From positions 1-51,080 of the IMG/VR virus record IMGVR_UViG_3300050501_000150: a stretch of 51,080 nucleotides of DNA. The stretch is one strand, 5' to 3'. The notes under the pieces were generated by a model. The model was given only the letters and a program-made list of their open reading frames with translations, was not told the DNA's origin and searched no databases. The translations under genes and the position numbers were made by a program. The stretch is from a virus. Positions 1 to 51,080 of this stretch are shown piece by piece. Within the stretch, counting starts at the first letter, position 1, and every line of letters starts with the position of its first letter.

Positions 1-127
1 CCCGTTTCTCGCTCCACGCCGCGAGCGCCTGCGCGGCCGCGTGTTCAGCCGCCGTTTGCTCTTTGCCTACGTTCAGCTCTCGAACAAGATCAGACCAGTA
101 GGCTTGAGAATGCGGTGGCAGGGCGTC
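1..127. repeat. Terminal direct repeat, left copy (identical to 50954..51080)
   Basis: Base-by-base identity of 1-127 with the last 127 bases of the window. Confidence 0.97.
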
Positions 128-199
128 AAATTCCTGCCCGTAGTTGCGCGCAGCGTCGCGCGCAACGGCTTCGATATCTGTTAATGAATCAGGTTTCAT
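1..199 (-). CDS. 5' part of an 88-aa hypothetical gene split by linearisation of the circle
   Basis: ATG at 199..197 overlaps the terL stop (ATGAAACCTGA). The frame stays open to base 1 and continues at 50953 downwards. Confidence 0.6.
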   Translation of the reverse strand, partial: MKPDSLTDIEAVARDAARNYGQEFDALPPHSQAYWSDLVRELNVGKEQTAAEHAAAQALAAWSEKR

Positions 200-1955
200 T
201 GTTAGGACTCCATCCTCCCCACGGATCGTCTATAGCGTTATTGGCCGGCGTCCAGCCGGACCAAGGATCGTTCGGATCGGCGTTCTTCTTGGCTTCCCTG
301 TTGCGGATCTCAGCTAGCTTGTTCTCCCGCGCCATTCGCCAGGCGTCCCACTCCCATGATCCTTCGGGAACATCGGGCTTGTTGGCAAGCCGCCAGCCTG
401 CGGGCAATTGCGCTTCGAGCTTCTCGTCTTCAGTCAACGACGCCATTTTCGGTCCCCATCGGCAGAAGATACCCCGCAAGCTGTCCATTGCGTCATCAAA
501 CCACTTGTACGGAACTACTTGCGACTGGCCACGCTGGGTCGTTACCGGCGTATCCGCGTACTTGTAAGATGCGAACTCGGCGCGGTGGCGCGCAAGTCCG
601 GCATCGGTCTTAGGGTTAATGAACTCGTCATCGTCAACAACGAGGAACAATAGCGGATGGCCTTTTAACTGCGGCTTGAACGGATGAGGTTTATCAAAAT
701 GCCTCAGCCTTAACATATGCCGCATCTGAGCGATTCCGGCAGTCTTAGCCGAGTCCATCGCTTGAAAGGGCAGCCCGAACTTGACGCGGTACGTGTCGCG
801 CTCCGACTTGGCCTCGTGACTCATTCGCCACAGCTCGACAGCGCCCTTGTAAGCGTCCGTCTCGGCTTTGATCTGCTCGGCGACGGTATCGACTAGCGCG
901 CCTTTGAATGTCCGGCCCCAGTAGAGGAAATAAAGGCCAGGAATACTTGAGTTCTCAGCCGAAGTCGCTATCAGACTGACAACCGCCGGATGTCCGTCTG
1001 TTGATCCCCAGTCGTGGCCGATGGCGCGGCGCCAGTGTTCGGGGATGGCGCGTTGGCCATAGACTCGGGCAAATTCTGACCACGTTATGACGTGGCGTCC
1101 GGGCAGCCCATCCTCGAACATCGGGAATATGTTCCCGCGTTCCCTAACCTGCCAGTCACCTTCAAGCAGTTGAGCGCGTGTAACGTCGTCGAGTTCGCTC
1201 AGCGACTGCTCATAAGACTCTTGATCCAAGTAAGGATTGTCCACCAACTTCGCCGGGACAAAGGCGCGTCCGTCTTTCTCGATGACGGCCAAGTCACGAC
1301 CAAATTCAGGCAGCCAGTTATCGGGTATAAAACGCTGCTGTACCCACTCTGCCCCAATGCCGCCGGGGTTACTGGCCGACCGCATCCGCAAGGGCACATT
1401 CTTCCCTGCCAATCTCCGCAGCCGACTAAAGAGGTAGGTATATTGCCGCTCTGTGAACTGTGTAAGCTCGTCGAATCCGATAAACTGGTACTCAGCGCCT
1501 TGGTATTGGTAGATGTCCGATTCATTTACGAGATATCCAAATGCCAGCACGGCGCCGCTCGGAAATCGCCACTGCTTCTTTTGTTCGTTCCAACTTGCGC
1601 CGGAAGAAGCAAGCCATTCGCGCGCCCTATCCAGCAACGCCCCCGGCTTGGATAAATCTTGAAATGTGCGCCGTAACAGCAATGCGGAATAGCCAGGAAC
1701 GTGGACATATTCAAGCGCCGCCATAAGCAAGGCCGACGACTTACCACCGCCTGCCGCGCCACCATAGAACGCCTCTCTATGCTCACACTCAAGAAACAGT
1801 TTCTGACGCGGCGTCGCTTCCTGCTGCTGGTAGGAGTCCACTGGCTTGTCGCTCAGCTCTTGCGGCTCCGTCGAGAAGTCGAAATCCTTTATCGCAAATT
1901 GTGCCGTAAAGGATGGCAAGGCTGTCTGGCGTGTGCTTGCGTAACCATTCCTCAT
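189..1955 (-). CDS. terL: Terminase large subunit
   Basis: 588 aa. Walker A FYGGAAGGGKS, Walker B FIGFDELTQF, and a C-terminal nuclease-like region (IGHDWGSTDGHPAV). Followed by the head genes across the junction. Confidence 0.93.
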   Translation of the reverse strand: MRNGYASTRQTALPSFTAQFAIKDFDFSTEPQELSDKPVDSYQQQEATPRQKLFLECEHREAFYGGAAGGGKSSALLMAALEYVHVPGYSALLLRRTFQDLSKPGALLDRAREWLASSGASWNEQKKQWRFPSGAVLAFGYLVNESDIYQYQGAEYQFIGFDELTQFTERQYTYLFSRLRRLAGKNVPLRMRSASNPGGIGAEWVQQRFIPDNWLPEFGRDLAVIEKDGRAFVPAKLVDNPYLDQESYEQSLSELDDVTRAQLLEGDWQVRERGNIFPMFEDGLPGRHVITWSEFARVYGQRAIPEHWRRAIGHDWGSTDGHPAVVSLIATSAENSSIPGLYFLYWGRTFKGALVDTVAEQIKAETDAYKGAVELWRMSHEAKSERDTYRVKFGLPFQAMDSAKTAGIAQMRHMLRLRHFDKPHPFKPQLKGHPLLFLVVDDDEFINPKTDAGLARHRAEFASYKYADTPVTTQRGQSQVVPYKWFDDAMDSLRGIFCRWGPKMASLTEDEKLEAQLPAGWRLANKPDVPEGSWEWDAWRMARENKLAEIRNREAKKNADPNDPWSGWTPANNAIDDPWGGWSPNNET

Positions 1956-2235
1956 CAGAAGCGACCTTTAATTGCACGAGATTGGCGCGCAAGATGGATT
2001 CAAGGTTCTGCCACACCAAGTCTGTAATAAGCTCTCTTTTTGACCCAATCTGTCCCAACTGCGGCGGTAAGTTCTCTTTCCACCTAGAGATATTCTGTTT
2101 TGGGATTCCGAGTTTATCGGCAACAGCCTGCACTGATTCGCCAGCGACGATCATGGCGAGCGCCTGGGCTACGATATGGACCGAATAACTCTTTTTGCCA
2201 GCGCGCGGCGTGCCTTTGTGGCCGTTCTGCTTCAA
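1789..2235 (-). CDS. Putative terminase small subunit (N-terminal HTH)
   Basis: 148 aa directly upstream of terL. HTH-like VQAVADKLGIPKQNISRWK. TTG start preceded by AAGGAG. Overlaps the terL ORF by 167 nt. Confidence 0.55.
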   Translation of the reverse strand: MKQNGHKGTPRAGKKSYSVHIVAQALAMIVAGESVQAVADKLGIPKQNISRWKENLPPQLGQIGSKRELITDLVWQNLESILRANLVQLKVASDEEWLRKHTPDSLAILYGTICDKGFRLLDGAARAERQASGLLPAAGSDAASETVS

Positions 2236-2240
2236 GCCGC

Positions 2241-2435
2241 CTACTCCTTATCCATAGCCGCGCCAGCCCACATATGTGCCTCTTCGAGCTTTGTTACAAC
2301 CAATGAGCGCTCGCGGGACTTTGGCGCATCGGCCGCAGTCAGCGCCTCAATCATCAACCTGAGAATGGCACGCTGATAGGTAAGATCAGAGTTGATCTCT
2401 ATATTCATCGGCTTCTGTTCAACTGTATTTTCCAT
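2241..2435 (-). CDS. Hypothetical 64-aa two-helix protein (SLVVTKLEEAHMW motif)
   Basis: ATG preceded by GGAGG. Tightly packed between neighbouring ORFs. Predicted helical hairpin. Confidence 0.6.
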   Translation of the reverse strand: MENTVEQKPMNIEINSDLTYQRAILRLMIEALTAADAPKSRERSLVVTKLEEAHMWAGAAMDKE

Positions 2436-2813
2436 CTATGCCGCCTCCAAAATCACAAACATCGCATAATCCCGCGTCGCCGCCTCGTCGCGTTCGGACG
2501 GTGAGAGGCTGCGGCTTTCAACTTTGTAAATCCAGGCTTGATCTACCTGCTGGCTGAACGTGGGAAGAGATGGCCCAACCGCCTCTCTGCCACTCTTATA
2601 TGCGTGGAATCCCTTATCACTGATGATCACCGCAAATCCGCTAGCAACGCTGGCAACCCTCGGCGCCACCTTCACAAGCCAGGGCAGAGCGCACAATTGT
2701 TCAAACCAGCTCTTATGAGTGCGGTAAATGCCGGCGGGCGTCTTGATTAGACAGATATTGGGATCAGTGTTTAGAAGCCTTTTCAGCTTTTTGTGTGAGC
2801 GTGTTGTGGACAA
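2436..2813 (-). CDS. Hypothetical protein, first gene of the late (terminase) operon
   Basis: 125-aa ORF with TTG start and weak SD. Abuts the downstream ORF. Confidence 0.5.
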   Translation of the reverse strand: MSTTRSHKKLKRLLNTDPNICLIKTPAGIYRTHKSWFEQLCALPWLVKVAPRVASVASGFAVIISDKGFHAYKSGREAVGPSLPTFSQQVDQAWIYKVESRSLSPSERDEAATRDYAMFVILEAA

Positions 2814-2835
2814 GTGTTTTTCTCAATAATAGTTC

Positions 2836-2864
2836 TTGACTTGATAACCCCTAGGGGATATTAT
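2836..2864 (+). promoter_or_regulatory. Sigma70-type promoter with CCCCTAGGGG palindrome in the spacer
   Basis: TTGACT (2836-2841), 17-nt spacer, TATTAT (2859-2864). 10-bp perfect palindrome at 2848-2857. AAAGGAG SD and ATG at 2926 lie downstream. Confidence 0.6.
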
Positions 2865-2925
2865 CCAATCATCGCAGCAGCAATGACGCAGCGCGATAAC
2901 GCTGAAAGGCACAAAGGAGAACATT

Positions 2926-3144
2926 ATGGTAGCAACAGTAAATCTTCCCGGCTCATCACACTTCAAATACTTTGTTGGCTCGAAAGCCGAGTGCGAAGCC
3001 TGGCTTGAAAAAGTCAAAAACGATTATCAAGAAAGATTCGGCGGAACCTGGTACAACGCCTACTCGCCCGCGCGAACGATTTCCAACGCCGAGGCCAAAA
3101 AGTGGAAGTACCGAGATGGTTCGCCAGTAATCAAGTCTCTGTAA
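2926..3144 (+). CDS. Hypothetical protein (plus-strand moron gene 1)
   Basis: 72-aa ORF with AAAGGAG SD in an AT-richer island. Opposite strand to all neighbours. Confidence 0.7.
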   Translation: MVATVNLPGSSHFKYFVGSKAECEAWLEKVKNDYQERFGGTWYNAYSPARTISNAEAKKWKYRDGSPVIKSL

Positions 3145-3182
3145 GAATCACTGATATTTTCCTTTGATGCCGTAAGGCGATT

Positions 3183-3458
3183 ATGACACCAGAACAACGC
3201 CAACAATCACTAGCCGCCGCGCGCCGCGCATGCGAACGGCTAAGCGGCTACAAATTCTCGACTAAAGAGATTTGTAAATTCCAGCAGGACACATCTCCAA
3301 GTCTAGGCTTTTTTGCCTACAACCTAGAGGAGTTGATTGACCACCTAATCACAGGTTTTCAACTACTAGACGCCAAAGAACAGAAACAAATTAAAGGCGG
3401 CGCGAAGGGCGCCAAATTCGGCAAGCGTGGCGGCAGGCCAAAGACAAAGCTATCCTGA
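3183..3458 (+). CDS. Hypothetical protein with basic C-terminal tail (plus-strand moron gene 2)
   Basis: 91-aa ORF ending in GGAKGAKFGKRGGRPKTKLS. Confidence 0.7.
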   Translation: MTPEQRQQSLAAARRACERLSGYKFSTKEICKFQQDTSPSLGFFAYNLEELIDHLITGFQLLDAKEQKQIKGGAKGAKFGKRGGRPKTKLS

Positions 3459-3645
3459 GCTGTTTCGCTATCGCCTCACGCCGCTTTCGCAGGTGTCAGC
3501 ATTCATTGTGATCCGGCCCCGAACCGCTTTGCCGTCTGTCTTTGCGTCTTACCCCGACGCGCAATAGCTCAGGGCCGAAAGTTTTAATCAGGCGGTTAGT
3601 TGAGCCTCGAAAGCTCCCCCAAAGAAAACCAACCAACGGCCCGAT

Positions 3646-3679
3646 ATTGCGGCATGTGCCCCGTACCAAGAGCCGCAAT
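3646..3679. terminator. Hairpin between convergent genes
   Basis: ATTGCGGC (3646-3653) pairs with GCCGCAAT (3672-3679), 18-nt loop, followed by GCTTATGTTTTTG on the plus strand. Confidence 0.3.
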
Positions 3680-3681
3680 GC

Positions 3682-3996
3682 TTATGTTTTTGTCTTCAAT
3701 TCATTCTTCAAATCTTTAAACTCTTCGCGCGCTTCTTTACGAAAATCCGAGACCATCGCCTTGACTTCGCCAAACGCGGCGCCAAACTCAGCGCGAGTCA
3801 TTCGGCCGGTGACGTCTTTTTCCAGCGCGTCCAGGCGTTCGATAATTCGCTGACGTTCGACGGCGGCTTGCTGCACGGCCTTTTCGTGATCGGCCTTACT
3901 AACCTTCGTCACGCTCGCGGCAAGCCACCCCACCAATCCAGACGCCGCCGCGCCTATGATTCCATCACCAAATGTCATAGAGCCAACTTGCTGCAT
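3682..3996 (-). CDS. Membrane-anchored coiled-coil protein (i-spanin-like topology)
   Basis: 104 aa with GAGAGGA SD. N-terminal hydrophobic segment IIGAAASGLVGWLAA followed by a charged helical region. Confidence 0.6.
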   Translation of the reverse strand: MQQVGSMTFGDGIIGAAASGLVGWLAASVTKVSKADHEKAVQQAAVERQRIIERLDALEKDVTGRMTRAEFGAAFGEVKAMVSDFRKEAREEFKDLKNELKTKT

Positions 3997-4058
3997 ATCC
4001 GCATCCTCTCAGGGGAGTAGTTTGCGGTGAGGTAATAAGGGGTTTATCAGTCGTTCAG

Positions 4059-4268
4059 TTAGGCCAGCAGCGGGTTATCGCTATACCTCGCCAGATCAGT
4101 GATCAGCGCCAGTTCATTCTCGTCAAGCTGGATGCCAGCATCGGCGAAGATTTCAGCCACCGTCTTGCCGGTCCTCTCCTGCTCACGGGCGATGTAACCC
4201 GCAGCCAGGCGGCCAATCAGCGCAGCCAATGCGGCGGCTTTCAGGATGATGTTTCCGTATTCGTCCAT
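4059..4268 (-). CDS. Hypothetical small protein with one hydrophobic helix
   Basis: 69-aa ORF. Its start overlaps the upstream stop by 1 nt (TAATG). Confidence 0.55.
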   Translation of the reverse strand: MDEYGNIILKAAALAALIGRLAAGYIAREQERTGKTVAEIFADAGIQLDENELALITDLARYSDNPLLA

Positions 4269-4744
4269 TATTGACCTCCCTTAGTCTTGATCAGGCCGAT
4301 GGTGTCGACGATGGTTAGAGTGACTTGCTTGAGCGCCCCGATCGTCGCATTGATTCGGATCTGCGCATTGGGATCTTTGACGCCGAAAGTACCATTTGAG
4401 ATCAGCTCCTGTACGGCGCTCACAATGTCATTGGCGAGTTTCTTCAGCTCAACCTTACCGGCGGGAGTCAGAGCGCCGGCGTCGGCGTAACCTCGCGCGC
4501 GGGTATTGAACGCTTTCAGCGCGTTATTCACCTTGAGCAATCCTACCGTGATCGCGCGAGCTTCATTGCGATCGATGATCCCCTGTTCTTCGAGTTCGTC
4601 TCGAACCTCGCGGCCATCGGCGATCAGGAGCGCGACACGATCCACATTCGTGGCGATACTTTTCAACTTATCGTCGGTGCATGCCTGGAGGCTGAAGGCC
4701 ACCAGCAGCAGCAGGACAATTCGGGCAACTGTTCTATTTCTCAT
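4268..4744 (-). CDS. Putative lipoprotein
   Basis: 158 aa. Signal peptide MRNRTVARIVLLLLVAFSLQAC with a lipobox-like LQAC. ATGA overlap with the upstream gene. Confidence 0.6.
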   Translation of the reverse strand: MRNRTVARIVLLLLVAFSLQACTDDKLKSIATNVDRVALLIADGREVRDELEEQGIIDRNEARAITVGLLKVNNALKAFNTRARGYADAGALTPAGKVELKKLANDIVSAVQELISNGTFGVKDPNAQIRINATIGALKQVTLTIVDTIGLIKTKGGQ

Positions 4745-4986
4745 TGAGTGTTTTCCTCAGTTTTTGGTGTGTCAGGTATTCGCGGCACGGGCGACGATGC
4801 TAGATACGCGGCTGCGGAGATCACACCGGACGTGGCGGCCAGGACTAATGTGCTTTTCCATTGGGCGCCGAGGTTGAATGCGTCTGGCTTGATGACCATT
4901 CCGGCGATCGAATGCGCCGCCCCGCTGACGAATACGGCCGCGAGACCATGCAGCCACAAAAGACCGGATTTAACTATAGCTTTCAT
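4741..4986 (-). CDS. Two-TM holin-like membrane protein
   Basis: I prefer the ATG at 4986 (MKAIVKSG...) because the longer ORF to 5040 would begin inside the terminator hairpin. Two hydrophobic helices and a charged C-terminus. Confidence 0.45.
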   Translation of the reverse strand: MKAIVKSGLLWLHGLAAVFVSGAAHSIAGMVIKPDAFNLGAQWKSTLVLAATSGVISAAAYLASSPVPRIPDTPKTEENTQ

Positions 4987-5001
4987 TGAGGGAGTCCCCA
5001 T

Positions 5002-5049
5002 AAAGCAAAAGCCGCATGAATGACTCATTTTCTGAATCACTCATGCGGC
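5002..5049 (-). terminator. Rho-independent terminator upstream of the lysis-like/late genes
   Basis: On the minus strand GCCGCATGA, 21-nt loop, TCATGCGGC, followed by TTTTGCTTTA. Lies 32 nt after the stop of the 5082..5297 gene. Confidence 0.6.
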
Positions 5050-5081
5050 GAGTTCTTACGAAATTGGTAAGCCTTGAACCG

Positions 5082-5297
5082 CTATCCGATTGTCAATTCT
5101 GCGAGCAGTTCATCGATAGTGGCTATCTCCTGCTTCATCCTGGCCGCCACTTCTAACAAGGTTCGCCTCTCACGTTCCTTTGCATTACGGCGATCGCTTA
5201 AAAACTTCCGCAACTGCTCTGGGCTAAGTCTAAGCGTTTCTACTCTTTCAACGCAAGTAATTTCCTGCGGTTCGTCGAGTTGTGACTGATCAGACAT
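5082..5297 (-). CDS. Hypothetical protein (71 aa, charged/helical)
   Basis: ATG at 5297 preceded by AAGGAG. The longer 5348 start lacks an SD. Confidence 0.6.
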   Translation of the reverse strand: MSDQSQLDEPQEITCVERVETLRLSPEQLRKFLSDRRNAKERERRTLLEVAARMKQEIATIDELLAELTIG

Positions 5298-5520
5298 CCA
5301 ACTCCTTATCCCATTTCTCACTCTTGAACGTCTCCTCAATCGCCTCACTTACCCTTTGCTCTACCCCTCTTCGCCTCTCCCTCTCCGATAAAATCCCATA
5401 CTGTTTGCCGTGAAAATAGCCGGCGCGGTAGGCCGTGCGAATGCCGGAAACGCCGGCGATAACGATCACGCAGAGGATAAAAGCGAAGACTAGCAATAGA
5501 TCGGTTGTGTCTGGCCTCAT
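5290..5520 (-). CDS. Hypothetical N-terminally membrane-anchored protein
   Basis: 76 aa. TM segment LLLVFAFILCVIVIAGV. ATGA overlap with the upstream gene. Confidence 0.6.
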   Translation of the reverse strand: MRPDTTDLLLVFAFILCVIVIAGVSGIRTAYRAGYFHGKQYGILSERERRRGVEQRVSEAIEETFKSEKWDKELDV

Positions 5521-6143
5521 GCAGCCTCCTTCAGTTTGCGGTATTCGCGGACAGCATCATCAAAAGCGGCTTGGGCTTCATGCTCAGCAAGATCCAGAAT
5601 ATTCCCGGCATCAGTCTCCCCGCCATCGATCTTGTAGACTCTGTAACTGGCTCTACTAGTTATATAAATTGCCGCCGCCGCGTCCGCCACCTTCTTCGCG
5701 GCTTCGAGTTCGTCCATAAGTGAGTGAATAAGCCTACGCTGCGCCTTGTATAGCTCCTGACTCTCTACTGCCTCTCGATATTTGCGAAACGATTCAGAGC
5801 AGCGCTCAAACATATCCTTCCAGCCGAGCGCCTCTTCCTGCGCTTTCGCCAGTAATTCCCCAGCCTCGCCACGTTTCAACGCCTCGTTTTCTTCTTTGAG
5901 GTTAGCGTTTTCGTTCAACGCGTCGCTTAATCGACGTTCTGCTTGCTGCTTCTCGGCGAAAGACTCAGCAGAGGAAATACCGTAGCGATTGGCCTGCGCC
6001 TTCCATTGCGAAACTTCCGCCTGCGCGGCTTCGAGTTGCGCTTGCAGGCTCGCCCCCTCGCTGGTCATAGCCTGCTGACACAATCGGCGCAGCACCTCAT
6101 TCTCACGCCGTAGTTGGTTTTTCTCGGTATCACTCCAGCTCAC
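5517..6143 (-). CDS. Coiled-coil protein
   Basis: 208 aa, heptad-rich and Q/E/A-rich. GTGA overlap with the VRR-NUC gene stop. Confidence 0.7.
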   Translation of the reverse strand: MSWSDTEKNQLRRENEVLRRLCQQAMTSEGASLQAQLEAAQAEVSQWKAQANRYGISSAESFAEKQQAERRLSDALNENANLKEENEALKRGEAGELLAKAQEEALGWKDMFERCSESFRKYREAVESQELYKAQRRLIHSLMDELEAAKKVADAAAAIYITSRASYRVYKIDGGETDAGNILDLAEHEAQAAFDDAVREYRKLKEAA

Positions 6144-6595
6144 AATGCCCTCCGTTTGCGCACAATCGACCGTGGTTGCGTCTTTATGGGTTTGTCCTTG
6201 TACCGGGCTATCTCCTCAATGTCCCGCTCTCGAATACAGCCAGTTCTCAGGATCTCAATCACGCAATCAACACTCCGCGCCACGACCACCAACGCGCCAG
6301 CCTGGATCAGCCCATAAAGCGTCCGTGCCTGATCCGGGCTGAGTCGCCCCTTCGCGGATTTGCACTCAACGGCTAGCAGTTTGCCGCCGCGCGCACAGCC
6401 GGTAATGTCAGGCCACCCCGGCGCGATCCTGCGAACAAGCTGGCCTCGCTCGTTGTAACTGCGCTTGGCCTCGGTGATCGTGTGCGGGATTCGCTGGACG
6501 CGCAGGTATTGAATGATCGCGTCTTGGATCTGCGCCTCTGTCGCCTCTGCGCGTAGAATCTTGCGGCATTGTTCGAGTGAGATTCGCTCTGTCAT
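6140..6595 (-). CDS. VRR-NUC domain nuclease
   Basis: 151 aa. PD-(D/E)xK signature GWPDITG ... LLAVECKSAKGRLSPDQ. Confidence 0.85.
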   Translation of the reverse strand: MTERISLEQCRKILRAEATEAQIQDAIIQYLRVQRIPHTITEAKRSYNERGQLVRRIAPGWPDITGCARGGKLLAVECKSAKGRLSPDQARTLYGLIQAGALVVVARSVDCVIEILRTGCIRERDIEEIARYKDKPIKTQPRSIVRKRRAL

Positions 6596-7095
6596 ACGCC
6601 CGCCTTTCTCAGTGCCTGCTCGACCATAACTTTCGCCTGCGGGAATCTGGCAGGCGGGAACAACTCGTAAATCCGCTCCGGGGAAACTTCGCGGGAAAGC
6701 GACTCAACGCCGAAAATCTTGCGCATTAACTGGTGTGCGGTTAGCGGATTGGCCAGAACATCCGCAGCATCGAGCGCTTCGCGCACACCGGGGCAGTTGA
6801 AAAAGCCGGCCAAGACAAGTTCTTTCCAGATGGCGCCATAGGGCGTCTTTTCTTTCGGCTTCTTCTCCCTCTTCGGCTTCTCTGGTTCCATGCCGATCTC
6901 CGTAATCCATATCAGCATTTCCCCGTCCGCATTGCGCGGAATGGTTCTCAGAAAGCCCCACGCCTCTTCGTCGAACTCGAACTGAACCAGACAGAAAAAT
7001 TCCCCCTTGGTGTTCTCTTTCGTTATCACCCGGCGGTTGCGCCAGGTGAGTTGGACGGGTTTGTTTATCTGCGCTATGCCGTTTTTGTCGCTCAT
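6592..7095 (-). CDS. Hypothetical protein
   Basis: ATG at 7095 (MSDKNG...) preceded by a GGGGGTGG SD. The ORF track extends it to 7149. Confidence 0.6.
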   Translation of the reverse strand: MSDKNGIAQINKPVQLTWRNRRVITKENTKGEFFCLVQFEFDEEAWGFLRTIPRNADGEMLIWITEIGMEPEKPKREKKPKEKTPYGAIWKELVLAGFFNCPGVREALDAADVLANPLTAHQLMRKIFGVESLSREVSPERIYELFPPARFPQAKVMVEQALRKAGV

Positions 7096-7300
7096 GCCGC
7101 CACCCCCACAATTACCCAGTATTTGCCGCTGGCCGTCGCCACCAGGCATTGCCGCTCGTAAACCGTCGCCTTCCCTATTTCGCTATACTGCGGATCTGCC
7201 GCCGGCCGAATCTCGCGCACGGTGCGCCAGACGCTGGACCGGCGCGGCTCCGGCCTGAGCTGGCGAGGAATGCGAATGGTTTGAAGTCTTCGGTGCGTAT

Positions 7301-8035
7301 TCAAAACATTTCCTTTCTGGCCATGCCGTGGAGTTCGAGCAGGCGGCGCATAATTGACACCCCATACTGGTCGCTTGCCTGGGACCAATGCTCGCGCAGA
7401 TCATCCTTGCCGACGTTGGAAGTCACGACGAGTTGATGGCGATATGTGTAAATCGCATCCATCAGCAGGAATAACTGCTCACCGGCGAACTCGGTCGGGC
7501 GAGCCTTATCAAACTCGTCGAGAAAGATTAGCCAGCGGCGGGAAGAATCGCGCAGGTTTTCGGATGTAATGACCGGGAGTTGCCCAGATCCGCACTCGTA
7601 GCGGCGGAACTGGCCGAGGAGTTCGGCCAAAGGGATCGCCACCGCTGGCCGATCCTGCTCGATGGCGCGCCTATAAAGCAACCAGCCGAACATCGATTTA
7701 CCGCAGCCAACCCTGCCAGCAAGGAGCAGGGACATATCAGGATCTTTGCGCAGGGCCGCAATTAGCGATGGTTGGCCCTCGTGGCGTGTCAGGTCCGGCT
7801 GGATTGTCTCCAGATCCAACCCGCGATATTCGGGCGGAATCCGATCCATCTTCAGGCGTCGCTGCTTCACCTTGAGACATTCGCAGGGCTTTGCCCCCCG
7901 AGGCTCTAGAAATATCCATCCGAGATCCTGACAAGTCGCGCACTCATAAACAGGCTCAGATCTGTCTCGCATCGCGGATTCCAAGTTCTTCAGTTGTTCG
8001 GGCATTACCAGTTTGAGCGGTGTCAGGTTTGCCAT
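7301..8035 (-). CDS. DnaC/IstB-like AAA+ helicase loader with N-terminal Cys cluster
   Basis: 244 aa. Walker A LLLAGRVGCGKS, Walker B LIFLDEFDK, and N-terminal CATCQD...CEC. The start may be internal (8005 or 7972). Confidence 0.8.
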   Translation of the reverse strand: MANLTPLKLVMPEQLKNLESAMRDRSEPVYECATCQDLGWIFLEPRGAKPCECLKVKQRRLKMDRIPPEYRGLDLETIQPDLTRHEGQPSLIAALRKDPDMSLLLAGRVGCGKSMFGWLLYRRAIEQDRPAVAIPLAELLGQFRRYECGSGQLPVITSENLRDSSRRWLIFLDEFDKARPTEFAGEQLFLLMDAIYTYRHQLVVTSNVGKDDLREHWSQASDQYGVSIMRRLLELHGMARKEMF

Positions 8036-8765
8036 TGGTCTTAAATCCCCCTTTCTCTGGGATTCCGGTGACGGTCCAATCGAATAGCCAGGCGAAATTG
8101 TCTGGCCTGTAGCCGCGTTTAATCCAAGCGATGTAACAGGCCTGAATCTTTCCAGTGTCCGGGGAGTCCCCCAAAAACTGAATCATCTCGTCCCAAAGCT
8201 CTTTCTTCGGGTAGCGGGAGGTTGCAGCCTTTATGGCCAGAATTGCCGGATGCTTACTCCGGGGATCTCCGGGTTTCGGCTTTCGCTTTTTCGCGCCTAT
8301 ATCTCTCTTGTCTTCTCCTAAAGAACTTTCTTCTAGAGATAAAGAATCATGTATATAGGCAACGTCTTTTTGCTCAATCGTTACATCAGCGTTACTTGAG
8401 CGTTTCTCAGGCGTTACTGAAGCGTTACATCTATGCCTTCTCACCCGTTCCGCAGCCAAAACCCTTTGTTTTAGTTTGACTTGCATCCTCTTGCTGATGA
8501 CCGTTACATTTCCATCTCTCTCGTGAGTCTCCGCAACCTGGGTGGTTCGTAATTCAGCTATGGCCGCGACGAATTCAGCGGGAGTGCAGCGACATACACG
8601 GCAGAATTGATCGGGCGTGTATGTGACTTGACCACTACGACCTAACTCGTGAAGGACGCATAACAAATCGAACCAGATCCCCCGTGTTGATGGAGAACAC
8701 ATTGAAAGACCGGAATCTTTCATATCATCAACCAGATCCTCCGCATTGAAATCATTCCCACGCAT
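7956..8765 (-). CDS. Putative replication initiator/organizer protein
   Basis: 269 aa immediately upstream of the DnaC-like gene. The call rests on position and general resemblance only. Confidence 0.45.
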   Translation of the reverse strand: MRGNDFNAEDLVDDMKDSGLSMCSPSTRGIWFDLLCVLHELGRSGQVTYTPDQFCRVCRCTPAEFVAAIAELRTTQVAETHERDGNVTVISKRMQVKLKQRVLAAERVRRHRCNASVTPEKRSSNADVTIEQKDVAYIHDSLSLEESSLGEDKRDIGAKKRKPKPGDPRSKHPAILAIKAATSRYPKKELWDEMIQFLGDSPDTGKIQACYIAWIKRGYRPDNFAWLFDWTVTGIPEKGGFKTNGKPDTAQTGNARTTEELGIRDARQI

Positions 8766-9400
8766 TAAAGTAATTCTCGAATCGCTTCGATCAACTGTTC
8801 GGCATCACCATTAAAATTGCGCACTAACACCTTGGCAGCCTTCTTAATGTCAGCGGGCACGGTAAAGGTCTTCGGTCGGAACCCGGCCTTCACCATTGCG
8901 GCGTTGGCCGACATCTGGCCAGCAATAACTTTCTCGTGGAGCTTTGGAGCGGATTTGCGCAGGCGACGAAGCGCAGCGGCTTGGCTTGTTCCCGAGGGAG
9001 CGGGATCAGTTTTTATATTATACAAACTGATTTTAGCCTCTTCTGATTTTCTATCGCCCCCGTTCTTGCCCTGGATCTCCTTCTCCAGCTCATCCAATGC
9101 TTCGGGATCGTCAGCACACAGGCGCCGCAATGTCTTAATGTCCGCTCCCAGTCCTTCCAGCGGCTTTGCGCTCACGAACTCGGCAAACCTCTCGAACTTG
9201 ACGACCTGCTTTGTCTGTCTGATATACCGCTCCCGCCAGCACCCCTCCTTGATGATCTTCTTCAGGAGGCCGGGGACATTGCCTAAGCCGTGTTCGCCGC
9301 TGCTAATGGCGTGCCCTAGCGCGTCCGTCACTTCGTAGTTGTAGATCAGGCTAGATTGATCCATCGCCAGCCTCCTGTAACTTTGCGCTGAGATATTCAA
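8765..9400 (-). CDS. Hypothetical protein, possible DNA-binding C-terminus
   Basis: 211 aa. C-terminal TSQAAALRRLRKSAPKLHEKVIAGQMSANAAMVKAGF looks HTH-like. An alternative start is at 9364. Confidence 0.55.
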   Translation of the reverse strand: MNISAQSYRRLAMDQSSLIYNYEVTDALGHAISSGEHGLGNVPGLLKKIIKEGCWRERYIRQTKQVVKFERFAEFVSAKPLEGLGADIKTLRRLCADDPEALDELEKEIQGKNGGDRKSEEAKISLYNIKTDPAPSGTSQAAALRRLRKSAPKLHEKVIAGQMSANAAMVKAGFRPKTFTVPADIKKAAKVLVRNFNGDAEQLIEAIRELL

Positions 9401-11249
9401 TGCGGCGCCTCAGTCCATCTTCGTCGGCCTGGCGCGGGGTTTTATGGCGAGCCTCTAGGCAGGAATTATTCACGAACTTGATACAGGTCTCGTAAGACTG
9501 GCCCGTCCTAGATTGAAGAATGTACGCCCATCGATTGGCGAGCTTTTTAGCCACGTTCCGCAATTGCGCCTTGCGCTCGTCTTTAGAGGTCTTCCGAGAC
9601 TCGGCAGACGGTCGCGGGCTTTCTGCGGTCTGGCCTTCGAATAGTTCGCGCAGTTCGTCGAGGGAGGCGGCCAGTTTGACGGCTGCAATACCTAGCTTCT
9701 TGGCGATTGGCGCTAGCTTCTCAAGCTCGACTTGTTGGTATTCGTGGCCATCATGGATCGCGCCATCGGGGCGGGCCGTGGCGTCATAGGCGATAATTGG
9801 GGTTCTCACTCGCGGCCTTTCAGCGTCTTCGCCTTCCATCTCCCGACGTACCGCTTCACGTTGTTCGCGTAGAACGTGGTCGCGCTCGTGCTTTACTTCA
9901 AGCGCATGGATCACGAGGCGCTTATCTTTCGGAATGAAGAAATAGGCGTCCGTGTCTTCGCTATTCCTGCGACGCACGATACGCCCTATAGCCTGGCGAA
10001 AGAACAAAGCCGATGTGACGTTGGTTGCGTAGACGCAGACGCGAAGCCTCGGAATGTCCACGCCTTCGCTGACCATCTTCACCGCCACAATCCATGGCGA
10101 CGAGCCGCGCTCGAATTCAACTATGCGCCGCGAGGCGTCTTCATCTTCCGAAATGGCTATAACCGGATCATACCCGGTGACTTTCTTTATCAGCCGGGCC
10201 GCTTCTTTGGCGTGGTTTTGATCCATCGCTATCAGCAATCCGCCAGCGTCCGGTTCATCTTCTCGAATGCGCATCAATTCGCCGTGCGCCTCTCTGATCA
10301 CGTCTTCCATCCAAGTCGGCGCTAGCAATGCCGCCCGTAGTCTCTGGCCGGCCTCTTCCTCTGTGAGTTCATCATCGAAGGTATGGGTGCGCATCTCGTC
10401 TTCAGATAGCCAACTGATTTCACCCTCAAAGGCCGGGAAATAAACCGAACGACACACATCATCACGAAGCGCATCGGCATAACCATAATCATAATCGGCG
10501 CTACTCTTATTATTCTCGTACTGTATGAATGGGATCGGGTTGTTGTCCCGCCTAAATGGCGTACCCGATATGCAAAGACGGAATGCGGCGGGACCAAAGG
10601 CGTGTTGTATCGCATCACCCCACGTCATATTCGCCCCGGCATGGTGAATCTCATCGAAGATAACGAATGTCCGCCCCGCAAGACGCCTGTGCAAGTCGGG
10701 CTGAGATCCAACGGCTTGATACGTAACTACAATGCCGTGATAGTCGCGCGCCTCGCGCCCGTCCGCGTTCTCAAATTCGCCATTAAGATCAATCCCGCAG
10801 CGGTGCGCCGACTTCACCCACTGCTTGCGCAAGTGCGAGGAAGGGGCGACGACTACAATCCGATCGACCTTGCCGCCGCTGAGCATTAAATGAGCGCAGC
10901 GCATAGCGAAAATAGTCTTCCCGGCACCGGGCGTTGCCACGGCTAAAAAGTCGAACGACTCATGGCGAATGAATCTATCGAATGCTTCCTTTTGCCATTC
11001 CCGCAACTCAAGATTGCTGGGCCACTCTCCTAATTTCTCGGCCATTCTTCTATTTCCTTTCTTCAGGTTACACTTGGGGCATAGGGCACGAATGTTTGTC
11101 GCATCTGTAACCCCGCCGAGCGAATAGGGCTGGCCGTGATCACCATGCCAGCCCGGTTCCAATTCTTCGCCGCAGTCTTCACACTTGCCGCCAGCTATCA
11201 GAAAAGCAGCGACTCTTTCGCTCGTGTTGAATCTGCGGCGCTCCATCAT
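9351..11249 (-). CDS. HNH endonuclease fused to SF2 (DEAH) helicase
   Basis: 632 aa. HNH: CEDCG..HGDH..N..CPKCN. Helicase motifs ATPGAGKT (I), DEIHH (II), SGTPFR (III), QAIGRIVR (VI). Confidence 0.9.
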   Translation of the reverse strand: MMERRRFNTSERVAAFLIAGGKCEDCGEELEPGWHGDHGQPYSLGGVTDATNIRALCPKCNLKKGNRRMAEKLGEWPSNLELREWQKEAFDRFIRHESFDFLAVATPGAGKTIFAMRCAHLMLSGGKVDRIVVVAPSSHLRKQWVKSAHRCGIDLNGEFENADGREARDYHGIVVTYQAVGSQPDLHRRLAGRTFVIFDEIHHAGANMTWGDAIQHAFGPAAFRLCISGTPFRRDNNPIPFIQYENNKSSADYDYGYADALRDDVCRSVYFPAFEGEISWLSEDEMRTHTFDDELTEEEAGQRLRAALLAPTWMEDVIREAHGELMRIREDEPDAGGLLIAMDQNHAKEAARLIKKVTGYDPVIAISEDEDASRRIVEFERGSSPWIVAVKMVSEGVDIPRLRVCVYATNVTSALFFRQAIGRIVRRRNSEDTDAYFFIPKDKRLVIHALEVKHERDHVLREQREAVRREMEGEDAERPRVRTPIIAYDATARPDGAIHDGHEYQQVELEKLAPIAKKLGIAAVKLAASLDELRELFEGQTAESPRPSAESRKTSKDERKAQLRNVAKKLANRWAYILQSRTGQSYETCIKFVNNSCLEARHKTPRQADEDGLRRRIEYLSAKLQEAGDGSI

Positions 11250-11615
11250 TTAAGCCTTCGCCTTGCAGTAAGAGCCGTCAGCCAGTTTCTTCGGGCAAAA
11301 AAATCCGCCTCTTTGGCCTGGCCTCATCTGCGAGCCGTGAACCGGACAGGTGGGAACGTCTCCAGCGGTTGCCGGCGCGCTCTCCTGCGGCGCCCTGACG
11401 GCGGCTTTCAGCGGCTGCCATCCGGCGTTGAGCAGTTTGCCCACCATGTTGTTGTAATGCTCGATTAGCTTCTCGGCCTGGCTGGCCTGCGGGCAACGGA
11501 ACGTCAACATCACTTCCTGCCCCGAGCCGTCGAGCATCTTCACATTCATTGAAAAGCCGGCTTCCATCGTCGTGACGGCCGGCTGTTGCGCTTGCTGTGT
11601 TGCTTGTTCTGCCAT
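11250..11615 (-). CDS. Hypothetical protein with C-terminal Cys/His cluster
   Basis: ATG at 11615 preceded by GGGAGGAG. C-terminus CPVHGSQM...FFCPKKLADGSYC. Confidence 0.65.
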   Translation of the reverse strand: MAEQATQQAQQPAVTTMEAGFSMNVKMLDGSGQEVMLTFRCPQASQAEKLIEHYNNMVGKLLNAGWQPLKAAVRAPQESAPATAGDVPTCPVHGSQMRPGQRGGFFCPKKLADGSYCKAKA

Positions 11616-11642
11616 AGCTCCTCCCATTGTTCTGATTAACTG

Positions 11643-11738
11643 TTAGCAATTGAACATCCACCAAACGACGATCCATAAAACGACGCCCGCCCCGATCGAG
11701 TACGCCGCGCCTTCCCAGAATTTCAGATCGTGTTTCAT
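11643..11738 (-). CDS. 31-aa hydrophobic micro-protein
   Basis: ATG at 11738 preceded by AAGAGGA. Sequence MKHDLKFWEGAAYSIGAGVVLWIVVWWMFNC. The 83-aa extension to 11894 (GTG) has no SD. Confidence 0.5.
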   Translation of the reverse strand: MKHDLKFWEGAAYSIGAGVVLWIVVWWMFNC

Positions 11739-11936
11739 GATTCCTCTTTGTTTAACTGCCCCGCCGCGACCGGTTTCGCCGGATTTATCTGCGCTTTTCT
11801 TGATTACGAACGTCCAAAACCAAAAGAACAACGCGGCGGGGCATTCCCCATAGGTTTGACACAGATTCGTTGATTTCCCCTGCGCCCCCACCACACTGCA
11901 TGCCGCCGGTCGGGCGCGGGGCCGGCGGTGAAGAGT

Positions 11937-12386
11937 TCAATGTTTCAGCCAATCAACCACGGTCCCGCAGTCGGGACACGCGCCTTCCGTTAACTTGCCA
12001 AGCGGAAATACTTGACGGCAGCCGCCGCACAGTAGCGGTAGATTGTCTCTATCCTTCTCGGCCTCGATCTCGCGTATGCGCTTCAGTTCAGCCGCCGCAT
12101 GCTCGGCGTATATCTGGCCTGCAACCTCGATGATCTCCGATAGATTCTCGGCGAGCTTCATCTCGGCCTGGGTCAGTTCATTCGCCAGCCGAATGCGGCC
12201 GTCCGAGATCTGCCAGTTCTCGTCGGCGAATCTCTCGTCAAATGCCGCCAGGCGAATGCGTCTATTCTTCGCGGTGATCATCTCCCGCCTACGATCGGTG
12301 AATAACTGCTCCATGCGATCGAGCGTGTCCTGCGTCGGCAGCTCTTCGACGAATGTGTCTGAGTATTCAATTTGGGCAATATTCAT
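11937..12386 (-). CDS. Hypothetical protein with C-terminal zinc ribbon
   Basis: 149 aa with GGAGG SD. CGGC...CPDCG at the C-terminus. Confidence 0.7.
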   Translation of the reverse strand: MNIAQIEYSDTFVEELPTQDTLDRMEQLFTDRRREMITAKNRRIRLAAFDERFADENWQISDGRIRLANELTQAEMKLAENLSEIIEVAGQIYAEHAAAELKRIREIEAEKDRDNLPLLCGGCRQVFPLGKLTEGACPDCGTVVDWLKH

Positions 12387-12553
12387 TTCTTAACCTCCGT
12401 TGCGCTAATTACCCGCGACGGCTTAGTGTTTTTGCGCTTGATCACGCGATCAGCAAGAATCCAGGCGATCTCGCTGTTGGCCGCTTTGATCGGCAGCGAC
12501 ACGATCTTGCCGCCGATGTCAACTTTAACTTCGAACTCTTTGTCCTTTGCCAT
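12383..12553 (-). CDS. Hypothetical 56-aa protein
   Basis: Internal ATG of the 119-aa ORF (MAKDKEFEVKV...). ATGA overlap with the next gene. No clear SD. Confidence 0.35.
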   Translation of the reverse strand: MAKDKEFEVKVDIGGKIVSLPIKAANSEIAWILADRVIKRKNTKPSRVISATEVKK

Positions 12554-12917
12554 TGACGTGTATACCGGCGAGCAGGTCGGCGGCTTCGTTGCAGCGCCGC
12601 GCGGCTGCTCTGAGTTCCTTCTCGGCCTCGGCGTCGGACTTCTGGGCGCTCTGGCCGCGAGCGCGACGGCCTGCGGCGGCCTCGCTGTTGATATAGTCGA
12701 GGATTTCGTCAACGCCTTCTGGGTTTCTGGCGCCAACTGCATCGAGTAATAGCATTAGGTTTTCGAGCGGGTTGAAACGTCCTGTGGCTGTGCTGTCGTC
12801 GGCCTCGGGTTCTCTGCGCCACTTCTTAACCGTATCGACAGAGCAGCGCATCAGTTTTGCAATGCGTTCAGCTTCTCCCCGTGGTATGGCTTGTTCTAAA
12901 ATCTCCCACGTCTGCAT
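12525..12917 (-). CDS. Putative HTH regulatory protein
   Basis: 130 aa. N-terminal AERIAKLMRCSVDTVKKWRR is HTH-like. Confidence 0.55.
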   Translation of the reverse strand: MQTWEILEQAIPRGEAERIAKLMRCSVDTVKKWRREPEADDSTATGRFNPLENLMLLLDAVGARNPEGVDEILDYINSEAAAGRRARGQSAQKSDAEAEKELRAAARRCNEAADLLAGIHVNGKGQRVRS

Positions 12918-12951
12918 ATCTCTGTGTCCCGTTTCTGCTTGATAAAAATAC

Positions 12952-13158
12952 TTACATCTCGGGGCAGTACCCCGTATTGTTCGCGTATGCTATCCACGCT
13001 CTCCCGTAGGAAAACTCATTACCGTTTGCGGTCAACGCAGCGTCTTGCGCCGTGGCGTATGGTGGCGTGTAGTCGGCGATGGTGGGCGTGTCGTCGGTGT
13101 GTCTCTGGGTGTTCAAGTAAATATCGGTCCTGGGGCTAATAGGTATAATTTCTGTCAT
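12952..13158 (-). CDS. Hypothetical protein
   Basis: 68-aa ORF in line with the early operon. Confidence 0.5.
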   Translation of the reverse strand: MTEIIPISPRTDIYLNTQRHTDDTPTIADYTPPYATAQDAALTANGNEFSYGRAWIAYANNTGYCPEM

Positions 13159-13193
13159 TGTGTTTAGGTCTTTGACAAGTAACGTTAGTAGTT

Positions 13194-13229
13194 AATCGGC
13201 GATTGGTCTTGGCGGGCAAATCGCCGATT
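13194..13229. repeat. Perfect 11-bp inverted repeat in an ORF-free early-operon gap
   Basis: AATCGGCGATT (13194-13204) and AATCGCCGATT (13219-13229) with a 14-nt spacer. Related palindromes at 13340-13350 and 13419-13429. Confidence 0.85.
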
Positions 13230-13432
13230 CGTGTATATAGCGACGGGCATCGCACCCGCCTGGAGGTCATTCACCCTGATTTTTGCGGCCCAGGGCTACC
13301 ATCATTCGCAGGGCGCCCACCTCTAGCGCGCCTCTTGATGGCGAATCGCCTCCCTCTTCTGGGCCTATTGGTTCCCTTGCCGTCCGTCATTTCCTTGAAC
13401 CGGAGGGGATCGCACGGCGGCGATTCGCCAAA

Positions 13433-13732
13433 CTAAAAACAGCTCAACTCGAACGCCTGAAAAGCGTCGTAGTTCTTCGGATTGTTCTTCCACTCGATCA
13501 GGGCGTCGAAAAGCTCTTGCTTGACCTTGTAGGTCGGGAAGTGTCCATGCGGCATCCGTCCAATGAGGCCTCGCTCAACGAGTTTAGTAACCGTGCGCCG
13601 CGCTCCGTTATGGGCGTTGTCGCGGCGCGGAAAGACCTCTTGCGGTTCAAACTGCGGCAATGGATCAACGTTCGTTAGCCCGTAAAGAGCCGCCGCGACT
13701 TCTGCTTGTGCAAGTGTTAGTTTGTTAGCCAT
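13433..13732 (-). CDS. Hypothetical protein (possible winged-helix)
   Basis: 99 aa with AAGGGAG SD. Contains RRTVTKLVERGLIG. Confidence 0.65.
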   Translation of the reverse strand: MANKLTLAQAEVAAALYGLTNVDPLPQFEPQEVFPRRDNAHNGARRTVTKLVERGLIGRMPHGHFPTYKVKQELFDALIEWKNNPKNYDAFQAFELSCF

Positions 13733-13763
13733 TGGTTACTCCCTTTCTTGAAACATCATCCCG

Positions 13764-13833
13764 AGGGGCGCGGCCTCCGATCCCCCAATCTTCAACCGCG
13801 CCCCTGGTGGCATCGGAGGCGCGTTGCCTCCGA
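13764..13833 (-). promoter_or_regulatory. Interleaved GC-rich stems (candidate regulatory RNA structure)
   Basis: AGGGGCGCGG (13764-73) pairs with CCGCGCCCCT (13796-805). CCTCCGAT (13774-81) pairs with ATCGGAGG (13812-19). A third copy, CCTCCGA, lies at 13827-33. Confidence 0.35.
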
Positions 13834-13976
13834 ATCTGGAAAGATCGAATTGCTGCGGGCCGAATTGCACGGCTAAGGAAACGACTGGGTTCTAGTCATC
13901 CGCTATGCGTTAGACATCACCCCGGATGCGTCCTGCGTGTCACCTGTCCACGCCGCCGCAGCATCTTGAGGTAGCC

Positions 13977-14261
13977 CTACTTGCATCTCGCAATCCGTGC
14001 CACTTCGTCTGCTGATTTCATCTCGTAAAGTTGTTCGCGCGCCACATCGTTTATGGCTCCGCAGAAATCCGACATGCCCATATAACCTCGAAGTTTGGGA
14101 TGCGTCGTGCGCCAGCTTTTTGGGTCGATACGCAGCTCCCATCCCGTCGTGTCGTTCTTGATAGTCCAGACTTCACCGTTCGGGAACTTCACGGTTTCGC
14201 CTTCACACGGTTGGTTGAAAACGTGAATGTGTTCCGCTGCGTAATTAGCGTAATTCGACAT
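13977..14261 (-). CDS. Hypothetical protein
   Basis: 94-aa ORF with AAGGAG SD. Confidence 0.7.
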   Translation of the reverse strand: MSNYANYAAEHIHVFNQPCEGETVKFPNGEVWTIKNDTTGWELRIDPKSWRTTHPKLRGYMGMSDFCGAINDVAREQLYEMKSADEVARIARCK

Positions 14262-14374
14262 AACCGCTCCTTATTTCAATCTGCAGGGCGGCGCTTCCAA
14301 CACCGCCCCGCCTTCGTTTCGCGCCCAACCGTCCATTCGTCGTGGCGCCGTTACTCGGCCGCGTTGGCCGAATG

Positions 14375-14677
14375 TCATTTCAATAATCCGAGGGACTTCA
14401 TTGTCCCCGTCGCGCCCAGACGCCGCAGCGTCGGCAGCGCGGATTCATAACCATTGCCTTTAAATTCTCTTTTCACCGGCGCTGGCGTGCGGCTCGCAGC
14501 GATCCACTGTTCAACGTGTTCGCGGCGCACATAAAGCCGCGTGTGGTATCCGCCCGGCTGCCAGCGCTCAATCGAGGGAAAGTGCTTGTATGAACCGTCC
14601 GCGTTTTTCATTCGGAAGTAGTCTTGAGGCCGGCACATCAGCGCGGCGGCTTCGCGGTAGTCGATCCATTCGTTCAT
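14375..14677 (-). CDS. Excisionase/AlpA-like HTH DNA-binding protein
   Basis: ATG at 14677 with GGGGAGG SD and ATGA overlap. WIDYREAAALM ... YVRREHVEQWI resembles the excisionase-type HTH pattern. Confidence 0.55.
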   Translation of the reverse strand: MNEWIDYREAAALMCRPQDYFRMKNADGSYKHFPSIERWQPGGYHTRLYVRREHVEQWIAASRTPAPVKREFKGNGYESALPTLRRLGATGTMKSLGLLK

Positions 14678-15027
14678 TGATCGACCTCCCCGTAGAGTTC
14701 CTTCGCGGCAACGCTCATCGCGCCCCAATAGTCCCGGCGGTTTTCAGTCATGATTTGGTAAGCCCGACGTTGACACGCCATATGGGCAATTGCCTGTGCG
14801 TGAGCGCCCGCAAGATAAAAATCGCCCTTCTCTATCTGCGTATGTATGTGGCGCAAATGATACTCACACGCCTCATCCCACTGATCGTCCATGAAAGTCG
14901 TGATCAGTGGGGCTTTGCGCTGTTTGCGCGGCGCATCGTTCTGGCGTTGCTGGCGGCAGCGGATTGTTTTCGGTGAGTCGTATGCCATAACGAAAAGGAA
15001 TGTACGCCAATGGCTAACAGTTGTCAA
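14674..15027 (-). CDS. Hypothetical protein
   Basis: 117-aa ORF. Start uncertain: TTG at 15027 or ATG at 14988, neither with a good SD. Confidence 0.45.
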   Translation of the reverse strand: MTTVSHWRTFLFVMAYDSPKTIRCRQQRQNDAPRKQRKAPLITTFMDDQWDEACEYHLRHIHTQIEKGDFYLAGAHAQAIAHMACQRRAYQIMTENRRDYWGAMSVAAKELYGEVDQ

Positions 15028-15056
15028 TACCTGCCTAACAAGTTTTTCAAAAAAAA

Positions 15057-15299
15057 TTACGCCGCCATCTCGAAGGCGGTAAGCGCAAGCAAATCAACGC
15101 CATACAGCGCGCACATGCGCGCAAGCGTGGTAGGCGACGGTTTCTGACCGCCATTTTCATATTGCCAGAGCCGTTCCCGGTGAATGCCAAGCATTTCCGT
15201 CGCTACCTTATTCGCGGATAAGTCTGGGAATTTGGCCAGCCTCGCCTGCTTGAGCTTGTTGGGATCGAATATCAGCTTTTGAACTAGTCTCGGTTCCAT
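15057..15299 (-). CDS. Cro-like XRE-family HTH repressor
   Basis: 80 aa with HTH (NKVATEMLGIHRERLWQYENG). Divergent from the CI-like gene. Confidence 0.85.
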   Translation of the reverse strand: MEPRLVQKLIFDPNKLKQARLAKFPDLSANKVATEMLGIHRERLWQYENGGQKPSPTTLARMCALYGVDLLALTAFEMAA

Positions 15300-15396
15300 G
15301 CGCGCAGTGTAGCCAGGAATGCTTATTTAGTCAACCATTGGCTAACACATTTTTACACACGGTTAACAGATCTAGTGTTATTCATTGCCTAACGGT
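15300..15396. promoter_or_regulatory. CI/Cro divergent switch region with repeated TGSCTAAC-type sites
   Basis: TTGGCTAACA at 15337-46, CGGTTAACAG at 15359-68, TTGCCTAAC at 15385-93. Candidate plus-strand promoter: TTTACA (15351-56), 18 nt, TGTTAT (15375-80). Confidence 0.65.
15305..15333 (-). promoter_or_regulatory. Candidate early-left promoter giving a leaderless cro-like mRNA
   Basis: On the minus strand TTGACT (15333-15328), 17-nt spacer, TACACT (15310-15305), then only GCGCC before the ATG at 15299. No SD. Confidence 0.5.
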
Positions 15397-15900
15397 ATGG
15401 AAAAAGAACGGGACAAATATGCTGAATTGTTCGCCGATTATATGATCGAGGCCATGGCGCGCACCCGATTGCGCCAGTCTGAGATCGCCCGACTGACCGG
15501 GTTGTCGAGGGCGACAATCAGCCAGATCGTAGGAAAGAAGCCCCATTCATTGACGGGCAAGCTACTCCTGCCTGAGCGGGAGACGGTAGACAAAATCGCA
15601 AATGCCTTCGGCGATCCCGTTTCAAAAGCTCGGCGCGCCGCTGGGTATAGCGGCGGCAGTGATAAAGATGAGCGCAAGGCAGGACTCGACGCCGAGCGAC
15701 AAGCACAAGCGGCCCGAATAGCCGAGATGGTAAAGAACTTTGCCCAACTCTCGCCTGAGCGCCAGGCCCAAGTAATGGCGATCATGCAAGTATTACAATC
15801 AGAACACCCAGAAGCCTTACAGATACTTGGCCCAGAATTCACAGTAGAAGACCTAAGCGAACTAGACACAGACTTAATAGAAAAAGACACAGGATCTTAA
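15397..15900 (+). CDS. CI-like XRE-family repressor without peptidase domain
   Basis: HTH LRQSEIARLTGLSRATISQIVGKK. The C-terminal part is helical and acidic. The start is the ATG at 15397 or the TTG at 15385. Confidence 0.85.
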   Translation: MEKERDKYAELFADYMIEAMARTRLRQSEIARLTGLSRATISQIVGKKPHSLTGKLLLPERETVDKIANAFGDPVSKARRAAGYSGGSDKDERKAGLDAERQAQAARIAEMVKNFAQLSPERQAQVMAIMQVLQSEHPEALQILGPEFTVEDLSELDTDLIEKDTGS

Positions 15901-16096
15901 TTAGCCTCACCAACCCCAGAGGAAAGGATACGAATGCGCTCGCCCCCACAGTCCCCAATGCTCACTCATCCCTGATCTTGGTTCGCTTGATCTTTTAACG
16001 CGGCTGAAAAACCCCACAGCCAAACATGCCGAAAAGTCGCAATAAGTAAGCAAGCGGGCTGCTTTGTTTTGGAAATAAAAAACAAGGAGTCCATCA

Positions 16097-16354
16097 TTGA
16101 AAAAATCATACATAGTTGTCTCATCGCGTCTTGAAATAGACGAAGGCGCGGAGGTGATCACGGCCGGGCGAGGGGAATCGAATATTAAGCCCGGGTCTTT
16201 TTGCGTGGTCAAACTCGGTTCAATTATCACGTATGGGCGGTTTTTCCCGAGTCTCGCCGGTTCCGACTGGCTCGTTCAGCCGGGACGCATGGTGCGAATT
16301 GTCGGGAAGGCGGTAATCGAAATATTGGCCCTGGCGATAATGATCTCGCCATGA
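16097..16354 (+). CDS. Hypothetical 85-aa protein coupled to the integrase (degenerate S24/LexA-C-terminal-like?)
   Basis: TTG start 7 nt after AAGGAG. Its stop overlaps the int ATG (ATGA). Beta-rich pattern IKPGSFCVVKLGSIITYGRF...LVQPGR. Confidence 0.5.
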   Translation: MKKSYIVVSSRLEIDEGAEVITAGRGESNIKPGSFCVVKLGSIITYGRFFPSLAGSDWLVQPGRMVRIVGKAVIEILALAIMISP

Positions 16355-17469
16355 TCGACAAACGCTACTCAGCAAAACACCGGCGCAAAATGTGGGGCTT
16401 CGACGAGCGGTTTCTCGACGGCGCTGGACGCAAGAAGCGCGTGCGGCGATACGAGTTCGAGACACGCGACGAAGCCGAAGAAGTGGTTGCCGCACTGAGA
16501 CGAGCGGAGAGGGAAAGGGAGTACGGCTTAGCGCCGCTGATCAATCGGCCGACACTGCAAGAGCTAGTTGAGAAGCGGATTCCCATGATCGCAGCCAAAG
16601 CGGAGCGCACACGCGCGAAACGTATTCTCTATACCTGGCTGTCTCTGATCGATCAGAGAATCAGGGTGGACGAAATCAAAACCGCCACCATTCGCGTCTA
16701 CGTCGAGAAGCGCCAGGCGGACGGGCGGCCACCGTCATCGATCAACAGGGAATTGGCGACGATCGCCGCCACGCTGAATCAAGCAGGAGAAATATTTTCA
16801 GAGTTGGAGCAGTGGAAGACGCCGAAGATGCCGCGACTGAAGGTGATCAAAAGCCGACGCGAGCGATTGATCTCTGACGATGAATACAGGCAGATCGTCG
16901 CCCACCTGCGCCGGCCAATGGATGAGATGGACGGCCCGCCGCCGAATCGTCCGAACGCCTATAAGTGTCGAATCCGCTGCGCCCAGATATTCGAGTTTGC
17001 GATGGCTACCGGCGCCAGGCACGGTGAGATCGTGGCGCTGAAGTGGATGGACATTTCATGGGAGCGGGGAAAGATACTGATCTATCAAAGCAAGACAGAT
17101 CACTATAAGGAGATCCCGTTGAGTTCGTCGCTGATCAGGATTCTGAACGAGCGCAAGCCGGCAGTGGGGACCTATGTATTCACGAAGAACGGCAGGATCT
17201 TTCTCACGTTCTATAAGTTTCTGCGGGCTGCCTGTGAACATATCGGCATCCCCTACGGTCGATGGGAAGAGAATGGGTTGATACTTCATTCCGCGCGCCA
17301 TACTGTCACGACCCATATGATCGAGGCGGGTCTCGACTATGACACGATCGGCTCGATCACCGGTCACAAGGCGAAGGAACTGATAGCGCATTATGGGCAC
17401 AAGCATCCTGGATCTGTGGCTAGAGCTGCCGCAGCTCTGGAGGAAATGAATAAACGGCGCGAAAAGTAG
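16351..17469 (+). CDS. int: Tyrosine recombinase (phage integrase)
   Basis: ATG at 16351. Catalytic signature TGARHGEI (R), HSARHT (HxxR), GHK..LIAHYGH (Y). Confidence 0.93.
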   Translation: MIDKRYSAKHRRKMWGFDERFLDGAGRKKRVRRYEFETRDEAEEVVAALRRAEREREYGLAPLINRPTLQELVEKRIPMIAAKAERTRAKRILYTWLSLIDQRIRVDEIKTATIRVYVEKRQADGRPPSSINRELATIAATLNQAGEIFSELEQWKTPKMPRLKVIKSRRERLISDDEYRQIVAHLRRPMDEMDGPPPNRPNAYKCRIRCAQIFEFAMATGARHGEIVALKWMDISWERGKILIYQSKTDHYKEIPLSSSLIRILNERKPAVGTYVFTKNGRIFLTFYKFLRAACEHIGIPYGRWEENGLILHSARHTVTTHMIEAGLDYDTIGSITGHKAKELIAHYGHKHPGSVARAAAALEEMNKRREK

Positions 17470-17570
17470 CTACGGCTGGCCAATCCGTGGACATGGAAAA
17501 AGTGAAAATATTGCGTCTAAAAGACTTGCCAATGCCTTCGTAGAGAATCATATATTTCAGCCACCTTCGC

Positions 17571-17637
17571 TTACCGCATTGCATTTACATTACTTACCGA
17601 ATTATCCAGTTCCCTGAATTTACCGAATTTACCGATA
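17571..17637 (+). repeat. Four direct TTACCG(A/C)A repeats, candidate attP arm-type integrase sites
   Basis: Copies at 17571-80, 17594-603, 17620-29 and 17629-37, in the 420-bp ORF-free region after int. Confidence 0.5.
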
Positions 17638-17891
17638 GTTCAGTATGGCTGGGACAAATTGTGGACAGCGAATTTTAGCTGTGCTATCTTGCACTCGTTC
17701 AACCGTCCTACTCGTCTGGCACTTCCAATGCCCGGCGCCAATCAACCCTAAAAATAGAACGCCCGCGTGGCGTGATAAAAGCACACCACACGGGCCACCG
17801 CACACAGACCTAAACAAGAATGTGCGGCGGGACATTTATAGCATTTTCGGCCATAAATCGTCACGCCGCCCCTATTAAGAAGGGGGCGAAT

Positions 17892-18659
17892 ATGAACACA
17901 CCTAAATACGAATGGGGAAAGGCCACCATCTTCTGTTGCTGCGTCCTGGCCGCCGCGCTCGGCGTCGGGATCAGCAATTACTACGTCTTTTACGATTCGT
18001 TCTGGATGGCGACGATCTTGCTGGCGATTACTGTCGGAGTGGCAGCCGTCGCCGCCTACTACTCGGGCGATGCAACACCGAAAGTCCGCCACTATTGCAT
18101 AATCTTCCACCTGATTATCGGCGCGGTTCTCTGCGTCAATCTGGCCAGCCACTTCGTCCTTGCCCGCCAGATCAGCGCGGCGAAAACCGGAGTGATAGAT
18201 CGACACGAGGAAGAGAACAGACAAGAGACGTTCCGCGAGCTCGAAGCCAACCGCCAAGCTAAGCTCTTAGCTGAACAGCGAGCGCTGGCGGAAGAAGAGA
18301 GAAAGCGATTGCGCGCGGAGGCTGGGAGGCTGGAAGCCATGCGGCGAATGGGCTATCGCGGCGGGTATGTGCCGCCTGCGAGCGCTCCGGCCCCTGCCCC
18401 AACTGTCCAAGCGCCGCAATTACCGGACTCCCTGACGAAAAGGGAAGAGAAGTCAGCGCCTGCAAAAACGCCCGAGCAACTACAGCGCGAATGGAATCCC
18501 TGGCTAACCTTCTGGGCGTTTGCGGACGTCTTCATTTCGGTGTTGGGTGGCCTAATCCTGGCCGGACGCTGGGAGTGGGACCGGAACCATGACGGGGTTG
18601 CGGATCACCTACAAAAACCCAACGAGTTCCCGCACGAGGTTGACGCGGGAAAATCCTAG
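17892..18659 (+). CDS. Multi-pass membrane protein with central coiled coil
   Basis: ATG at 17892 after AAGGGGGCG. About 4 N-terminal TM helices, a charged helical segment (EEERKRLRAEAGRLEA) and a C-terminal TM. Confidence 0.75.
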   Translation: MNTPKYEWGKATIFCCCVLAAALGVGISNYYVFYDSFWMATILLAITVGVAAVAAYYSGDATPKVRHYCIIFHLIIGAVLCVNLASHFVLARQISAAKTGVIDRHEEENRQETFRELEANRQAKLLAEQRALAEEERKRLRAEAGRLEAMRRMGYRGGYVPPASAPAPAPTVQAPQLPDSLTKREEKSAPAKTPEQLQREWNPWLTFWAFADVFISVLGGLILAGRWEWDRNHDGVADHLQKPNEFPHEVDAGKS

Positions 18660-18722
18660 CCGCTGAGGGAAACGAGGGAACGGCCGCGAGGGCCAGGCCC
18701 TCGGCGGCGATGGAGGTTGAGA

Positions 18723-18809
18723 ATGAGAGACAAGACGAAGGTAGCGATCGGAGTGCTGATTTGGGTCTCGATCGTGGGATATCTGGCGCTCCAGTTGTGG
18801 GTGAAATGA
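18723..18809 (+). CDS. 28-aa single-TM micro-protein
   Basis: GGAGG (18712-16) 6 nt before the ATG. Sequence MRDKTKVAIGVLIWVSIVGYLALQLWVK. Its stop abuts the first iteron. Confidence 0.4.
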   Translation: MRDKTKVAIGVLIWVSIVGYLALQLWVK

Positions 18810-18934
18810 TTGGGGCATTTGAGATCAAAAAACGCAGATCAAATGCCCCAAAAATAGTTGGGGAAATGCCCCAAATTCCCCAGCCGGCAAATGCCCCCAA
18901 TAGCCCCAACGTAACTCTTGGAAATGGGGCATTT
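18810..18934. repeat. Cluster of five 11-bp AAATGCCCCAA repeats (3 direct, flanked by 2 inverted)
   Basis: Inverted copies at 18810-20 and 18924-34. Direct copies at 18841-51, 18864-74 and 18889-900. Further copies at 19243-53 and 19284-94. Confidence 0.9.
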
Positions 18935-18977
18935 GCCAAACCTACCGGATGGTCAAAACTGTGGAGATTGGAACGCA

Positions 18978-19352
18978 ATGGAAAGTATTTCAAGTTCAGA
19001 CTCAGATTCACAAACACCAAAGACACGCCCCCGGAAATCCAGCGCGTCACGAGGCAAGGCGGCAGGATCAGCCCCAAAATCGAAAGGGCGCTCAGCCTCC
19101 GGCCGGGGAAAGGACGCCACGAGGCCTCAAGGGTGGAAGCCGGCAGGTTTCGAAGTCGGGCTATCAATCTTGCAGGCCGGATTCGATCAAGCTCTGGACG
19201 AGGGGCTGATAGCGAGATTGGGGGAATTAGCCCCAACGGAACAAATGCCCCAAAGAATCCTGATCGAGATTTGGGGCGCCGCGATATGCCCCAATTGCCA
19301 GGCGTGGACGGAGCAGGCGAACTGCCCGGCGTGCGGGAATCAGATTGGGTAA
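18978..19352 (+). CDS. Basic low-complexity protein with C-terminal zinc ribbon
   Basis: MESISSS...RPRKSSASRGKAAGSAPKSKGR... then CPNC..x9..CPAC. The frame choice among three overlapping ORFs rests on the protein-like C-terminal half. Confidence 0.55.
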   Translation: MESISSSDSDSQTPKTRPRKSSASRGKAAGSAPKSKGRSASGRGKDATRPQGWKPAGFEVGLSILQAGFDQALDEGLIARLGELAPTEQMPQRILIEIWGAAICPNCQAWTEQANCPACGNQIG

Positions 19353-19389
19353 TGTGATTCTTAACAAAACAATCCAAAGGTAAAGAGCG

Positions 19390-20040
19390 ATGCGATTACT
19401 TGATTTGTTTTGTGGTGCTGGCGGTTGTTCGGCTGGCTATCAACACGCGGGCTTTTGGGTTCGTGGCGTCGATTGCAAGCCGCAGCCGCGATACGTCGGT
19501 GAAGAGTTCATCCAGGGAGACGCGCTTGAATATCTGTCGAGCCTGATTGATTCGGGAGAGATCGAAGAGTTTGACGCTATCCACGCATCGCCGCCTTGTC
19601 AGGCGTACAGCATCATGCGGAAAAAATTCCCTGACCGCGACTATCCCGATTTATACATTGCAACGCGCTCGCTCCTGTCTGGCTTAAAACATCCCTGGGT
19701 AATTGAAAACGTGATCGGCTCCCCGCCTGGACCGTCAATCATTTTGTGTGGCAACTCTTTTGGACTTGGAACCTATAGGCATAGGAGATTCGAGAGCAAT
19801 ATCGCGCTTCTTGCGATGCCCCATAGCCCACACCGAATTAAAAGCGTGAGGCAGGGCTATGGCGCGTATAACGGGGAGATGATGTCAGTTACCGGAGATC
19901 TCAATTCACAAAAATTCTTTGATGCGGCAAAGAAAGCGATGGGCATTGACTGGATGGAGCGCAAAGAACTCTCGCAGGCGATTCCGCCAGCCTATACGGA
20001 ATACATCGGGCGTCAGTTGATGATCGCCCTCGATTCTTAA
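19390..20040 (+). CDS. Small DNA (cytosine-5) methyltransferase
   Basis: 216 aa. Motif I DLFCGAGG, IV PPCQAYS, VI VIENV, X-like QAIPPAYTEYIG. Confidence 0.85.
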   Translation: MRLLDLFCGAGGCSAGYQHAGFWVRGVDCKPQPRYVGEEFIQGDALEYLSSLIDSGEIEEFDAIHASPPCQAYSIMRKKFPDRDYPDLYIATRSLLSGLKHPWVIENVIGSPPGPSIILCGNSFGLGTYRHRRFESNIALLAMPHSPHRIKSVRQGYGAYNGEMMSVTGDLNSQKFFDAAKKAMGIDWMERKELSQAIPPAYTEYIGRQLMIALDS

Positions 20041-20075
20041 CAGAACGTTTCTTTTGTAAAGAAAGGCAAAGGAAA

Positions 20076-20765
20076 ATGAACGACTCGAATCAAGAAAAGC
20101 GAGAGAAACTGTTACAAGCAATGATTTACGCGGACGGGGTTGGCGATCAGGCCGGCTACGAATCCGCCCGCGCCGAACTCGAAGGGCAGAAGGGCGACGG
20201 CTACCCCGCCGTTCAGCACGAACTAGGCGAGGACGGAGTTAAAACGCTGGTAGAAGACCGAAATAATGCGCAGAAGCGAATCACCGAGCTTGACGCGCAA
20301 CTGGTCGACTGCCAAGCCACCCTGCACCTGCGCGAATCTCAGCGCGACACGGCAGAGGAAAGCGAGTCGGTAGCGAACGCGAAAGTCAAAGAACTTGAGG
20401 CGCAGCTGGCGGACTTGAAAGACTTCGCCTACAACCGCGCGCCGAAGATTGCGGCTGAGCAGGCGGACAGGCAGATGGCAGAGTTGCGGGCGCAATTGGC
20501 CGAGAAGCAGCGCATCATCAGAGAACACGAAGCGGCGACTGTCCGACTGTGTGGCCAGATAGACGACGCAGTGGCGCGGCTAGTTGCAGCCGAAGCGCGG
20601 GCAGAGGCGATGCGGAAGGCGCTGGAAATGGTGGAATGGCGCGCGAGCGGAGCGCACTATCAATGCTTGTGGTGTCACAATATCAAAATGCTCGGCCACA
20701 AGTCAGACTGCGCGCGTCAAGCCGCCCTCGCGCCCACGCCCGCCGAAAGTGAGGTGAAAGAATGA
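20076..20765 (+). CDS. Coiled-coil protein with C-terminal Cys/His cluster
   Basis: 229 aa with long heptad regions. C-terminal CLWCHN..H..C. Confidence 0.7.
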   Translation: MNDSNQEKREKLLQAMIYADGVGDQAGYESARAELEGQKGDGYPAVQHELGEDGVKTLVEDRNNAQKRITELDAQLVDCQATLHLRESQRDTAEESESVANAKVKELEAQLADLKDFAYNRAPKIAAEQADRQMAELRAQLAEKQRIIREHEAATVRLCGQIDDAVARLVAAEARAEAMRKALEMVEWRASGAHYQCLWCHNIKMLGHKSDCARQAALAPTPAESEVKE

Positions 20766-20986
20766 AGTGTCCAGAATGCCAGTTTGGACTAGATAGTAAT
20801 GGCTTGATTGCGTGGTGTGAAAATGGCCACGCCTACAAACTCGAATCAACTGAATACCCATGTTTTGTTGACGATGGCACATATTGCAGTGTTCACACGC
20901 CCGCCGAACTGACGCCGGTGTTGCCGACGCCTGCGATGCTGGACGCGAAGCGGGCGGTGGATGAGTACGGGAAGGAGGAGAAGTGA
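20762..20986 (+). CDS. Small zinc-ribbon protein
   Basis: 74 aa. MKCPECQ...WCENGH. ATGA overlap upstream and GTGA overlap downstream. Confidence 0.7.
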   Translation: MKCPECQFGLDSNGLIAWCENGHAYKLESTEYPCFVDDGTYCSVHTPAELTPVLPTPAMLDAKRAVDEYGKEEK

Positions 20987-21321
20987 GCAACTACAACCGA
21001 AAGACCACAACGCTAACCTGCCGCAGTTGCGGCGGCGGCCATGTGGCACATGCTGCGCGTGGCAGCAAAGAATGGGTCGTTAGTCGTCTCGATGAACCGC
21101 CTGATGGTCGGCGCTTTTCAATAAGCGCGCCACAGGAATCCTACACGTGCAGGAAATGCCATACGCTGGATGACGTAATGGATTGGTACGGACTTGCACG
21201 TGAAGAAGGCGAGACATTGCAAATCTGGCAACGCCGATACCCGCAATTTGCCGCCGACCTCGCCGAGTTTGAGATGTTCTTACAAGCCGCCGACGCGGAT
21301 AAAGGGGAGGGGGAGAAGTGA
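20983..21321 (+). CDS. Small Cys-rich protein
   Basis: 112 aa. GTG start within GGAGGAGAAGTGA. CRSCGGG...CRKCH. Ends ADKGEGEK. Confidence 0.7.
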   Translation: MSNYNRKTTTLTCRSCGGGHVAHAARGSKEWVVSRLDEPPDGRRFSISAPQESYTCRKCHTLDDVMDWYGLAREEGETLQIWQRRYPQFAADLAEFEMFLQAADADKGEGEK

Positions 21322-21322
21322 G
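21286..21322 (+). repeat. 37-nt gene-junction repeat, copy 1
   Basis: GCCGCCGACGCGGATAAAGGGGAGGGGGAGAAGTGAG. Differs at 2 positions from 21468-21504. Confidence 0.9.
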
Positions 21323-21503
21323 CGACTTTCACGAACTCAGCAGGGAGAAAAAATGGGAATTTATTGATTCGCTTGACGAAAGCGACATGGCGTGGCTTGA
21401 ATTTCTCAAGCAAGAATCAGGCGGTCGCGCAGGCGTGGCTATGGAACGATTATACCGGTTAAAGAACGCCGCCAACGCGGATAAAGGGGAGGAGGAGAAG
21501 TGA
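21318..21503 (+). CDS. Hypothetical small protein
   Basis: 61 aa. GTG start in the conserved junction. Ends ADKGEEEK. Confidence 0.65.
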   Translation: MSDFHELSREKKWEFIDSLDESDMAWLEFLKQESGGRAGVAMERLYRLKNAANADKGEEEK

Positions 21504-21504
21504 G
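21468..21504 (+). repeat. 37-nt gene-junction repeat, copy 2
   Basis: GCCGCCAACGCGGATAAAGGGGAGGAGGAGAAGTGAG. Confidence 0.9.
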
Positions 21505-21733
21505 AGAGCCAACTTGTAAGCGATGTGACGGCCAGATGGATTGGGTTGACTGCTGGAGCGGGTGCGACGATGGCTATTTCGACGGATATGAAGAAGACCC
21601 GCTATGGTTCCCGCCAGGGGAATTGGAAGTGTGCGGCAACTGCGATGGCAAGGGCGGCTGGTGGCAATGCTTCAACAGTCGATGCCAGCGGGAGGCCGTT
21701 GAAGCCGACGCGGGACGGAGGGAGGATTTCTGA
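21500..21733 (+). CDS. Small CxxC-rich (DnaJ-zinc-finger-like) protein
   Basis: 77 aa. CKRCDG...CWSGC...CGNCDGKG...C. Confidence 0.7.
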   Translation: MREPTCKRCDGQMDWVDCWSGCDDGYFDGYEEDPLWFPPGELEVCGNCDGKGGWWQCFNSRCQREAVEADAGRREDF

Positions 21734-21751
21734 CCACACTGGGGTGAAACG

Positions 21752-21880
21752 ATGAATGAAAACAGAAAGAAAGCTGTTAATCAGATTGCGACTCGCATCG
21801 CTTGGCGAATCTATGGGCCAGGAATTATTGCGTTTGGATTGCTGGGTATCGGCTTTATTGCTATAGCGCTTTTCAACTAA
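21752..21880 (+). CDS. 42-aa single-TM micro-protein
   Basis: ATG 5 nt after GGGGTG. Sequence MNENRKKAVNQIATRIAWRIYGPGIIAFGLLGIGFIAIALFN. Below the cutoff of the ORF track. Confidence 0.45.
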   Translation: MNENRKKAVNQIATRIAWRIYGPGIIAFGLLGIGFIAIALFN

Positions 21881-21893
21881 GAGGATTGAGGGG

Positions 21894-22124
21894 ATGAGCG
21901 AGTTTGACATTCGAGTCTTTGCCGATGAAATAACTGCGGTTGATAGCGAGCTAGGCCGGATTGCGGATTACGAAGGCGGTGACCACGGCCCGACATACTG
22001 CGCCTGGATAGCCGAGGATGAGCATTGGCGGACTTACTGCGAGAAGGCCATAAGACTTCATCGGGAAGCCATAGAACTTTGGCGAAAAGGAATCCGCGCG
22101 AGGCTGGGAATAGCGCGCAAATAA
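21894..22124 (+). CDS. Hypothetical protein
   Basis: 76-aa ORF with GAGGATTGAGGGG SD. Confidence 0.65.
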   Translation: MSEFDIRVFADEITAVDSELGRIADYEGGDHGPTYCAWIAEDEHWRTYCEKAIRLHREAIELWRKGIRARLGIARK

Positions 22125-22216
22125 CTGGAATTACATTATGGCCAAACCTAAACGCGACTGGGCATGGCGGCGGCTGCTGTGGTAATATAGCGCCAGTCAG
22201 AAGTAATACCACAAGG

Positions 22217-22272
22217 CCCGCTGTTTGATGCTACGCCTTCTAATCGGAGAATTAGACAGCGGGTTTTGCTTC
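22217..22272 (+). terminator. Candidate intrinsic terminator
   Basis: CCCGCTGT (22217-24) pairs with ACAGCGGG (22256-63). Inner stem CTAAT/ATTAG. Followed by TTTTGCTTC. Confidence 0.4.
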
Positions 22273-22420
22273 TCTCGCCAAGCCGGTAAACCCTTTAAAA
22301 GCGAATGAAAATTCCCTGCTGTTTACATAACAACCATTATCGGACGCACCCATAGTCTATCTATGGGACGCTTGAGGAAGAAATAGCCGCCACGGCGCGG
22401 CGCGTGGTAAAAGAGGAAAT

Positions 22421-22693
22421 ATGACAGCACAAGAGATTATCAACAAATGGATAGGCGAGGCCTTCTCATCCGATGATCGGGCAATCAAGGAAGCGGCGGC
22501 CGCAATTACGGCGGGGATGCGAGAGGATATTGAAGCCGCGGTAGAAACTGGAAAAGAAGAAGAACGCGAGGCCTGTGCGAAGATTGCGGAGGAAGAGGCG
22601 AAAACCGCCTTTCATCCAGGTCAGGAGAATAGCGCCTTTCTCTATATCAATGCGAGTATAATAGTAAATCGAATCCGCGCCCGCTCGAAATAG
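22421..22693 (+). CDS. Small-protein paralog 1 (EREACAKIAE ... IRARSK family)
   Basis: 90 aa with AAGAGGAAAT SD. Shares its core and C-terminal motifs with the next two genes. Confidence 0.7.
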   Translation: MTAQEIINKWIGEAFSSDDRAIKEAAAAITAGMREDIEAAVETGKEEEREACAKIAEEEAKTAFHPGQENSAFLYINASIIVNRIRARSK

Positions 22694-22764
22694 CAAAAGC
22701 CGGCCAGGCTTCCCCGGTCGGCTTTCTTTCTTGCGCGTGGTAAATTGTGGGAGGAAGAGGGGCT

Positions 22765-22986
22765 ATGACTGACGAAGAAAAAGCGGCAGTGTTTATTAAA
22801 AGATATTTCGGGACTTACACAGAAGCCTTTCGCGACGAGATGATTCCAAGGCTCGTGAAACTAATTCAAGACGAACGCGAAGCATGCGCCAAGATTGCGG
22901 AAGAGAAGGACAAGGATGGCGAGTGGTACATGGGGGTATTTGCCGATAGTATCGCTGAACAAATCCGCGCCCGATCGAAACGTTGA
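22765..22986 (+). CDS. Small-protein paralog 2
   Basis: ATG at 22765 after GGGAGGAAGAGG. DEREACAKIAEE ... EQIRARSKR. Confidence 0.7.
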   Translation: MTDEEKAAVFIKRYFGTYTEAFRDEMIPRLVKLIQDEREACAKIAEEKDKDGEWYMGVFADSIAEQIRARSKR

Positions 22987-23017
22987 CGTGATAAATTGTG
23001 GGAGGAAAGGGAAAGAA

Positions 23018-23284
23018 ATGACACCGAGACAAATAGCAGAGTGGGGCATTAAGGGGGATTTCTCCAGAGGCGAATCGGAAACTCTAGGAATCGCCAAAAT
23101 AACAAGGTGGATTGAGGAAGCCATCACCGCCGCCGAAGAAGCCGCTCGCAATGCCGCCGTCGAGGAAGAGCGCGCGACGTGTGCGAAGATTGCGGACAAC
23201 GCCGGGCGGAAGTTCCATCACAAGGACATGCGGGAGGCTGCGGAATCTATTGCTGGTGAAATCCGCGCCCGATCGGAGAAGTAG
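23018..23284 (+). CDS. Small-protein paralog 3
   Basis: ATG at 23018 after GGGAGGAAAGGG. EERATCAKIADN ... GEIRARSEK. Confidence 0.7.
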   Translation: MTPRQIAEWGIKGDFSRGESETLGIAKITRWIEEAITAAEEAARNAAVEEERATCAKIADNAGRKFHHKDMREAAESIAGEIRARSEK

Positions 23285-23297
23285 GCGGCTACTTCTC
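23276..23297. terminator. Bidirectional hairpin at the convergence of the two genome arms
   Basis: GAGAAGTAG, loop GCGG, CTACTTCTC: a perfect 9-bp stem containing both convergent stop codons (TAG 23282-84; CTA 23289-91). Confidence 0.55.
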
Positions 23298-26200
23298 TTC
23301 CTTATCCCTTCTCTTCTCTACCGTCTCCATCGCGGATTCAACGATCTCATCTACCGACTTCTCTTCAAAGTCCTCTTTCCCCAGATTCGCCAAATGCCGC
23401 TTTAATCCAGCCCAGGCGGCGGCTTTAGTCTCGTTGTCGGCGTCCTTGTAGAATGAGTCTTGAATCAGTTCCTGTGACATTCGGGAGAACGTCTCGGCGA
23501 ATCGGCGTTCGCGAATCCGCAAGTCCGATGTCGCCTCGCGCGCGCCGGTCTTCTTGTCGGTCTTCGGCGCCGGGAACGAAATAGACACCTTCTCGCCCGC
23601 TCTATTCAGTCGGCTGATCTCTTGGGCTACCGGACGAGGGGTATAGGTTGAAACGTTGGCAGGGCTGAATTGTGCGGCAATGCGGGCGGATGTGCTGAAC
23701 TCACCGAGAGCGGTTTTACGATCCTCGCCTGTGAGCAAACTTGGACGCCTCGGAAAACTCTCCGACACGCCGGGAATCTGGCTTAATGCGCGGCTTGTGG
23801 CTTCTCTCGCAAATCCTCCGATCCCACCCCGTTGCTCTGGTCGGGTATCCCTCTCGTATGGATCGATCACCTGGCGGGTTTGGCGTGCGAGGGACGGGAC
23901 GAAACTTGACGGCACGTCCAGCCCGATCGCCCTCATAAACTGATAAACCACCTGGCTCGGCGTTTCGCCCGTTCCGGCTTGCCTCACATAGCGAGAGAGA
24001 TTCTTTATCACGGACTGATCGCCCATAATGTCGAGCGTCTTGGCCAGGGAGTTGTAAACCGCTTCCCCGCTGGCTTTCGCGCCTGACACCCCGCCGAGCT
24101 TGCCATTCTTATGCAATCCCCACAGCGCGGCGCCAGCACTCAAATTCATTGCCCACGGTTGCAGCCAGTCTATTGAATACAGAGTATCGCCGTCCTGCAT
24201 TTCACCGCCAAAATCGCCTGTGAGCATCCTGCGCAGCGCCGAGGCATTCAGGGAGTAACCCCTAACCCCCTCTTCCCTCTCGAACCCCTTCCCGGTCTTG
24301 TTTTCTTCCTCTGGCCCGACCAGAACACCGGCAGCCGCCAAGCCGGCGCCGAGTCCGACGCCAGTTGCTGCGCCCTCAGCCACGCGGGACAGAGCGAGCA
24401 GCGTGTTGCGGCGGCGGAATTGGCCAGGCGTGGCGGCTTGTTTTGCCACTTCAAACAGGCCAAGGGGGGATCGTTCCAGGCCTCTTTTTAACAACGCGCC
24501 GGGGATCTGGGTGTATTTGGCCACGAAATCACCGAGGCCGAATTTATCCGTCCCGGTGATCGGCTTGCTGGCCTTGTTAAAGAACTTCTTGAGATGTTTT
24601 AGCGCATCCGAAGCGAAATTCTTGTCTCTCAGACTTGCCTTGTTCGCCTCCAGCATCGCCTGATCGATGGCGTCTTGCTGAGCGAACGGCTTCCCTGATC
24701 GCTTCCCTGCTTCCACGATGGACTTTAGCGAATCTTCAAATCTTGTCTGCCAGTTCGCAGCGTCTGGGATCTCGTTGAGCCAGGTCATTACCTTTTGGAC
24801 GGCCTTATCGACCTTGTTCGCATTGGCGGTATGCTGAATCGGGCTTCGCTTTCCCGGCAACGGCTGACCGGACTTGTAGGCCTGCACGGCTTTCTGCATG
24901 TTGCGAACGTAATTGACCAAATCGCTGCCCCGCGGCGCCGTAATCTGTCTCCCCTTACCCGTCACCCCGCTGTACACCCAATCCATTGCGGCGGCGACCC
25001 TGGTAGCGATTCTTTCCTGCTTACCATATCCGACATGCTGGAGAACGTTGCGGATTACGAATTTCGGATTGCCTAATTGGCTTAATGCTTGAACGCCCCC
25101 GGCAGTCCGTGACACTTCCGCGCGCGACGGCCGCCTCATATTGCCGAGGAATCCCAGTCCGAAGCCCATAACGTGGCCCTTGCCTTCGCGGAGAGTCGCG
25201 GCGGAATAGTAATCGTTGCCGATTTTGACAAGATTGTTTCGCTCTGCTTCCTTCAGTGACTGCGGGTAATCGTGGCGGTGTAGGCTTATCCCGCCTTCCT
25301 CATTGGCCTTGATCATTGCCGCGTCAAAGTCGGCTCTAGACATACCGGGAAACTGTTCCCGCAGTTTAGTGATCTCAACCGGCGAACTCGGCGTCCGTGC
25401 CAACCTGGCCACACTGCGAACGATATCCGGCGGCTTCCCTCTTGATTCCATCGGCGCCGCTGGTTGCGCTACGGGGCCAGTGGACTTCACAAACGACGCT
25501 TCCCTATTCCCCCGGGTGCGCGGATTCTGGATCGTGCGTTCAACGCCTTCGCTATCGATCACGCGCAGTTTGCCACGCGGTACGCCTTTCTGATTGGGCG
25601 ACTCGGTTACTGCGCCGAATTTGCTGTGCTGGATCTGGCGCCCTGTCTCCACAGATGGCGGCGTCTCAAGGGCCGCTTCCGTCCTCTTAAACCTCGTCGG
25701 CGTCCGTGGCGCAATCCTCTCCCCCGGCTCGATTCCGATCTGCTGCTGCAACCTGCGCCGCTCTTTCTGCTGATCGACTGCGATCTTCAAATCGAAGCGG
25801 TTGGCTTCTAACTGTTCAGGTGTCAGGCGCGAACGTCCGCGAATATCCTGATTGCGGACGTCTTCCATGCGTCGGATCTCGTCAACAAGTTCTTGGTCGG
25901 AAAATCTCTCAAAATGGCCTTGGCGCGCGTCTTCCCGGGAAATGAACGTTTCCGAGGCCTTCAACCCAGGGATCTGCACCTCTTGAGTCACTTTCCGCCC
26001 GGGCGTGAGCGTTTCCGGCATTTCGGGTTCTTTGGCCTGCAATGCGGCGCGTCTCGCCTGTCTCTCTTCCGGCAATGGTCCCCGTTCCGGCCTCATTCCC
26101 GGAGGTTCCCCTATTTCCCTTGGCGCGCGGGCATTCTCATAATCCCGAATATGCGCGGTAATCTGGTTGTATTCGTCGCGTAGATCGCCCGTAAAGTCTC

Positions 26201-28337
26201 CCCTACGGTCGTAGGCGAGGCGCCCTAACTCTTCCTGTCGGGAACGGAGAGAATCTATGGTTTCCGGGGTAGCCTTTGGGACAGCCAGGCGTTCAGTTCT
26301 GGGACGATCAATTGGACTTCTTGTTTGGCCTGCTGGAGGTGTTGTTTGTATTCTTTCGTCAACTGCCGCCTCCGGACGTACTTCCGTTTCGGCGGGTTGC
26401 CGTTCATTTGGCGGTATATCTGCTTGTGAAGGTCTTCGTACATTGGCGGCAGTTTGCAACCGTTCTGGTTGCATTGTCAACGCTGGCAATTCCCTTGTCG
26501 GCGCATTCTCAGCCGCAATCCTCTCCCTGATCGCCGGCATTTGCTGCGTCTCCGGCGCGTCGGGATACTGAAGGCGCTGAGTCTCTGGCGTGACCGACCC
26601 CGGCGGCAATAGCTTGCGACTGGGCAGCGATGACGGTTGCGCAATGATCGCGCCTTCCGGCGTGCGTGGTGGTGGAGTTGGCGGCGCAACCTGGGACGCC
26701 AGGACAGTTAATTCCCGCCCGTCTTCAAGCTTGACGCGCACACGTCCAAAAGATTGGCCTTCGACCGTCCCATTGACACCTTCAACCGATACTGCTTTAC
26801 CGCGATAATTCGTGGCCTCGCGCGCAGCTCGCGCTGCCTGCTCTCTCTCGGTGAACGCCCCAACAATCTCACGCTTCTTGGCGGCCACTCGCATCGCTAC
26901 GCCTTTGCGGTATTTGTCGGCTTCCTGGCGCCCTTGGCCCTGTGCAAGATCGGCAGCGCGCAGTTTGGCTTGATTCAGCGGCTGATCCACTTGCTTTATC
27001 CAGCGCGCCTCTTGCTCGGGCGTGAGCGTGTAATCCTTGTCGCCCACTCTGACAGCGCGCCCTTGTGGTTGAGGCTGGGGCGGGGAAGGTTCCGCCCCTG
27101 CGGTCACGGGCTGAATGGCTGGGAGAACTTGAGCGCGCGGCGAAGCCTGCGCAGGTTTCGGAACAAATCGTGGATCGGGTTGGGTAACAATCTCTCTAAC
27201 AGCGCGGGATAATGGTTCAGTAGGAATAATCTCTTCACCGCGCGCAGGCGGCAATAATCTACGGCCAGCAATCGGCGACTCTGGCGCAATGATGGCCCCC
27301 TCGGGCGTGCGGGGATTCGGTCTGATTTGGGTTGATATTGGCCGCCTCGCGGCCCCCACCGCGCCAGGCGCTGATAATGCCCCGCCAATTACACCCGATT
27401 TTGCCAATTCGCGCGGGTTCAGTTTGCCCTCAAACGCCAATTGCTCAGCCCCCGTGGCCGTCACATTGCCCGCCGCGCCGCCCAAGACTTCGCCCCCTGC
27501 GCGCGCTAGGCCCTGAGCGGCTGGACGGGCAAGACGAGAAGCAACGGCGCCGCCAATTCTCTGTCCCGCCTGACCGCCGAGTATTGGCGCAGCTGCGCCA
27601 ATACCTGTCTGTAGCGCGCTTCTTCCTGGCGCTTGTCGCCACTGTTCAGCCGGGATATTGGCTGCCGCCAGACCACCTCCGGTTAGCGCGGCCCCCAAAA
27701 TGCCAGTGCCTCCGGTTAGCGCCGCAACCCCTGCGGACGGGATTGCTTCAACGATTCCTTCGCCGATCTCCGTCCCCAGACTCGACGGCCGGCTTGCTTG
27801 ACGTTCGGCCAGTCCCGCCGATCTCTCGGCCTGCCACTCGGCTAGCGCTTTATCACCAGTTGCGCGGGCCTGACGAGAATGAAGCAGATTCGGGATACTA
27901 GGCGCGACCGTCATGGCATTCATGATCGGCGTGAGGCCGCGATTTAACGCGTCCTTCCCGCGCTCATACCATTGCTCAGCCATCGGCTTTTTCTCGAACG
28001 CTTCCCGCGCTCTCCCGCGCCGGTTCTGTTCCTGCACACTTTCATACAGCGGGCCAAATTTAGACTCTGGGGCTATCTTTGGCTGTGGCGCACGGTTCAT
28101 TCTTGCCGATTGATTTAGAGACTCGTCCAAACTCGCCGGCCTGCGGACGTTGAACTCCTGCCGCTCGGTCGGCGCTAGGTTACGCGGCTGCGGGCGTTGT
28201 GGCTGCCTACGCTCCCGCATGAACGAATCCACGTCGAAAGACGGTCCAGTGGATACCTGCTGCTGTCCGCCGGGCGGCTGCGCGGCGGCCTTCCGGCGTT
28301 CCGCCATAAATTTGTCAATGTCGAAATCTTGTGGCAT
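23289..28337 (-). CDS. Giant 1682-aa virion-associated protein (candidate internal/ejection or polyvalent protein)
   Basis: Last gene of the late operon. Gly/Ala-rich hydrophobic N-terminal third, internal repeats (PRTPEGAIIA..LLPP twice), long Pro/Arg-rich linkers. No enzymatic motif seen by eye. Confidence 0.6.
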   Translation of the reverse strand: MPQDFDIDKFMAERRKAAAQPPGGQQQVSTGPSFDVDSFMRERRQPQRPQPRNLAPTERQEFNVRRPASLDESLNQSARMNRAPQPKIAPESKFGPLYESVQEQNRRGRAREAFEKKPMAEQWYERGKDALNRGLTPIMNAMTVAPSIPNLLHSRQARATGDKALAEWQAERSAGLAERQASRPSSLGTEIGEGIVEAIPSAGVAALTGGTGILGAALTGGGLAAANIPAEQWRQAPGRSALQTGIGAAAPILGGQAGQRIGGAVASRLARPAAQGLARAGGEVLGGAAGNVTATGAEQLAFEGKLNPRELAKSGVIGGALSAPGAVGAARRPISTQIRPNPRTPEGAIIAPESPIAGRRLLPPARGEEIIPTEPLSRAVREIVTQPDPRFVPKPAQASPRAQVLPAIQPVTAGAEPSPPQPQPQGRAVRVGDKDYTLTPEQEARWIKQVDQPLNQAKLRAADLAQGQGRQEADKYRKGVAMRVAAKKREIVGAFTEREQAARAAREATNYRGKAVSVEGVNGTVEGQSFGRVRVKLEDGRELTVLASQVAPPTPPPRTPEGAIIAQPSSLPSRKLLPPGSVTPETQRLQYPDAPETQQMPAIRERIAAENAPTRELPALTMQPERLQTAANVRRPSQADIPPNERQPAETEVRPEAAVDERIQTTPPAGQTRSPIDRPRTERLAVPKATPETIDSLRSRQEELGRLAYDRRGDFTGDLRDEYNQITAHIRDYENARAPREIGEPPGMRPERGPLPEERQARRAALQAKEPEMPETLTPGRKVTQEVQIPGLKASETFISREDARQGHFERFSDQELVDEIRRMEDVRNQDIRGRSRLTPEQLEANRFDLKIAVDQQKERRRLQQQIGIEPGERIAPRTPTRFKRTEAALETPPSVETGRQIQHSKFGAVTESPNQKGVPRGKLRVIDSEGVERTIQNPRTRGNREASFVKSTGPVAQPAAPMESRGKPPDIVRSVARLARTPSSPVEITKLREQFPGMSRADFDAAMIKANEEGGISLHRHDYPQSLKEAERNNLVKIGNDYYSAATLREGKGHVMGFGLGFLGNMRRPSRAEVSRTAGGVQALSQLGNPKFVIRNVLQHVGYGKQERIATRVAAAMDWVYSGVTGKGRQITAPRGSDLVNYVRNMQKAVQAYKSGQPLPGKRSPIQHTANANKVDKAVQKVMTWLNEIPDAANWQTRFEDSLKSIVEAGKRSGKPFAQQDAIDQAMLEANKASLRDKNFASDALKHLKKFFNKASKPITGTDKFGLGDFVAKYTQIPGALLKRGLERSPLGLFEVAKQAATPGQFRRRNTLLALSRVAEGAATGVGLGAGLAAAGVLVGPEEENKTGKGFEREEGVRGYSLNASALRRMLTGDFGGEMQDGDTLYSIDWLQPWAMNLSAGAALWGLHKNGKLGGVSGAKASGEAVYNSLAKTLDIMGDQSVIKNLSRYVRQAGTGETPSQVVYQFMRAIGLDVPSSFVPSLARQTRQVIDPYERDTRPEQRGGIGGFAREATSRALSQIPGVSESFPRRPSLLTGEDRKTALGEFSTSARIAAQFSPANVSTYTPRPVAQEISRLNRAGEKVSISFPAPKTDKKTGAREATSDLRIRERRFAETFSRMSQELIQDSFYKDADNETKAAAWAGLKRHLANLGKEDFEEKSVDEIVESAMETVEKRRDKEEK

Positions 28338-28362
28338 GTTTTACAGCGTTTAGGAGTTCGGC

Positions 28363-28524
28363 ATGAATATTCTGATCCGCATACTGAAACTGGCGCTTAC
28401 CAACACTCTCGCAATGATAATGCTCATCAGCGTGATTGGCGGTATCAGCCAGGCATCGGTGTTTTTAATTAGCCGTTGGAGAAAAAGGGGACAATGCCAT
28501 CATTCAGGGACTCGAAAACCTTGA
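28363..28524 (+). CDS. 53-aa hydrophobic micro-protein antisense to the late operon
   Basis: AGGAG (28352-56) 6 nt before the ATG. Sequence MNILIRILKLALTNTLAMIMLISVIGGISQASVFLISRWRKRGQ... Overlaps the 3' end of the 28500..29456 gene. Confidence 0.3.
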   Translation: MNILIRILKLALTNTLAMIMLISVIGGISQASVFLISRWRKRGQCHHSGTRKP

Positions 28525-29456
28525 TCCTTAAAATGTTCCTTCATCCCCTTCATCGTCCAACCTGCCGCATGGCCCCCAGCTCGCTTGAATGCCTCTTTGA
28601 TATCGTCAATTGTGGCGTTGCCTTTCGATCCCGGCTTTGGCTTTGCGCCACCCTGACGCTGTGCGGCACGCGAGTTCGCGCCAGCCTCTCGACGATCGGC
28701 AACTTTCTCGCGGGATTTGATATTGCGCTCGTTGATGGCCGCCGCGCCCGACTCGCCTACCGGAACTTTTCTACCATCGGGGAAAATCTGATATGTCCGA
28801 ATCTTGCCGTCAGGATCAACAATATTCTGGTAGCTCGGCGTCTCGGGTCGTGGCAGAGGTTCGGTGCCTGGGATAATTCCGCCGGCTGCCGGATCGTACA
28901 AACCTCGGGGCGAAGTGACGGGCCTCGGCGCCGGTGGCGGTAAACGATTCTTATAAGCCTGTGATTCCAGTTCCCCGATCTGCGCCTGTCTATATTGCGC
29001 ATTTTGTTCGTCAATCCCGGCCTGTCGCTGCGTTGCGCGTTCCGTGTCTTCCATTCCGAACTGTTCGAGGATCTGCGGCCGTCTCCGTTGGTTGAACTGT
29101 TGTTCCCGTAGCCCTCTTGGATCAGCGGCGCCGTAAATGCCACCAGTTAATGCGCCTGCCAATCCGCCGCCATGCGTGAACGCATCAAGCGCGCCGAGTC
29201 CGAATGATTTCAACCGCCCCGGCGTCCCCCGCATATATCCCTGCTTTTCGGCCTGATAACGCTGAGAATGCGTTGGCGGTGGAGCGTCTTGAGGGGCATA
29301 GGACGGCGCGGGCATTCCGCCAGGATTCCCCATTGGCGGCGCCATTGCAGGCCGCGGGGGGATCGGGTTCGGCAGATTCGGATTAAATCCCGGCGTGAGA
29401 AGACGTCGCCGTCTCTCTTCTTCATCGTCAAATGGAAAGATTGGCATAGTTGTCAC
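28500..29456 (-). CDS. Pro/Gln-rich virion-associated protein (candidate internal protein)
   Basis: 318 aa, low complexity (PPMGNPGGMPAPSYAPQDAPPP), between the GT-C gene and the giant gene. The start is the GTG at 29456 or the ATG at 29447. Confidence 0.6.
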   Translation of the reverse strand: MTTMPIFPFDDEEERRRRLLTPGFNPNLPNPIPPRPAMAPPMGNPGGMPAPSYAPQDAPPPTHSQRYQAEKQGYMRGTPGRLKSFGLGALDAFTHGGGLAGALTGGIYGAADPRGLREQQFNQRRRPQILEQFGMEDTERATQRQAGIDEQNAQYRQAQIGELESQAYKNRLPPPAPRPVTSPRGLYDPAAGGIIPGTEPLPRPETPSYQNIVDPDGKIRTYQIFPDGRKVPVGESGAAAINERNIKSREKVADRREAGANSRAAQRQGGAKPKPGSKGNATIDDIKEAFKRAGGHAAGWTMKGMKEHFKDQGFRVPE

Positions 29457-29459
29457 CGA

Positions 29460-30692
29460 TTAAATGAATAACCCGGTCCGGCAGCAGATCGAATAAATGG
29501 CGACAGTGGCCAGGCTGAGCAACAAGACCATTCCCGCCGCCCACCGGCGACGATCGGCGAGCGCCCATTCGACGGCGAGTCCAAACATCGCATACAGCGG
29601 CAGCGCGCCGAATTGGATGTAGGCGCCCTTGATGACCCCGTGGCTGTCGTAAGGATATTTCACCGCGAAGGCGAAGGCCAATAGCGTAGCGAGCAGGGGA
29701 ACGACGAGCAGCGCAGCCCATTCCCACTTTCTGTCTATTACGACCCTGCGCACGCTCATCACCCACGCCGCCAACGTCGCTATGAATATCAGCGTTCCGC
29801 CGACCATCGCCAGTCTTCCCATCCAGAGCGCTGATTTGGCCATCGGGCGGCCGTTAATCGTCAGAGCGCCATCATTCCCCGCGAAACTGTGATTGTAATA
29901 GTCCACGAAGGTGGAGGCGAGGACGACGGGCGCAAATCGGCCAATGGCCGTTGGGTAGTATGGGCTCGCATATATTCCCCAATCCCAACCGAGGAAGCCT
30001 ATGGCGCGCCGGGACAGATATGGAATATTGATTTCGACGTGCCCCATCCGCTCCGGCGCGATCTCATAACTCGTGGCGAATGGACTATGGCCTCGCAGCC
30101 AATAGAGGCTCGGGATTACCATCAGGCAGACCGCAAGAACCATTAAACGCCGCCTGATCCCAAACGCCATCAGCATCGCTACGGCTGAAGCCTTCGTCAG
30201 GAGCGCCAGGCCCGAGAGCATCCCGACCGCTATGCTCGATCTGCCCTTCAACCACAGCAGCATCGCAGCCGCGCAGAGCAGCCCGTTGAGAGATTCATTC
30301 GCGGTCATCCCGTCAATCATTATCGAAGACGGGAGGACTGCGGCGAGCGCGAGAGCGGCGAGTCGGGCGCGGCGCAAAGGGATGCAGCATTCCAGTCCCG
30401 CCCAGATAATGCCAAGTCTGCCGACTCCACAGACCGCAGACAACCATATCAATCCCTGCCAGGTTGCACCGAACTTAACCAGCGCCGCCGCGATCGCATG
30501 ATATAGCGGTGGATGGTAGGCGACATGGTTGACCGCGGGATCTGGCAGCGCGCCATCGGCGATTGATTGGATATAGAGCCAATGCGCGCCGGCGTCATAG
30601 CCCCACTCGGCCCGATAGCGCCATCCCGCTGCCATAGTGAGACGAAGAAGCGCGCCAACTATGAAGATGACGAATTCTGGTAGTTTGCGCAT
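29460..30692 (-). CDS. GT-C fold polytopic membrane glycosyltransferase (ArnT/PMT/GT39-like)
   Basis: 410 aa with about 10-11 TM helices. The N-terminal pattern (LRLTMAAGWRYRAEWGYDAGAHWLYIQSI...YHPPLYH) is typical of ArnT/PMT-type enzymes. Confidence 0.6.
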   Translation of the reverse strand: MRKLPEFVIFIVGALLRLTMAAGWRYRAEWGYDAGAHWLYIQSIADGALPDPAVNHVAYHPPLYHAIAAALVKFGATWQGLIWLSAVCGVGRLGIIWAGLECCIPLRRARLAALALAAVLPSSIMIDGMTANESLNGLLCAAAMLLWLKGRSSIAVGMLSGLALLTKASAVAMLMAFGIRRRLMVLAVCLMVIPSLYWLRGHSPFATSYEIAPERMGHVEINIPYLSRRAIGFLGWDWGIYASPYYPTAIGRFAPVVLASTFVDYYNHSFAGNDGALTINGRPMAKSALWMGRLAMVGGTLIFIATLAAWVMSVRRVVIDRKWEWAALLVVPLLATLLAFAFAVKYPYDSHGVIKGAYIQFGALPLYAMFGLAVEWALADRRRWAAGMVLLLSLATVAIYSICCRTGLFI

Positions 30693-30760
30693 GCGCCGTA
30701 TTATGGCGGATGCGGCTCCAAAAACCGATGCCCGGTCTTGCCGCCGACGGCGGCCCCTGA

Positions 30761-33103
30761 TTACCTGAGTCTTTCAAGGCTCGCCCGCTGCAAAGTGATG
30801 ACGTTTGACGCGGAAGCCGTTCCCCATTGTATCGTGACGTCCACCAACTGATTCGCCGTAAAATCAATCGCCACAGCGCCCAGACTGCCCACGAAAAACA
30901 CCGGCGCCGCAGTCCCGGCGTTGATCGGCATCAGAGTGCCCCAGATTTCGAGCCTCACAGACCCGGCCGCGCCGATTGAATCAACGTGAATGTAAGCATC
31001 CAAGAACGATCTACCATTCGCCGTCCCGGTCGTGGCGTTGAAAGCCGTGGAATCGCCAATACTTGTGGCGCCCAACTTAACTCGCCAACGTATCGTTGGG
31101 GTTCCGGTCGTGGCATATGGGGCGTCGAGGTGCAGGCGATACAGAGAGCCAGCGGCCGCGGAGCCTGCCTCTATCGTGAGAGTTCCGCCGGTTGCCGCCG
31201 TCGCGCCGGTGAAGAGAGAGGTTTCAGTTACGGTATTGGCGATCGAGGTGCCATTTGTCGTGTTCGTGTAGAGGTTGGTAGAGATCGGGAAACGCTGGGT
31301 GGAGAGATTTTGCAGCGTCGAGCCGCTGGCGGTTTTCAGCGGATAGCGGAGAGAAACCAGGCCGGGAATCGCGTTTCCGGTTCCCTTGCCACCAGAAATA
31401 TCTAAATTAGCCCCGGCAATATTGCTGCCACTGCCGCCGGTCCCGAGGATTACGGCTCCTGCGGGAGAAGCATTGACGGTCCCGTTGCCAAGATAGGCCT
31501 CCGGCGTGTTGGTGACGACGAGTCGATCAGTGGCGTTGGTCTGTATAACGACAGACGCGGTACTCTTCGAGGCTAGATTTAACTGTACCGTGCCATCATC
31601 CCCTTGCGCGCTGAGACTGACCGCGTTACCTGTGGCGCTATTGGTCGCCCTCAGTTGGTTGACTGCTGATCCAGTGGCTGGCGTCTCTATGACCTCGTTG
31701 CCGGAACTGTCGTCAATCGAAGTAGTGATTCTTGGTCGAGTGGCGCGCAGGTTGGTCGAACCGAACGTGACGTTTGTTCCGTCCGTGCTGGCGCCAGTGG
31801 CGACAGACCACGTATCAACACCTGTCCGAAACGCGGCGCCGTTAGAGGCAAGCCCCTCGACGGCCGCAAGGTCGTTGGCCAATACCAGTGTTGGATCGCC
31901 TGCAATTCCAGCCGGATTGGTTATCGTAATTCCTGCCGCCGGCTGCGTCAGAGTGCGAGTGGTCCAGGTATTCGCCGCCGTGCGCGTGGCGAGGCCGGTT
32001 GTGGCAAGTCCCTCAACGGCGTTCAGATCGTTCGCTAAAACGAATGTCGGATCTCCAGCGGTCCCGGCCGGGTTCGTGATCGTGAAACCCGCCGCAGGCG
32101 CTTGCAGCGTTCTCGCTGCCCCTGTTCCCGCTCCGGTCCTTGCCCATATGCCATTCGTCGAGTTGCTTGCCAGCGCGTCGAGATCGGCGTCCGCGGTGAT
32201 ATTGGTTCGGCTGTTGCCTGCGTCATCGGCCGCCGTGAAAGACGTCCCGACGAAGTTGATCGTCTGCCGCTGCGGTAGATTCGACCCTTCTTCTTGGACT
32301 CTGTTTACCCCTGACGGCCCGGCCAGAAACAGCGTATCGCTGGTTATAGTGAATGCCGTGTCCAGGCTGAGCGTGTGCAGGACGTTGCCAGTGGTCTTGT
32401 AGTATAGAAGCTGGTTTGCGCTCCCGCTCGGTAATCTCGCGTCAATCTGGGTTGTGGTGTAGTAGTTGATCGGCGTGGGCGGTCCCGGATTAGGCGGGCT
32501 GTTGAACGTGCAAATCTGCGGCCAGCTTGTTGGCGTGGTCGCGGAGTCAAGCCGAAAGTCCGAGACACAGCCCGGATATGCCTGAATAAAAGCCCCGCCC
32601 GCTGTGTACAACCCCGCAAAGTATCTTGCCGTCTGCACATTGCTGTTGGTGGTGGCAGGCAGCGTAATCTGTGGAATATGCGCCACGTTCTGCGCGCCGT
32701 CAGTAATAACGCTCACGCCATAACGCCTGAACCATGCCGAACTCCCCGGCGCGCCAGATTGAGCGACATAGGTTTCCCCGCTTGGCGTGAACGGCGCCGT
32801 TACGTACACCCGCAAATGGACGAACTTATGCAGGGTTCCGGTGACAGTGCCTGAACTCTCAGCATAAGCCGTCGTCAGCGTTAGCGCCGATCTGCTCGTC
32901 ACAGTCGCCACGGTATAAGCGACGCCAGTGGAGAATGTGATCTTGAACCCGCCGAGGCCGACGACGCTTTGCGGTAAGAAATTCGTTCCGGTAACGGTGG
33001 TTAATCCAAGCGTGACCGTCATGCCCGTCAGGCTTAGATCCGTCCCAATCCCGCTGGGTTGAAAGCCCGATATTGTCGCCGCGCCGATTACTATATCGCT
33101 CAT
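30761..33103 (-). CDS. Tail fibre/spike protein
   Basis: 780 aa, Thr/Gly/Ala-rich. Three tandem ~50-aa repeats (ITITNPAG.AGDPT.VLANDL.AVEGLA...) typical of phage fibres. Confidence 0.85.
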   Translation of the reverse strand: MSDIVIGAATISGFQPSGIGTDLSLTGMTVTLGLTTVTGTNFLPQSVVGLGGFKITFSTGVAYTVATVTSRSALTLTTAYAESSGTVTGTLHKFVHLRVYVTAPFTPSGETYVAQSGAPGSSAWFRRYGVSVITDGAQNVAHIPQITLPATTNSNVQTARYFAGLYTAGGAFIQAYPGCVSDFRLDSATTPTSWPQICTFNSPPNPGPPTPINYYTTTQIDARLPSGSANQLLYYKTTGNVLHTLSLDTAFTITSDTLFLAGPSGVNRVQEEGSNLPQRQTINFVGTSFTAADDAGNSRTNITADADLDALASNSTNGIWARTGAGTGAARTLQAPAAGFTITNPAGTAGDPTFVLANDLNAVEGLATTGLATRTAANTWTTRTLTQPAAGITITNPAGIAGDPTLVLANDLAAVEGLASNGAAFRTGVDTWSVATGASTDGTNVTFGSTNLRATRPRITTSIDDSSGNEVIETPATGSAVNQLRATNSATGNAVSLSAQGDDGTVQLNLASKSTASVVIQTNATDRLVVTNTPEAYLGNGTVNASPAGAVILGTGGSGSNIAGANLDISGGKGTGNAIPGLVSLRYPLKTASGSTLQNLSTQRFPISTNLYTNTTNGTSIANTVTETSLFTGATAATGGTLTIEAGSAAAGSLYRLHLDAPYATTGTPTIRWRVKLGATSIGDSTAFNATTGTANGRSFLDAYIHVDSIGAAGSVRLEIWGTLMPINAGTAAPVFFVGSLGAVAIDFTANQLVDVTIQWGTASASNVITLQRASLERLR
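31805..32269 (-). repeat. Three tandem ~50-aa coding repeats inside the tail fibre
   Basis: Residues ~279-332, 333-383 and 384-433. Repeats 2 and 3 are nearly identical in motif order. Confidence 0.75.
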
Positions 33104-33646
33104 TTATCCCCCGAAGACGCCGCCAATCGCTCTCAGTGCCGCCTGTTGCCAGAATCCCGGCTGCGGTTGAACTATTTGGGTGTTGTAGCCGGACATTGAG
33201 CCCCTGCCGCTCGAACTGCCGCCGGTCTGTAGAATCTGCGGTAGCAATCTTTCAAATCTTGAAAGATTGGCGTTAGTCGTCATTGCGCGGCGGGCGTTGT
33301 TGCCTTGTTGATTTAAATATTCAGCCTGCTGCCCCTCATGCGCGCCCTGAGATTGAATGTCGCGCTGTTCTTTTGCCGCATTCGCCTCACGTATGAATCG
33401 AGGAACGCCGAAGTTGAAAGCCGAATTTGCGCGGTTTTCCGCCGCCTGTGAGGCTAATGAAGTCCTGCGGGCCACGCCTGGATCGACACTCGTGTCGCTG
33501 CCGTAGTCGAGAGGTTGGGATAGATACGCCTGCGCTTCCGGCGTGTTGGCGATCGAGAATGGCGCATAAGTATTGGTCTGCTGCTGTTGTTGCTGTTGCT
33601 GTTGCTGGTATGGCGCCTGAACGGGTTTAGGTTTTGAAGAACCCAT
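33104..33646 (-). CDS. Gln-rich virion-associated protein with a Q10 tract
   Basis: 180 aa with GAGGT SD. Contains YQQQQQQQQQQT. Confidence 0.7.
   Translation of the reverse strand: MGSSKPKPVQAPYQQQQQQQQQQTNTYAPFSIANTPEAQAYLSQPLDYGSDTSVDPGVARRTSLASQAAENRANSAFNFGVPRFIREANAAKEQRDIQSQGAHEGQQAEYLNQQGNNARRAMTTNANLSRFERLLPQILQTGGSSSGRGSMSGYNTQIVQPQPGFWQQAALRAIGGVFGG
33578..33607 (-). repeat. (CAG/CAA)10 trinucleotide tract encoding Q10
   Basis: Plus-strand sequence is CTGCTGCTGTTGTTGCTGTTGCTGTTGCTG. Confidence 0.95.
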
Positions 33647-34082
33647 TTTGATACCTCGATTTTGTCAACATAAAATATCTGATCTCCGGCGTGTATCCCC
33701 ATTCCCGCATGCCGCAACGGATTGCCAGGCGAGAGGCGGCGTGGTTGTCGTGCGGGATTCTGGCCGTCAACGCCGTAAATCCCTTATTAAACAGATCGCC
33801 CGCAGTCTTGAGTAAAACTTGAGCCAGGGAGTTGGGGTGTATTCTGTGTCTTGCGGTAACGACGTGATAAGCCGCCATATTGTGAGAGATTCTTTCCAGC
33901 GACAGGCACCCGATGAATGACGAACCCTCATATAAACCAAAATGCGCCCATTTCGGCGCATTCATTTCGGCGGCATACCGATCCCAATCTGTGTCTTGCG
34001 GCTGTGGGCCGAACTCCCATTCGGCGACTTGCGGATACTGATCCGCTCGCAATGGCTCTAAGTGAATGCTATCAGCCGCCAT
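33627..34082 (-). CDS. GNAT-like N-acetyltransferase
   Basis: 151 aa. The C-terminal half (SLAQVLLKTAGDLFNKGFTALTARIPHDNHAASRLAIRCGMREWG) resembles the RimJ/RimL-type GNAT core. Confidence 0.5.
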   Translation of the reverse strand: MAADSIHLEPLRADQYPQVAEWEFGPQPQDTDWDRYAAEMNAPKWAHFGLYEGSSFIGCLSLERISHNMAAYHVVTARHRIHPNSLAQVLLKTAGDLFNKGFTALTARIPHDNHAASRLAIRCGMREWGYTPEIRYFMLTKSRYQNGFFKT

Positions 34083-34516
34083 CTTGTCGTCGTGCCGTCA
34101 TATGTTAACCGCGCTGAGCGGTCAGGCTGGATGGTGACACTCGCCGCGGTTCCGGTGATGATCCTGTTCTCCGCCGCAGAGCCTGCGTTTTGGTTTCTCA
34201 ATACAATGTTATTTACGCCAACATTCATAATTTCCACTTGCCGCCCCGCTTTGACATTGGAAAATCCCGTTACATCCTGCGCGCCGCCTGTCGCAGTAGC
34301 GCGAAACGACGTCCCCGTAGGCAACAACAAATCATTCGCCGCTGCCGAAATATCCGGCAACGTCACCTGTTCGAGAATGGAAGACGCCGCCGGCGAGATC
34401 GCCAGCGCATTGCTTATCTGGCTGATTATGCCGGGATCTAGGCCAACATCACCACCGATCGGCTCATCAAAGACAAACCTTTCCTCGCCCTCAAAGCCAA
34501 ATCGCGGGTTTGCCAC
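34058..34516 (-). CDS. Tail-associated structural protein
   Basis: 152 aa. GTG start 6 nt after GAGGA. Beta-rich C-terminus ending TYDGTTTRWRLIAFT. Confidence 0.65.
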   Translation of the reverse strand: MANPRFGFEGEERFVFDEPIGGDVGLDPGIISQISNALAISPAASSILEQVTLPDISAAANDLLLPTGTSFRATATGGAQDVTGFSNVKAGRQVEIMNVGVNNIVLRNQNAGSAAENRIITGTAASVTIQPDRSARLTYDGTTTRWRLIAFT

Positions 34517-36576
34517 TACCTATCCTCGCCCTGCGTCTGACCGCGGACTACCAACTTGTCGAAGGTTCCGTCGTTGGAAGCAAAATCAACCCTGAACGCG
34601 TGCGCGTCGCCGCGGATATTCGTCTTAATGGCAGGTTCCAATTTATTGGCGGTGTCCGAAAGCGTGAATGTCGCTGCGGCCTGCCCTAGATCTGTCACGT
34701 CCGGGACTGCCGCGTCAGGCGTGGCGGCGTAGACGCTGACACTGCCGAGCTTGCCCGCTGCCGTGATAACTTTCACCCTATCGGACTTCAGCGCATTGGG
34801 ATCGTAGTATTGGCTGGCGGAATATCTTGTCCCGCCAATCCCAGCGCCACCTTCCCATTGATTCACCCGGTAATTGCCGCCAGAAAGATAAGTCACATAC
34901 AGCTTGGCGTTCACTACCGCGGCGTCGATAATCCTGGCCGAGAAGTTGATCGGCGGCCCCCACTGCTCGAACTGTGTCATCCAGGGGAGAACTTCCGTTG
35001 TGCTGCCGTTGTCGTGGATGTATAAAACCGCCGCGTTGTCAGGGTCCACAGTCACAATCACTCGCGCGCCGTTCCAGTCCGCCATGTCATCCCAGACCGG
35101 TTCGCCGAACTCAACGTCGATGTTTTCCCGCGCTCGCGTCCGTAATGGCTTGATCGAATAGCCGTAGAAGTAATCCTTGTAGAGACAGCCGTTCGTGGAA
35201 GCCTGAAAGCCCGGCTCGGCGACAACCCGGACCGTAAAAGGCGCGTCAGGTTCCCCACCGAGGCTGGCGACTTCGAGGCCGGTCGTCGTCATCAGGTATA
35301 GCGGCCCGTCCGCCCCCAGCACATTCACCAAATTACTGCCGGAGTCGGTACGGATTCGCAGCAAGCTCACATGTTCCGGGTTGTCATCGCGCATCGCTGC
35401 CAAGACGTTGCCGGTGACTGCCGTAAATGTCCCCGTACTGTCGGGATCTGCGATTCCCCAACCCAACACCCGGCCGGCGTATTTAACGATTCCGGCCGCT
35501 CTCGGCAGGCGTTGGGTGTCCCTCGAAATCAACTCCAGCAACTCGCTGTTGTACCAATCGCCGGCGACGGAGGTGAGCTGCATAGTCGAGCCGGGACTCG
35601 TCGGCCCGACCCACGGGGTTAAAATTGAGGCTGTCGTGTCGGAATCAACTGAGGTGATATCGTTCGGAAGTCCATTGGCCACGAACTGATCACCACGGGC
35701 CAGGTCCTGAGTAAAGCGCGTCCCCACGCCTGCGGTTATGGTTGTCGTTCCGTTGGTGACTGTAAACGTTCCCCTCGGCTGATTTCTGATATATCGAATG
35801 ACATGCAATTCGCCGCTCTGATCGTTCCACCGCGTACCACAAAACAACCAACCGTCCTGACCGGATACCGCAGTCGGCAAAACAACCCTTAAAATGTCGA
35901 GCGTGGCCGGCGTGCAAGTGCGGTAATAAGTGTCCGAGGGCGGCCCCCATGCGTTCGTGGTCGAGCGCCAGGGCGCCAGGGCCACGCCGATTGTCCCGGT
36001 CATATTCTTGAGGCCGGGCGAATGAACGACGGTCACGGATGCAGACAAGAGAGTCGGCTTGTCGAAACCGGCGTCATAGACGTTGTATCCACCTACGCCG
36101 TCAGGCACGGCCACGCGAAGCCGCCCAGCGGTCGAGGATGTCGTCAGACCCGTCACCGCCACTTCATCCAAGTAGACCTGTCCGCTGGGTTCCTGGGAAA
36201 GATAGAACAAGACGGCGTTGTCGTAGCGAATCAGGCTGGCGTAGGGTAGAAGATCGCCGGACAATCCGCCGGCAATCGTGGCGCGTTGAGTGTCAGCCGC
36301 GAATATCCTAGCGCCAACATTCGTGGAAGAGGTTTGAAGCAGGCCGTTCGCCACGTCGAGCTTCCCCCGCGCCCGGAGCCAGACATTCGAGCCTGCCTTT
36401 ATGGTGCGCTGGAGGTCTTCAGGCGATAGATTCTGCGCTGACGGGAAATATCCGCCGCTGAAATCGACGGTTAAAGAGTCTTCGCGGTCAGGCGTTGGCA
36501 TTGGTTGACTTCGTGGCGACGATGCTGACGAGTTCCTGAATTGCCATGTCTTCCAATTCGGCCGGAACATTGTCAA
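34516..36576 (-). CDS. Large tail structural protein (tubular/nozzle-like by size and position)
   Basis: 686-aa ORF. Start uncertain (TTG 36576, ATG 36570 or ATG 36501). Overlaps the upstream gene. Confidence 0.6.
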   Translation of the reverse strand: MTMFRPNWKTWQFRNSSASSPRSQPMPTPDREDSLTVDFSGGYFPSAQNLSPEDLQRTIKAGSNVWLRARGKLDVANGLLQTSSTNVGARIFAADTQRATIAGGLSGDLLPYASLIRYDNAVLFYLSQEPSGQVYLDEVAVTGLTTSSTAGRLRVAVPDGVGGYNVYDAGFDKPTLLSASVTVVHSPGLKNMTGTIGVALAPWRSTTNAWGPPSDTYYRTCTPATLDILRVVLPTAVSGQDGWLFCGTRWNDQSGELHVIRYIRNQPRGTFTVTNGTTTITAGVGTRFTQDLARGDQFVANGLPNDITSVDSDTTASILTPWVGPTSPGSTMQLTSVAGDWYNSELLELISRDTQRLPRAAGIVKYAGRVLGWGIADPDSTGTFTAVTGNVLAAMRDDNPEHVSLLRIRTDSGSNLVNVLGADGPLYLMTTTGLEVASLGGEPDAPFTVRVVAEPGFQASTNGCLYKDYFYGYSIKPLRTRARENIDVEFGEPVWDDMADWNGARVIVTVDPDNAAVLYIHDNGSTTEVLPWMTQFEQWGPPINFSARIIDAAVVNAKLYVTYLSGGNYRVNQWEGGAGIGGTRYSASQYYDPNALKSDRVKVITAAGKLGSVSVYAATPDAAVPDVTDLGQAAATFTLSDTANKLEPAIKTNIRGDAHAFRVDFASNDGTFDKLVVRGQTQGEDR

Positions 36577-37066
36577 CGACGGCAGGTTGAAAACTGGCGA
36601 CCACGGAAAGAGGCGTCGCGGCGGATTGAATGTCTGCAGGCCCGTTTACGACAGCATCAATCGCGCGAGTCAGAATCTTGCGGTCTTTCAGGCAGTAATA
36701 GCCGAAGACAGTCAACTGCGGACCTAGAAAGTCGGAATAATGGGTGAGAGGCTTTAAAATGTTATTGCTGCCATCCGTCACCGCTCCGAACCTGATCCCG
36801 TCCATCAGGATCTCGCCGGCGACGCCTGTAATACTTCCCGTTGCGGCCAGGGGATCGCCGACGCCTGAAGCGTCGAGGGCGACGGAGTAGGTTTGCTGGA
36901 GTAGGCTTCTATATGAATCATCCTCCATCACCTTTTGAGCCAAACTTGCCAGCGCCTGATCGACACAAGCCGCCATGTCAATCTCAGCCTCCGGCCAGAC
37001 GTGCGGTTGCGGTTGCCCGGCGTTCAGTTGGCGGCGCGCCCTTTCAACTAACTCAGGAAAAGTCAT
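36488..37066 (-). CDS. Virion structural protein (head-tail joining region)
   Basis: 192-aa ORF in the structural operon. Confidence 0.6.
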   Translation of the reverse strand: MTFPELVERARRQLNAGQPQPHVWPEAEIDMAACVDQALASLAQKVMEDDSYRSLLQQTYSVALDASGVGDPLAATGSITGVAGEILMDGIRFGAVTDGSNNILKPLTHYSDFLGPQLTVFGYYCLKDRKILTRAIDAVVNGPADIQSAATPLSVVASFQPAVVDNVPAELEDMAIQELVSIVATKSTNANA

Positions 37067-37086
37067 TTATGGGATATGAGTAGCCG

Positions 37087-37095
37087 TGTTAAAAT
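37087..37095 (+). promoter_or_regulatory. Extended -10 element (TGtTAAAAT) 6 nt upstream of a leaderless-type ATG
   Basis: TG at 37087-88, TAAAAT at 37090-95, ATG at 37102, no SD in between. Confidence 0.4.
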
Positions 37096-37101
37096 GAAAA
37101 T

Positions 37102-37383
37102 ATGAAACGTCGCAATTTCCTATTCAGCACATTGGCAGCTTGTTTCGTCCCGATCCGCAAGATATTCGGCCATCAAGCCGTCGACTTGACGGCTACGCAA
37201 TTTCTCGACATTAAAGCAACTTGGCTAACTGGCTCGGTAAACAACCTGATCAAGCTAGGCCCGGAGTTCTACGAACCAATAAGCGGCGACATGTTCACTA
37301 TCACCGAAGTGACCCTAGCGCCTGGCGAGAGCGTAACAATTGAATATGACGGGAAAACGGGGAAACCTCGGATTCTGAAATAA
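37102..37383 (+). CDS. Secreted protein/lipoprotein moron (RR-containing signal peptide, LAAC lipobox)
   Basis: 93 aa. MKRRNFLFSTLAAC: twin-Arg RRNFL plus an L-A-A-C lipobox. Opposite strand, wedged between two structural genes. Confidence 0.6.
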   Translation: MKRRNFLFSTLAACFVPIRKIFGHQAVDLTATQFLDIKATWLTGSVNNLIKLGPEFYEPISGDMFTITEVTLAPGESVTIEYDGKTGKPRILK

Positions 37384-38094
37384 TCACGTCGAAGACGGCG
37401 CGGCCTGCGCCTTGCCGTAGAGTTCCGGCTGTCCGTATGTGCGAATCTGCGCAATGTGCGCCAACCAACAAGTATTGGCCCCTCCGTACAATGGAGCGAA
37501 TGCGCTCTCCTTCAAGGCGAGTTTGGCCACTGTACCCCACACCAAGCCGCCCTCATGCCAATCATCCAAAGCTATGGCCCCGGTGAAACTCGACGGACGC
37601 GTATAGACGCAGACACCCATAATCACATTGGTTCTGGTGTGTTCGATCCTGCCGTCGTTTATGGCGTAGTAATAGGGCGAGAAGCCGGTGTAGATCGTGG
37701 AAGAGTAGTTATTGAAGCTGCGCACGGCATCAAGCGGGATAGGCAGACAAGCCTTATTGTCGCTTGCGTCTCTTACGAACCGTGGAAGGCCGATTATCCT
37801 TGCCCCGCCGCTGCCTGTCTGGGGAATGTCGGCCAGGTTGGCAAGGCTGCTTGTCACATCCGCAAACCGCGAGCGTTCCGGGTTCTTCGGCGTGCTGGCG
37901 ATCGCTTCCACAATCTCCCCGAGCGTGGCGGCAAGCGCGTCATTCACCATTGACGGGACGAAATCCGGCCCAATCACCGTGCTGGTTGTCGGACTGGCGG
38001 TGTAGTTCGTGTCCGCGGTGGTCGCAGTGGCGCCAGTCACCGCGCCGAGTTCGTTTAGAACCTGCTGGATTACTTTCTCGTAAGTGATGGCCAT
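37384..38094 (-). CDS. Virion structural protein
   Basis: 236-aa ORF. 1-nt overlap with the upstream gene. Confidence 0.6.
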   Translation of the reverse strand: MAITYEKVIQQVLNELGAVTGATATTADTNYTASPTTSTVIGPDFVPSMVNDALAATLGEIVEAIASTPKNPERSRFADVTSSLANLADIPQTGSGGARIIGLPRFVRDASDNKACLPIPLDAVRSFNNYSSTIYTGFSPYYYAINDGRIEHTRTNVIMGVCVYTRPSSFTGAIALDDWHEGGLVWGTVAKLALKESAFAPLYGGANTCWLAHIAQIRTYGQPELYGKAQAAPSST

Positions 38095-38408
38095 TAGGAC
38101 AGGATCAGAATTGTAAAATCATCGGTCGCGTTGGTGCAGATATACCAAATGTCATCTGTACGCGGGATGTCCAAAACCAATGGTGGATCGGTCTTCATGA
38201 CTTCAATGCCGCTTGTGATGTCGCTCGTTCCGTCCGCCTTTGTCACGCCGGCAGTGAAACCTATATAGACGCTTCCCGCATTATCACCGGCCGCACGGAT
38301 GAGAACTCGTTTACATGGGCGCCGCAAGTTTGACGGTATCTGCACCGCCGTGGCTGATCCCGCAACCTCGCCGGTAAACGCCTGCGTAAATCCGATATAT
38401 CCAGTCAT
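38094..38408 (-). CDS. Small beta-rich virion protein
   Basis: 104 aa. VLIRAAGDNAGSVYIGF... Confidence 0.6.
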   Translation of the reverse strand: MTGYIGFTQAFTGEVAGSATAVQIPSNLRRPCKRVLIRAAGDNAGSVYIGFTAGVTKADGTSDITSGIEVMKTDPPLVLDIPRTDDIWYICTNATDDFTILILS

Positions 38409-38532
38409 AATCAGAATTTCCTGTTATTGCCTACTCGCGGATTGTATAATGACCGAGAAATAAAACGAGCCGTCGCTGTGCTGGTAACACCGCGAACGGC
38501 CCTAACCACAAACGAAAGGATCAGTTTCGATT

Positions 38533-39069
38533 ATGGCTAAGCCAAATCCTACGCTACCCCCACTAAGCGAACAAGACATCCAGCGCTTCCACTCTAAAAT
38601 CAAAAAGGGAACACCCGATGACTGCTGGCCCTGGCTGGGCGTGCAAGACAGAGATGGATATGGACTATTCAAGGTCACTAATGCCCGTTTAGGCGTTCGC
38701 AAAATGTTGAAAGCCCACCGAGTGAGCTATTACCTACACCGTAAACAAGATCCAAGTGGCTTTTTAGTTCTACACTCTTGTGATAATCCGCCATGTAACA
38801 ATCCCGCACACCTGAGGACGGGTACAACCCTAGATAACTCCCGCGATCAGGTAAGCAAGGGACGGCATATGTACGGCGCGAAGCAGAAAAACGCTGTATT
38901 CACCGATGCGCTAGTACGCAAAATCCGCGAAATGCATGAGAAAGTTGCCAAGACGATGAAACCCGGCAACCGTGGTAAATTTCGTCGACGTGTAGCAAGA
39001 CTGTTCAACGTTAGCGAAGTTACCATTCAAAAAATCGTTCATAAAAAACAGTGGAGGCATACTCTCTAA
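38533..39069 (+). CDS. Free-standing HNH homing endonuclease
   Basis: 178 aa. CWPWLG..DRDGYG...AHRVSYYL...LHSCDNPPCNNPAHLRTGT..DN. Opposite strand, lower GC, overlaps the neighbouring stop by 4 nt. Confidence 0.9.
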   Translation: MAKPNPTLPPLSEQDIQRFHSKIKKGTPDDCWPWLGVQDRDGYGLFKVTNARLGVRKMLKAHRVSYYLHRKQDPSGFLVLHSCDNPPCNNPAHLRTGTTLDNSRDQVSKGRHMYGAKQKNAVFTDALVRKIREMHEKVAKTMKPGNRGKFRRRVARLFNVSEVTIQKIVHKKQWRHTL

Positions 39070-39854
39070 ATGCCCCACCCCGACACCATACGCCCTCCAC
39101 CATAACCCCATTCCGACTCGAAATCCTCGCCGTATCCCAACCTCTCTGTAACCCCATCCCTGCTGCCCATAGCCTTGTAGGCGTCGAATTGCTTCTGATA
39201 GATCGCCTCATCGTGGACCAGAGAGTCACGAATGGCCCTTGTCTTCAACTCCCACGCCTTCGGGTTGCCCTCAATCGTAATTGCTCCCCATTCACAATGC
39301 GGCAAGCCAGACATGGCGGTTTGAACGCGAACCAAGTGATGAAACGACGCGAGGCCCGGACTGTCGCCCAATGATCCAAACTCATAATTTTGCTCGAACC
39401 ACACCACGTAATCACCGGATGCGTTCGGGATCGGGACTGGTCGAGCGTACCAGGCGGGGCTTGCCGTCCCGCGTCTGTAAAACACCATTTCAGCTGCCGA
39501 CCATTGAGAAGCTGAGCCGGTTTGCTGCGACCCCTGATATCTTTGATCCGCGTCCTGCATCAGCGTGAATGGGATCTCACAGCGGTTATGGTAGGGATTC
39601 GTTAGATCCTGCGTATAAACCAGAAATGGCCGGCCGAATTGCGCCCCGGTGACGATGTAATCTTCCTGGCCCGGCGACGTGGTGAGCGTGTAGGATTCAA
39701 GACCCCAGTGGTTGCGCGTGTTCTGCAACTGCGCTTGATGATGGAGAAGCTGATCAACCAGAAAGTTCAACAGCATCCCGTCATCCGGCGCCTGGGGATT
39801 GGGATTCCCAAGACGGCGGCGGATCCCAGACAGGTTTTCTTGATTGGTGGCCAT
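39066..39854 (-). CDS. Virion structural protein (adaptor-like by position)
   Basis: 262-aa ORF in the structural operon. Confidence 0.55.
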   Translation of the reverse strand: MATNQENLSGIRRRLGNPNPQAPDDGMLLNFLVDQLLHHQAQLQNTRNHWGLESYTLTTSPGQEDYIVTGAQFGRPFLVYTQDLTNPYHNRCEIPFTLMQDADQRYQGSQQTGSASQWSAAEMVFYRRGTASPAWYARPVPIPNASGDYVVWFEQNYEFGSLGDSPGLASFHHLVRVQTAMSGLPHCEWGAITIEGNPKAWELKTRAIRDSLVHDEAIYQKQFDAYKAMGSRDGVTERLGYGEDFESEWGYGGGRMVSGWGI

Positions 39855-40807
39855 TATTTTTTGGCCTTCGGTTCGACGACCTCAACAGGCGCCCCGGTGA
39901 TCTTGCCAATTAAGGCGTCGATCTGCTCGTCGCGCTTCTTGAGTGTGATTTTCAGGTCCGCCATTTCCTGGCGCAGCAGATCGACATCGCTCTGACCACT
40001 CTTCCCGTCCGCCAACTTCGTCAGGGCTTCCGCCGTCATAACGTTCGTGTCGTGTATGCGGGGAATGCCGGTGCGAACCAGCATTTCTTCGTCTACCTGA
40101 TCATATTCGTGTTTGAATAGATCCTCGCTAGGAGGCAGCCGCATGCACATATGAGTAAACTCAAGACGCGTGCGCAGGATGCCGTTGGCCTTATATGCGG
40201 CGTTGAGCAACTGATCTCCGACCGCCAGAACCGTGGCGTAATGAAGATCCTCTACTCCGGCCGGCTTTTTCTTCTTCAGCTCAGCAACTCTCTCCTCCAG
40301 ATACGCCATCAGATCGGCGTTTCGCTCCGGGAGAGAATCCAAACCATTGGGATAGAAAATGCTGTTGATTGAACCGTTCTTACCGTAGACGGCGGAGGCC
40401 AGACCGTAGAGCGCCGTGATCTCAGTCAAGCCGCTCTTGCGGCTCGTGCCTGCTTCTATGGTGAGCAGTCGCTCAGCCTCATACCAGGCAGGCCGCCAGT
40501 ATTTGCCGTACTGGGTGCGCCCTTCCCTGTCCGTCTCTTCGCTATTCGGGATCATTTCGCCTTCGCGGATCTCGAATATATTCGTCTTTTGGGCGAAAGT
40601 TACGCATGGAACAATTCTCCCCCGGGGCAGTATCCGATGAACCATTAGGCCATCTTCGCCCCGGTACTGTATCGAGTCTGTGTCCACGCGCACCTCGCCG
40701 AATCCCATTTGGACAAAGAAGCGCGGCGCGCGTACGTCAAGCCCGCTCGCGCCAGGTAGTAGACTGTCATCCGCCACCTGATACGCTGCCGTTGCCGTTG
40801 TTGGCAT
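39854..40807 (-). CDS. Hypothetical protein in the head module
   Basis: 317 aa with a coiled-coil C-terminus (LLRQEMADLKITLKKRDEQIDALIGKI). Confidence 0.6.
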   Translation of the reverse strand: MPTTATAAYQVADDSLLPGASGLDVRAPRFFVQMGFGEVRVDTDSIQYRGEDGLMVHRILPRGRIVPCVTFAQKTNIFEIREGEMIPNSEETDREGRTQYGKYWRPAWYEAERLLTIEAGTSRKSGLTEITALYGLASAVYGKNGSINSIFYPNGLDSLPERNADLMAYLEERVAELKKKKPAGVEDLHYATVLAVGDQLLNAAYKANGILRTRLEFTHMCMRLPPSEDLFKHEYDQVDEEMLVRTGIPRIHDTNVMTAEALTKLADGKSGQSDVDLLRQEMADLKITLKKRDEQIDALIGKITGAPVEVVEPKAKK

Positions 40808-41615
40808 CTTTCGTTCCTCCAGATTTTGTATGCGATCCCATGAAGTGAAACTTTCCCCACTGCTGAGCTACCGGGTCGAGCGTGTGGAATGTGTGGGAAT
40901 GGGTCTTCATAAAGTCGTCAATCGCCCCACGAATACCCTTTCGCCAGGTTTCGTCGCGCTTTTCGACGAGGTCTTCAGTCCGTTTGGCGATTAACTGATC
41001 AGACGGCGCGAAATCATCGTTTTTGGCGCGATCGCGCAGCCATTTCATTCGCCTGCAACGCTCTAAATCCTCTTCGCACGGCTCCCTGTATCCACCCAAG
41101 CACGGCTCACCTTTCACGGCGCCGCGCCCGTTGCAACACAGCTTGTCGTGGTAGGCGATACAGAAGACAGCAGTGTAAAACCCGTCATCAGGGATAGGCC
41201 CGAGAATGTCGATTCGCTCGAATCCATCCCAATACCAGCGGGCATTCTCCCAACGATCGCGGCTGCTGAGTTCGGCATTTGTATGCAACTCCTCGACGAA
41301 GAAGCGAGGCGTCCCGACTTCTACAAGCTCATCCCAGAACTCGACTAAGCCCGTCGCTGCGTTAATGCGTTCGTGGCGGACGCTGTTCCGCCAGAATGGG
41401 AATTTCATCCGCCACGATCCGCAAACTATCATCCGATTCGCGGGATCCTGCCCCCAAGACACCCTCAGATTGGGACGTCCTGAAATGTCCAGTCCCGCGA
41501 TCTTGGTAAGTTCCTTTTGGAAACTGCCCAAATCAACAGGACTGGGTTGATTCCCGGCTTTTACGATCTCCGACTCAACGTCGAAGACCTTATGCGATCT
41601 ATGCTTTAACTTCAT
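40767..41615 (-). CDS. Hypothetical Cys-rich protein in the head module
   Basis: 282 aa. Cluster C..x7..CC..x10..C..x7..C..x6..C. Gly/Asn-rich tail. Confidence 0.6.
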   Translation of the reverse strand: MKLKHRSHKVFDVESEIVKAGNQPSPVDLGSFQKELTKIAGLDISGRPNLRVSWGQDPANRMIVCGSWRMKFPFWRNSVRHERINAATGLVEFWDELVEVGTPRFFVEELHTNAELSSRDRWENARWYWDGFERIDILGPIPDDGFYTAVFCIAYHDKLCCNGRGAVKGEPCLGGYREPCEEDLERCRRMKWLRDRAKNDDFAPSDQLIAKRTEDLVEKRDETWRKGIRGAIDDFMKTHSHTFHTLDPVAQQWGKFHFMGSHTKSGGTKDANNGNGSVSGGG

Positions 41616-41893
41616 TCAGCTATAAGCAGCCAGGCATCAAAAGTGACGCTGGTTGAGACTGATGCCGTTAGCGTGAAAACGGCATTCGTGTCAGTCCCGC
41701 TTGTTGAGAGGTTGGTCTGCGCCGACTGGCCGGCCACGCCGGAAATGACGTAGCGGCCCCGTTTCGGCACGATTGTCGCCGTGTCGCCGACAGTTCCGCC
41801 AGCGATACGCCAGATTTCGAGGTGAAGCCCGCCGATCGGGATTGGCAACCCGACAGCCCCACCCTCCACCTGAGTTGATGCAAGTGTCGCCAT
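41612..41893 (-). CDS. Capsid decoration-like paralog 3 (divergent)
   Basis: 93 aa. MATLASTQV...EIWRIAGGTVGDTATIVP...TFDAWLLIAE. Confidence 0.65.
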   Translation of the reverse strand: MATLASTQVEGGAVGLPIPIGGLHLEIWRIAGGTVGDTATIVPKRGRYVISGVAGQSAQTNLSTSGTDTNAVFTLTASVSTSVTFDAWLLIAE

Positions 41894-41897
41894 GGGT

Positions 41898-42200
41898 TTA
41901 TCTCCTTCCGATCAGCCACACGTCGAAATTCACGTTAGTCGCCATGGTGGCGGTCAACGTAAGCGTGACGTTCGTGTTGGCGTTGGTTGTCAGGTTATTG
42001 GTCGAGGACTGCTGAGCCTGGACCATGCGGATATCCGTAATGAAAAACGGCGTAATCGCCACCGTGTCGGGGTTGGTTGTAGCACCCGCGCCGGAGACTC
42101 GCCAGACTTCAATTAAAAGTCCCGCCTCCCCCTGGCCGAACGGCTGCTCAGCCAAACCCGAGACATTGCGGGTAATGTTGGTCGAGCCGAGTGTTGCCAT
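41898..42200 (-). CDS. Capsid decoration-like paralog 2
   Basis: 100 aa. MATLGSTNITRNV...IEVWRV...NFDVWLIGRR. Confidence 0.65.
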   Translation of the reverse strand: MATLGSTNITRNVSGLAEQPFGQGEAGLLIEVWRVSGAGATTNPDTVAITPFFITDIRMVQAQQSSTNNLTTNANTNVTLTLTATMATNVNFDVWLIGRR

Positions 42201-42204
42201 CCGC

Positions 42205-42498
42205 CTACCTCCTTCCGATCAGCCACACGTCAAAGTTGACGTTGGTTGCGGCCGAGGCTGTCAACGTAATGACAACGTTCGTATTCGCATTGGTAGTCAG
42301 GCCATTTGTGGAGCTTTGTTGAGCCTGGCAGGTGCGAATGTCCGAAAGAAATGTGGGAACGATCGTGCAAGTGTCGCCGACCGTCCCGCCGGGGACGCGC
42401 CAAACTTCCATAAGGAGGCCGGCCTCGCCGTAAGCGAGAGGCTGCTCAAGCAGAGCGGAAACGTTGCGCGTGACGTTGGTTGATCCAAGTGTTGCCAT
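42205..42498 (-). CDS. Capsid decoration-like paralog 1
   Basis: 97 aa. MATLGSTNVTRNV...MEVWRV...NFDVWLIGRR. Lies 12 nt downstream of the capsid gene. Confidence 0.65.
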   Translation of the reverse strand: MATLGSTNVTRNVSALLEQPLAYGEAGLLMEVWRVPGGTVGDTCTIVPTFLSDIRTCQAQQSSTNGLTTNANTNVVITLTASAATNVNFDVWLIGRR

Positions 42499-42510
42499 TG
42501 TTTCCTCCTA

Positions 42511-43770
42511 TTAGGCTTGCGCCAATACCTGAGTTGCGAGAGCGGTCACGGCGGCGCGTTTGATCAACGCATGGTCCTTCGGTGAATCCGTCCCGTAGTT
42601 GTAGTGGCTGCCGATGGCGCCGGTCCAAGAATCCGAACCGTAGCCGCCAACGCCGGCGCGCATCCTGATCTCGTTCCCGTCCTCGTTGTAGAGTCCGAAT
42701 TTCTTCTCAACGTACTTCTTAAGCTCTGATTTCACGTTGAGATAAATGCGGTCCTCGTCACAGTCGGGATCGATGTTGAATACGGTGTCACCGTGACCGA
42801 ACGCGTCGAAACTGCCGTCGAACTTCTTGTCACTTCCGTCGAAGCGCTTGTAGTTCTGGCCGAGACGGCGCAAAGCGTCATCCTGCGCCAGACTCATTGT
42901 CGCCATGACAGTCTTGGCTTTACCCACGCCCGCGCGAGCTATGAGCAGGTTCTTGGTCTTGGTGAAATCCGCGACCGCGATGGCCGAGCCGTTAAGGTCA
43001 GTCACCGGCGATTTGAGTTCGGGATAGGTCGAGCGGCTTTGAAGCTGGAATGTGCCAGTGTCGTTATTGACAATATACGGCAGGCCGCGCGGGGTTTTGA
43101 ATAACGAATTCTGCAGCACGAGAATATCGCCATCTGTCTGACCTGACACGGCGGTCGTAGTGATTGACTTGTTCGTCTTGGCCGTCGCCACGATCGTGGC
43201 GCGGTATGTGGCCAGCGTCGAATCGTACCAGTCGTAGCGCTCGCCGATATGGATCTGCGTCGCCCCTTTGGTCGAGCCGAAGCCGGAAAGGGGCGTGTGA
43301 TCAATGGCGTTGTAGAGCAGCGCCGTTGTCGTACCGGACTTGTAGGTAGCCCGCAGCGCCGAGCCGTCGTTGAAGACCTGCCAGTTGGCCTCTTTCATCA
43401 AGGCCATAGTGCGTTTCTCCAGAAACCCGGAGAAACCTTCAATGGCGCTCGAACTGTCGCTGAAATTGCGATATGCGCGCCCGGTAAGCTCGAAAGCCAT
43501 CGTTAAGCTCATTGGGTAGACATACATATCGTCATAGACTTCCGCGCCAGGCTGAGCGAACGATCCGCCGTCACCGATGCCCGACACGCCAGTCGGAGGC
43601 CTGAGATACGAAGGAATGCGAAATCCCTTCCCGTTTACGAACTTTGCGCCGGACTCTTCGCCGAACATGTTATACGTGGCCGTGACCTGCTCGAATTGAT
43701 CGCGCAAGCCACCGGCTGATAACTGTGTCAGCGCCGGCAAGATTGTGGAAATATTTACAGGAACTCCCAT
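42511..43770 (-). CDS. Major capsid protein
   Basis: 419 aa with GGAG SD. Follows the scaffold-like gene. Size and position match P22/T7-like head modules. Confidence 0.7.
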   Translation of the reverse strand: MGVPVNISTILPALTQLSAGGLRDQFEQVTATYNMFGEESGAKFVNGKGFRIPSYLRPPTGVSGIGDGGSFAQPGAEVYDDMYVYPMSLTMAFELTGRAYRNFSDSSSAIEGFSGFLEKRTMALMKEANWQVFNDGSALRATYKSGTTTALLYNAIDHTPLSGFGSTKGATQIHIGERYDWYDSTLATYRATIVATAKTNKSITTTAVSGQTDGDILVLQNSLFKTPRGLPYIVNNDTGTFQLQSRSTYPELKSPVTDLNGSAIAVADFTKTKNLLIARAGVGKAKTVMATMSLAQDDALRRLGQNYKRFDGSDKKFDGSFDAFGHGDTVFNIDPDCDEDRIYLNVKSELKKYVEKKFGLYNEDGNEIRMRAGVGGYGSDSWTGAIGSHYNYGTDSPKDHALIKRAAVTALATQVLAQA

Positions 43771-43787
43771 TTATTTACTCCGATCCC

Positions 43788-45104
43788 CTACCGCCCTCCG
43801 TACTGAGCCTTCAAGCTGTCTATGTATTGAGGGGAAAGGCGCCCATTCTCCGTAAGAGTAGGTATGCCGCTCCCGTTGACAGCGGTCGAACTCTGTCCAG
43901 TTATTTCGGTTCGATTGGGGATTTGTTGACGTTGCTGTTCGCGGTAGGCCCTGGCGTCCCTGAAAACAGAATCGAGGTTGGAAATCATGCCCCGCATGAC
44001 TTGGCCGAGCCGCGCGTTATATCTCATCGCTGCGGCCCGCGCGTCCCTCTCGTCGGCGCCAGCGGCGAAATGCTCGTTGTTGAGCTTTCGCATAGGCGCG
44101 TTTTGCAGTTTGCTCACGCTGTCTTCATACAGTTTGTGCCACTGCGGATCCGCCAGTAGGGTGGCGTGCGCGCCTTCGAGGATGGACCTATACAACTGCT
44201 GATTCTGTTCTCCGGCCTCCGGGCCGAACGGTTGCCATTTGCTGAGTTGCGCGAGGTGCGCCTTTTCGTATTGGCCGGTGAGTTCATCAACCGCCTGGCT
44301 GCCCTGAGTTTCAGCCTCTTGCCTCGCCTGCCTATAGGCTGTTTCAGCCTGTTGGCGCTGCGTGGCGTCAAGCTGATTGAGCTTGGCCTCACGTTGTAAG
44401 TTGTAAACCAAACTCTCATCAGTCCCTTTATCCACCCATTCAATCAACTGGTTTATAGGGACTTGATTGGCGATCTCGCGCAGTTCTTGCGGAATCCGCG
44501 CCCAATCGTCGGCAGTCAGTTGCCAGGCGCCGGTCGCTGCTTGCGTACTGGGCAACTTGCCCATCTGCTGCAAAACGGCGATCACGTCATCCGGCGCATG
44601 CTGTGCAAGAGTCTCGATTGACGCCCAGTATGCCGGCTGCGCGTCTTTCGCTATGGACTGCCAGAATGGGAGCGCCCCCTCTTGAGGCGTATGGATCAAC
44701 CCATTCACGAATCCCAGCGTCTGCTCGATCCCCTCGAACCCGCCGTATTGATCAAACTTGGCAGACTGATCGCGGAATTGCTTTAATTCCGCCTTCATCT
44801 GCCGCGCTTCTGCCCTCGCGCTCTTGATGGCTTCGACGAGGCCGGGTACCTTGGCCTGATCCAAGTTCGGATCAGCCGTCATCCCCTGTAGGTCGTCGTC
44901 GCCATCAGGTATAGCGGACTTCGCTTCCGGCTGTTCGTCAAATGCCCAACCTGCGGAGAGTTCTTCCGGGGTTGCAGTCGGAGCGGCTTGCCCCGAGACT
45001 TCAGCCTGTCCGCCCGTCGCACCGTCGCCACCCGCGCCAGTGGCCCCAACGTCGCTGGGAGAGGGTGTGCCGCCCTCTGTGTTCGCGTTTAATTCGTCTG
45101 ACAT
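43788..45104 (-). CDS. Scaffolding-like protein
   Basis: 438 aa, acidic, Q/A/E-rich and helical. Lies between the portal region and the capsid gene. Confidence 0.55.
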   Translation of the reverse strand: MSDELNANTEGGTPSPSDVGATGAGGDGATGGQAEVSGQAAPTATPEELSAGWAFDEQPEAKSAIPDGDDDLQGMTADPNLDQAKVPGLVEAIKSARAEARQMKAELKQFRDQSAKFDQYGGFEGIEQTLGFVNGLIHTPQEGALPFWQSIAKDAQPAYWASIETLAQHAPDDVIAVLQQMGKLPSTQAATGAWQLTADDWARIPQELREIANQVPINQLIEWVDKGTDESLVYNLQREAKLNQLDATQRQQAETAYRQARQEAETQGSQAVDELTGQYEKAHLAQLSKWQPFGPEAGEQNQQLYRSILEGAHATLLADPQWHKLYEDSVSKLQNAPMRKLNNEHFAAGADERDARAAAMRYNARLGQVMRGMISNLDSVFRDARAYREQQRQQIPNRTEITGQSSTAVNGSGIPTLTENGRLSPQYIDSLKAQYGGR

Positions 45105-45113
45105 TTATGGAAA

Positions 45114-45299
45114 TTAGTAGGTAAGCTTGGTCTTTCTGGCCTGTCGTCGGCGCTGCGTTCTGGTCCCCGAATGCTTTCCGGTTACAGGCGCGCCAGGATG
45201 TTTTGAATTATAAATGCGGGCCGCTTTCGATTGTGCGGCGCCGCAGGACATTCCCTCGCCCGCGAACTTATCCCGCATGACTTCGTATGGTTTCGGCAT
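45114..45299 (-). CDS. Small basic protein
   Basis: 61 aa ending in TRTQRRRQARKTKLTY. Confidence 0.5.
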   Translation of the reverse strand: MPKPYEVMRDKFAGEGMSCGAAQSKAARIYNSKHPGAPVTGKHSGTRTQRRRQARKTKLTY

Positions 45300-47223
45300 T
45301 TGCGGCCTCCCCTCGTTGCTTCAGCCATTCATCTATCGCCATATAGACTTTGGTGATCTGGCCGTTTACGATCTTTGGAACTGAGATAACCTCTTCCCGG
45401 TGGCCGATGACAACGTTCGTCGCCAAAGCGGCTTTCAAACCGGAATCAGCGAGGGTTCTCCAGAATCCGATATCCGCGTCCACTCTCCCCTCTCCCCAAT
45501 CACCTTCGGCGTTCGGCTTTTCCCAAAACCACGGCTTGCGCATTTGCTCAAATACGCGCCGGCGGAAGACGGTTAGCCCGAAATGTCCGGCGTTCGCCGG
45601 AAACAGTCCGATACTCCAATCAATCGCGCCGTCTGTGCCTACAAGAATGTCCGTCGTATTGCCGCGCTTGATTTGAGTCGGGATCACCGCGTCAATGGTC
45701 GGGTTTTCATAGAGAAGCCTGATCATCTCGATCAGGTCGGCGGGTCTTGCGAATGTATCGTAGTCGGCTGTGACTATTACATCCGCTTCGTTGTCCTCAT
45801 CGTCGAGGATCTGCTTGATGCAGCGGCTTAAAGAATGATGCCAGTACACGCCAAACCCACGCCCGCGTTGCGCTCTCACCGCCAACGCGATCTCCGTGAT
45901 GATGTCCGCCGAGTCCAGATAGCCGATTCGAGGAGTGGACATTGCAATGGCGACATTCACCGTTACGTTGTCTTTAACAACGTCTTTCTCTGTCCGCCAC
46001 TGGCCGGCCACAAACCGATGCCCGTTACCGTTACCATTTGATTCTGACTCCGGTAAGGGTTCGACTAACAACCCGGCCAGATCGCGCCTGACGCAAATGA
46101 GGTTGCATTGAGTTCGGCAAACAACTTCATATCCGCGCGCCTCGACAAGAAACTTCATGGCCAAGCGTCCGGCCTGATCCAATACACCATCCTTATCCAG
46201 CGTCGGGGCGTTCGGCTCGGGGATGTACATCGGGTCCGCGTCGGGGTTGAACTCGACGATGAGAACACGGGGCTTGAGTCGCGCCATAGAATTTATGACG
46301 TGGTATTCCTGGCCGTCGATGTCCAGCACGAGGAGGTCAAGGTCTAACGGCAAAGGCGAAGTGCGGCCAGCTAAATTATCATCAAGCGTGTCTCCCTTAT
46401 TTAATTCGATTCGCTTTTGTAGAGTGATAACATTCTTGTTTTCTCCATACCGATCTTCTAGCTGGCGATAAAACTTCTCATCGGCCTCGATCTGTACCGA
46501 CATCCACCCCTGATCAATCAATCTCCGCGTATTGCTGAAAAACAGTCCATCGCCTGCGCCGCACTCGACACACCATTTATTCGCCGTCCCAATGCGCTCA
46601 AATATCGCCTCAATCGCCCCGTCCTCACCGTATTGACTGTAAACGTTGATCGGCTTGATTGACTTGGCGAAAGCCTCAAAGCGCGGGTCCATTGGTCTGT
46701 CTTCGACGCTGTAGAGATTGCGGTGGCCGTTAAGCGGATTGATGTGTCGTGGCGATGGTTGCTGCTTCTGCCCCGTCAAATTCAAGCTCACCGCCAAGCT
46801 GGCGCAGTCCTTTACTTCCGACTCCCACGTTCGGATATGTTCAAGCCCGGCATCAATCATCAGCTTGGACAGTTTTGCCCTATCGAATAACGCCTTATGG
46901 AAGTCGTTCTCGTCGATTTGTCCCCCGTAGACATAACCGTCAGCGATAGCATGAAAGCCGTTGGCGACGTAGGATTTGGCGATCAGCGCGAAATCCGGCA
47001 CAGCAACCTTCAAGACCCCGCCAGGCTTCAACACTCTTACCCAGTCCTTCAGGACGTCCAGCGTCTGAGCGTGCGGGAAATGTTCGAGAATGTGGCTTGC
47101 GTAAATCTCATCGACGCTATTGTCTGAGTATGCCAGCGGAAATGCGGAATCACCGAATTTGGCGTCAACGTTGGTGTAGCCCTTCATGGTGATCCCGTCA
47201 CCGCTGCCGATATTTAGTTTCAA
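45268..47223 (-). CDS. Tri-domain enzyme: class I SAM-MTase + FkbM-like MTase + GT-A glycosyltransferase
   Basis: 651 aa. LNIGSGDG...ASHILEHF...LKPGGVLKVAVPDF; CVECGAGDG...LVLDIDGQEYHV...LIVEFN; VNVAIAMSTPR...TADYD...DADIGFWR...VIGH. TTGA coupling to the portal stop. Confidence 0.75.
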   Translation of the reverse strand: MKLNIGSGDGITMKGYTNVDAKFGDSAFPLAYSDNSVDEIYASHILEHFPHAQTLDVLKDWVRVLKPGGVLKVAVPDFALIAKSYVANGFHAIADGYVYGGQIDENDFHKALFDRAKLSKLMIDAGLEHIRTWESEVKDCASLAVSLNLTGQKQQPSPRHINPLNGHRNLYSVEDRPMDPRFEAFAKSIKPINVYSQYGEDGAIEAIFERIGTANKWCVECGAGDGLFFSNTRRLIDQGWMSVQIEADEKFYRQLEDRYGENKNVITLQKRIELNKGDTLDDNLAGRTSPLPLDLDLLVLDIDGQEYHVINSMARLKPRVLIVEFNPDADPMYIPEPNAPTLDKDGVLDQAGRLAMKFLVEARGYEVVCRTQCNLICVRRDLAGLLVEPLPESESNGNGNGHRFVAGQWRTEKDVVKDNVTVNVAIAMSTPRIGYLDSADIITEIALAVRAQRGRGFGVYWHHSLSRCIKQILDDEDNEADVIVTADYDTFARPADLIEMIRLLYENPTIDAVIPTQIKRGNTTDILVGTDGAIDWSIGLFPANAGHFGLTVFRRRVFEQMRKPWFWEKPNAEGDWGEGRVDADIGFWRTLADSGLKAALATNVVIGHREEVISVPKIVNGQITKVYMAIDEWLKQRGEAANAETIRSHAG

Positions 47224-49913
47224 ACACCTGCTCCCATTGTCTGTTGTTTCTGTTGTGGCTGCCGTCCGCCCATCTGCTTCTGATCAGGATTCTTATTCTT
47301 CTTGTCGTTCGGCGGCCCGCCCTGTTCTTCCCCTGCTCCCGGCATAGGCTGCCCTGCCATACTGACCATCCCAGTCAATTGCGCCTCTGCTATAAGACCT
47401 TCCACGTGTCTATAAATCGCCGCCTTGACGCCCGCGCGCTGTTCCGGCGGCGCTTCCTTGCCTTCGTCCGTGGTAAGCCAGTCGCGGTAGACGTTGATTG
47501 CGGCTAAGTGGCCAAGTTCCTCGATCTCGATTGGCGGCTGGAGTATGCCAAGCAGCATCTGGCCAGCTTCCGCCATGGGATCGACCGGGACTTCCATCAT
47601 TTGGCCAGTCATCGGATCGGCCGCCATTTGGGTCGGCGGCATTCCGGCCATTGCCATTTGCAGCAGCGGCGCTGCCTGGGCCATCTGGTCTATGCGCTGG
47701 CGCGCAGTTTCAGCCGCTGCGGTGTAGTCCTCGGCCCCTAGATCAACGTCGTAAGTCTCAGTGATCTGCTCGACCAACCCTGGCATTTCCTGCATGGCCA
47801 TCTTGAGGCCAATCAAGCCGCCGACATCGAGCAATAGCTCTTTAAACCGCTGGCGCCGTTCGAGGTTGGTTTGGGGCAAGTAGGACTCAGGAACGACCTC
47901 GGCAAACAACTCGACGGCGATATCCGCCGCGCTGAGCCACACACCGTCTTGCTTGCCTCTCTTGCCTGCGAGGCTTACGTAAATCTCATCTATGCAGTAG
48001 ACGCGGAATAATTCGAGGATAATCTCCGCGCCTCTTCTATCGGCTTCGGCCTTTAATGCTAATTGTGGCGCGAACAGGCTTTGGCTATTGGCAGATGCAA
48101 TCTGCGCGCCGGTGGCCGTCTCGTTGTTGACACCAGGCAAACCGCCGGAGAAGTCCGTAACCCTTGACGCCTTCTGACAGAAGAAATCAAGTTGCTGGCT
48201 ATAACTGAAATGCGCCTGTGATGGCGGCTGTGGCTGCAATTGGTGTACGGCGTCCTGTAGCCGCTTGTTTTCGAGGCCGGTAGTGTTGACCGGGATGTTT
48301 TTAAGGGGATTGGCTAGATAGGCGCTGACGCCATTCGGCAGCAGCGTCTCATCATACAGCGTCGCGGGCGTCGCAGCCGTGCGTAGAAGCGTATAAATCA
48401 GGCTCATAGTCAGGTTGTACTGACGGTTGCCTTCCAACATGTCCTCTGTCCCCGAGCCGAGCGACGAGAGCGCCCGCATCCTGTACACCTGGCCCACCCA
48501 GAACTGCTTGTGATGCTCGTTCCGCATCTCAACAACGCCATCCACGCCCTGAATCCAGCACAGATAAAGGCCGTCTTTGAATGCGTCGATCAACTTCGTT
48601 CCGGCCGGGATCCTCATCCCGCTTACCGTCTGGTAATCCTTCTTGATGACGCAGCGGTCATACATCGCAGGGTCGAGCCAGATTTGGATAAAGTCCGCTG
48701 TGGGTTCAGCATTAGGACTCTTACCCGATCCCCTGGCCTGGCCTGACGATGCGAATGTGGAACGTTTGAGGTCGTCGGCCGCGTCCAAACCTGCGTAATC
48801 GCCCTTGCTGGCTTTAAATTTGATCTCCGGAAACTTGCTTTGGAGTATTGAGAGACGGATCCGCCGCGTCCGCACCAGATACGGCGATTCGTGCGGCTGG
48901 AATTGGATATCGTGTTTTAGCTCGAACGCCGGGACGGATTCACAACAGATTGAGCCGTGTTCGATGCTCTCATAGCCTGTTACGGCTTCGACTTGGAGGG
49001 GTTCGGGCTGCTCGACGTCGATGTTGGGCGATCCGCAGTCGGGACATTTGGTAGGCGGCGGGGCCACTCCATCCGCTGGTAGGCCGGGTGGGACGCCCGC
49101 GCCCATACCCTGACTATCGCCCGCCGAAATATATCCCGCATTTGGTTGTCCATTTAATCCTCCTTGCGCTCCGGGTTCCAGTCCGAGCTGTGGCGCAGCA
49201 ACCATCTCTGCTCCGCTTGCGTCAGGCTCAAATGGCCGACCAACCGGGCCTGCCGCAGCTTCCGATCCAGCTCCTCCAAGTCCAACGGGGCCGCTTCCTC
49301 CACACTCGGCGCAGAAGTAGCTTGGCTCTCCGAACTGGACTTGCTGTGGTTCGACTTTCGGTCTTCTGGCATAGCTCTTTACGTCCTTGCTGTAATAATA
49401 GTATCTCGCATACTTCCCACACTGAGCGAGCGTCGCCTCGCCTTGCTTGAATGTCTCAGTATACAGCTTACGCTCGTAAAACTGCTGCACATTCGACGCC
49501 GCCTTAGACGCGCCGACCGCCTGATCCGCGTCGCTCACTGGACGCCATTTAACATCCGTGGACGATTGCGTCCATTTGGCCTTGATGTTGTCCGAATAGA
49601 AGCCGACGAGGTTGAGACTGTAGACAGGTGAATCCGTCCTATCCGGCAATGGCACGGCGCGCCAGCCTGTGCCATACTTGGATCGCCGCAGGATCTGCTT
49701 GCCCTCGATAAAGAGAAAGATCATTTCCCACAGCAACACGGAATCCTTCCAGACACTGCCGTTCTCTTCCTCTAATTCCTTGCGGCAGTCCTTGAACCAG
49801 TCTTCGTCTATGTAGACGGACTGATCATTGGCCTGATCGTAGGCTAACTGTTCAAGCGGCTTGCTCGGCGCGAGGTTTGGCGCGTCGCTGTATGCGGTAG
49901 CTAATACTGCCAT
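47220..49913 (-). CDS. Portal protein with inserted split zinc ribbon
   Basis: 897 aa. First large gene after terL, with a Met/Gln/Ala-rich C-terminal tail as in T7-type portals. CAEC...(~90 aa Gly/Pro/Ala)...CPDC insertion. Confidence 0.6.
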   Translation of the reverse strand: MAVLATAYSDAPNLAPSKPLEQLAYDQANDQSVYIDEDWFKDCRKELEEENGSVWKDSVLLWEMIFLFIEGKQILRRSKYGTGWRAVPLPDRTDSPVYSLNLVGFYSDNIKAKWTQSSTDVKWRPVSDADQAVGASKAASNVQQFYERKLYTETFKQGEATLAQCGKYARYYYYSKDVKSYARRPKVEPQQVQFGEPSYFCAECGGSGPVGLGGAGSEAAAGPVGRPFEPDASGAEMVAAPQLGLEPGAQGGLNGQPNAGYISAGDSQGMGAGVPPGLPADGVAPPPTKCPDCGSPNIDVEQPEPLQVEAVTGYESIEHGSICCESVPAFELKHDIQFQPHESPYLVRTRRIRLSILQSKFPEIKFKASKGDYAGLDAADDLKRSTFASSGQARGSGKSPNAEPTADFIQIWLDPAMYDRCVIKKDYQTVSGMRIPAGTKLIDAFKDGLYLCWIQGVDGVVEMRNEHHKQFWVGQVYRMRALSSLGSGTEDMLEGNRQYNLTMSLIYTLLRTAATPATLYDETLLPNGVSAYLANPLKNIPVNTTGLENKRLQDAVHQLQPQPPSQAHFSYSQQLDFFCQKASRVTDFSGGLPGVNNETATGAQIASANSQSLFAPQLALKAEADRRGAEIILELFRVYCIDEIYVSLAGKRGKQDGVWLSAADIAVELFAEVVPESYLPQTNLERRQRFKELLLDVGGLIGLKMAMQEMPGLVEQITETYDVDLGAEDYTAAAETARQRIDQMAQAAPLLQMAMAGMPPTQMAADPMTGQMMEVPVDPMAEAGQMLLGILQPPIEIEELGHLAAINVYRDWLTTDEGKEAPPEQRAGVKAAIYRHVEGLIAEAQLTGMVSMAGQPMPGAGEEQGGPPNDKKNKNPDQKQMGGRQPQQKQQTMGAGV

Positions 49914-50297
49914 TTACTCAACTCTAAACGGCTGCCGCCGCTTCTCAAGTTTCGCCTCAATCTGCCGCCATTCCTGCGGGAATCTAGCCCTTGCCTGCTC
50001 TATGCTCATCCACGCGACGTCCGGGTGTAACTGCTCCAAGTCTTCCTTCACTTCGTCAGCCAAAAACGCCTCATCGATTGGCGACTTGTTCGGTGTCGGA
50101 TCGTCATCAATCTGCAGGACGCGCGAACGCTGGACTTCCAACGGCTCGACATTGGCCTTACGTAAGAGACGATCGACTAGCTGGCGCTCTCTTTCCCGCC
50201 ATGTCTCTTCTCGCCTGTAAAAAGTTCTGGCCTGGAGGAAATACCCACAGGCCAGGAACAAGCACAGAACTGAGAGTAGGAGAACAGCCAGAATCAT
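49914..50297 (-). CDS. Hypothetical N-terminally membrane-anchored protein
   Basis: 127 aa. TM segment ILAVLLLSVLCLFLACGYFL. Confidence 0.6.
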   Translation of the reverse strand: MILAVLLLSVLCLFLACGYFLQARTFYRREETWRERERQLVDRLLRKANVEPLEVQRSRVLQIDDDPTPNKSPIDEAFLADEVKEDLEQLHPDVAWMSIEQARARFPQEWRQIEAKLEKRRQPFRVE

Positions 50298-50626
50298 TAC
50301 TGCGGGAGAGAGCCGGTGAAAGTCGATGGAACGTCGGGCGTATTCGGCGTAACGAGCGCTCTCAGCGTCGCCACCGTCGTCGCCGTGTGCGTTTCAGCTA
50401 TCGCGCCGGCGATTACGCCGAAGCGTAGACCGCGACTAGCCTGGCGCATTGCTTCAGGACTTGTCCCAGCCAACGGCGGCAGCGCTTCAATAGCCGTCTG
50501 AAGCGTCGTTACAGTGGAATTGGCGTTGATGATCGCGTCAGTCAGGCCACCAAGCACGGCAACGTTGATGCCGCTCAGCGCCATATAGCACGCTTGCCTG
50601 TTATCTTCTGAGTTCACTAATGCCAT
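50297..50626 (-). CDS. Hypothetical protein
   Basis: 109-aa ORF, tightly packed. Confidence 0.55.
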   Translation of the reverse strand: MALVNSEDNRQACYMALSGINVAVLGGLTDAIINANSTVTTLQTAIEALPPLAGTSPEAMRQASRGLRFGVIAGAIAETHTATTVATLRALVTPNTPDVPSTFTGSLPQ

Positions 50627-50889
50627 GATTGTTTAGTCTCCTTTAAAGATGCTGGCCACATCCATCTTTTGTTTTTTAGCCAGATAAGTTCGCCCTCTTT
50701 CAATTCAGGGTTGAGCTTGTAATAGAAGGTGATCCCATTCCACGGACAAGGAGGCCCGTCTAAATATCGCATCTCAGGATGCCATCTTCGCCAAAGCGTT
50801 ATACTGAACCAGTAAAAACCCAGTTTGAAATACCACCGCCCCTTTTCCCTTATAAACAAAGGGCCGATCAAATATCGCAGCGGACTCAT
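50617..50889 (-). CDS. Hypothetical Trp-rich protein
   Basis: 90-aa ORF. ATGA overlap with the junction-spanning gene. Confidence 0.55.
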   Translation of the reverse strand: MSPLRYLIGPLFIREKGRWYFKLGFYWFSITLWRRWHPEMRYLDGPPCPWNGITFYYKLNPELKEGELIWLKNKRWMWPASLKETKQSWH

Positions 50890-51080
50890 GACTTCTTATT
50901 CCTGATCTTCTTCTCTGCCGGCTCAGCTTCAGGCTCCGGCAATTCCGCCGTGTCCCGTTTCTCGCTCCACGCCGCGAGCGCCTGCGCGGCCGCGTGTTCA
51001 GCCGCCGTTTGCTCTTTGCCTACGTTCAGCTCTCGAACAAGATCAGACCAGTAGGCTTGAGAATGCGGTGGCAGGGCGTC
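50886..51080 (-). CDS. 3' part of the 88-aa junction-spanning gene
   Basis: Same frame as 1..199 after removing the 127-bp duplicate. Its stop TGA overlaps the next ATG. Confidence 0.6.
   Translation of the reverse strand, partial: DALPPHSQAYWSDLVRELNVGKEQTAAEHAAAQALAAWSEKRDTAELPEPEAEPAEKKIRNKKS
50954..51080. repeat. Terminal direct repeat, right copy (identical to 1..127)
   Basis: Base-by-base identity with 1-127. Confidence 0.97.

Follow-up and report, generated by a model that had tools for sequence, protein, structure and literature searches.

A conserved array of 11-bp repeats within two overlapping phage genes as a candidate multi-site protein-binding locus

Phage lambda carries its origin repeats within the gene of the initiator itself (O/ori-lambda), and in the P1 incC-repA-incA and F oriS/incB-repE-incC regions clusters of sites flank the rep gene, with the upstream cluster overlapping its control or 5' region. 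Origins of the iteron type typically consist of 17-22 bp units set about 22 bp apart and in helical phase. In the lac system (O1-O2), an auxiliary operator located within a gene supports repressor looping. In phage SPP1, gene 38 contains the oriL repeats, and its product, gp38, binds them as well as another repeat cluster farther away (PMC6316719). Finally, Apl of phage 186 and Cox of P2 bind cooperatively to at least three adjacent direct repeats, in two clusters, and regulate transcription (PMC7498355).

Here, we compare these systems with a locus in a 51,080-nucleotide stretch of viral DNA (positions 1 to 51,080 of IMG/VR record IMGVR_UViG_3300050501_000150; hereafter, the window). Seven of the eight matches to AAATGCCCCAA across the 51 kb, counted with no more than one mismatch, fall inside a single 485-bp stretch (18810-19294); 100 dinucleotide-preserving shuffles gave a mean of 0.96 matches and a maximum of three. 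All 11-mer coordinates given in the initial annotation of this DNA proved correct. With the degenerate copies at conserved positions included, the window holds about 12 sites, seven upstream and five downstream, of which four are inverted (Table 1). The 11-mers are spaced at 23 and 25 bp and are combined with 9-bp doublets; the proximal head-to-tail doublets (AAATGCCCCAAATGCCCCAA) place two copies 9 bp apart and follow one another, doublet to doublet, at 23-25 bp. A second motif, TAGCCCCAACG, had also been reported at 18901-11 and 19228-38. It is real but does not constitute a separate motif: both occurrences are degenerate 11-mers (AATAGCCCCAA and ATTAGCCCCAA). Relative to the Trp codon at 18950, they occupy positions -51/-52 and +276, which hold exact 11-mers in relatives.

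Table 1. Coordinates of the genes and motif copies at the locus, numbered from the first nucleotide of the window.
Feature	Coordinates	Strand	Sequence, evidence or remark
Membrane protein with coiled-coil segment, upstream cassette partner	17889..18659	+	tblastn synteny in L001, L019-L022, L039
Tiny transmembrane (TM) peptide gene, 28 aa	18723..18809	+	GGAGG Shine-Dalgarno at 18712-16
Gene A (frame A)	18806..19357	+	Third-position substitution excess in frame A; conserved family
Gene B (+1 frame relative to A)	18978..19352	+	AF2, substitution pattern, stand-alone and fused occurrences
Upstream array, 7 motif copies	18810..18934		Sequence and orthologous copies in relatives
Motif copy	18810-20	- (inverted)	AAATGCCCCAA, exact
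Motif copy	18841-51	+	AAATGCCCCAA, exact
Motif copy	18864-74	+	AAATGCCCCAA, exact
Motif copy	18873-83	+	AAATTCCCCAG, degenerate, position conserved
Motif copy	18889-900	+	AAATGCCCCCAA, one extra C
Motif copy	18899-909	+	AATAGCCCCAA, degenerate
Motif copy	18924-34	- (inverted)	aTGGGGCATTT, 1 mismatch
Downstream cluster, 5 motif copies in the linker and first zinc knuckle of gene B	19218..19294		Sequence and orthologous positions
Motif copy	19218-28	- (inverted)	Degenerate, position conserved
Motif copy	19226-36	+	ATTAGCCCCAA, degenerate
Motif copy	19243-53	+	AAATGCCCCAA, exact
Motif copy	19271-81	- (inverted)	Degenerate, position conserved
Motif copy	19284-94	+	ATATGCCCCAA, encodes ICPN (gene B zinc knuckle)

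The array recurs across 18 or more related loci, which come from soil metagenomes and one Blastocatellia MAG. Offsets -109, -86, -77, -61, and -51/-52 are retained across related loci and, in 13 of them, essentially every copy of the locus's own motif (at most one mismatch) falls between -260 and +420 relative to gene A. Motif columns are more conserved (0.91) than the adjacent constrained coding sequence (0.81) and the spacers (0.67). The motif itself varies by lineage, reading AAATGCCCCAA, AAACACCCCAA, AAACGCCCCAA (AAAC[G/A]CCCCAA) or AAAT[G/A]CCACAA, with AAACACCCCAA being the form in L001, and remote relatives imply AAATGCCCGAA-type motifs. All copies of a locus switch variant together, including those within coding sequence and the zinc knuckle. 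The knuckle reads ICPN (ATATGCCCCAA) in the window versus KCHK (AAATGCCACAA) in L027 and KCHN in L034; these two loci carry AAATGCCACAA both in the linker and in the CH[K/N] knuckle (CHKC in L027, CHNPEC in L034). Downstream positions hold AAAC[A/G]CCCCAA in L023 and, in L018 and L033, an exact inverted copy that encodes LGHL, while the inverted copy at -26 is GGGGCATTT in the window and GTGGCATTT in L025. Because copies are translated in all three frames (SNAPK, EMPQ, ANAPN) and occur in both orientations, the unit of the motif is DNA rather than peptide or RNA. Overall, positional conservation, concerted change, the use of multiple frames and orientations, and the excess conservation of motif columns over spacers argue for selection at the DNA level. 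The initial annotation had read the region as a multi-site protein-binding locus; the multi-site array is real and under such selection, and binding by a protein would account for it.

Without any function at the DNA level, the same repeats could represent a slippage-prone, low-complexity stretch encoding a Pro-rich disordered N-terminal tail of protein A and made uniform by repeated rounds of expansion and contraction and by gene conversion. Each 9-bp doublet is a tandem duplication that stays in frame, frame A is open across the array in all loci, and L001 contains a perfect 34-bp unit three times over, which indicates recent expansion. However, the copies at 23/25 bp spacing do not share a frame, and several copies are inverted; orthologous positions hold on to their copies over deep divergence while the spacers drift; and the same lineage variant is borne by copies 400 bp distant that belong to a different gene and frame, that of the zinc knuckle among them. 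We therefore regard such an origin of the repeats as quite improbable. Action at the RNA level is a second alternative, in which A would bind the repeats or a UUGGGG-N5-CCCCAA leader hairpin for translational control or boxB-like antitermination. A does have an arginine-rich helix, and 18858-18874 can fold into a pentaloop on a 6-bp stem, a hairpin that L001 repeats three times, but the hairpin is absent in L018, L022, and L027, inverted copies are numerous (4/12 here and 3/7 in L038), and L034 has palindromes. An Rfam search of the locus returned no match, and we consider an RNA target very unlikely.

Among other observations on the relatives, an invertible segment between inverted copies was rejected because L027 has direct copies only. 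Other viral contigs with two AAATGCCCCAA copies mostly contain coding Q-M-P-Q repeats and are irrelevant to this locus. A close relative of this phage was not found in the GenBank phage collection.

The long open reading frames across the array had been set aside as artefacts of the repeats, and this does not hold for all of them. The frame at 18710-19357 encodes a conserved Arg-rich domain of 95 aa (18905-19204), which belongs to gene A, and remains open to 19357. Frame A is stop-free from -240 to 0 in 13/13 loci, and in most loci the interval from the last motif copies to the conserved VTLxN..FA.PTGW segment of A contains no in-frame start. Candidate starts in the window are ATG 18806, which forms an ATGA overlap with the stop codon of the TM peptide; ATG 18866, inside a motif copy; and ATG 18710, the choice of gene callers. 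The array was previously placed just upstream of, and partly inside, a zinc-ribbon gene; rather than being simply upstream, the proximal copies sit within the 5' coding region of gene A. Protein A has a strongly basic composition that includes invariant Arg residues, and its family comprises 54 representatives among 1.84 billion proteins. Sequence searches of Pfam, PDB, PADLOC, and NCBIfam found nothing significant for the domain, and A is, as judged from sequence, a new and previously unrecognised family of Arg-rich domains. Its AF2 model is poor (pLDDT 49). One hairpin of A (LWRLERNGKYFKFRLRF) might resemble integrase arm-binding domains, a likeness that drew no search support and that we do not claim. 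Likewise, hhalign gave no support (probability 0.3) for a distant A-like protein in L034, a T5orf172 locus.

From about 19130 to 19352, gene B encodes a conserved domain made up of a helix, a beta-hairpin, and a C4 zinc ribbon. Both A and B are encoded by about 19136-19204, and substitutions in this overlap fall at the third codon position of B (105/14/5). The AF2 model of B reaches a pLDDT of ~84 over residues 58-124 and stays below 50 over residues 1-55; the first 50 residues overprint the A domain and are predicted to be disordered. The basic disordered protein ending in CPNC...CPAC of the initial annotation thus retains its zinc ribbon, while its N-terminal half is the +1 reading of the A domain. 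B also stands alone with its own ATG (P0095 and P0097; L025, L036, L028, and L038) and occurs fused to T5orf172, a domain of viral DNA-binding proteins (P0026 and others). The B family yielded 41 hits. Sequence searches of Pfam, PADLOC, NCBIfam, and PDB, a PHROGs scan with the frame-B translation, and Foldseek comparison of the B model with PDB and BFVD gave nothing significant; no DNA-binding family or fold was matched by A or B in sequence or by B in fold. A programmed +1 frameshift that would fuse A to B was rejected because distant loci yield separate A and B products: in L025 and L028, A terminates by itself and B is equipped with an ATG and a Shine-Dalgarno of its own. At the A-B junction, the Arg codon varies (AGG, AGA, CGG, CGA, CGC), with no conserved shift signal.

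The two genes form a cassette with the array, the tiny TM peptide, and the membrane protein; A/B and the genes of the two membrane proteins are the only ones co-inherited with the array. Which motif variant a locus carries follows its A/B lineage, a pattern inseparable from shared descent, and we found no residue-to-motif covariation in A or B that could be separated from phylogeny. The stop codon of the TM peptide abuts the first motif copy, and the peptide is kept in L039, L040, L041, L018, L001, L021, L022, and L029 with a basic N-terminus, a TM helix, and conservative substitutions. Analogous upstream membrane proteins are present in L028, L032, and L034; homologues of the membrane protein are all unnamed proteins, one of them from a Blastocatellia MAG. 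In every context seen, the cassette occupies the integrase-proximal accessory region, with a distance to the integrase of 1.3-3 kb in the window, L018, L032, L034, L039, and L040. It is followed by a variable early block that features anti-defence-type genes in relatives and a methyltransferase here.

Proximity to the integrase gene in these six loci raises the question of recombination sites, whether arm-type integrase sites or sites of a recombination directionality factor (RDF; Xis, Apl, Cox), with A as the excisionase. Serine integrases, however, use no arm sites, and L039 combines a serine integrase with the same motif and an 84%-identical A, while the window and L040 have tyrosine integrases. 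L039 has no CI homologue, and the CI of L040 is only 39% identical to that of the window. Since this motif and cassette are found alongside integrases of either type and alongside repressors that have diverged, the integrase and CI, both suggested earlier as candidate binders, are excluded on comparative grounds, and integrase arm sites and CI operators are rejected with them. RDFs such as Apl do bind direct-repeat arrays at two separate loci (PMC7498355). Sites of Apl and Cox, which are HTH proteins, are placed one helical turn apart (10-11 bp, by the criterion of PMC7498355), with one cluster at attP; here, in contrast, the spacing is 9 and 23-25 bp, the cassette does not depend on the type of integrase, and an HTH was not detected. 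In addition, the array is intact in L032, a MAG contig, and a different repeat, ATTTACCGA, lies right after int. Recombination sites of either kind are thus highly improbable. The int-adjacent repeat occurs twice in tandem, together with variants, in a non-coding stretch at 17570-17635.

A replication origin was another of the functions first suggested for the array. Such an origin, possibly a secondary one, would be of the iteron type, with the initiator gene wrapped around the array and the downstream cluster serving as P1 incA-type copy control. The direct repeats are spaced 23-25 bp apart. Like the gp38/oriL repeats of SPP1, they are short and are embedded in the gene for their putative binder, within a stretch tolerant of reading in any frame; like the P1 and F iterons, they form clusters on both sides of the putative binder gene, the upstream one overlapping its 5' region. 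The same 11-mer also appears at 22-23 bp spacing in unrelated low-GC viral contigs (L011), where it lies inside a replisome-organizer-like ORF beside SSB, and in L002 an array of this 11-mer immediately follows an ORF interpreted as the C-terminal portion of a putative primase-helicase. The array is nonetheless situated away from the recognisable replication genes, as first described, and within the integrase-proximal accessory region in all contexts. The DnaC-like loader and helicase are located at 7.3-11.2 kb, no initiator, loader, or helicase adjoins the array, and no winged-helix or Rep signature was found in the ~100-aa A. An AT-rich unwinding element was not found near the array in 60-bp GC windows: the lowest value within 18780-19349 is 0.40 (18960-19019, inside gene A), that over the array is 0.42, and 0.32 is reached only in the short gap past the B stop (19350-19409).

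A better and canonical-looking candidate origin is present elsewhere in the window (8320-8430), where five 11-bp-periodic GTAACGC repeats (8370-8430) accompany a 32% GC stretch (0.32 at 8320-8379) inside an initiator-like ORF (7956-8765), directly upstream of the DnaC-like loader. Compared with SPP1 and lambda, the locus differs in having no AT-rich element, adjacent loader/helicase, or known initiator fold, and in the existence of this separate origin-like array. Compared with P1 and F, its repeats are of 11 bp rather than 19-22 bp, its downstream cluster lies inside a second overlapping gene, and a Rep-family protein, DnaA boxes, and an unwinding element are absent. A resemblance of the CCACAA variant to the DnaA box was discarded because it shares TGTGG only, and the CCCCAA variant lacks even that. 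Overall, the array is probably not the phage's replication origin, and an iteron-type origin with A as its initiator is unlikely. A partition or centromere-like site, also raised in the initial annotation, would be bound by a small adaptor as in parC/ParR, tubC/TubR, or the omega heptads. A dense short-repeat array beside the gene of a small basic protein fits that description, but no ParA, ParM, or TubZ-type NTPase occurs among the neighbours here or in related loci, and phages of this group are integrative; we find a partition function extremely unlikely.

The reading that we favour, with about even confidence, is that the 11-mers are cognate sites of A and/or B within an autoregulatory, looping nucleoprotein complex. 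From the patterns above we infer that a protein binds the array, and likewise its identity and the effect of binding. A sequence-specific binder encoded by the cassette itself would recognise the double-stranded 11-mers; the most likely candidate is the Arg-rich A, whose 5' coding region holds the main array, and the zinc-ribbon B may act with A or in its place. Several protomers would bind the proximal head-to-tail doublets cooperatively, and the same protein would occupy three to five auxiliary sites 330-480 bp downstream, in the B linker and zinc knuckle. A DNA loop could then bridge both clusters and enclose the A/B genes. The likely outcome would be autoregulation; alternatively, the complex would act as a roadblock where transcription passes from the int-proximal membrane-protein genes into the variable early genes downstream. 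This arrangement recalls lac O1-O2 in that a secondary site ~400 bp downstream within coding sequence could loop to the primary cluster; it differs in that no promoter was identified in the primary cluster and in that the sites are numerous and mostly direct repeats. A consensus scan, whose rules may differ from those of the host, predicted no sigma-70-like promoter in 18700-19000, the nearest being at 17662-17690, so the classic operator picture is unproven. In T5orf172-B loci the sites inside B persist although A is missing, so that the binder could instead be B or a third factor. Alternatively, the sites could be recognised by a host factor that differs between hosts.

In a more far-reaching version, which we consider doubtful, the dual-coding A/B pair would be a new type of self-contained DNA-recognition cassette that carries its own lineage-specific sites, one of which falls in the zinc knuckle of B, acting either as a looped switch that gates the anti-defence and early genes of temperate Acidobacteriota phages or as a portable iteron-in-gene mini-replicon, and specificity would have repeatedly co-evolved with sites located in its own codons.

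If A or B binds the sites, the locus defines two unannotated protein families with a recognition sequence that is readable from the genome and with natural specificity variants available for dissection. Its ~550 bp would hold three layers of information, two reading frames and a protein-binding code, and could serve to study the co-evolution of binding sites and coding sequence. Automatic gene calling had either fused or overlooked A, B, and the TM peptide, which makes the locus useful for gene-calling benchmarks. Finally, the portable cassette marks the integrase-proximal end of soil Acidobacteriota prophages, beside anti-defence-type genes.

This temperate phage genome (the window) has no close relative in the GenBank phage collection, and the plus-strand block that follows its integrase to about 23 kb holds a membrane protein, the array of 11-mers, a methyltransferase, a coiled-coil protein and small zinc-ribbon ORFs, among them a run of CxxC...CxxC genes with no family match (20762-20986, 20983-21321 and 21500-21733). 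The array is genuine: its statistical support is robust and it has been conserved in evolution. With one mismatch allowed on both strands, AAATGCCCCAA matches eight times in 51,080 bp, seven of them inside 18810-19294; dinucleotide-preserving shuffles average 0.96 matches (maximum 3). Direct reading of the region and the two-strand search confirmed every array coordinate in the initial annotation, which had proposed this genome-wide count, and a repeat finder recovered the same repeat families together with a perfect 13-bp inverted pair (18810-22 with 18839-51). The supposed second motif, TAGCCCCAACG, is likewise recovered but is not separate: it represents two degenerate copies of the 11-mer, which occupy array positions conserved in related loci. 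With these and three further degenerate copies at conserved positions (18873-83, 19218-28 and 19271-81) counted in, the window contains seven upstream and five downstream sites.

Conservation in related contigs, also proposed as a check, was followed in 14 loci from metagenomes, a Blastocatellia MAG contig from GTDB and additional contigs (L numbers). Offsets were measured from the Trp codon of a conserved GW (window 18950) in gene A, which encodes an Arg-rich domain and is overlapped in the +1 frame by the zinc-ribbon gene B. The array is kept at recurring offsets: plus-strand copies at -109, -86, -77, -61 and -52, more variable and sometimes inverted distal copies, and a downstream cluster at +268 to +337. 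The motif variant differs by lineage, being AAATGCCCCAA in the window, L018-L020, L022, L032 and L039-L041, AAACACCCCAA in L001, AAAC[G/A]CCCCAA in L021 and L023, and AAAT[G/A]CCACAA in L025, L027-L029, L036 and L038; in remote family members, the encoded peptides (NAR, QMPE, QIPG) imply motifs resembling AAATGCCCGAA. Within a locus, matches to its own motif (≤1 mismatch) are essentially confined to -260 to +420 of gene A, and in nine AAATGCCCCAA-class loci conservation is 0.91 in motif columns, 0.67 in spacers and 0.81 in the adjacent coding block. The covariation extends into B: the first zinc knuckle is ICPN (ATATGCCCCAA) in the window versus KCHK (AAATGCCACAA) in L027 and KCHN in L034, the linker likewise has the variant of its lineage, and many relatives encode LGHL in B with an exact inverted copy. 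All three reading frames are used by the copies, in the window (SNAPK, EMPQ, ANAPN) as in L001 (KHPK, ETPQ, NTP), and several copies are inverted. Together, the positions, lineage motifs, locus specificity, column conservation, covariation inside B, and three-frame and inverted copies argue for selection acting on sites in double-stranded DNA, which would match a co-evolving trans factor. The conserved positions, lineage covariation, three-frame reading and inverted copies fit neither a peptide repeat nor an RNA element; the UUGGGG-N5-CCCCAA hairpin is not conserved among relatives, and no Rfam family matched. L001 also carries a perfect 34-bp unit, GATCGATCTTGGGGAAACACCCCAAACACCCCAA, in tandem (3342-3440), each unit containing GATCGATC, which indicates that the array expanded recently.

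The initial annotation had assigned the region a single gene for a basic disordered protein ending in a zinc ribbon, whereas related loci and codon-position counts resolve two overlapping genes. Frame A (18710-19357) and frame B (18918/18978-19352, +1 relative to A) are both open in every relative, including the viral contig L001 (62% amino acid identity). Over 186 nt from the GW codon, six loci differ 181/174/299 times at frame-A positions 1/2/3, and frame A is, by this measure, the constrained frame; over the next 75 nt (about 19133-19208) the counts are 105/14/5, with variation on B's third codon position. Because frame A is constrained and the conserved part of B begins only at about 19130, the "basic disordered" half is an alternate reading of A's domain, which the N-terminal 50 residues of B overprint; true dual coding covers about 42-70 nt (about 19136-19204). 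In the distant loci L025 and L028, A stops directly after RIR, and the ATG at which B starts in L025, L036, L028 and L038 arises from the His codon of A (CAT G) and has a Shine-Dalgarno, so that A and B are separate products; the B-alone proteins P0095 and P0097 are 69-71 aa. A +1 frameshift joining them was rejected on these separate products and the lack of a conserved signal. Automatic gene callers choose the A or the B frame depending on the relative.

Profile searching of 1.84 billion representative proteins turned up only 54 members of the A family. Neither A nor B matched Pfam, PDB, PADLOC or NCBIfam significantly, nor did the frame-B translation, the one scanned, match PHROGs. The AF2 model of A, a beta-hairpin with helices, is unreliable (pLDDT 49); the conserved part of B is predicted as a helix, beta-hairpin and C4 zinc ribbon (pLDDT about 84; N-terminal 55 residues below 50), with no fold match in PDB or BFVD. 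Several lineages encode B in fusion with a T5orf172/MUG113 (GIY-YIG-like) domain (P0026, P0028, P0030, P0033, P0037, P0099, P0103 and P0104). Such a fusion stands in place of A in L033 (450-941) and L034 (4001-4477), with B-internal copies kept; L034 also has an upstream palindrome array, TGCCACA[A/C]GTGGCA, with the same half-site as the motif.

At least the proximal copies lie inside the 5' coding region of gene A, since the block VT[LIF].N..FA.P[TS]GW, which shows protein-level substitutions (e.g., Lys to Arg via two nucleotide changes), immediately adjoins the -52 copy, most loci have no in-frame ATG, GTG or TTG between the two, and frame A is open between -240 and 0 in each of 13 loci. 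The nearest frame-A start is at -84 or -75 (ATG within a motif copy) or -93 (TTG), and elsewhere much further upstream (-120 in L027, -135 in L001, -234 in L029). A small transmembrane (TM) peptide gene has a strong Shine-Dalgarno and a stop codon that directly precedes the first motif copy. Relatives keep it with conservative substitutions, whereas the same DNA read in frame A changes non-conservatively, and two peptides of this kind occur in L034.

Features of the window and of compared loci
Feature	Locus	Position	Strand	Remarks
Terminase large subunit	window	189-1955	minus	
Replication block	window	6-11 kb	minus	VRR-NUC nuclease, DnaC-like loader, HNH-SNF2 helicase
DnaC-like loader	window	7301-8035	minus	
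CI-like HTH protein	window	15385-15900		
Tyrosine integrase	window	16201-17469		
Membrane protein	window	17820-18659	plus	
Candidate A start	window	ATG 18710		choice of gene callers
28-aa TM peptide gene	window	18723-18809		GGAGG Shine-Dalgarno; hidden within long frame-A ORF
Candidate A start	window	ATG 18806		ATGA overlap with TM-peptide stop
Candidate A start	window	ATG 18866		
Gene A conserved 95-aa Arg-rich domain	window	18905-19204		GW.KLWR.ERNG.Y...RLRF...TR.GGKI..IE...G.GRH..SR..A.R.R.RA..A.RIR
C5 cytosine methyltransferase	window	19390-20040	plus	downstream neighbour
Lar-like restriction alleviation	L039	8888-9142		downstream neighbour
DUF932	L028	5579-6541		downstream neighbour
Acb2/Tad1-hairpin protein	L040	4964-5212		between integrase and membrane-protein gene, upstream of A/B

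Synteny by tblastn and gene tables define a conserved cassette in the order membrane/coiled-coil protein, TM peptide(s), array, and A/B or T5orf172-B. Homologues of the membrane protein are all unnamed, one being from a Blastocatellia MAG. The flanking genes vary and are of anti-defence or accessory type, so the cassette seems to lie at the border of an integrase-proximal accessory block of anti-defence type. CI and integrase, named earlier as proteins to assay for binding, are excluded as binders, the motif being independent of integrase type and repressor: L039, whose integrase is of the serine type and which lacks a homologue of the window's CI, shares the window's motif, with 84% identity in A and 82% in the membrane protein, and L040 has a tyrosine integrase 67% identical to the window's and a CI only 39% identical. 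Independence of integrase type also argues against attP arm sites or sites for a recombination directionality factor (RDF). The non-coding DNA that follows the integrase gene (17470-17820) could itself be an attP with arm sites; it contains tandem GAATTTACCGAATTTACCGA (17616-17635), variants at 17570-17600 and a terminator-like hairpin (14-bp stem, minus strand, 17761-17795). The 9-mer of the GAATTTACCGAATTTACCGA region is not enriched genome-wide (13 matches versus 9 expected), and no tRNA was found in the window.

The array is probably not a replication origin, one of the roles first suggested for it. That reading retains some weight, as repeats inside the binder's gene with a second cluster downstream resemble iteron replicons, and AAATGCCCCAA recurs every 22-23 bp within a replisome-organizer-like ORF adjoining SSB in unrelated low-GC viral contigs. 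However, GC adjoining the array falls no lower than 0.42, with no AT-rich element, its neighbourhood is without a replication gene, and a candidate origin lies elsewhere. Directly upstream of the DnaC-like loader is an unannotated 269-aa ORF (7956-8765, minus strand), whose coding strand carries five 11-bp-periodic GTAACGC repeats at 8370-8430 and then a 32% GC stretch (within 8320-8430), the arrangement of lambda O or SPP1 gp38 (PMC6316719). From this arrangement, 8320-8430 looks like the phage's best origin candidate, of lambda O type inside an initiator gene.

In the contigs with the replisome-organizer-like ORF (L006, L008, L011 at 9448-9560, and L015), the copies lie in the ORF linker in three frames, and in L002 a AAATGCCCCAA array (774-1189) lies directly downstream of an ORF read as a putative C-terminal primase-helicase part. 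These are likely origins of other phages, and given the collection size the shared 11-mer is probably a coincidence. L005, a 157-kb viral contig of 72% GC unrelated to the family, has palindromic TGGGGCAAAATGCCCCA repeats (1790-2059) adjoining sequence that by eye resembles a tRNA-gene 3' end.

A multi-site protein-binding locus, the general idea first put forward, is supported by a real, robust and conserved array. The specific suggestions of an origin, a centromere, or binding by CI or integrase are not supported, nor is the first gene model; the array lacks an adjacent AT-rich unwinding element and a linked initiator of a known family or loader for an origin, repeat spacing of one helical turn for an RDF array, and a neighbouring partition NTPase for a centromere. 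We propose that a DNA-binding protein encoded by the cassette, A and/or B, has the 11-mers as its cognate sites. These form head-to-tail doublets spaced by 23-25 bp, and an auxiliary cluster follows about 400 bp further downstream. The two clusters could assemble cooperatively into a looped complex that spans the A/B genes and could control transcription passing through them. We infer the binding, the binder and the biological output alike. B is a serious candidate binder because T5orf172-B loci keep B-internal sites without A; no residue-to-motif covariation was separable from phylogeny. No sigma-70-like promoter was predicted within the array, the nearest being at 17662-17690. Apl and Cox, small proteins of phages 186 and P2, bind in a cooperative manner to arrays of direct repeats at two loci (PMC7498355); together with origins embedded in an initiator gene, they are the closest functional analogues. 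Arrays of sites linked to a small DNA-binding protein are a known kind of locus, to which this one belongs; what is new here are two protein families that had no annotation and the unusual way in which two reading frames and a DNA-site code are layered.

Follow-up and report, generated by a model that had tools for sequence, protein, structure and literature searches.

What would a phage do with an enzyme that appears to transfer and methylate sugars and is encoded among the genes for its head? The question is raised by a 651-aa ORF in the window, by which we mean the whole stretch of 51,080 nucleotides of viral DNA analysed here. A preliminary description, made from the sequence alone, had read this ORF as a fusion of two methyltransferases and a glycosyltransferase and had proposed that the virion surface, or a host glycan, receives a methylated sugar. 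To our knowledge, experiments have demonstrated that phages glycosylate their virions with enzymes of their own in only a few mycobacteriophages, in which this blunts antibody recognition. Outside Bacteria, chloroviruses are known to have glycosylated virions, and STIV is suspected to. The reading to which we lean, and which we hold to be somewhat more probable than improbable given the sequence and its genomic context, is that the enzyme glycosylates a capsid-surface protein in the cytoplasm and O-methylates the sugar.

An enzyme gene within the head module

The gene (45268..47223, stop codon included, minus strand) was recovered by ORF calling and encodes a three-domain enzyme with a methyltransferase, an FkbM-type methyltransferase and a GT-A glycosyltransferase. 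The start codon, TTG (47223-47221), and the TGA (47222-47220) that ends an 897-aa ORF overlap in the sequence TTGA, which bears out the translational coupling noticed earlier, and the 4-nt overlap with the preceding large ORF recurs in the relatives L247 and L023. A Shine-Dalgarno-like GGGAG (47231..47235, minus strand), read from the sequence, is placed 8 nt before the TTG, still within the 897-aa ORF at its 3' end. A start at the internal Met13 is ruled out because the homologs keep the N-terminal KLN(L/I)GSG motif. No promoter- or terminator-like sites above chance were found at the borders of the gene, whose 3' end is overlapped by a 61-aa basic ORF (45114..45299, minus strand) that is conserved in L023. 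The protein has no transmembrane segment, the highest Kyte-Doolittle mean over 19 residues being 1.35.

The order of genes in the window is the 897-aa ORF, the enzyme, a scaffold-like ORF and the capsid gene. The 897-aa ORF (47220..49913, minus strand) is the first large ORF after the gene of the large terminase (TerL; 189..1955, minus strand; phrog_979, E 3e-65), which comes before the head module once the circle is closed (the window has a 127-bp terminal repeat); the linear order from terminase to head module was confirmed in L247. This position fits the portal that the preliminary description had seen in the ORF, but matches to families or structures do not follow: searches of PHROGs, Pfam and PDB sequences returned nothing in favour of a portal, precomputed Pfam annotations of 73 homologs include no portal match, and a comparison by hhalign of its profile with an alignment of 37 HK97-type portals was negative. 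We call it the portal-position protein, a name that refers only to its location; it holds a Gly/Pro/Ala-rich insert with CxxC...CxxC. The scaffold-like protein (438 aa, Gln/Glu/Ala-rich; 43788..45104, minus strand) fits the scaffold assignment made earlier in position and composition only, and its homologs occupy the same position in the five related loci from the survey.

The major capsid gene (42511..43770, minus strand) is backed by phrog_14242 (E 4.3e-12), and its product has no obvious Ser/Thr-rich tail. Directly after it come three tandem paralogous genes (41612..42498, minus strand) for Thr-rich small proteins of 97, 100 and 93 aa, hereafter famB, which lie 2.8-3.7 kb downstream of the enzyme gene. 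They had been singled out before as rich in Ser, Thr and Asn, and these residues indeed make up 25-32% of the triplet (Thr 14-17%) versus 16% (Thr 6.4%) of 14 large ORFs. An integrase is encoded at 16201-17469; the phage is temperate.

Two methyltransferase domains and a GT-A glycosyltransferase

The AF2 model of the enzyme (pLDDT 87) has three domains at residues 1-158 (D1), 169-389 (D2) and 403-641 (D3), joined by disordered linkers. These limits are near those estimated before (~1-150, ~200-390 and ~410-651), Foldseek recovered methyltransferase and GT-A folds for the three segments, and every motif quoted in the preliminary description was found in the enzyme and is conserved in the alignment of homologs. 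For motif and Pfam counts we used 52 full-length homologs, and for domain architecture the best 120 homologs. Proteins with two methyltransferases rank at the top of the PDB fold search, and PDB profile searches with the whole enzyme family and with D3 gave weak matches only, among them A197 of STIV at E 0.12.

D1 (46750..47223, minus strand) is a class I SAM methyltransferase of the Methyltransf_11 type. The Pfam family (PF08241) matches residues 28-71 (E 1.8e-7, 32.1 bits vs a cut-off of 21.2) and was found in 35 of the 52 homologs; D1 also matches phrog_6636, a methyltransferase, at E 3.7e-10, and its confident model resembles many SAM methyltransferases in Foldseek (e.g. 1vlm, 3cc8 and 6uv6). 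The SAM-binding features, that is motif I LNIGSGDG (residues 3-10; 47194-47217, minus strand) and D20, are at least 90% conserved across the 52 homologs; the conserved residues of the domain comprise G6/G8/D20 and H44/E47/H48. In sequence, D1 weakly matches 3bus and 6uv6 (D-glucose O-methyltransferase), and its weak best matches are the sugar O-methyltransferases 6uv6 and NF041255 (mycofactocin oligosaccharide methyltransferase). Matches to D1 only, in a scan of GTDB genomes, were ordinary cellular methyltransferases.

D2 (46057..46719, minus strand) scores under the cut-offs of the FkbM families by itself (PF05050: E 1.3e-3, 19.4 bits vs 22.7; TIGR01444: E 3.8e-4, 20.9 bits vs 37.7), but PF05050 is matched by 43 of the 52 full-length homologs at E <= 0.01 (best 1e-9), and the top structural match in BFVD carries the annotation of an FkbM methyltransferase (E 1.2e-11). 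Conserved in this domain are ECGAGDG (residues 220-226; 46546-46566, minus strand) and D296/D301.

D3 (45301..46017, minus strand) has a GT-A fold according to the structure model, Foldseek and invariant motifs. A model of D3 by itself (pLDDT 84, pTM 0.83) has STIV A197 as its best Foldseek match (E 3.4e-7, TM 0.69), followed by the collagen galactosyltransferase COLGALT1, LH3, Mimivirus R699, SpsA and B4GALNT1. Two acidic motifs, D487-Y-D489 (45757-45765, minus strand) and D582-A-D584 (45472-45480, minus strand; D582-x-D584 in the alignment), are invariant across the 52 homologs, D584 being aligned with the catalytic D151 of A197, and SxPR (429-432) and H608 are also conserved. No Pfam glycosyltransferase matches the window enzyme at E <= 1, and the two GT2 families give 13 matches among the 52 homologs, 8 with PF00535 (Glycos_transf_2) and 5 with PF13632 (Glyco_trans_2_3), tallies that may overlap (best 3.9e-8). 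Because few homologs, and not the window protein, match the Pfam glycosyltransferase families, we file D3 as a GT-A fold without a CAZy family. For GT-A/GT2-like enzymes, lipid-linked or saccharide acceptors are commoner than protein acceptors.

Variable methyltransferases around a constant glycosyltransferase

The arrangement was implied to be without precedent, which does not stand. At least 377 homologs of the enzyme exist in a set of 5.8 billion proteins, a relative is encoded on at least 204 IMG/VR contigs, D3 occurs in 708 representative clusters (E <= 1e-30), several combinations of the domains occur (D1-D2-D3, D1-D3, D2-D3 and stand-alone D3), and the mycobacteriophage Corndog has comparable enzymes in the same slot. 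Of the 120 best homologs, 119 have the glycosyltransferase, almost always at the C-terminus, and the methyltransferases are variable; such variation around a constant glycosyltransferase fits accessory sugar tailoring. Relatives are found in MAGs of many phyla, those in prophages including MAGs assigned to Heliobacteriaceae, Myxococcales, Caulobacteraceae and Planctomycetota. A tblastn search of 50,697 GenBank phage records with the enzyme, the capsid protein and a small protein of the relatives (famA, see below) found no cultured relative; the sole match was at 34% to D1, in one unannotated jumbo contig. The relative L001 has further glycosyltransferases nearby.

Association with capsid genes and small Thr-rich proteins

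At least three capsid lineages with no relation to each other have relatives of the enzyme in their head modules. All co-occurrence sets are made of loci without negative cases, so the linkage counts measure co-presence only, beginning with the 67 of 67 target-selected loci with a detected capsid gene, in which capsid and enzyme genes share a strand and are separated by 0.1-5.7 kb. In the 62 loci of HK97 type, the enzyme gene is downstream of the capsid gene, and 52 of them have between the two a gene for famA, a protein of ~150-180 aa with 13.5% Thr (phrog_5707). The third capsid type (MCP phrog_9953) has the same order, with a ~160-aa protein between capsid and enzyme genes. The partner small protein is encoded on at least 517 contigs. 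The reverse test gave the same picture: when 80 IMG/VR loci were picked by famA alone, with a sub-alignment of famA as query, the glycosyltransferase domain was present downstream in all 74 that have at least 412 bp of downstream sequence, usually at a distance of ~100 bp. For the lineage of the window, loci were picked by the capsid protein (41-72% identity) in a metagenome scan, an IMG/VR search with famB having given 3 loci. There, famB follows the capsid gene in 24/24 loci with downstream sequence and the glycosyltransferase is present in 14/14 loci that reach far enough upstream, which indicates a core gene of the head module and not a sporadic insert. Finally, D3 was found in 16 loci of GTDB genomes, 13 of which have famA or famB, in 11 cases together with a capsid gene of HK97 type; neither was seen in the remaining three, of which one is at a contig start.

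No homology is detectable between famA, famB and the L066/L025 type, the small proteins of the respective lineages (hhalign probability of 0.4% for famA vs famB), and their resemblance is one of size, position and Thr content only. Pfam and PDB profile searches returned nothing on the identity of famA, and phrog_5707 is listed in PHROGs as of unknown function; the small protein of L025 weakly matches phrog_29386, a 'virion structural protein'. Conserved motifs of the small proteins are (E/Q)-S-D-T-x-T, which in famA contains T61 and T63, and G-D-T, which in famB contains T43.

Is the small protein the acceptor? The adjacency of the genes could reflect a common need for late expression rather than an enzyme and its substrate. 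The same chemistry could also be directed at the major capsid protein, or a portal or tail protein, in which case the small Thr-rich proteins would serve for ordinary decoration or cementing, or as adaptors between capsid and enzyme. Wherever a capsid gene was detected, it too lies near the enzyme gene; the capsid protein is the presumed target of STIV A197 (PMC10551542), and mycobacteriophage glycans are located on capsid and tail-tube subunits (PMC12619734, PMC12363180). Against this, the most constant neighbour of the glycosyltransferase is the small protein (74/74 famA-selected loci, usually ~100 bp away), and the capsid protein of the window lacks an obvious Ser/Thr-rich tail. We regard these other acceptors as rather unlikely.

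Two further explanations place the substrate outside the virion. In the first, the enzyme is a 'moron' for lysogenic conversion, which modifies an envelope polysaccharide of the host (O-antigen, capsule or S-layer glycan) and blocks superinfection or shifts the serotype, like Gtr or epsilon15 systems. This would suit a temperate phage with an integrase at 16201-17469, polysaccharide clusters typically contain GT2-like and FkbM enzymes, cellular genomes often encode D1-like methyltransferases, and L001 has the additional glycosyltransferases close by. We nevertheless find it quite improbable: the gene is coupled to its upstream neighbour in the late head operon, at a great distance from the integrase and without a promoter or terminator of its own; the protein has no membrane segment and no flippase partner; the gene is core to the lineage and, in three capsid types unrelated to each other, is found beside the capsid gene; and D3 never occurred outside phage head modules in the genome scan. 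In the second, the enzyme glycosylates and methylates modified bases as a protection against restriction, as in T4 and other hmC/hmU phages, and glucosylation of DNA is the best-known task of phage glycosyltransferases according to a passage of PMC12619734 (citing Pyle 2024). We give this explanation hardly any credence. Among the 20 further ORFs scanned (smaller ORFs left out), none is a thymidylate-synthase-like hydroxymethylase or another base-modification gene; the enzyme gene is in the late structural operon and not in the replication module; Methyltransf_11 and FkbM enzymes methylate small molecules or sugars, not DNA; and the linkage to the capsid gene and the small protein holds across lineages.

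Comparison with virion-modifying enzymes

The closest analogue in genomic position is the mycobacteriophage Corndog. The cassettes of Corndog and Che8 are outlined in Freeman et al. 2023 (gp35 O-methyltransferase and gp36-38 glycosyltransferases; gp110 in Che8), and passages of PMC11600133 and PMC12363180 report that the O-methyltransferase and the three glycosyltransferases of Corndog modify its virion, capsid and tail tube. The order in Corndog is portal (gp34), TylF-type O-methyltransferase (gp35), gp36-38, protease (gp39) and capsid (gp41). As in the window, where methyltransferases and a glycosyltransferase are embedded in the head operon near the portal-position and capsid genes, a methyltransferase and GT-A-type glycosyltransferases thus occupy the slot from portal to capsid and are co-expressed with structural proteins. 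The differences are of four kinds: 1) Corndog uses separate genes, whereas the window has a single polypeptide; 2) its methyltransferase is of the TylF/Methyltransf_24 type, versus Methyltransf_11 and FkbM in the window; 3) its acceptors, as far as these sources report, are the C-termini of capsid and tail-tube proteins, versus a small post-capsid protein as the candidate here; and 4) hosts of Corndog-type phages are Actinobacteria, whereas relatives of the window occur in MAGs of many phyla. Since D3 has no detectable sequence similarity to gp37 (hhalign of the profile, probability 0.1%) or to gp38, which matches Pfam GT25 (BLASTP, E 0.2), the parallel is one of analogy only. This points to an enzyme family that is separate from, and unrelated in sequence to, the glycosylation enzymes of mycobacteriophages.

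Closer in structure is A197 (PDB 2C0N), a minimal GT-A enzyme that is both the best structural match and the best PDB sequence match (weak, E 0.12) of D3, and that shares with it the motif G-x-G-(F/L)-T...P-(W/A)-F...(E/D)-D-(I/V)-Y-F. A197 is thought to glycosylate the capsid protein of STIV, whose replication is delayed by the D151E substitution (PMC10551542). It differs in being a single domain of 197 aa without methyltransferases, from an archaeal PRD1-like virus, and its acceptor is putative. The next-best structural matches, COLGALT1/GLT25D1, the glycosyltransferase domain of LH3 and Mimivirus R699 (E 5e-7 to 2e-5), glycosylate protein side chains; as these targets have several domains, the TM-scores referred to them are low (0.2-0.3), and the acceptor of these collagen-type enzymes is hydroxylysine, for which the window encodes no hydroxylase. 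The fusion, in turn, recalls A064R of PBCV-1, a 638-aa protein with two glycosyltransferases followed by a methyltransferase that builds and methylates the capsid glycan (PMC7826918). Compared by description, both are viral polypeptides of ~640 aa with three catalytic domains for sugar transfer and O-methylation on a capsid glycan, as we propose for the window, and they differ in the domains (two glycosyltransferases and one methyltransferase there, two methyltransferases and one glycosyltransferase here) and in their order. Furthermore, A064R comes from a giant virus of eukaryotes and extends an N-glycan.

These systems bear on whether the methyl groups go to the sugar. The methyltransferase domains might instead methylate protein side chains of capsid components (Lys, Gln or carboxyl), which would make two independent modifications of the capsid. 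Class I methyltransferase folds are silent on the substrate, and methylation of a phage structural protein, by a host enzyme, is described in a passage of PMC13445384. Set against this, the methyltransferase domains seldom occur unfused to the glycosyltransferase, around which they come in different combinations; sugar O-methyltransferases are their best, though weak, matches; and both A064R (PMC7826918) and Corndog gp35 pair methyltransferases with the building of glycans. Protein methylation appears very unlikely to us.

A putative pathway of virion glycosylation

Virion glycosylation with a methylated sugar, with the small Thr-rich proteins as putative acceptors, has strong genomic-association support. 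We infer the donor, the acceptor, the methylation of sugar and not of protein, and the biological benefit of the enzyme, in a scheme with the following steps. First, the enzyme would be made as a soluble, late-expressed product of the head-morphogenesis operon. Second, its GT-A domain, with a divalent cation at the DYD motif and D584 as the likely catalytic base, would take a nucleotide-sugar of the host and transfer the sugar to a phage structural protein in the cytoplasm. The most likely acceptors would be the small Thr-rich proteins (the triplet at 41612-42498), the alternative being the capsid protein. Third, the two SAM-dependent methyltransferase domains would add O-methyl groups to one or two positions of the transferred sugar. 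The outcome would be a virion surface with methylated glycans, and these, by analogy with mycobacteriophages and chloroviruses, might change the surface chemistry by shielding the particle, stabilising it or altering its adsorption.

The scheme may extend beyond the lineage of the window. A glycosyltransferase like A197, with zero to two sugar methyltransferase domains and a small Thr-rich acceptor encoded after the capsid gene, could form a widespread and hitherto undescribed module that three or more unrelated lineages of capsid have acquired and that prophages from many bacterial phyla contain, a generalisation that is plausible but to which we give slightly less than even chances. If it is true, self-glycosylation of virions would be common among environmental phages and not a curiosity of a few actinophages, and cytoplasmic O-glycosylation would have a new kind of site, marked in the small proteins by (E/Q)-S-D-T-x-T and G-D-T. 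If the functional reading is wrong, the tight three-way linkage would still have to be explained. If it is right, it would provide 1) a sequence marker that predicts sugar-coated (methylated) capsids in uncultured phages; 2) a compact tool that glycosylates and methylates in a single polypeptide, with a defined small acceptor; and 3) a way to ask what capsid glycans do outside the context of an animal immune system, where they may serve in stability, in adhesion to mucus or particles, or in the evasion of traps on the host surface.

The late operon of the window

The window begins and ends with the same 127 nt (1-127 and 50954-51080) and therefore covers an entire genome of 50,953 bp, which is either circular or terminally redundant. 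A related contig (L247), with only about 53-57% protein identity to the window, has exactly the same length, probably by coincidence. An integrase gene at 16201-17469 marks the phage as temperate. Its late operon lies on the minus strand and runs across the junction: the large terminase TerL (189-1955; phrog_979, E 3e-65), small ORFs, an 897-aa ORF (47220-49913), the 651-aa enzyme (45268-47223), a 61-aa ORF, a Gln/Glu-rich ORF of 438 aa (43788-45104), the major capsid protein (42511-43770; phrog_14242, E 4e-12), three small paralogs (41612-42498), and more structural genes. L247 has the same gene order, uninterrupted by the junction. Among the labels of the preliminary description, that of the capsid is borne out by its profile match; "portal" (the 897-aa ORF) and "scaffold" (the 438-aa ORF) are names by position only, the former because all profile and structure searches with this ORF were negative. 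None of its homologs match any known portal family either. At residues about 195-300 it carries a Gly/Pro/Ala-rich low-complexity insert, with CAECGG and CPDCGS on either side forming a zinc-ribbon-like CxxC...CxxC pair (the rubredoxin match is weak, E 0.84).

Several other genes deserve mention. The 61-aa ORF (45114-45299, minus strand) is very basic, shares 32 nt with the 3' end of the enzyme gene, and has a homolog at the equivalent place in a related locus (L023, E 1e-22). An HNH endonuclease gene on the plus strand (38533-39069; PF13392, E 7e-7), set in a structural operon that is elsewhere on the minus strand, resembles the insertion of a homing endonuclease, and a 632-aa DNA helicase (9351-11249, minus strand; phrog_16) bears a fused N-terminal HNH/endonuclease VII-like domain. 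The match of a 216-aa ORF (19390-20040, plus strand) to the C-5 cytosine DNA methylase profile is confined to profile positions 1-80; this ORF is possibly a truncated methylase or part of a split one.

Domains of the enzyme

The TTG start of the enzyme overlaps the upstream TGA (TTGA), with GGGAG 8 nt 5' of it, and the motif KLN(L/I)GSG, kept in homologs at the extreme N-terminus, fixes this start. Both the coupled ORF and the succession of two methyltransferases and a glycosyltransferase had been read correctly from the sequence. An AlphaFold2 model (52 homologs; mean pLDDT 87, pTM 0.46) predicts three compact domains (D1, 1-158; D2, 169-389; D3, 403-641) joined by disordered linkers, a beads-on-a-string layout with which the pTM agrees. 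D1 exceeds the cut-off of Pfam Methyltransf_11 and also matches phrog_6636 ("methyltransferase"); its weak best sequence matches include a D-glucose O-methyltransferase (6uv6) and the mycofactocin oligosaccharide methyltransferase model. D2 is FkbM-like: the window protein falls slightly under cut-offs, 43 of 52 homologs match PF05050, and the best structural match in BFVD is an FkbM methyltransferase. In the PDB, the whole model best matches proteins that contain two methyltransferase domains. D3 of the window protein has no Pfam match, and the 52 homologs give 13 matches to GT2 families (8 Glycos_transf_2 and 5 Glyco_trans_2_3, tallies that may overlap). Modelled alone (pTM 0.83), it best matches A197, a GT-A glycosyltransferase of the archaeal virus STIV (E 3.4e-7, TM 0.69), followed by the protein-glycosylating GT-A enzymes COLGALT1, LH3, and Mimivirus R699, and also by SpsA. 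D487-Y-D489 and D582-x-D584 are invariant in the 52 homologs; a weak profile alignment places D584 opposite D151 of A197, whose change to glutamate delays STIV replication (PMC10551542).

The preliminary description knew of no such three-domain fusion in a portal-capsid operon, but the architecture is not unique: there are at least 377 homologs of the enzyme in a set of 5.8 billion proteins, relatives on 204 IMG/VR contigs, and 708 representative clusters in which D3 matches at E <= 1e-30. A search of 50,697 GenBank phage records gave no useful match. This large family is known almost entirely from uncultured sources. The best 120 homologs comprise D1-D2-D3 (62), D2-D3 (26), D1-D3 (23), D2-D1-D3 (6), and a few other architectures. 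D3 occurs in 119, C-terminal each time, and is also common as stand-alone proteins of 220-280 aa. Thus the glycosyltransferase is what stays constant, with the methyltransferases as interchangeable accessories.

Linkage to the head module

A number of surveys bear on the genetic context of the enzyme. First, the ORFs of 87 target-selected loci were screened with capsid, portal, terminase, and protease seeds: wherever a capsid gene was detected (67 loci), it shares its strand with the enzyme gene, at a distance of 0.1-5.7 kb. The order in 62 is HK97-type (TerL - portal - protease - capsid - enzyme), with a small Thr-rich protein of 140-190 aa (Thr 13.5%; phrog_5707, a family without assigned function) between capsid and enzyme in 52; five have the window-type order. 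The reading that two loci (L066 and L025) have no capsid gene was rejected: they encode a capsid of phrog_9953 in a third type of head module (TerL phrog_2 - portal phrog_156 - capsid - roughly 160-aa protein - enzyme). Second, at least 517 IMG/VR loci have a phrog_5707 relative, and of 80 picked by this protein alone, 74 extend 412 bp or more beyond it, and each of these has D3 downstream on the same strand, usually at a distance of about 100 bp or immediately behind D1. Third, when the window's lineage was picked by its capsid protein (25 metagenome loci with 41-72% capsid identity, and L247), all 24 loci with sequence beyond the capsid gene had two genes of the window's post-capsid family after it, and D3 was present in 14 of 14 extending far enough upstream. 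The scaffold-like gene and the 9xx-aa ORF flank the D3 gene in the closer sub-lineage; the more distant one has a D2-D3 gene immediately upstream of the 9xx-aa ORF. Fourth, D3 occurs in 16 loci of GTDB genomes, all from MAGs (Planctomycetota, Myxococcales, Alpha- and Gammaproteobacteria, Gemmatimonadota, Armatimonadota, Patescibacteria, and Heliobacteriaceae). Either small-protein family is present in 13, 11 of which have an HK97-type capsid gene; neither was seen in the other three, one at a contig start. The remaining 64 GTDB loci are cellular methyltransferases with D1 only (or D1 and D2). Together, these surveys indicate that the enzyme is a conserved gene of the head module, not a sporadic insert, and that its most constant companion is a small Thr-rich protein whose gene directly follows that of the capsid. 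Two contigs of a Heliobacteriaceae MAG (CAYXVZ01; L169 and L170, 105 and 66 kb) each have one D2-D3 gene and two post-capsid family genes 6-8 kb downstream; they may be prophages belonging to the window's lineage, and offer a clue to a host.

This context disfavours lysogenic conversion, where the enzyme would modify an envelope glycan: it is a core gene within the head operon, has no hydrophobic segment or other membrane parts, and the genome scan did not find D3 outside head modules. The late structural position also argues against DNA glycosylation, as do the methyltransferase types of D1 and D2 and the lack of base-modification genes among the window ORFs scanned.

Proposed virion glycosylation and its candidate acceptors

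The idea that the enzyme decorates the virion with a methylated sugar is reasonable, and we put glycosylation of a capsid-surface protein with O-methylation of the sugar at slightly better than even chances. The enzyme would be produced with the head proteins, which fits its coupled start and the lack of promoter- or terminator-like sites at the gene borders, and would remain soluble in the cytoplasm. It would then transfer sugar from a host nucleotide-sugar to a protein of the capsid surface, most likely the small Thr-rich proteins or, alternatively, the capsid protein, after which D1 and D2 would O-methylate the attached sugar. Methylation of protein instead is unlikely, since putative sugar methylation is supported by the fusion to a glycosyltransferase, the combinatorial domain pattern, and the sugar O-methyltransferases among the weak best matches of D1.

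That the small proteins are the acceptors is a tentative proposal, to which we give somewhat less than an even chance. Those of the three lineages have no detectable homology among them; the window's three contain 14-17% Thr, versus 6.4% in large ORFs. Near-invariant acidic-Thr motifs, E-S-D-T-x-T...S-M/F-T in phrog_5707 relatives (alignments A3 and A5; e.g., L004, 9401-9904) and G-D-T in the window's family (alignment A6, D42/T43 invariant; 41612-42498), are candidate modification sites. A 780-aa structural protein of the window (30761-33103, minus strand; weak match to phrog_697, "structural protein") equals the small post-capsid proteins in Ser+Thr+Asn (30%) and could be a further acceptor, or simply a fibre. 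One HK97-type locus (L001) has four additional sugar-related genes (Glyco_transf_9-like, Glycos_transf_1, Glycos_transf_2-like, and a separate FkbM methyltransferase) at 13276-17298, among the structural genes that follow the three-domain gene, and a duplicated phrog_5707 gene (7134-7637 and 7650-8156), which suggests a more elaborate glycan.

By function and position, the closest known system is the glycosylation cassette of mycobacteriophages, in Corndog ordered portal (PF04860) - TylF-type O-methyltransferase - gp36 - GT2-like gp37 - GT25-like gp38 - protease - capsid. Its enzymes are separate genes without sequence relation to the window's single fusion. The closest structure is STIV A197, for D3, and the closest architecture is A064R of the chlorovirus PBCV-1, a 638-aa protein with two GT domains and one methyltransferase domain, which both lengthens and methylates the capsid glycan (PMC7826918). 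In literature covered incompletely, which leaves absence unproven, we found neither the fused family nor its association with phrog_5707-type proteins described. On balance we lean towards placing the window enzyme within virus-encoded virion glycosylation, the fused family being a variant of this known phenomenon. The genomic signature is unusually clean and widespread, which makes the hypothesis of virion glycosylation directly testable.
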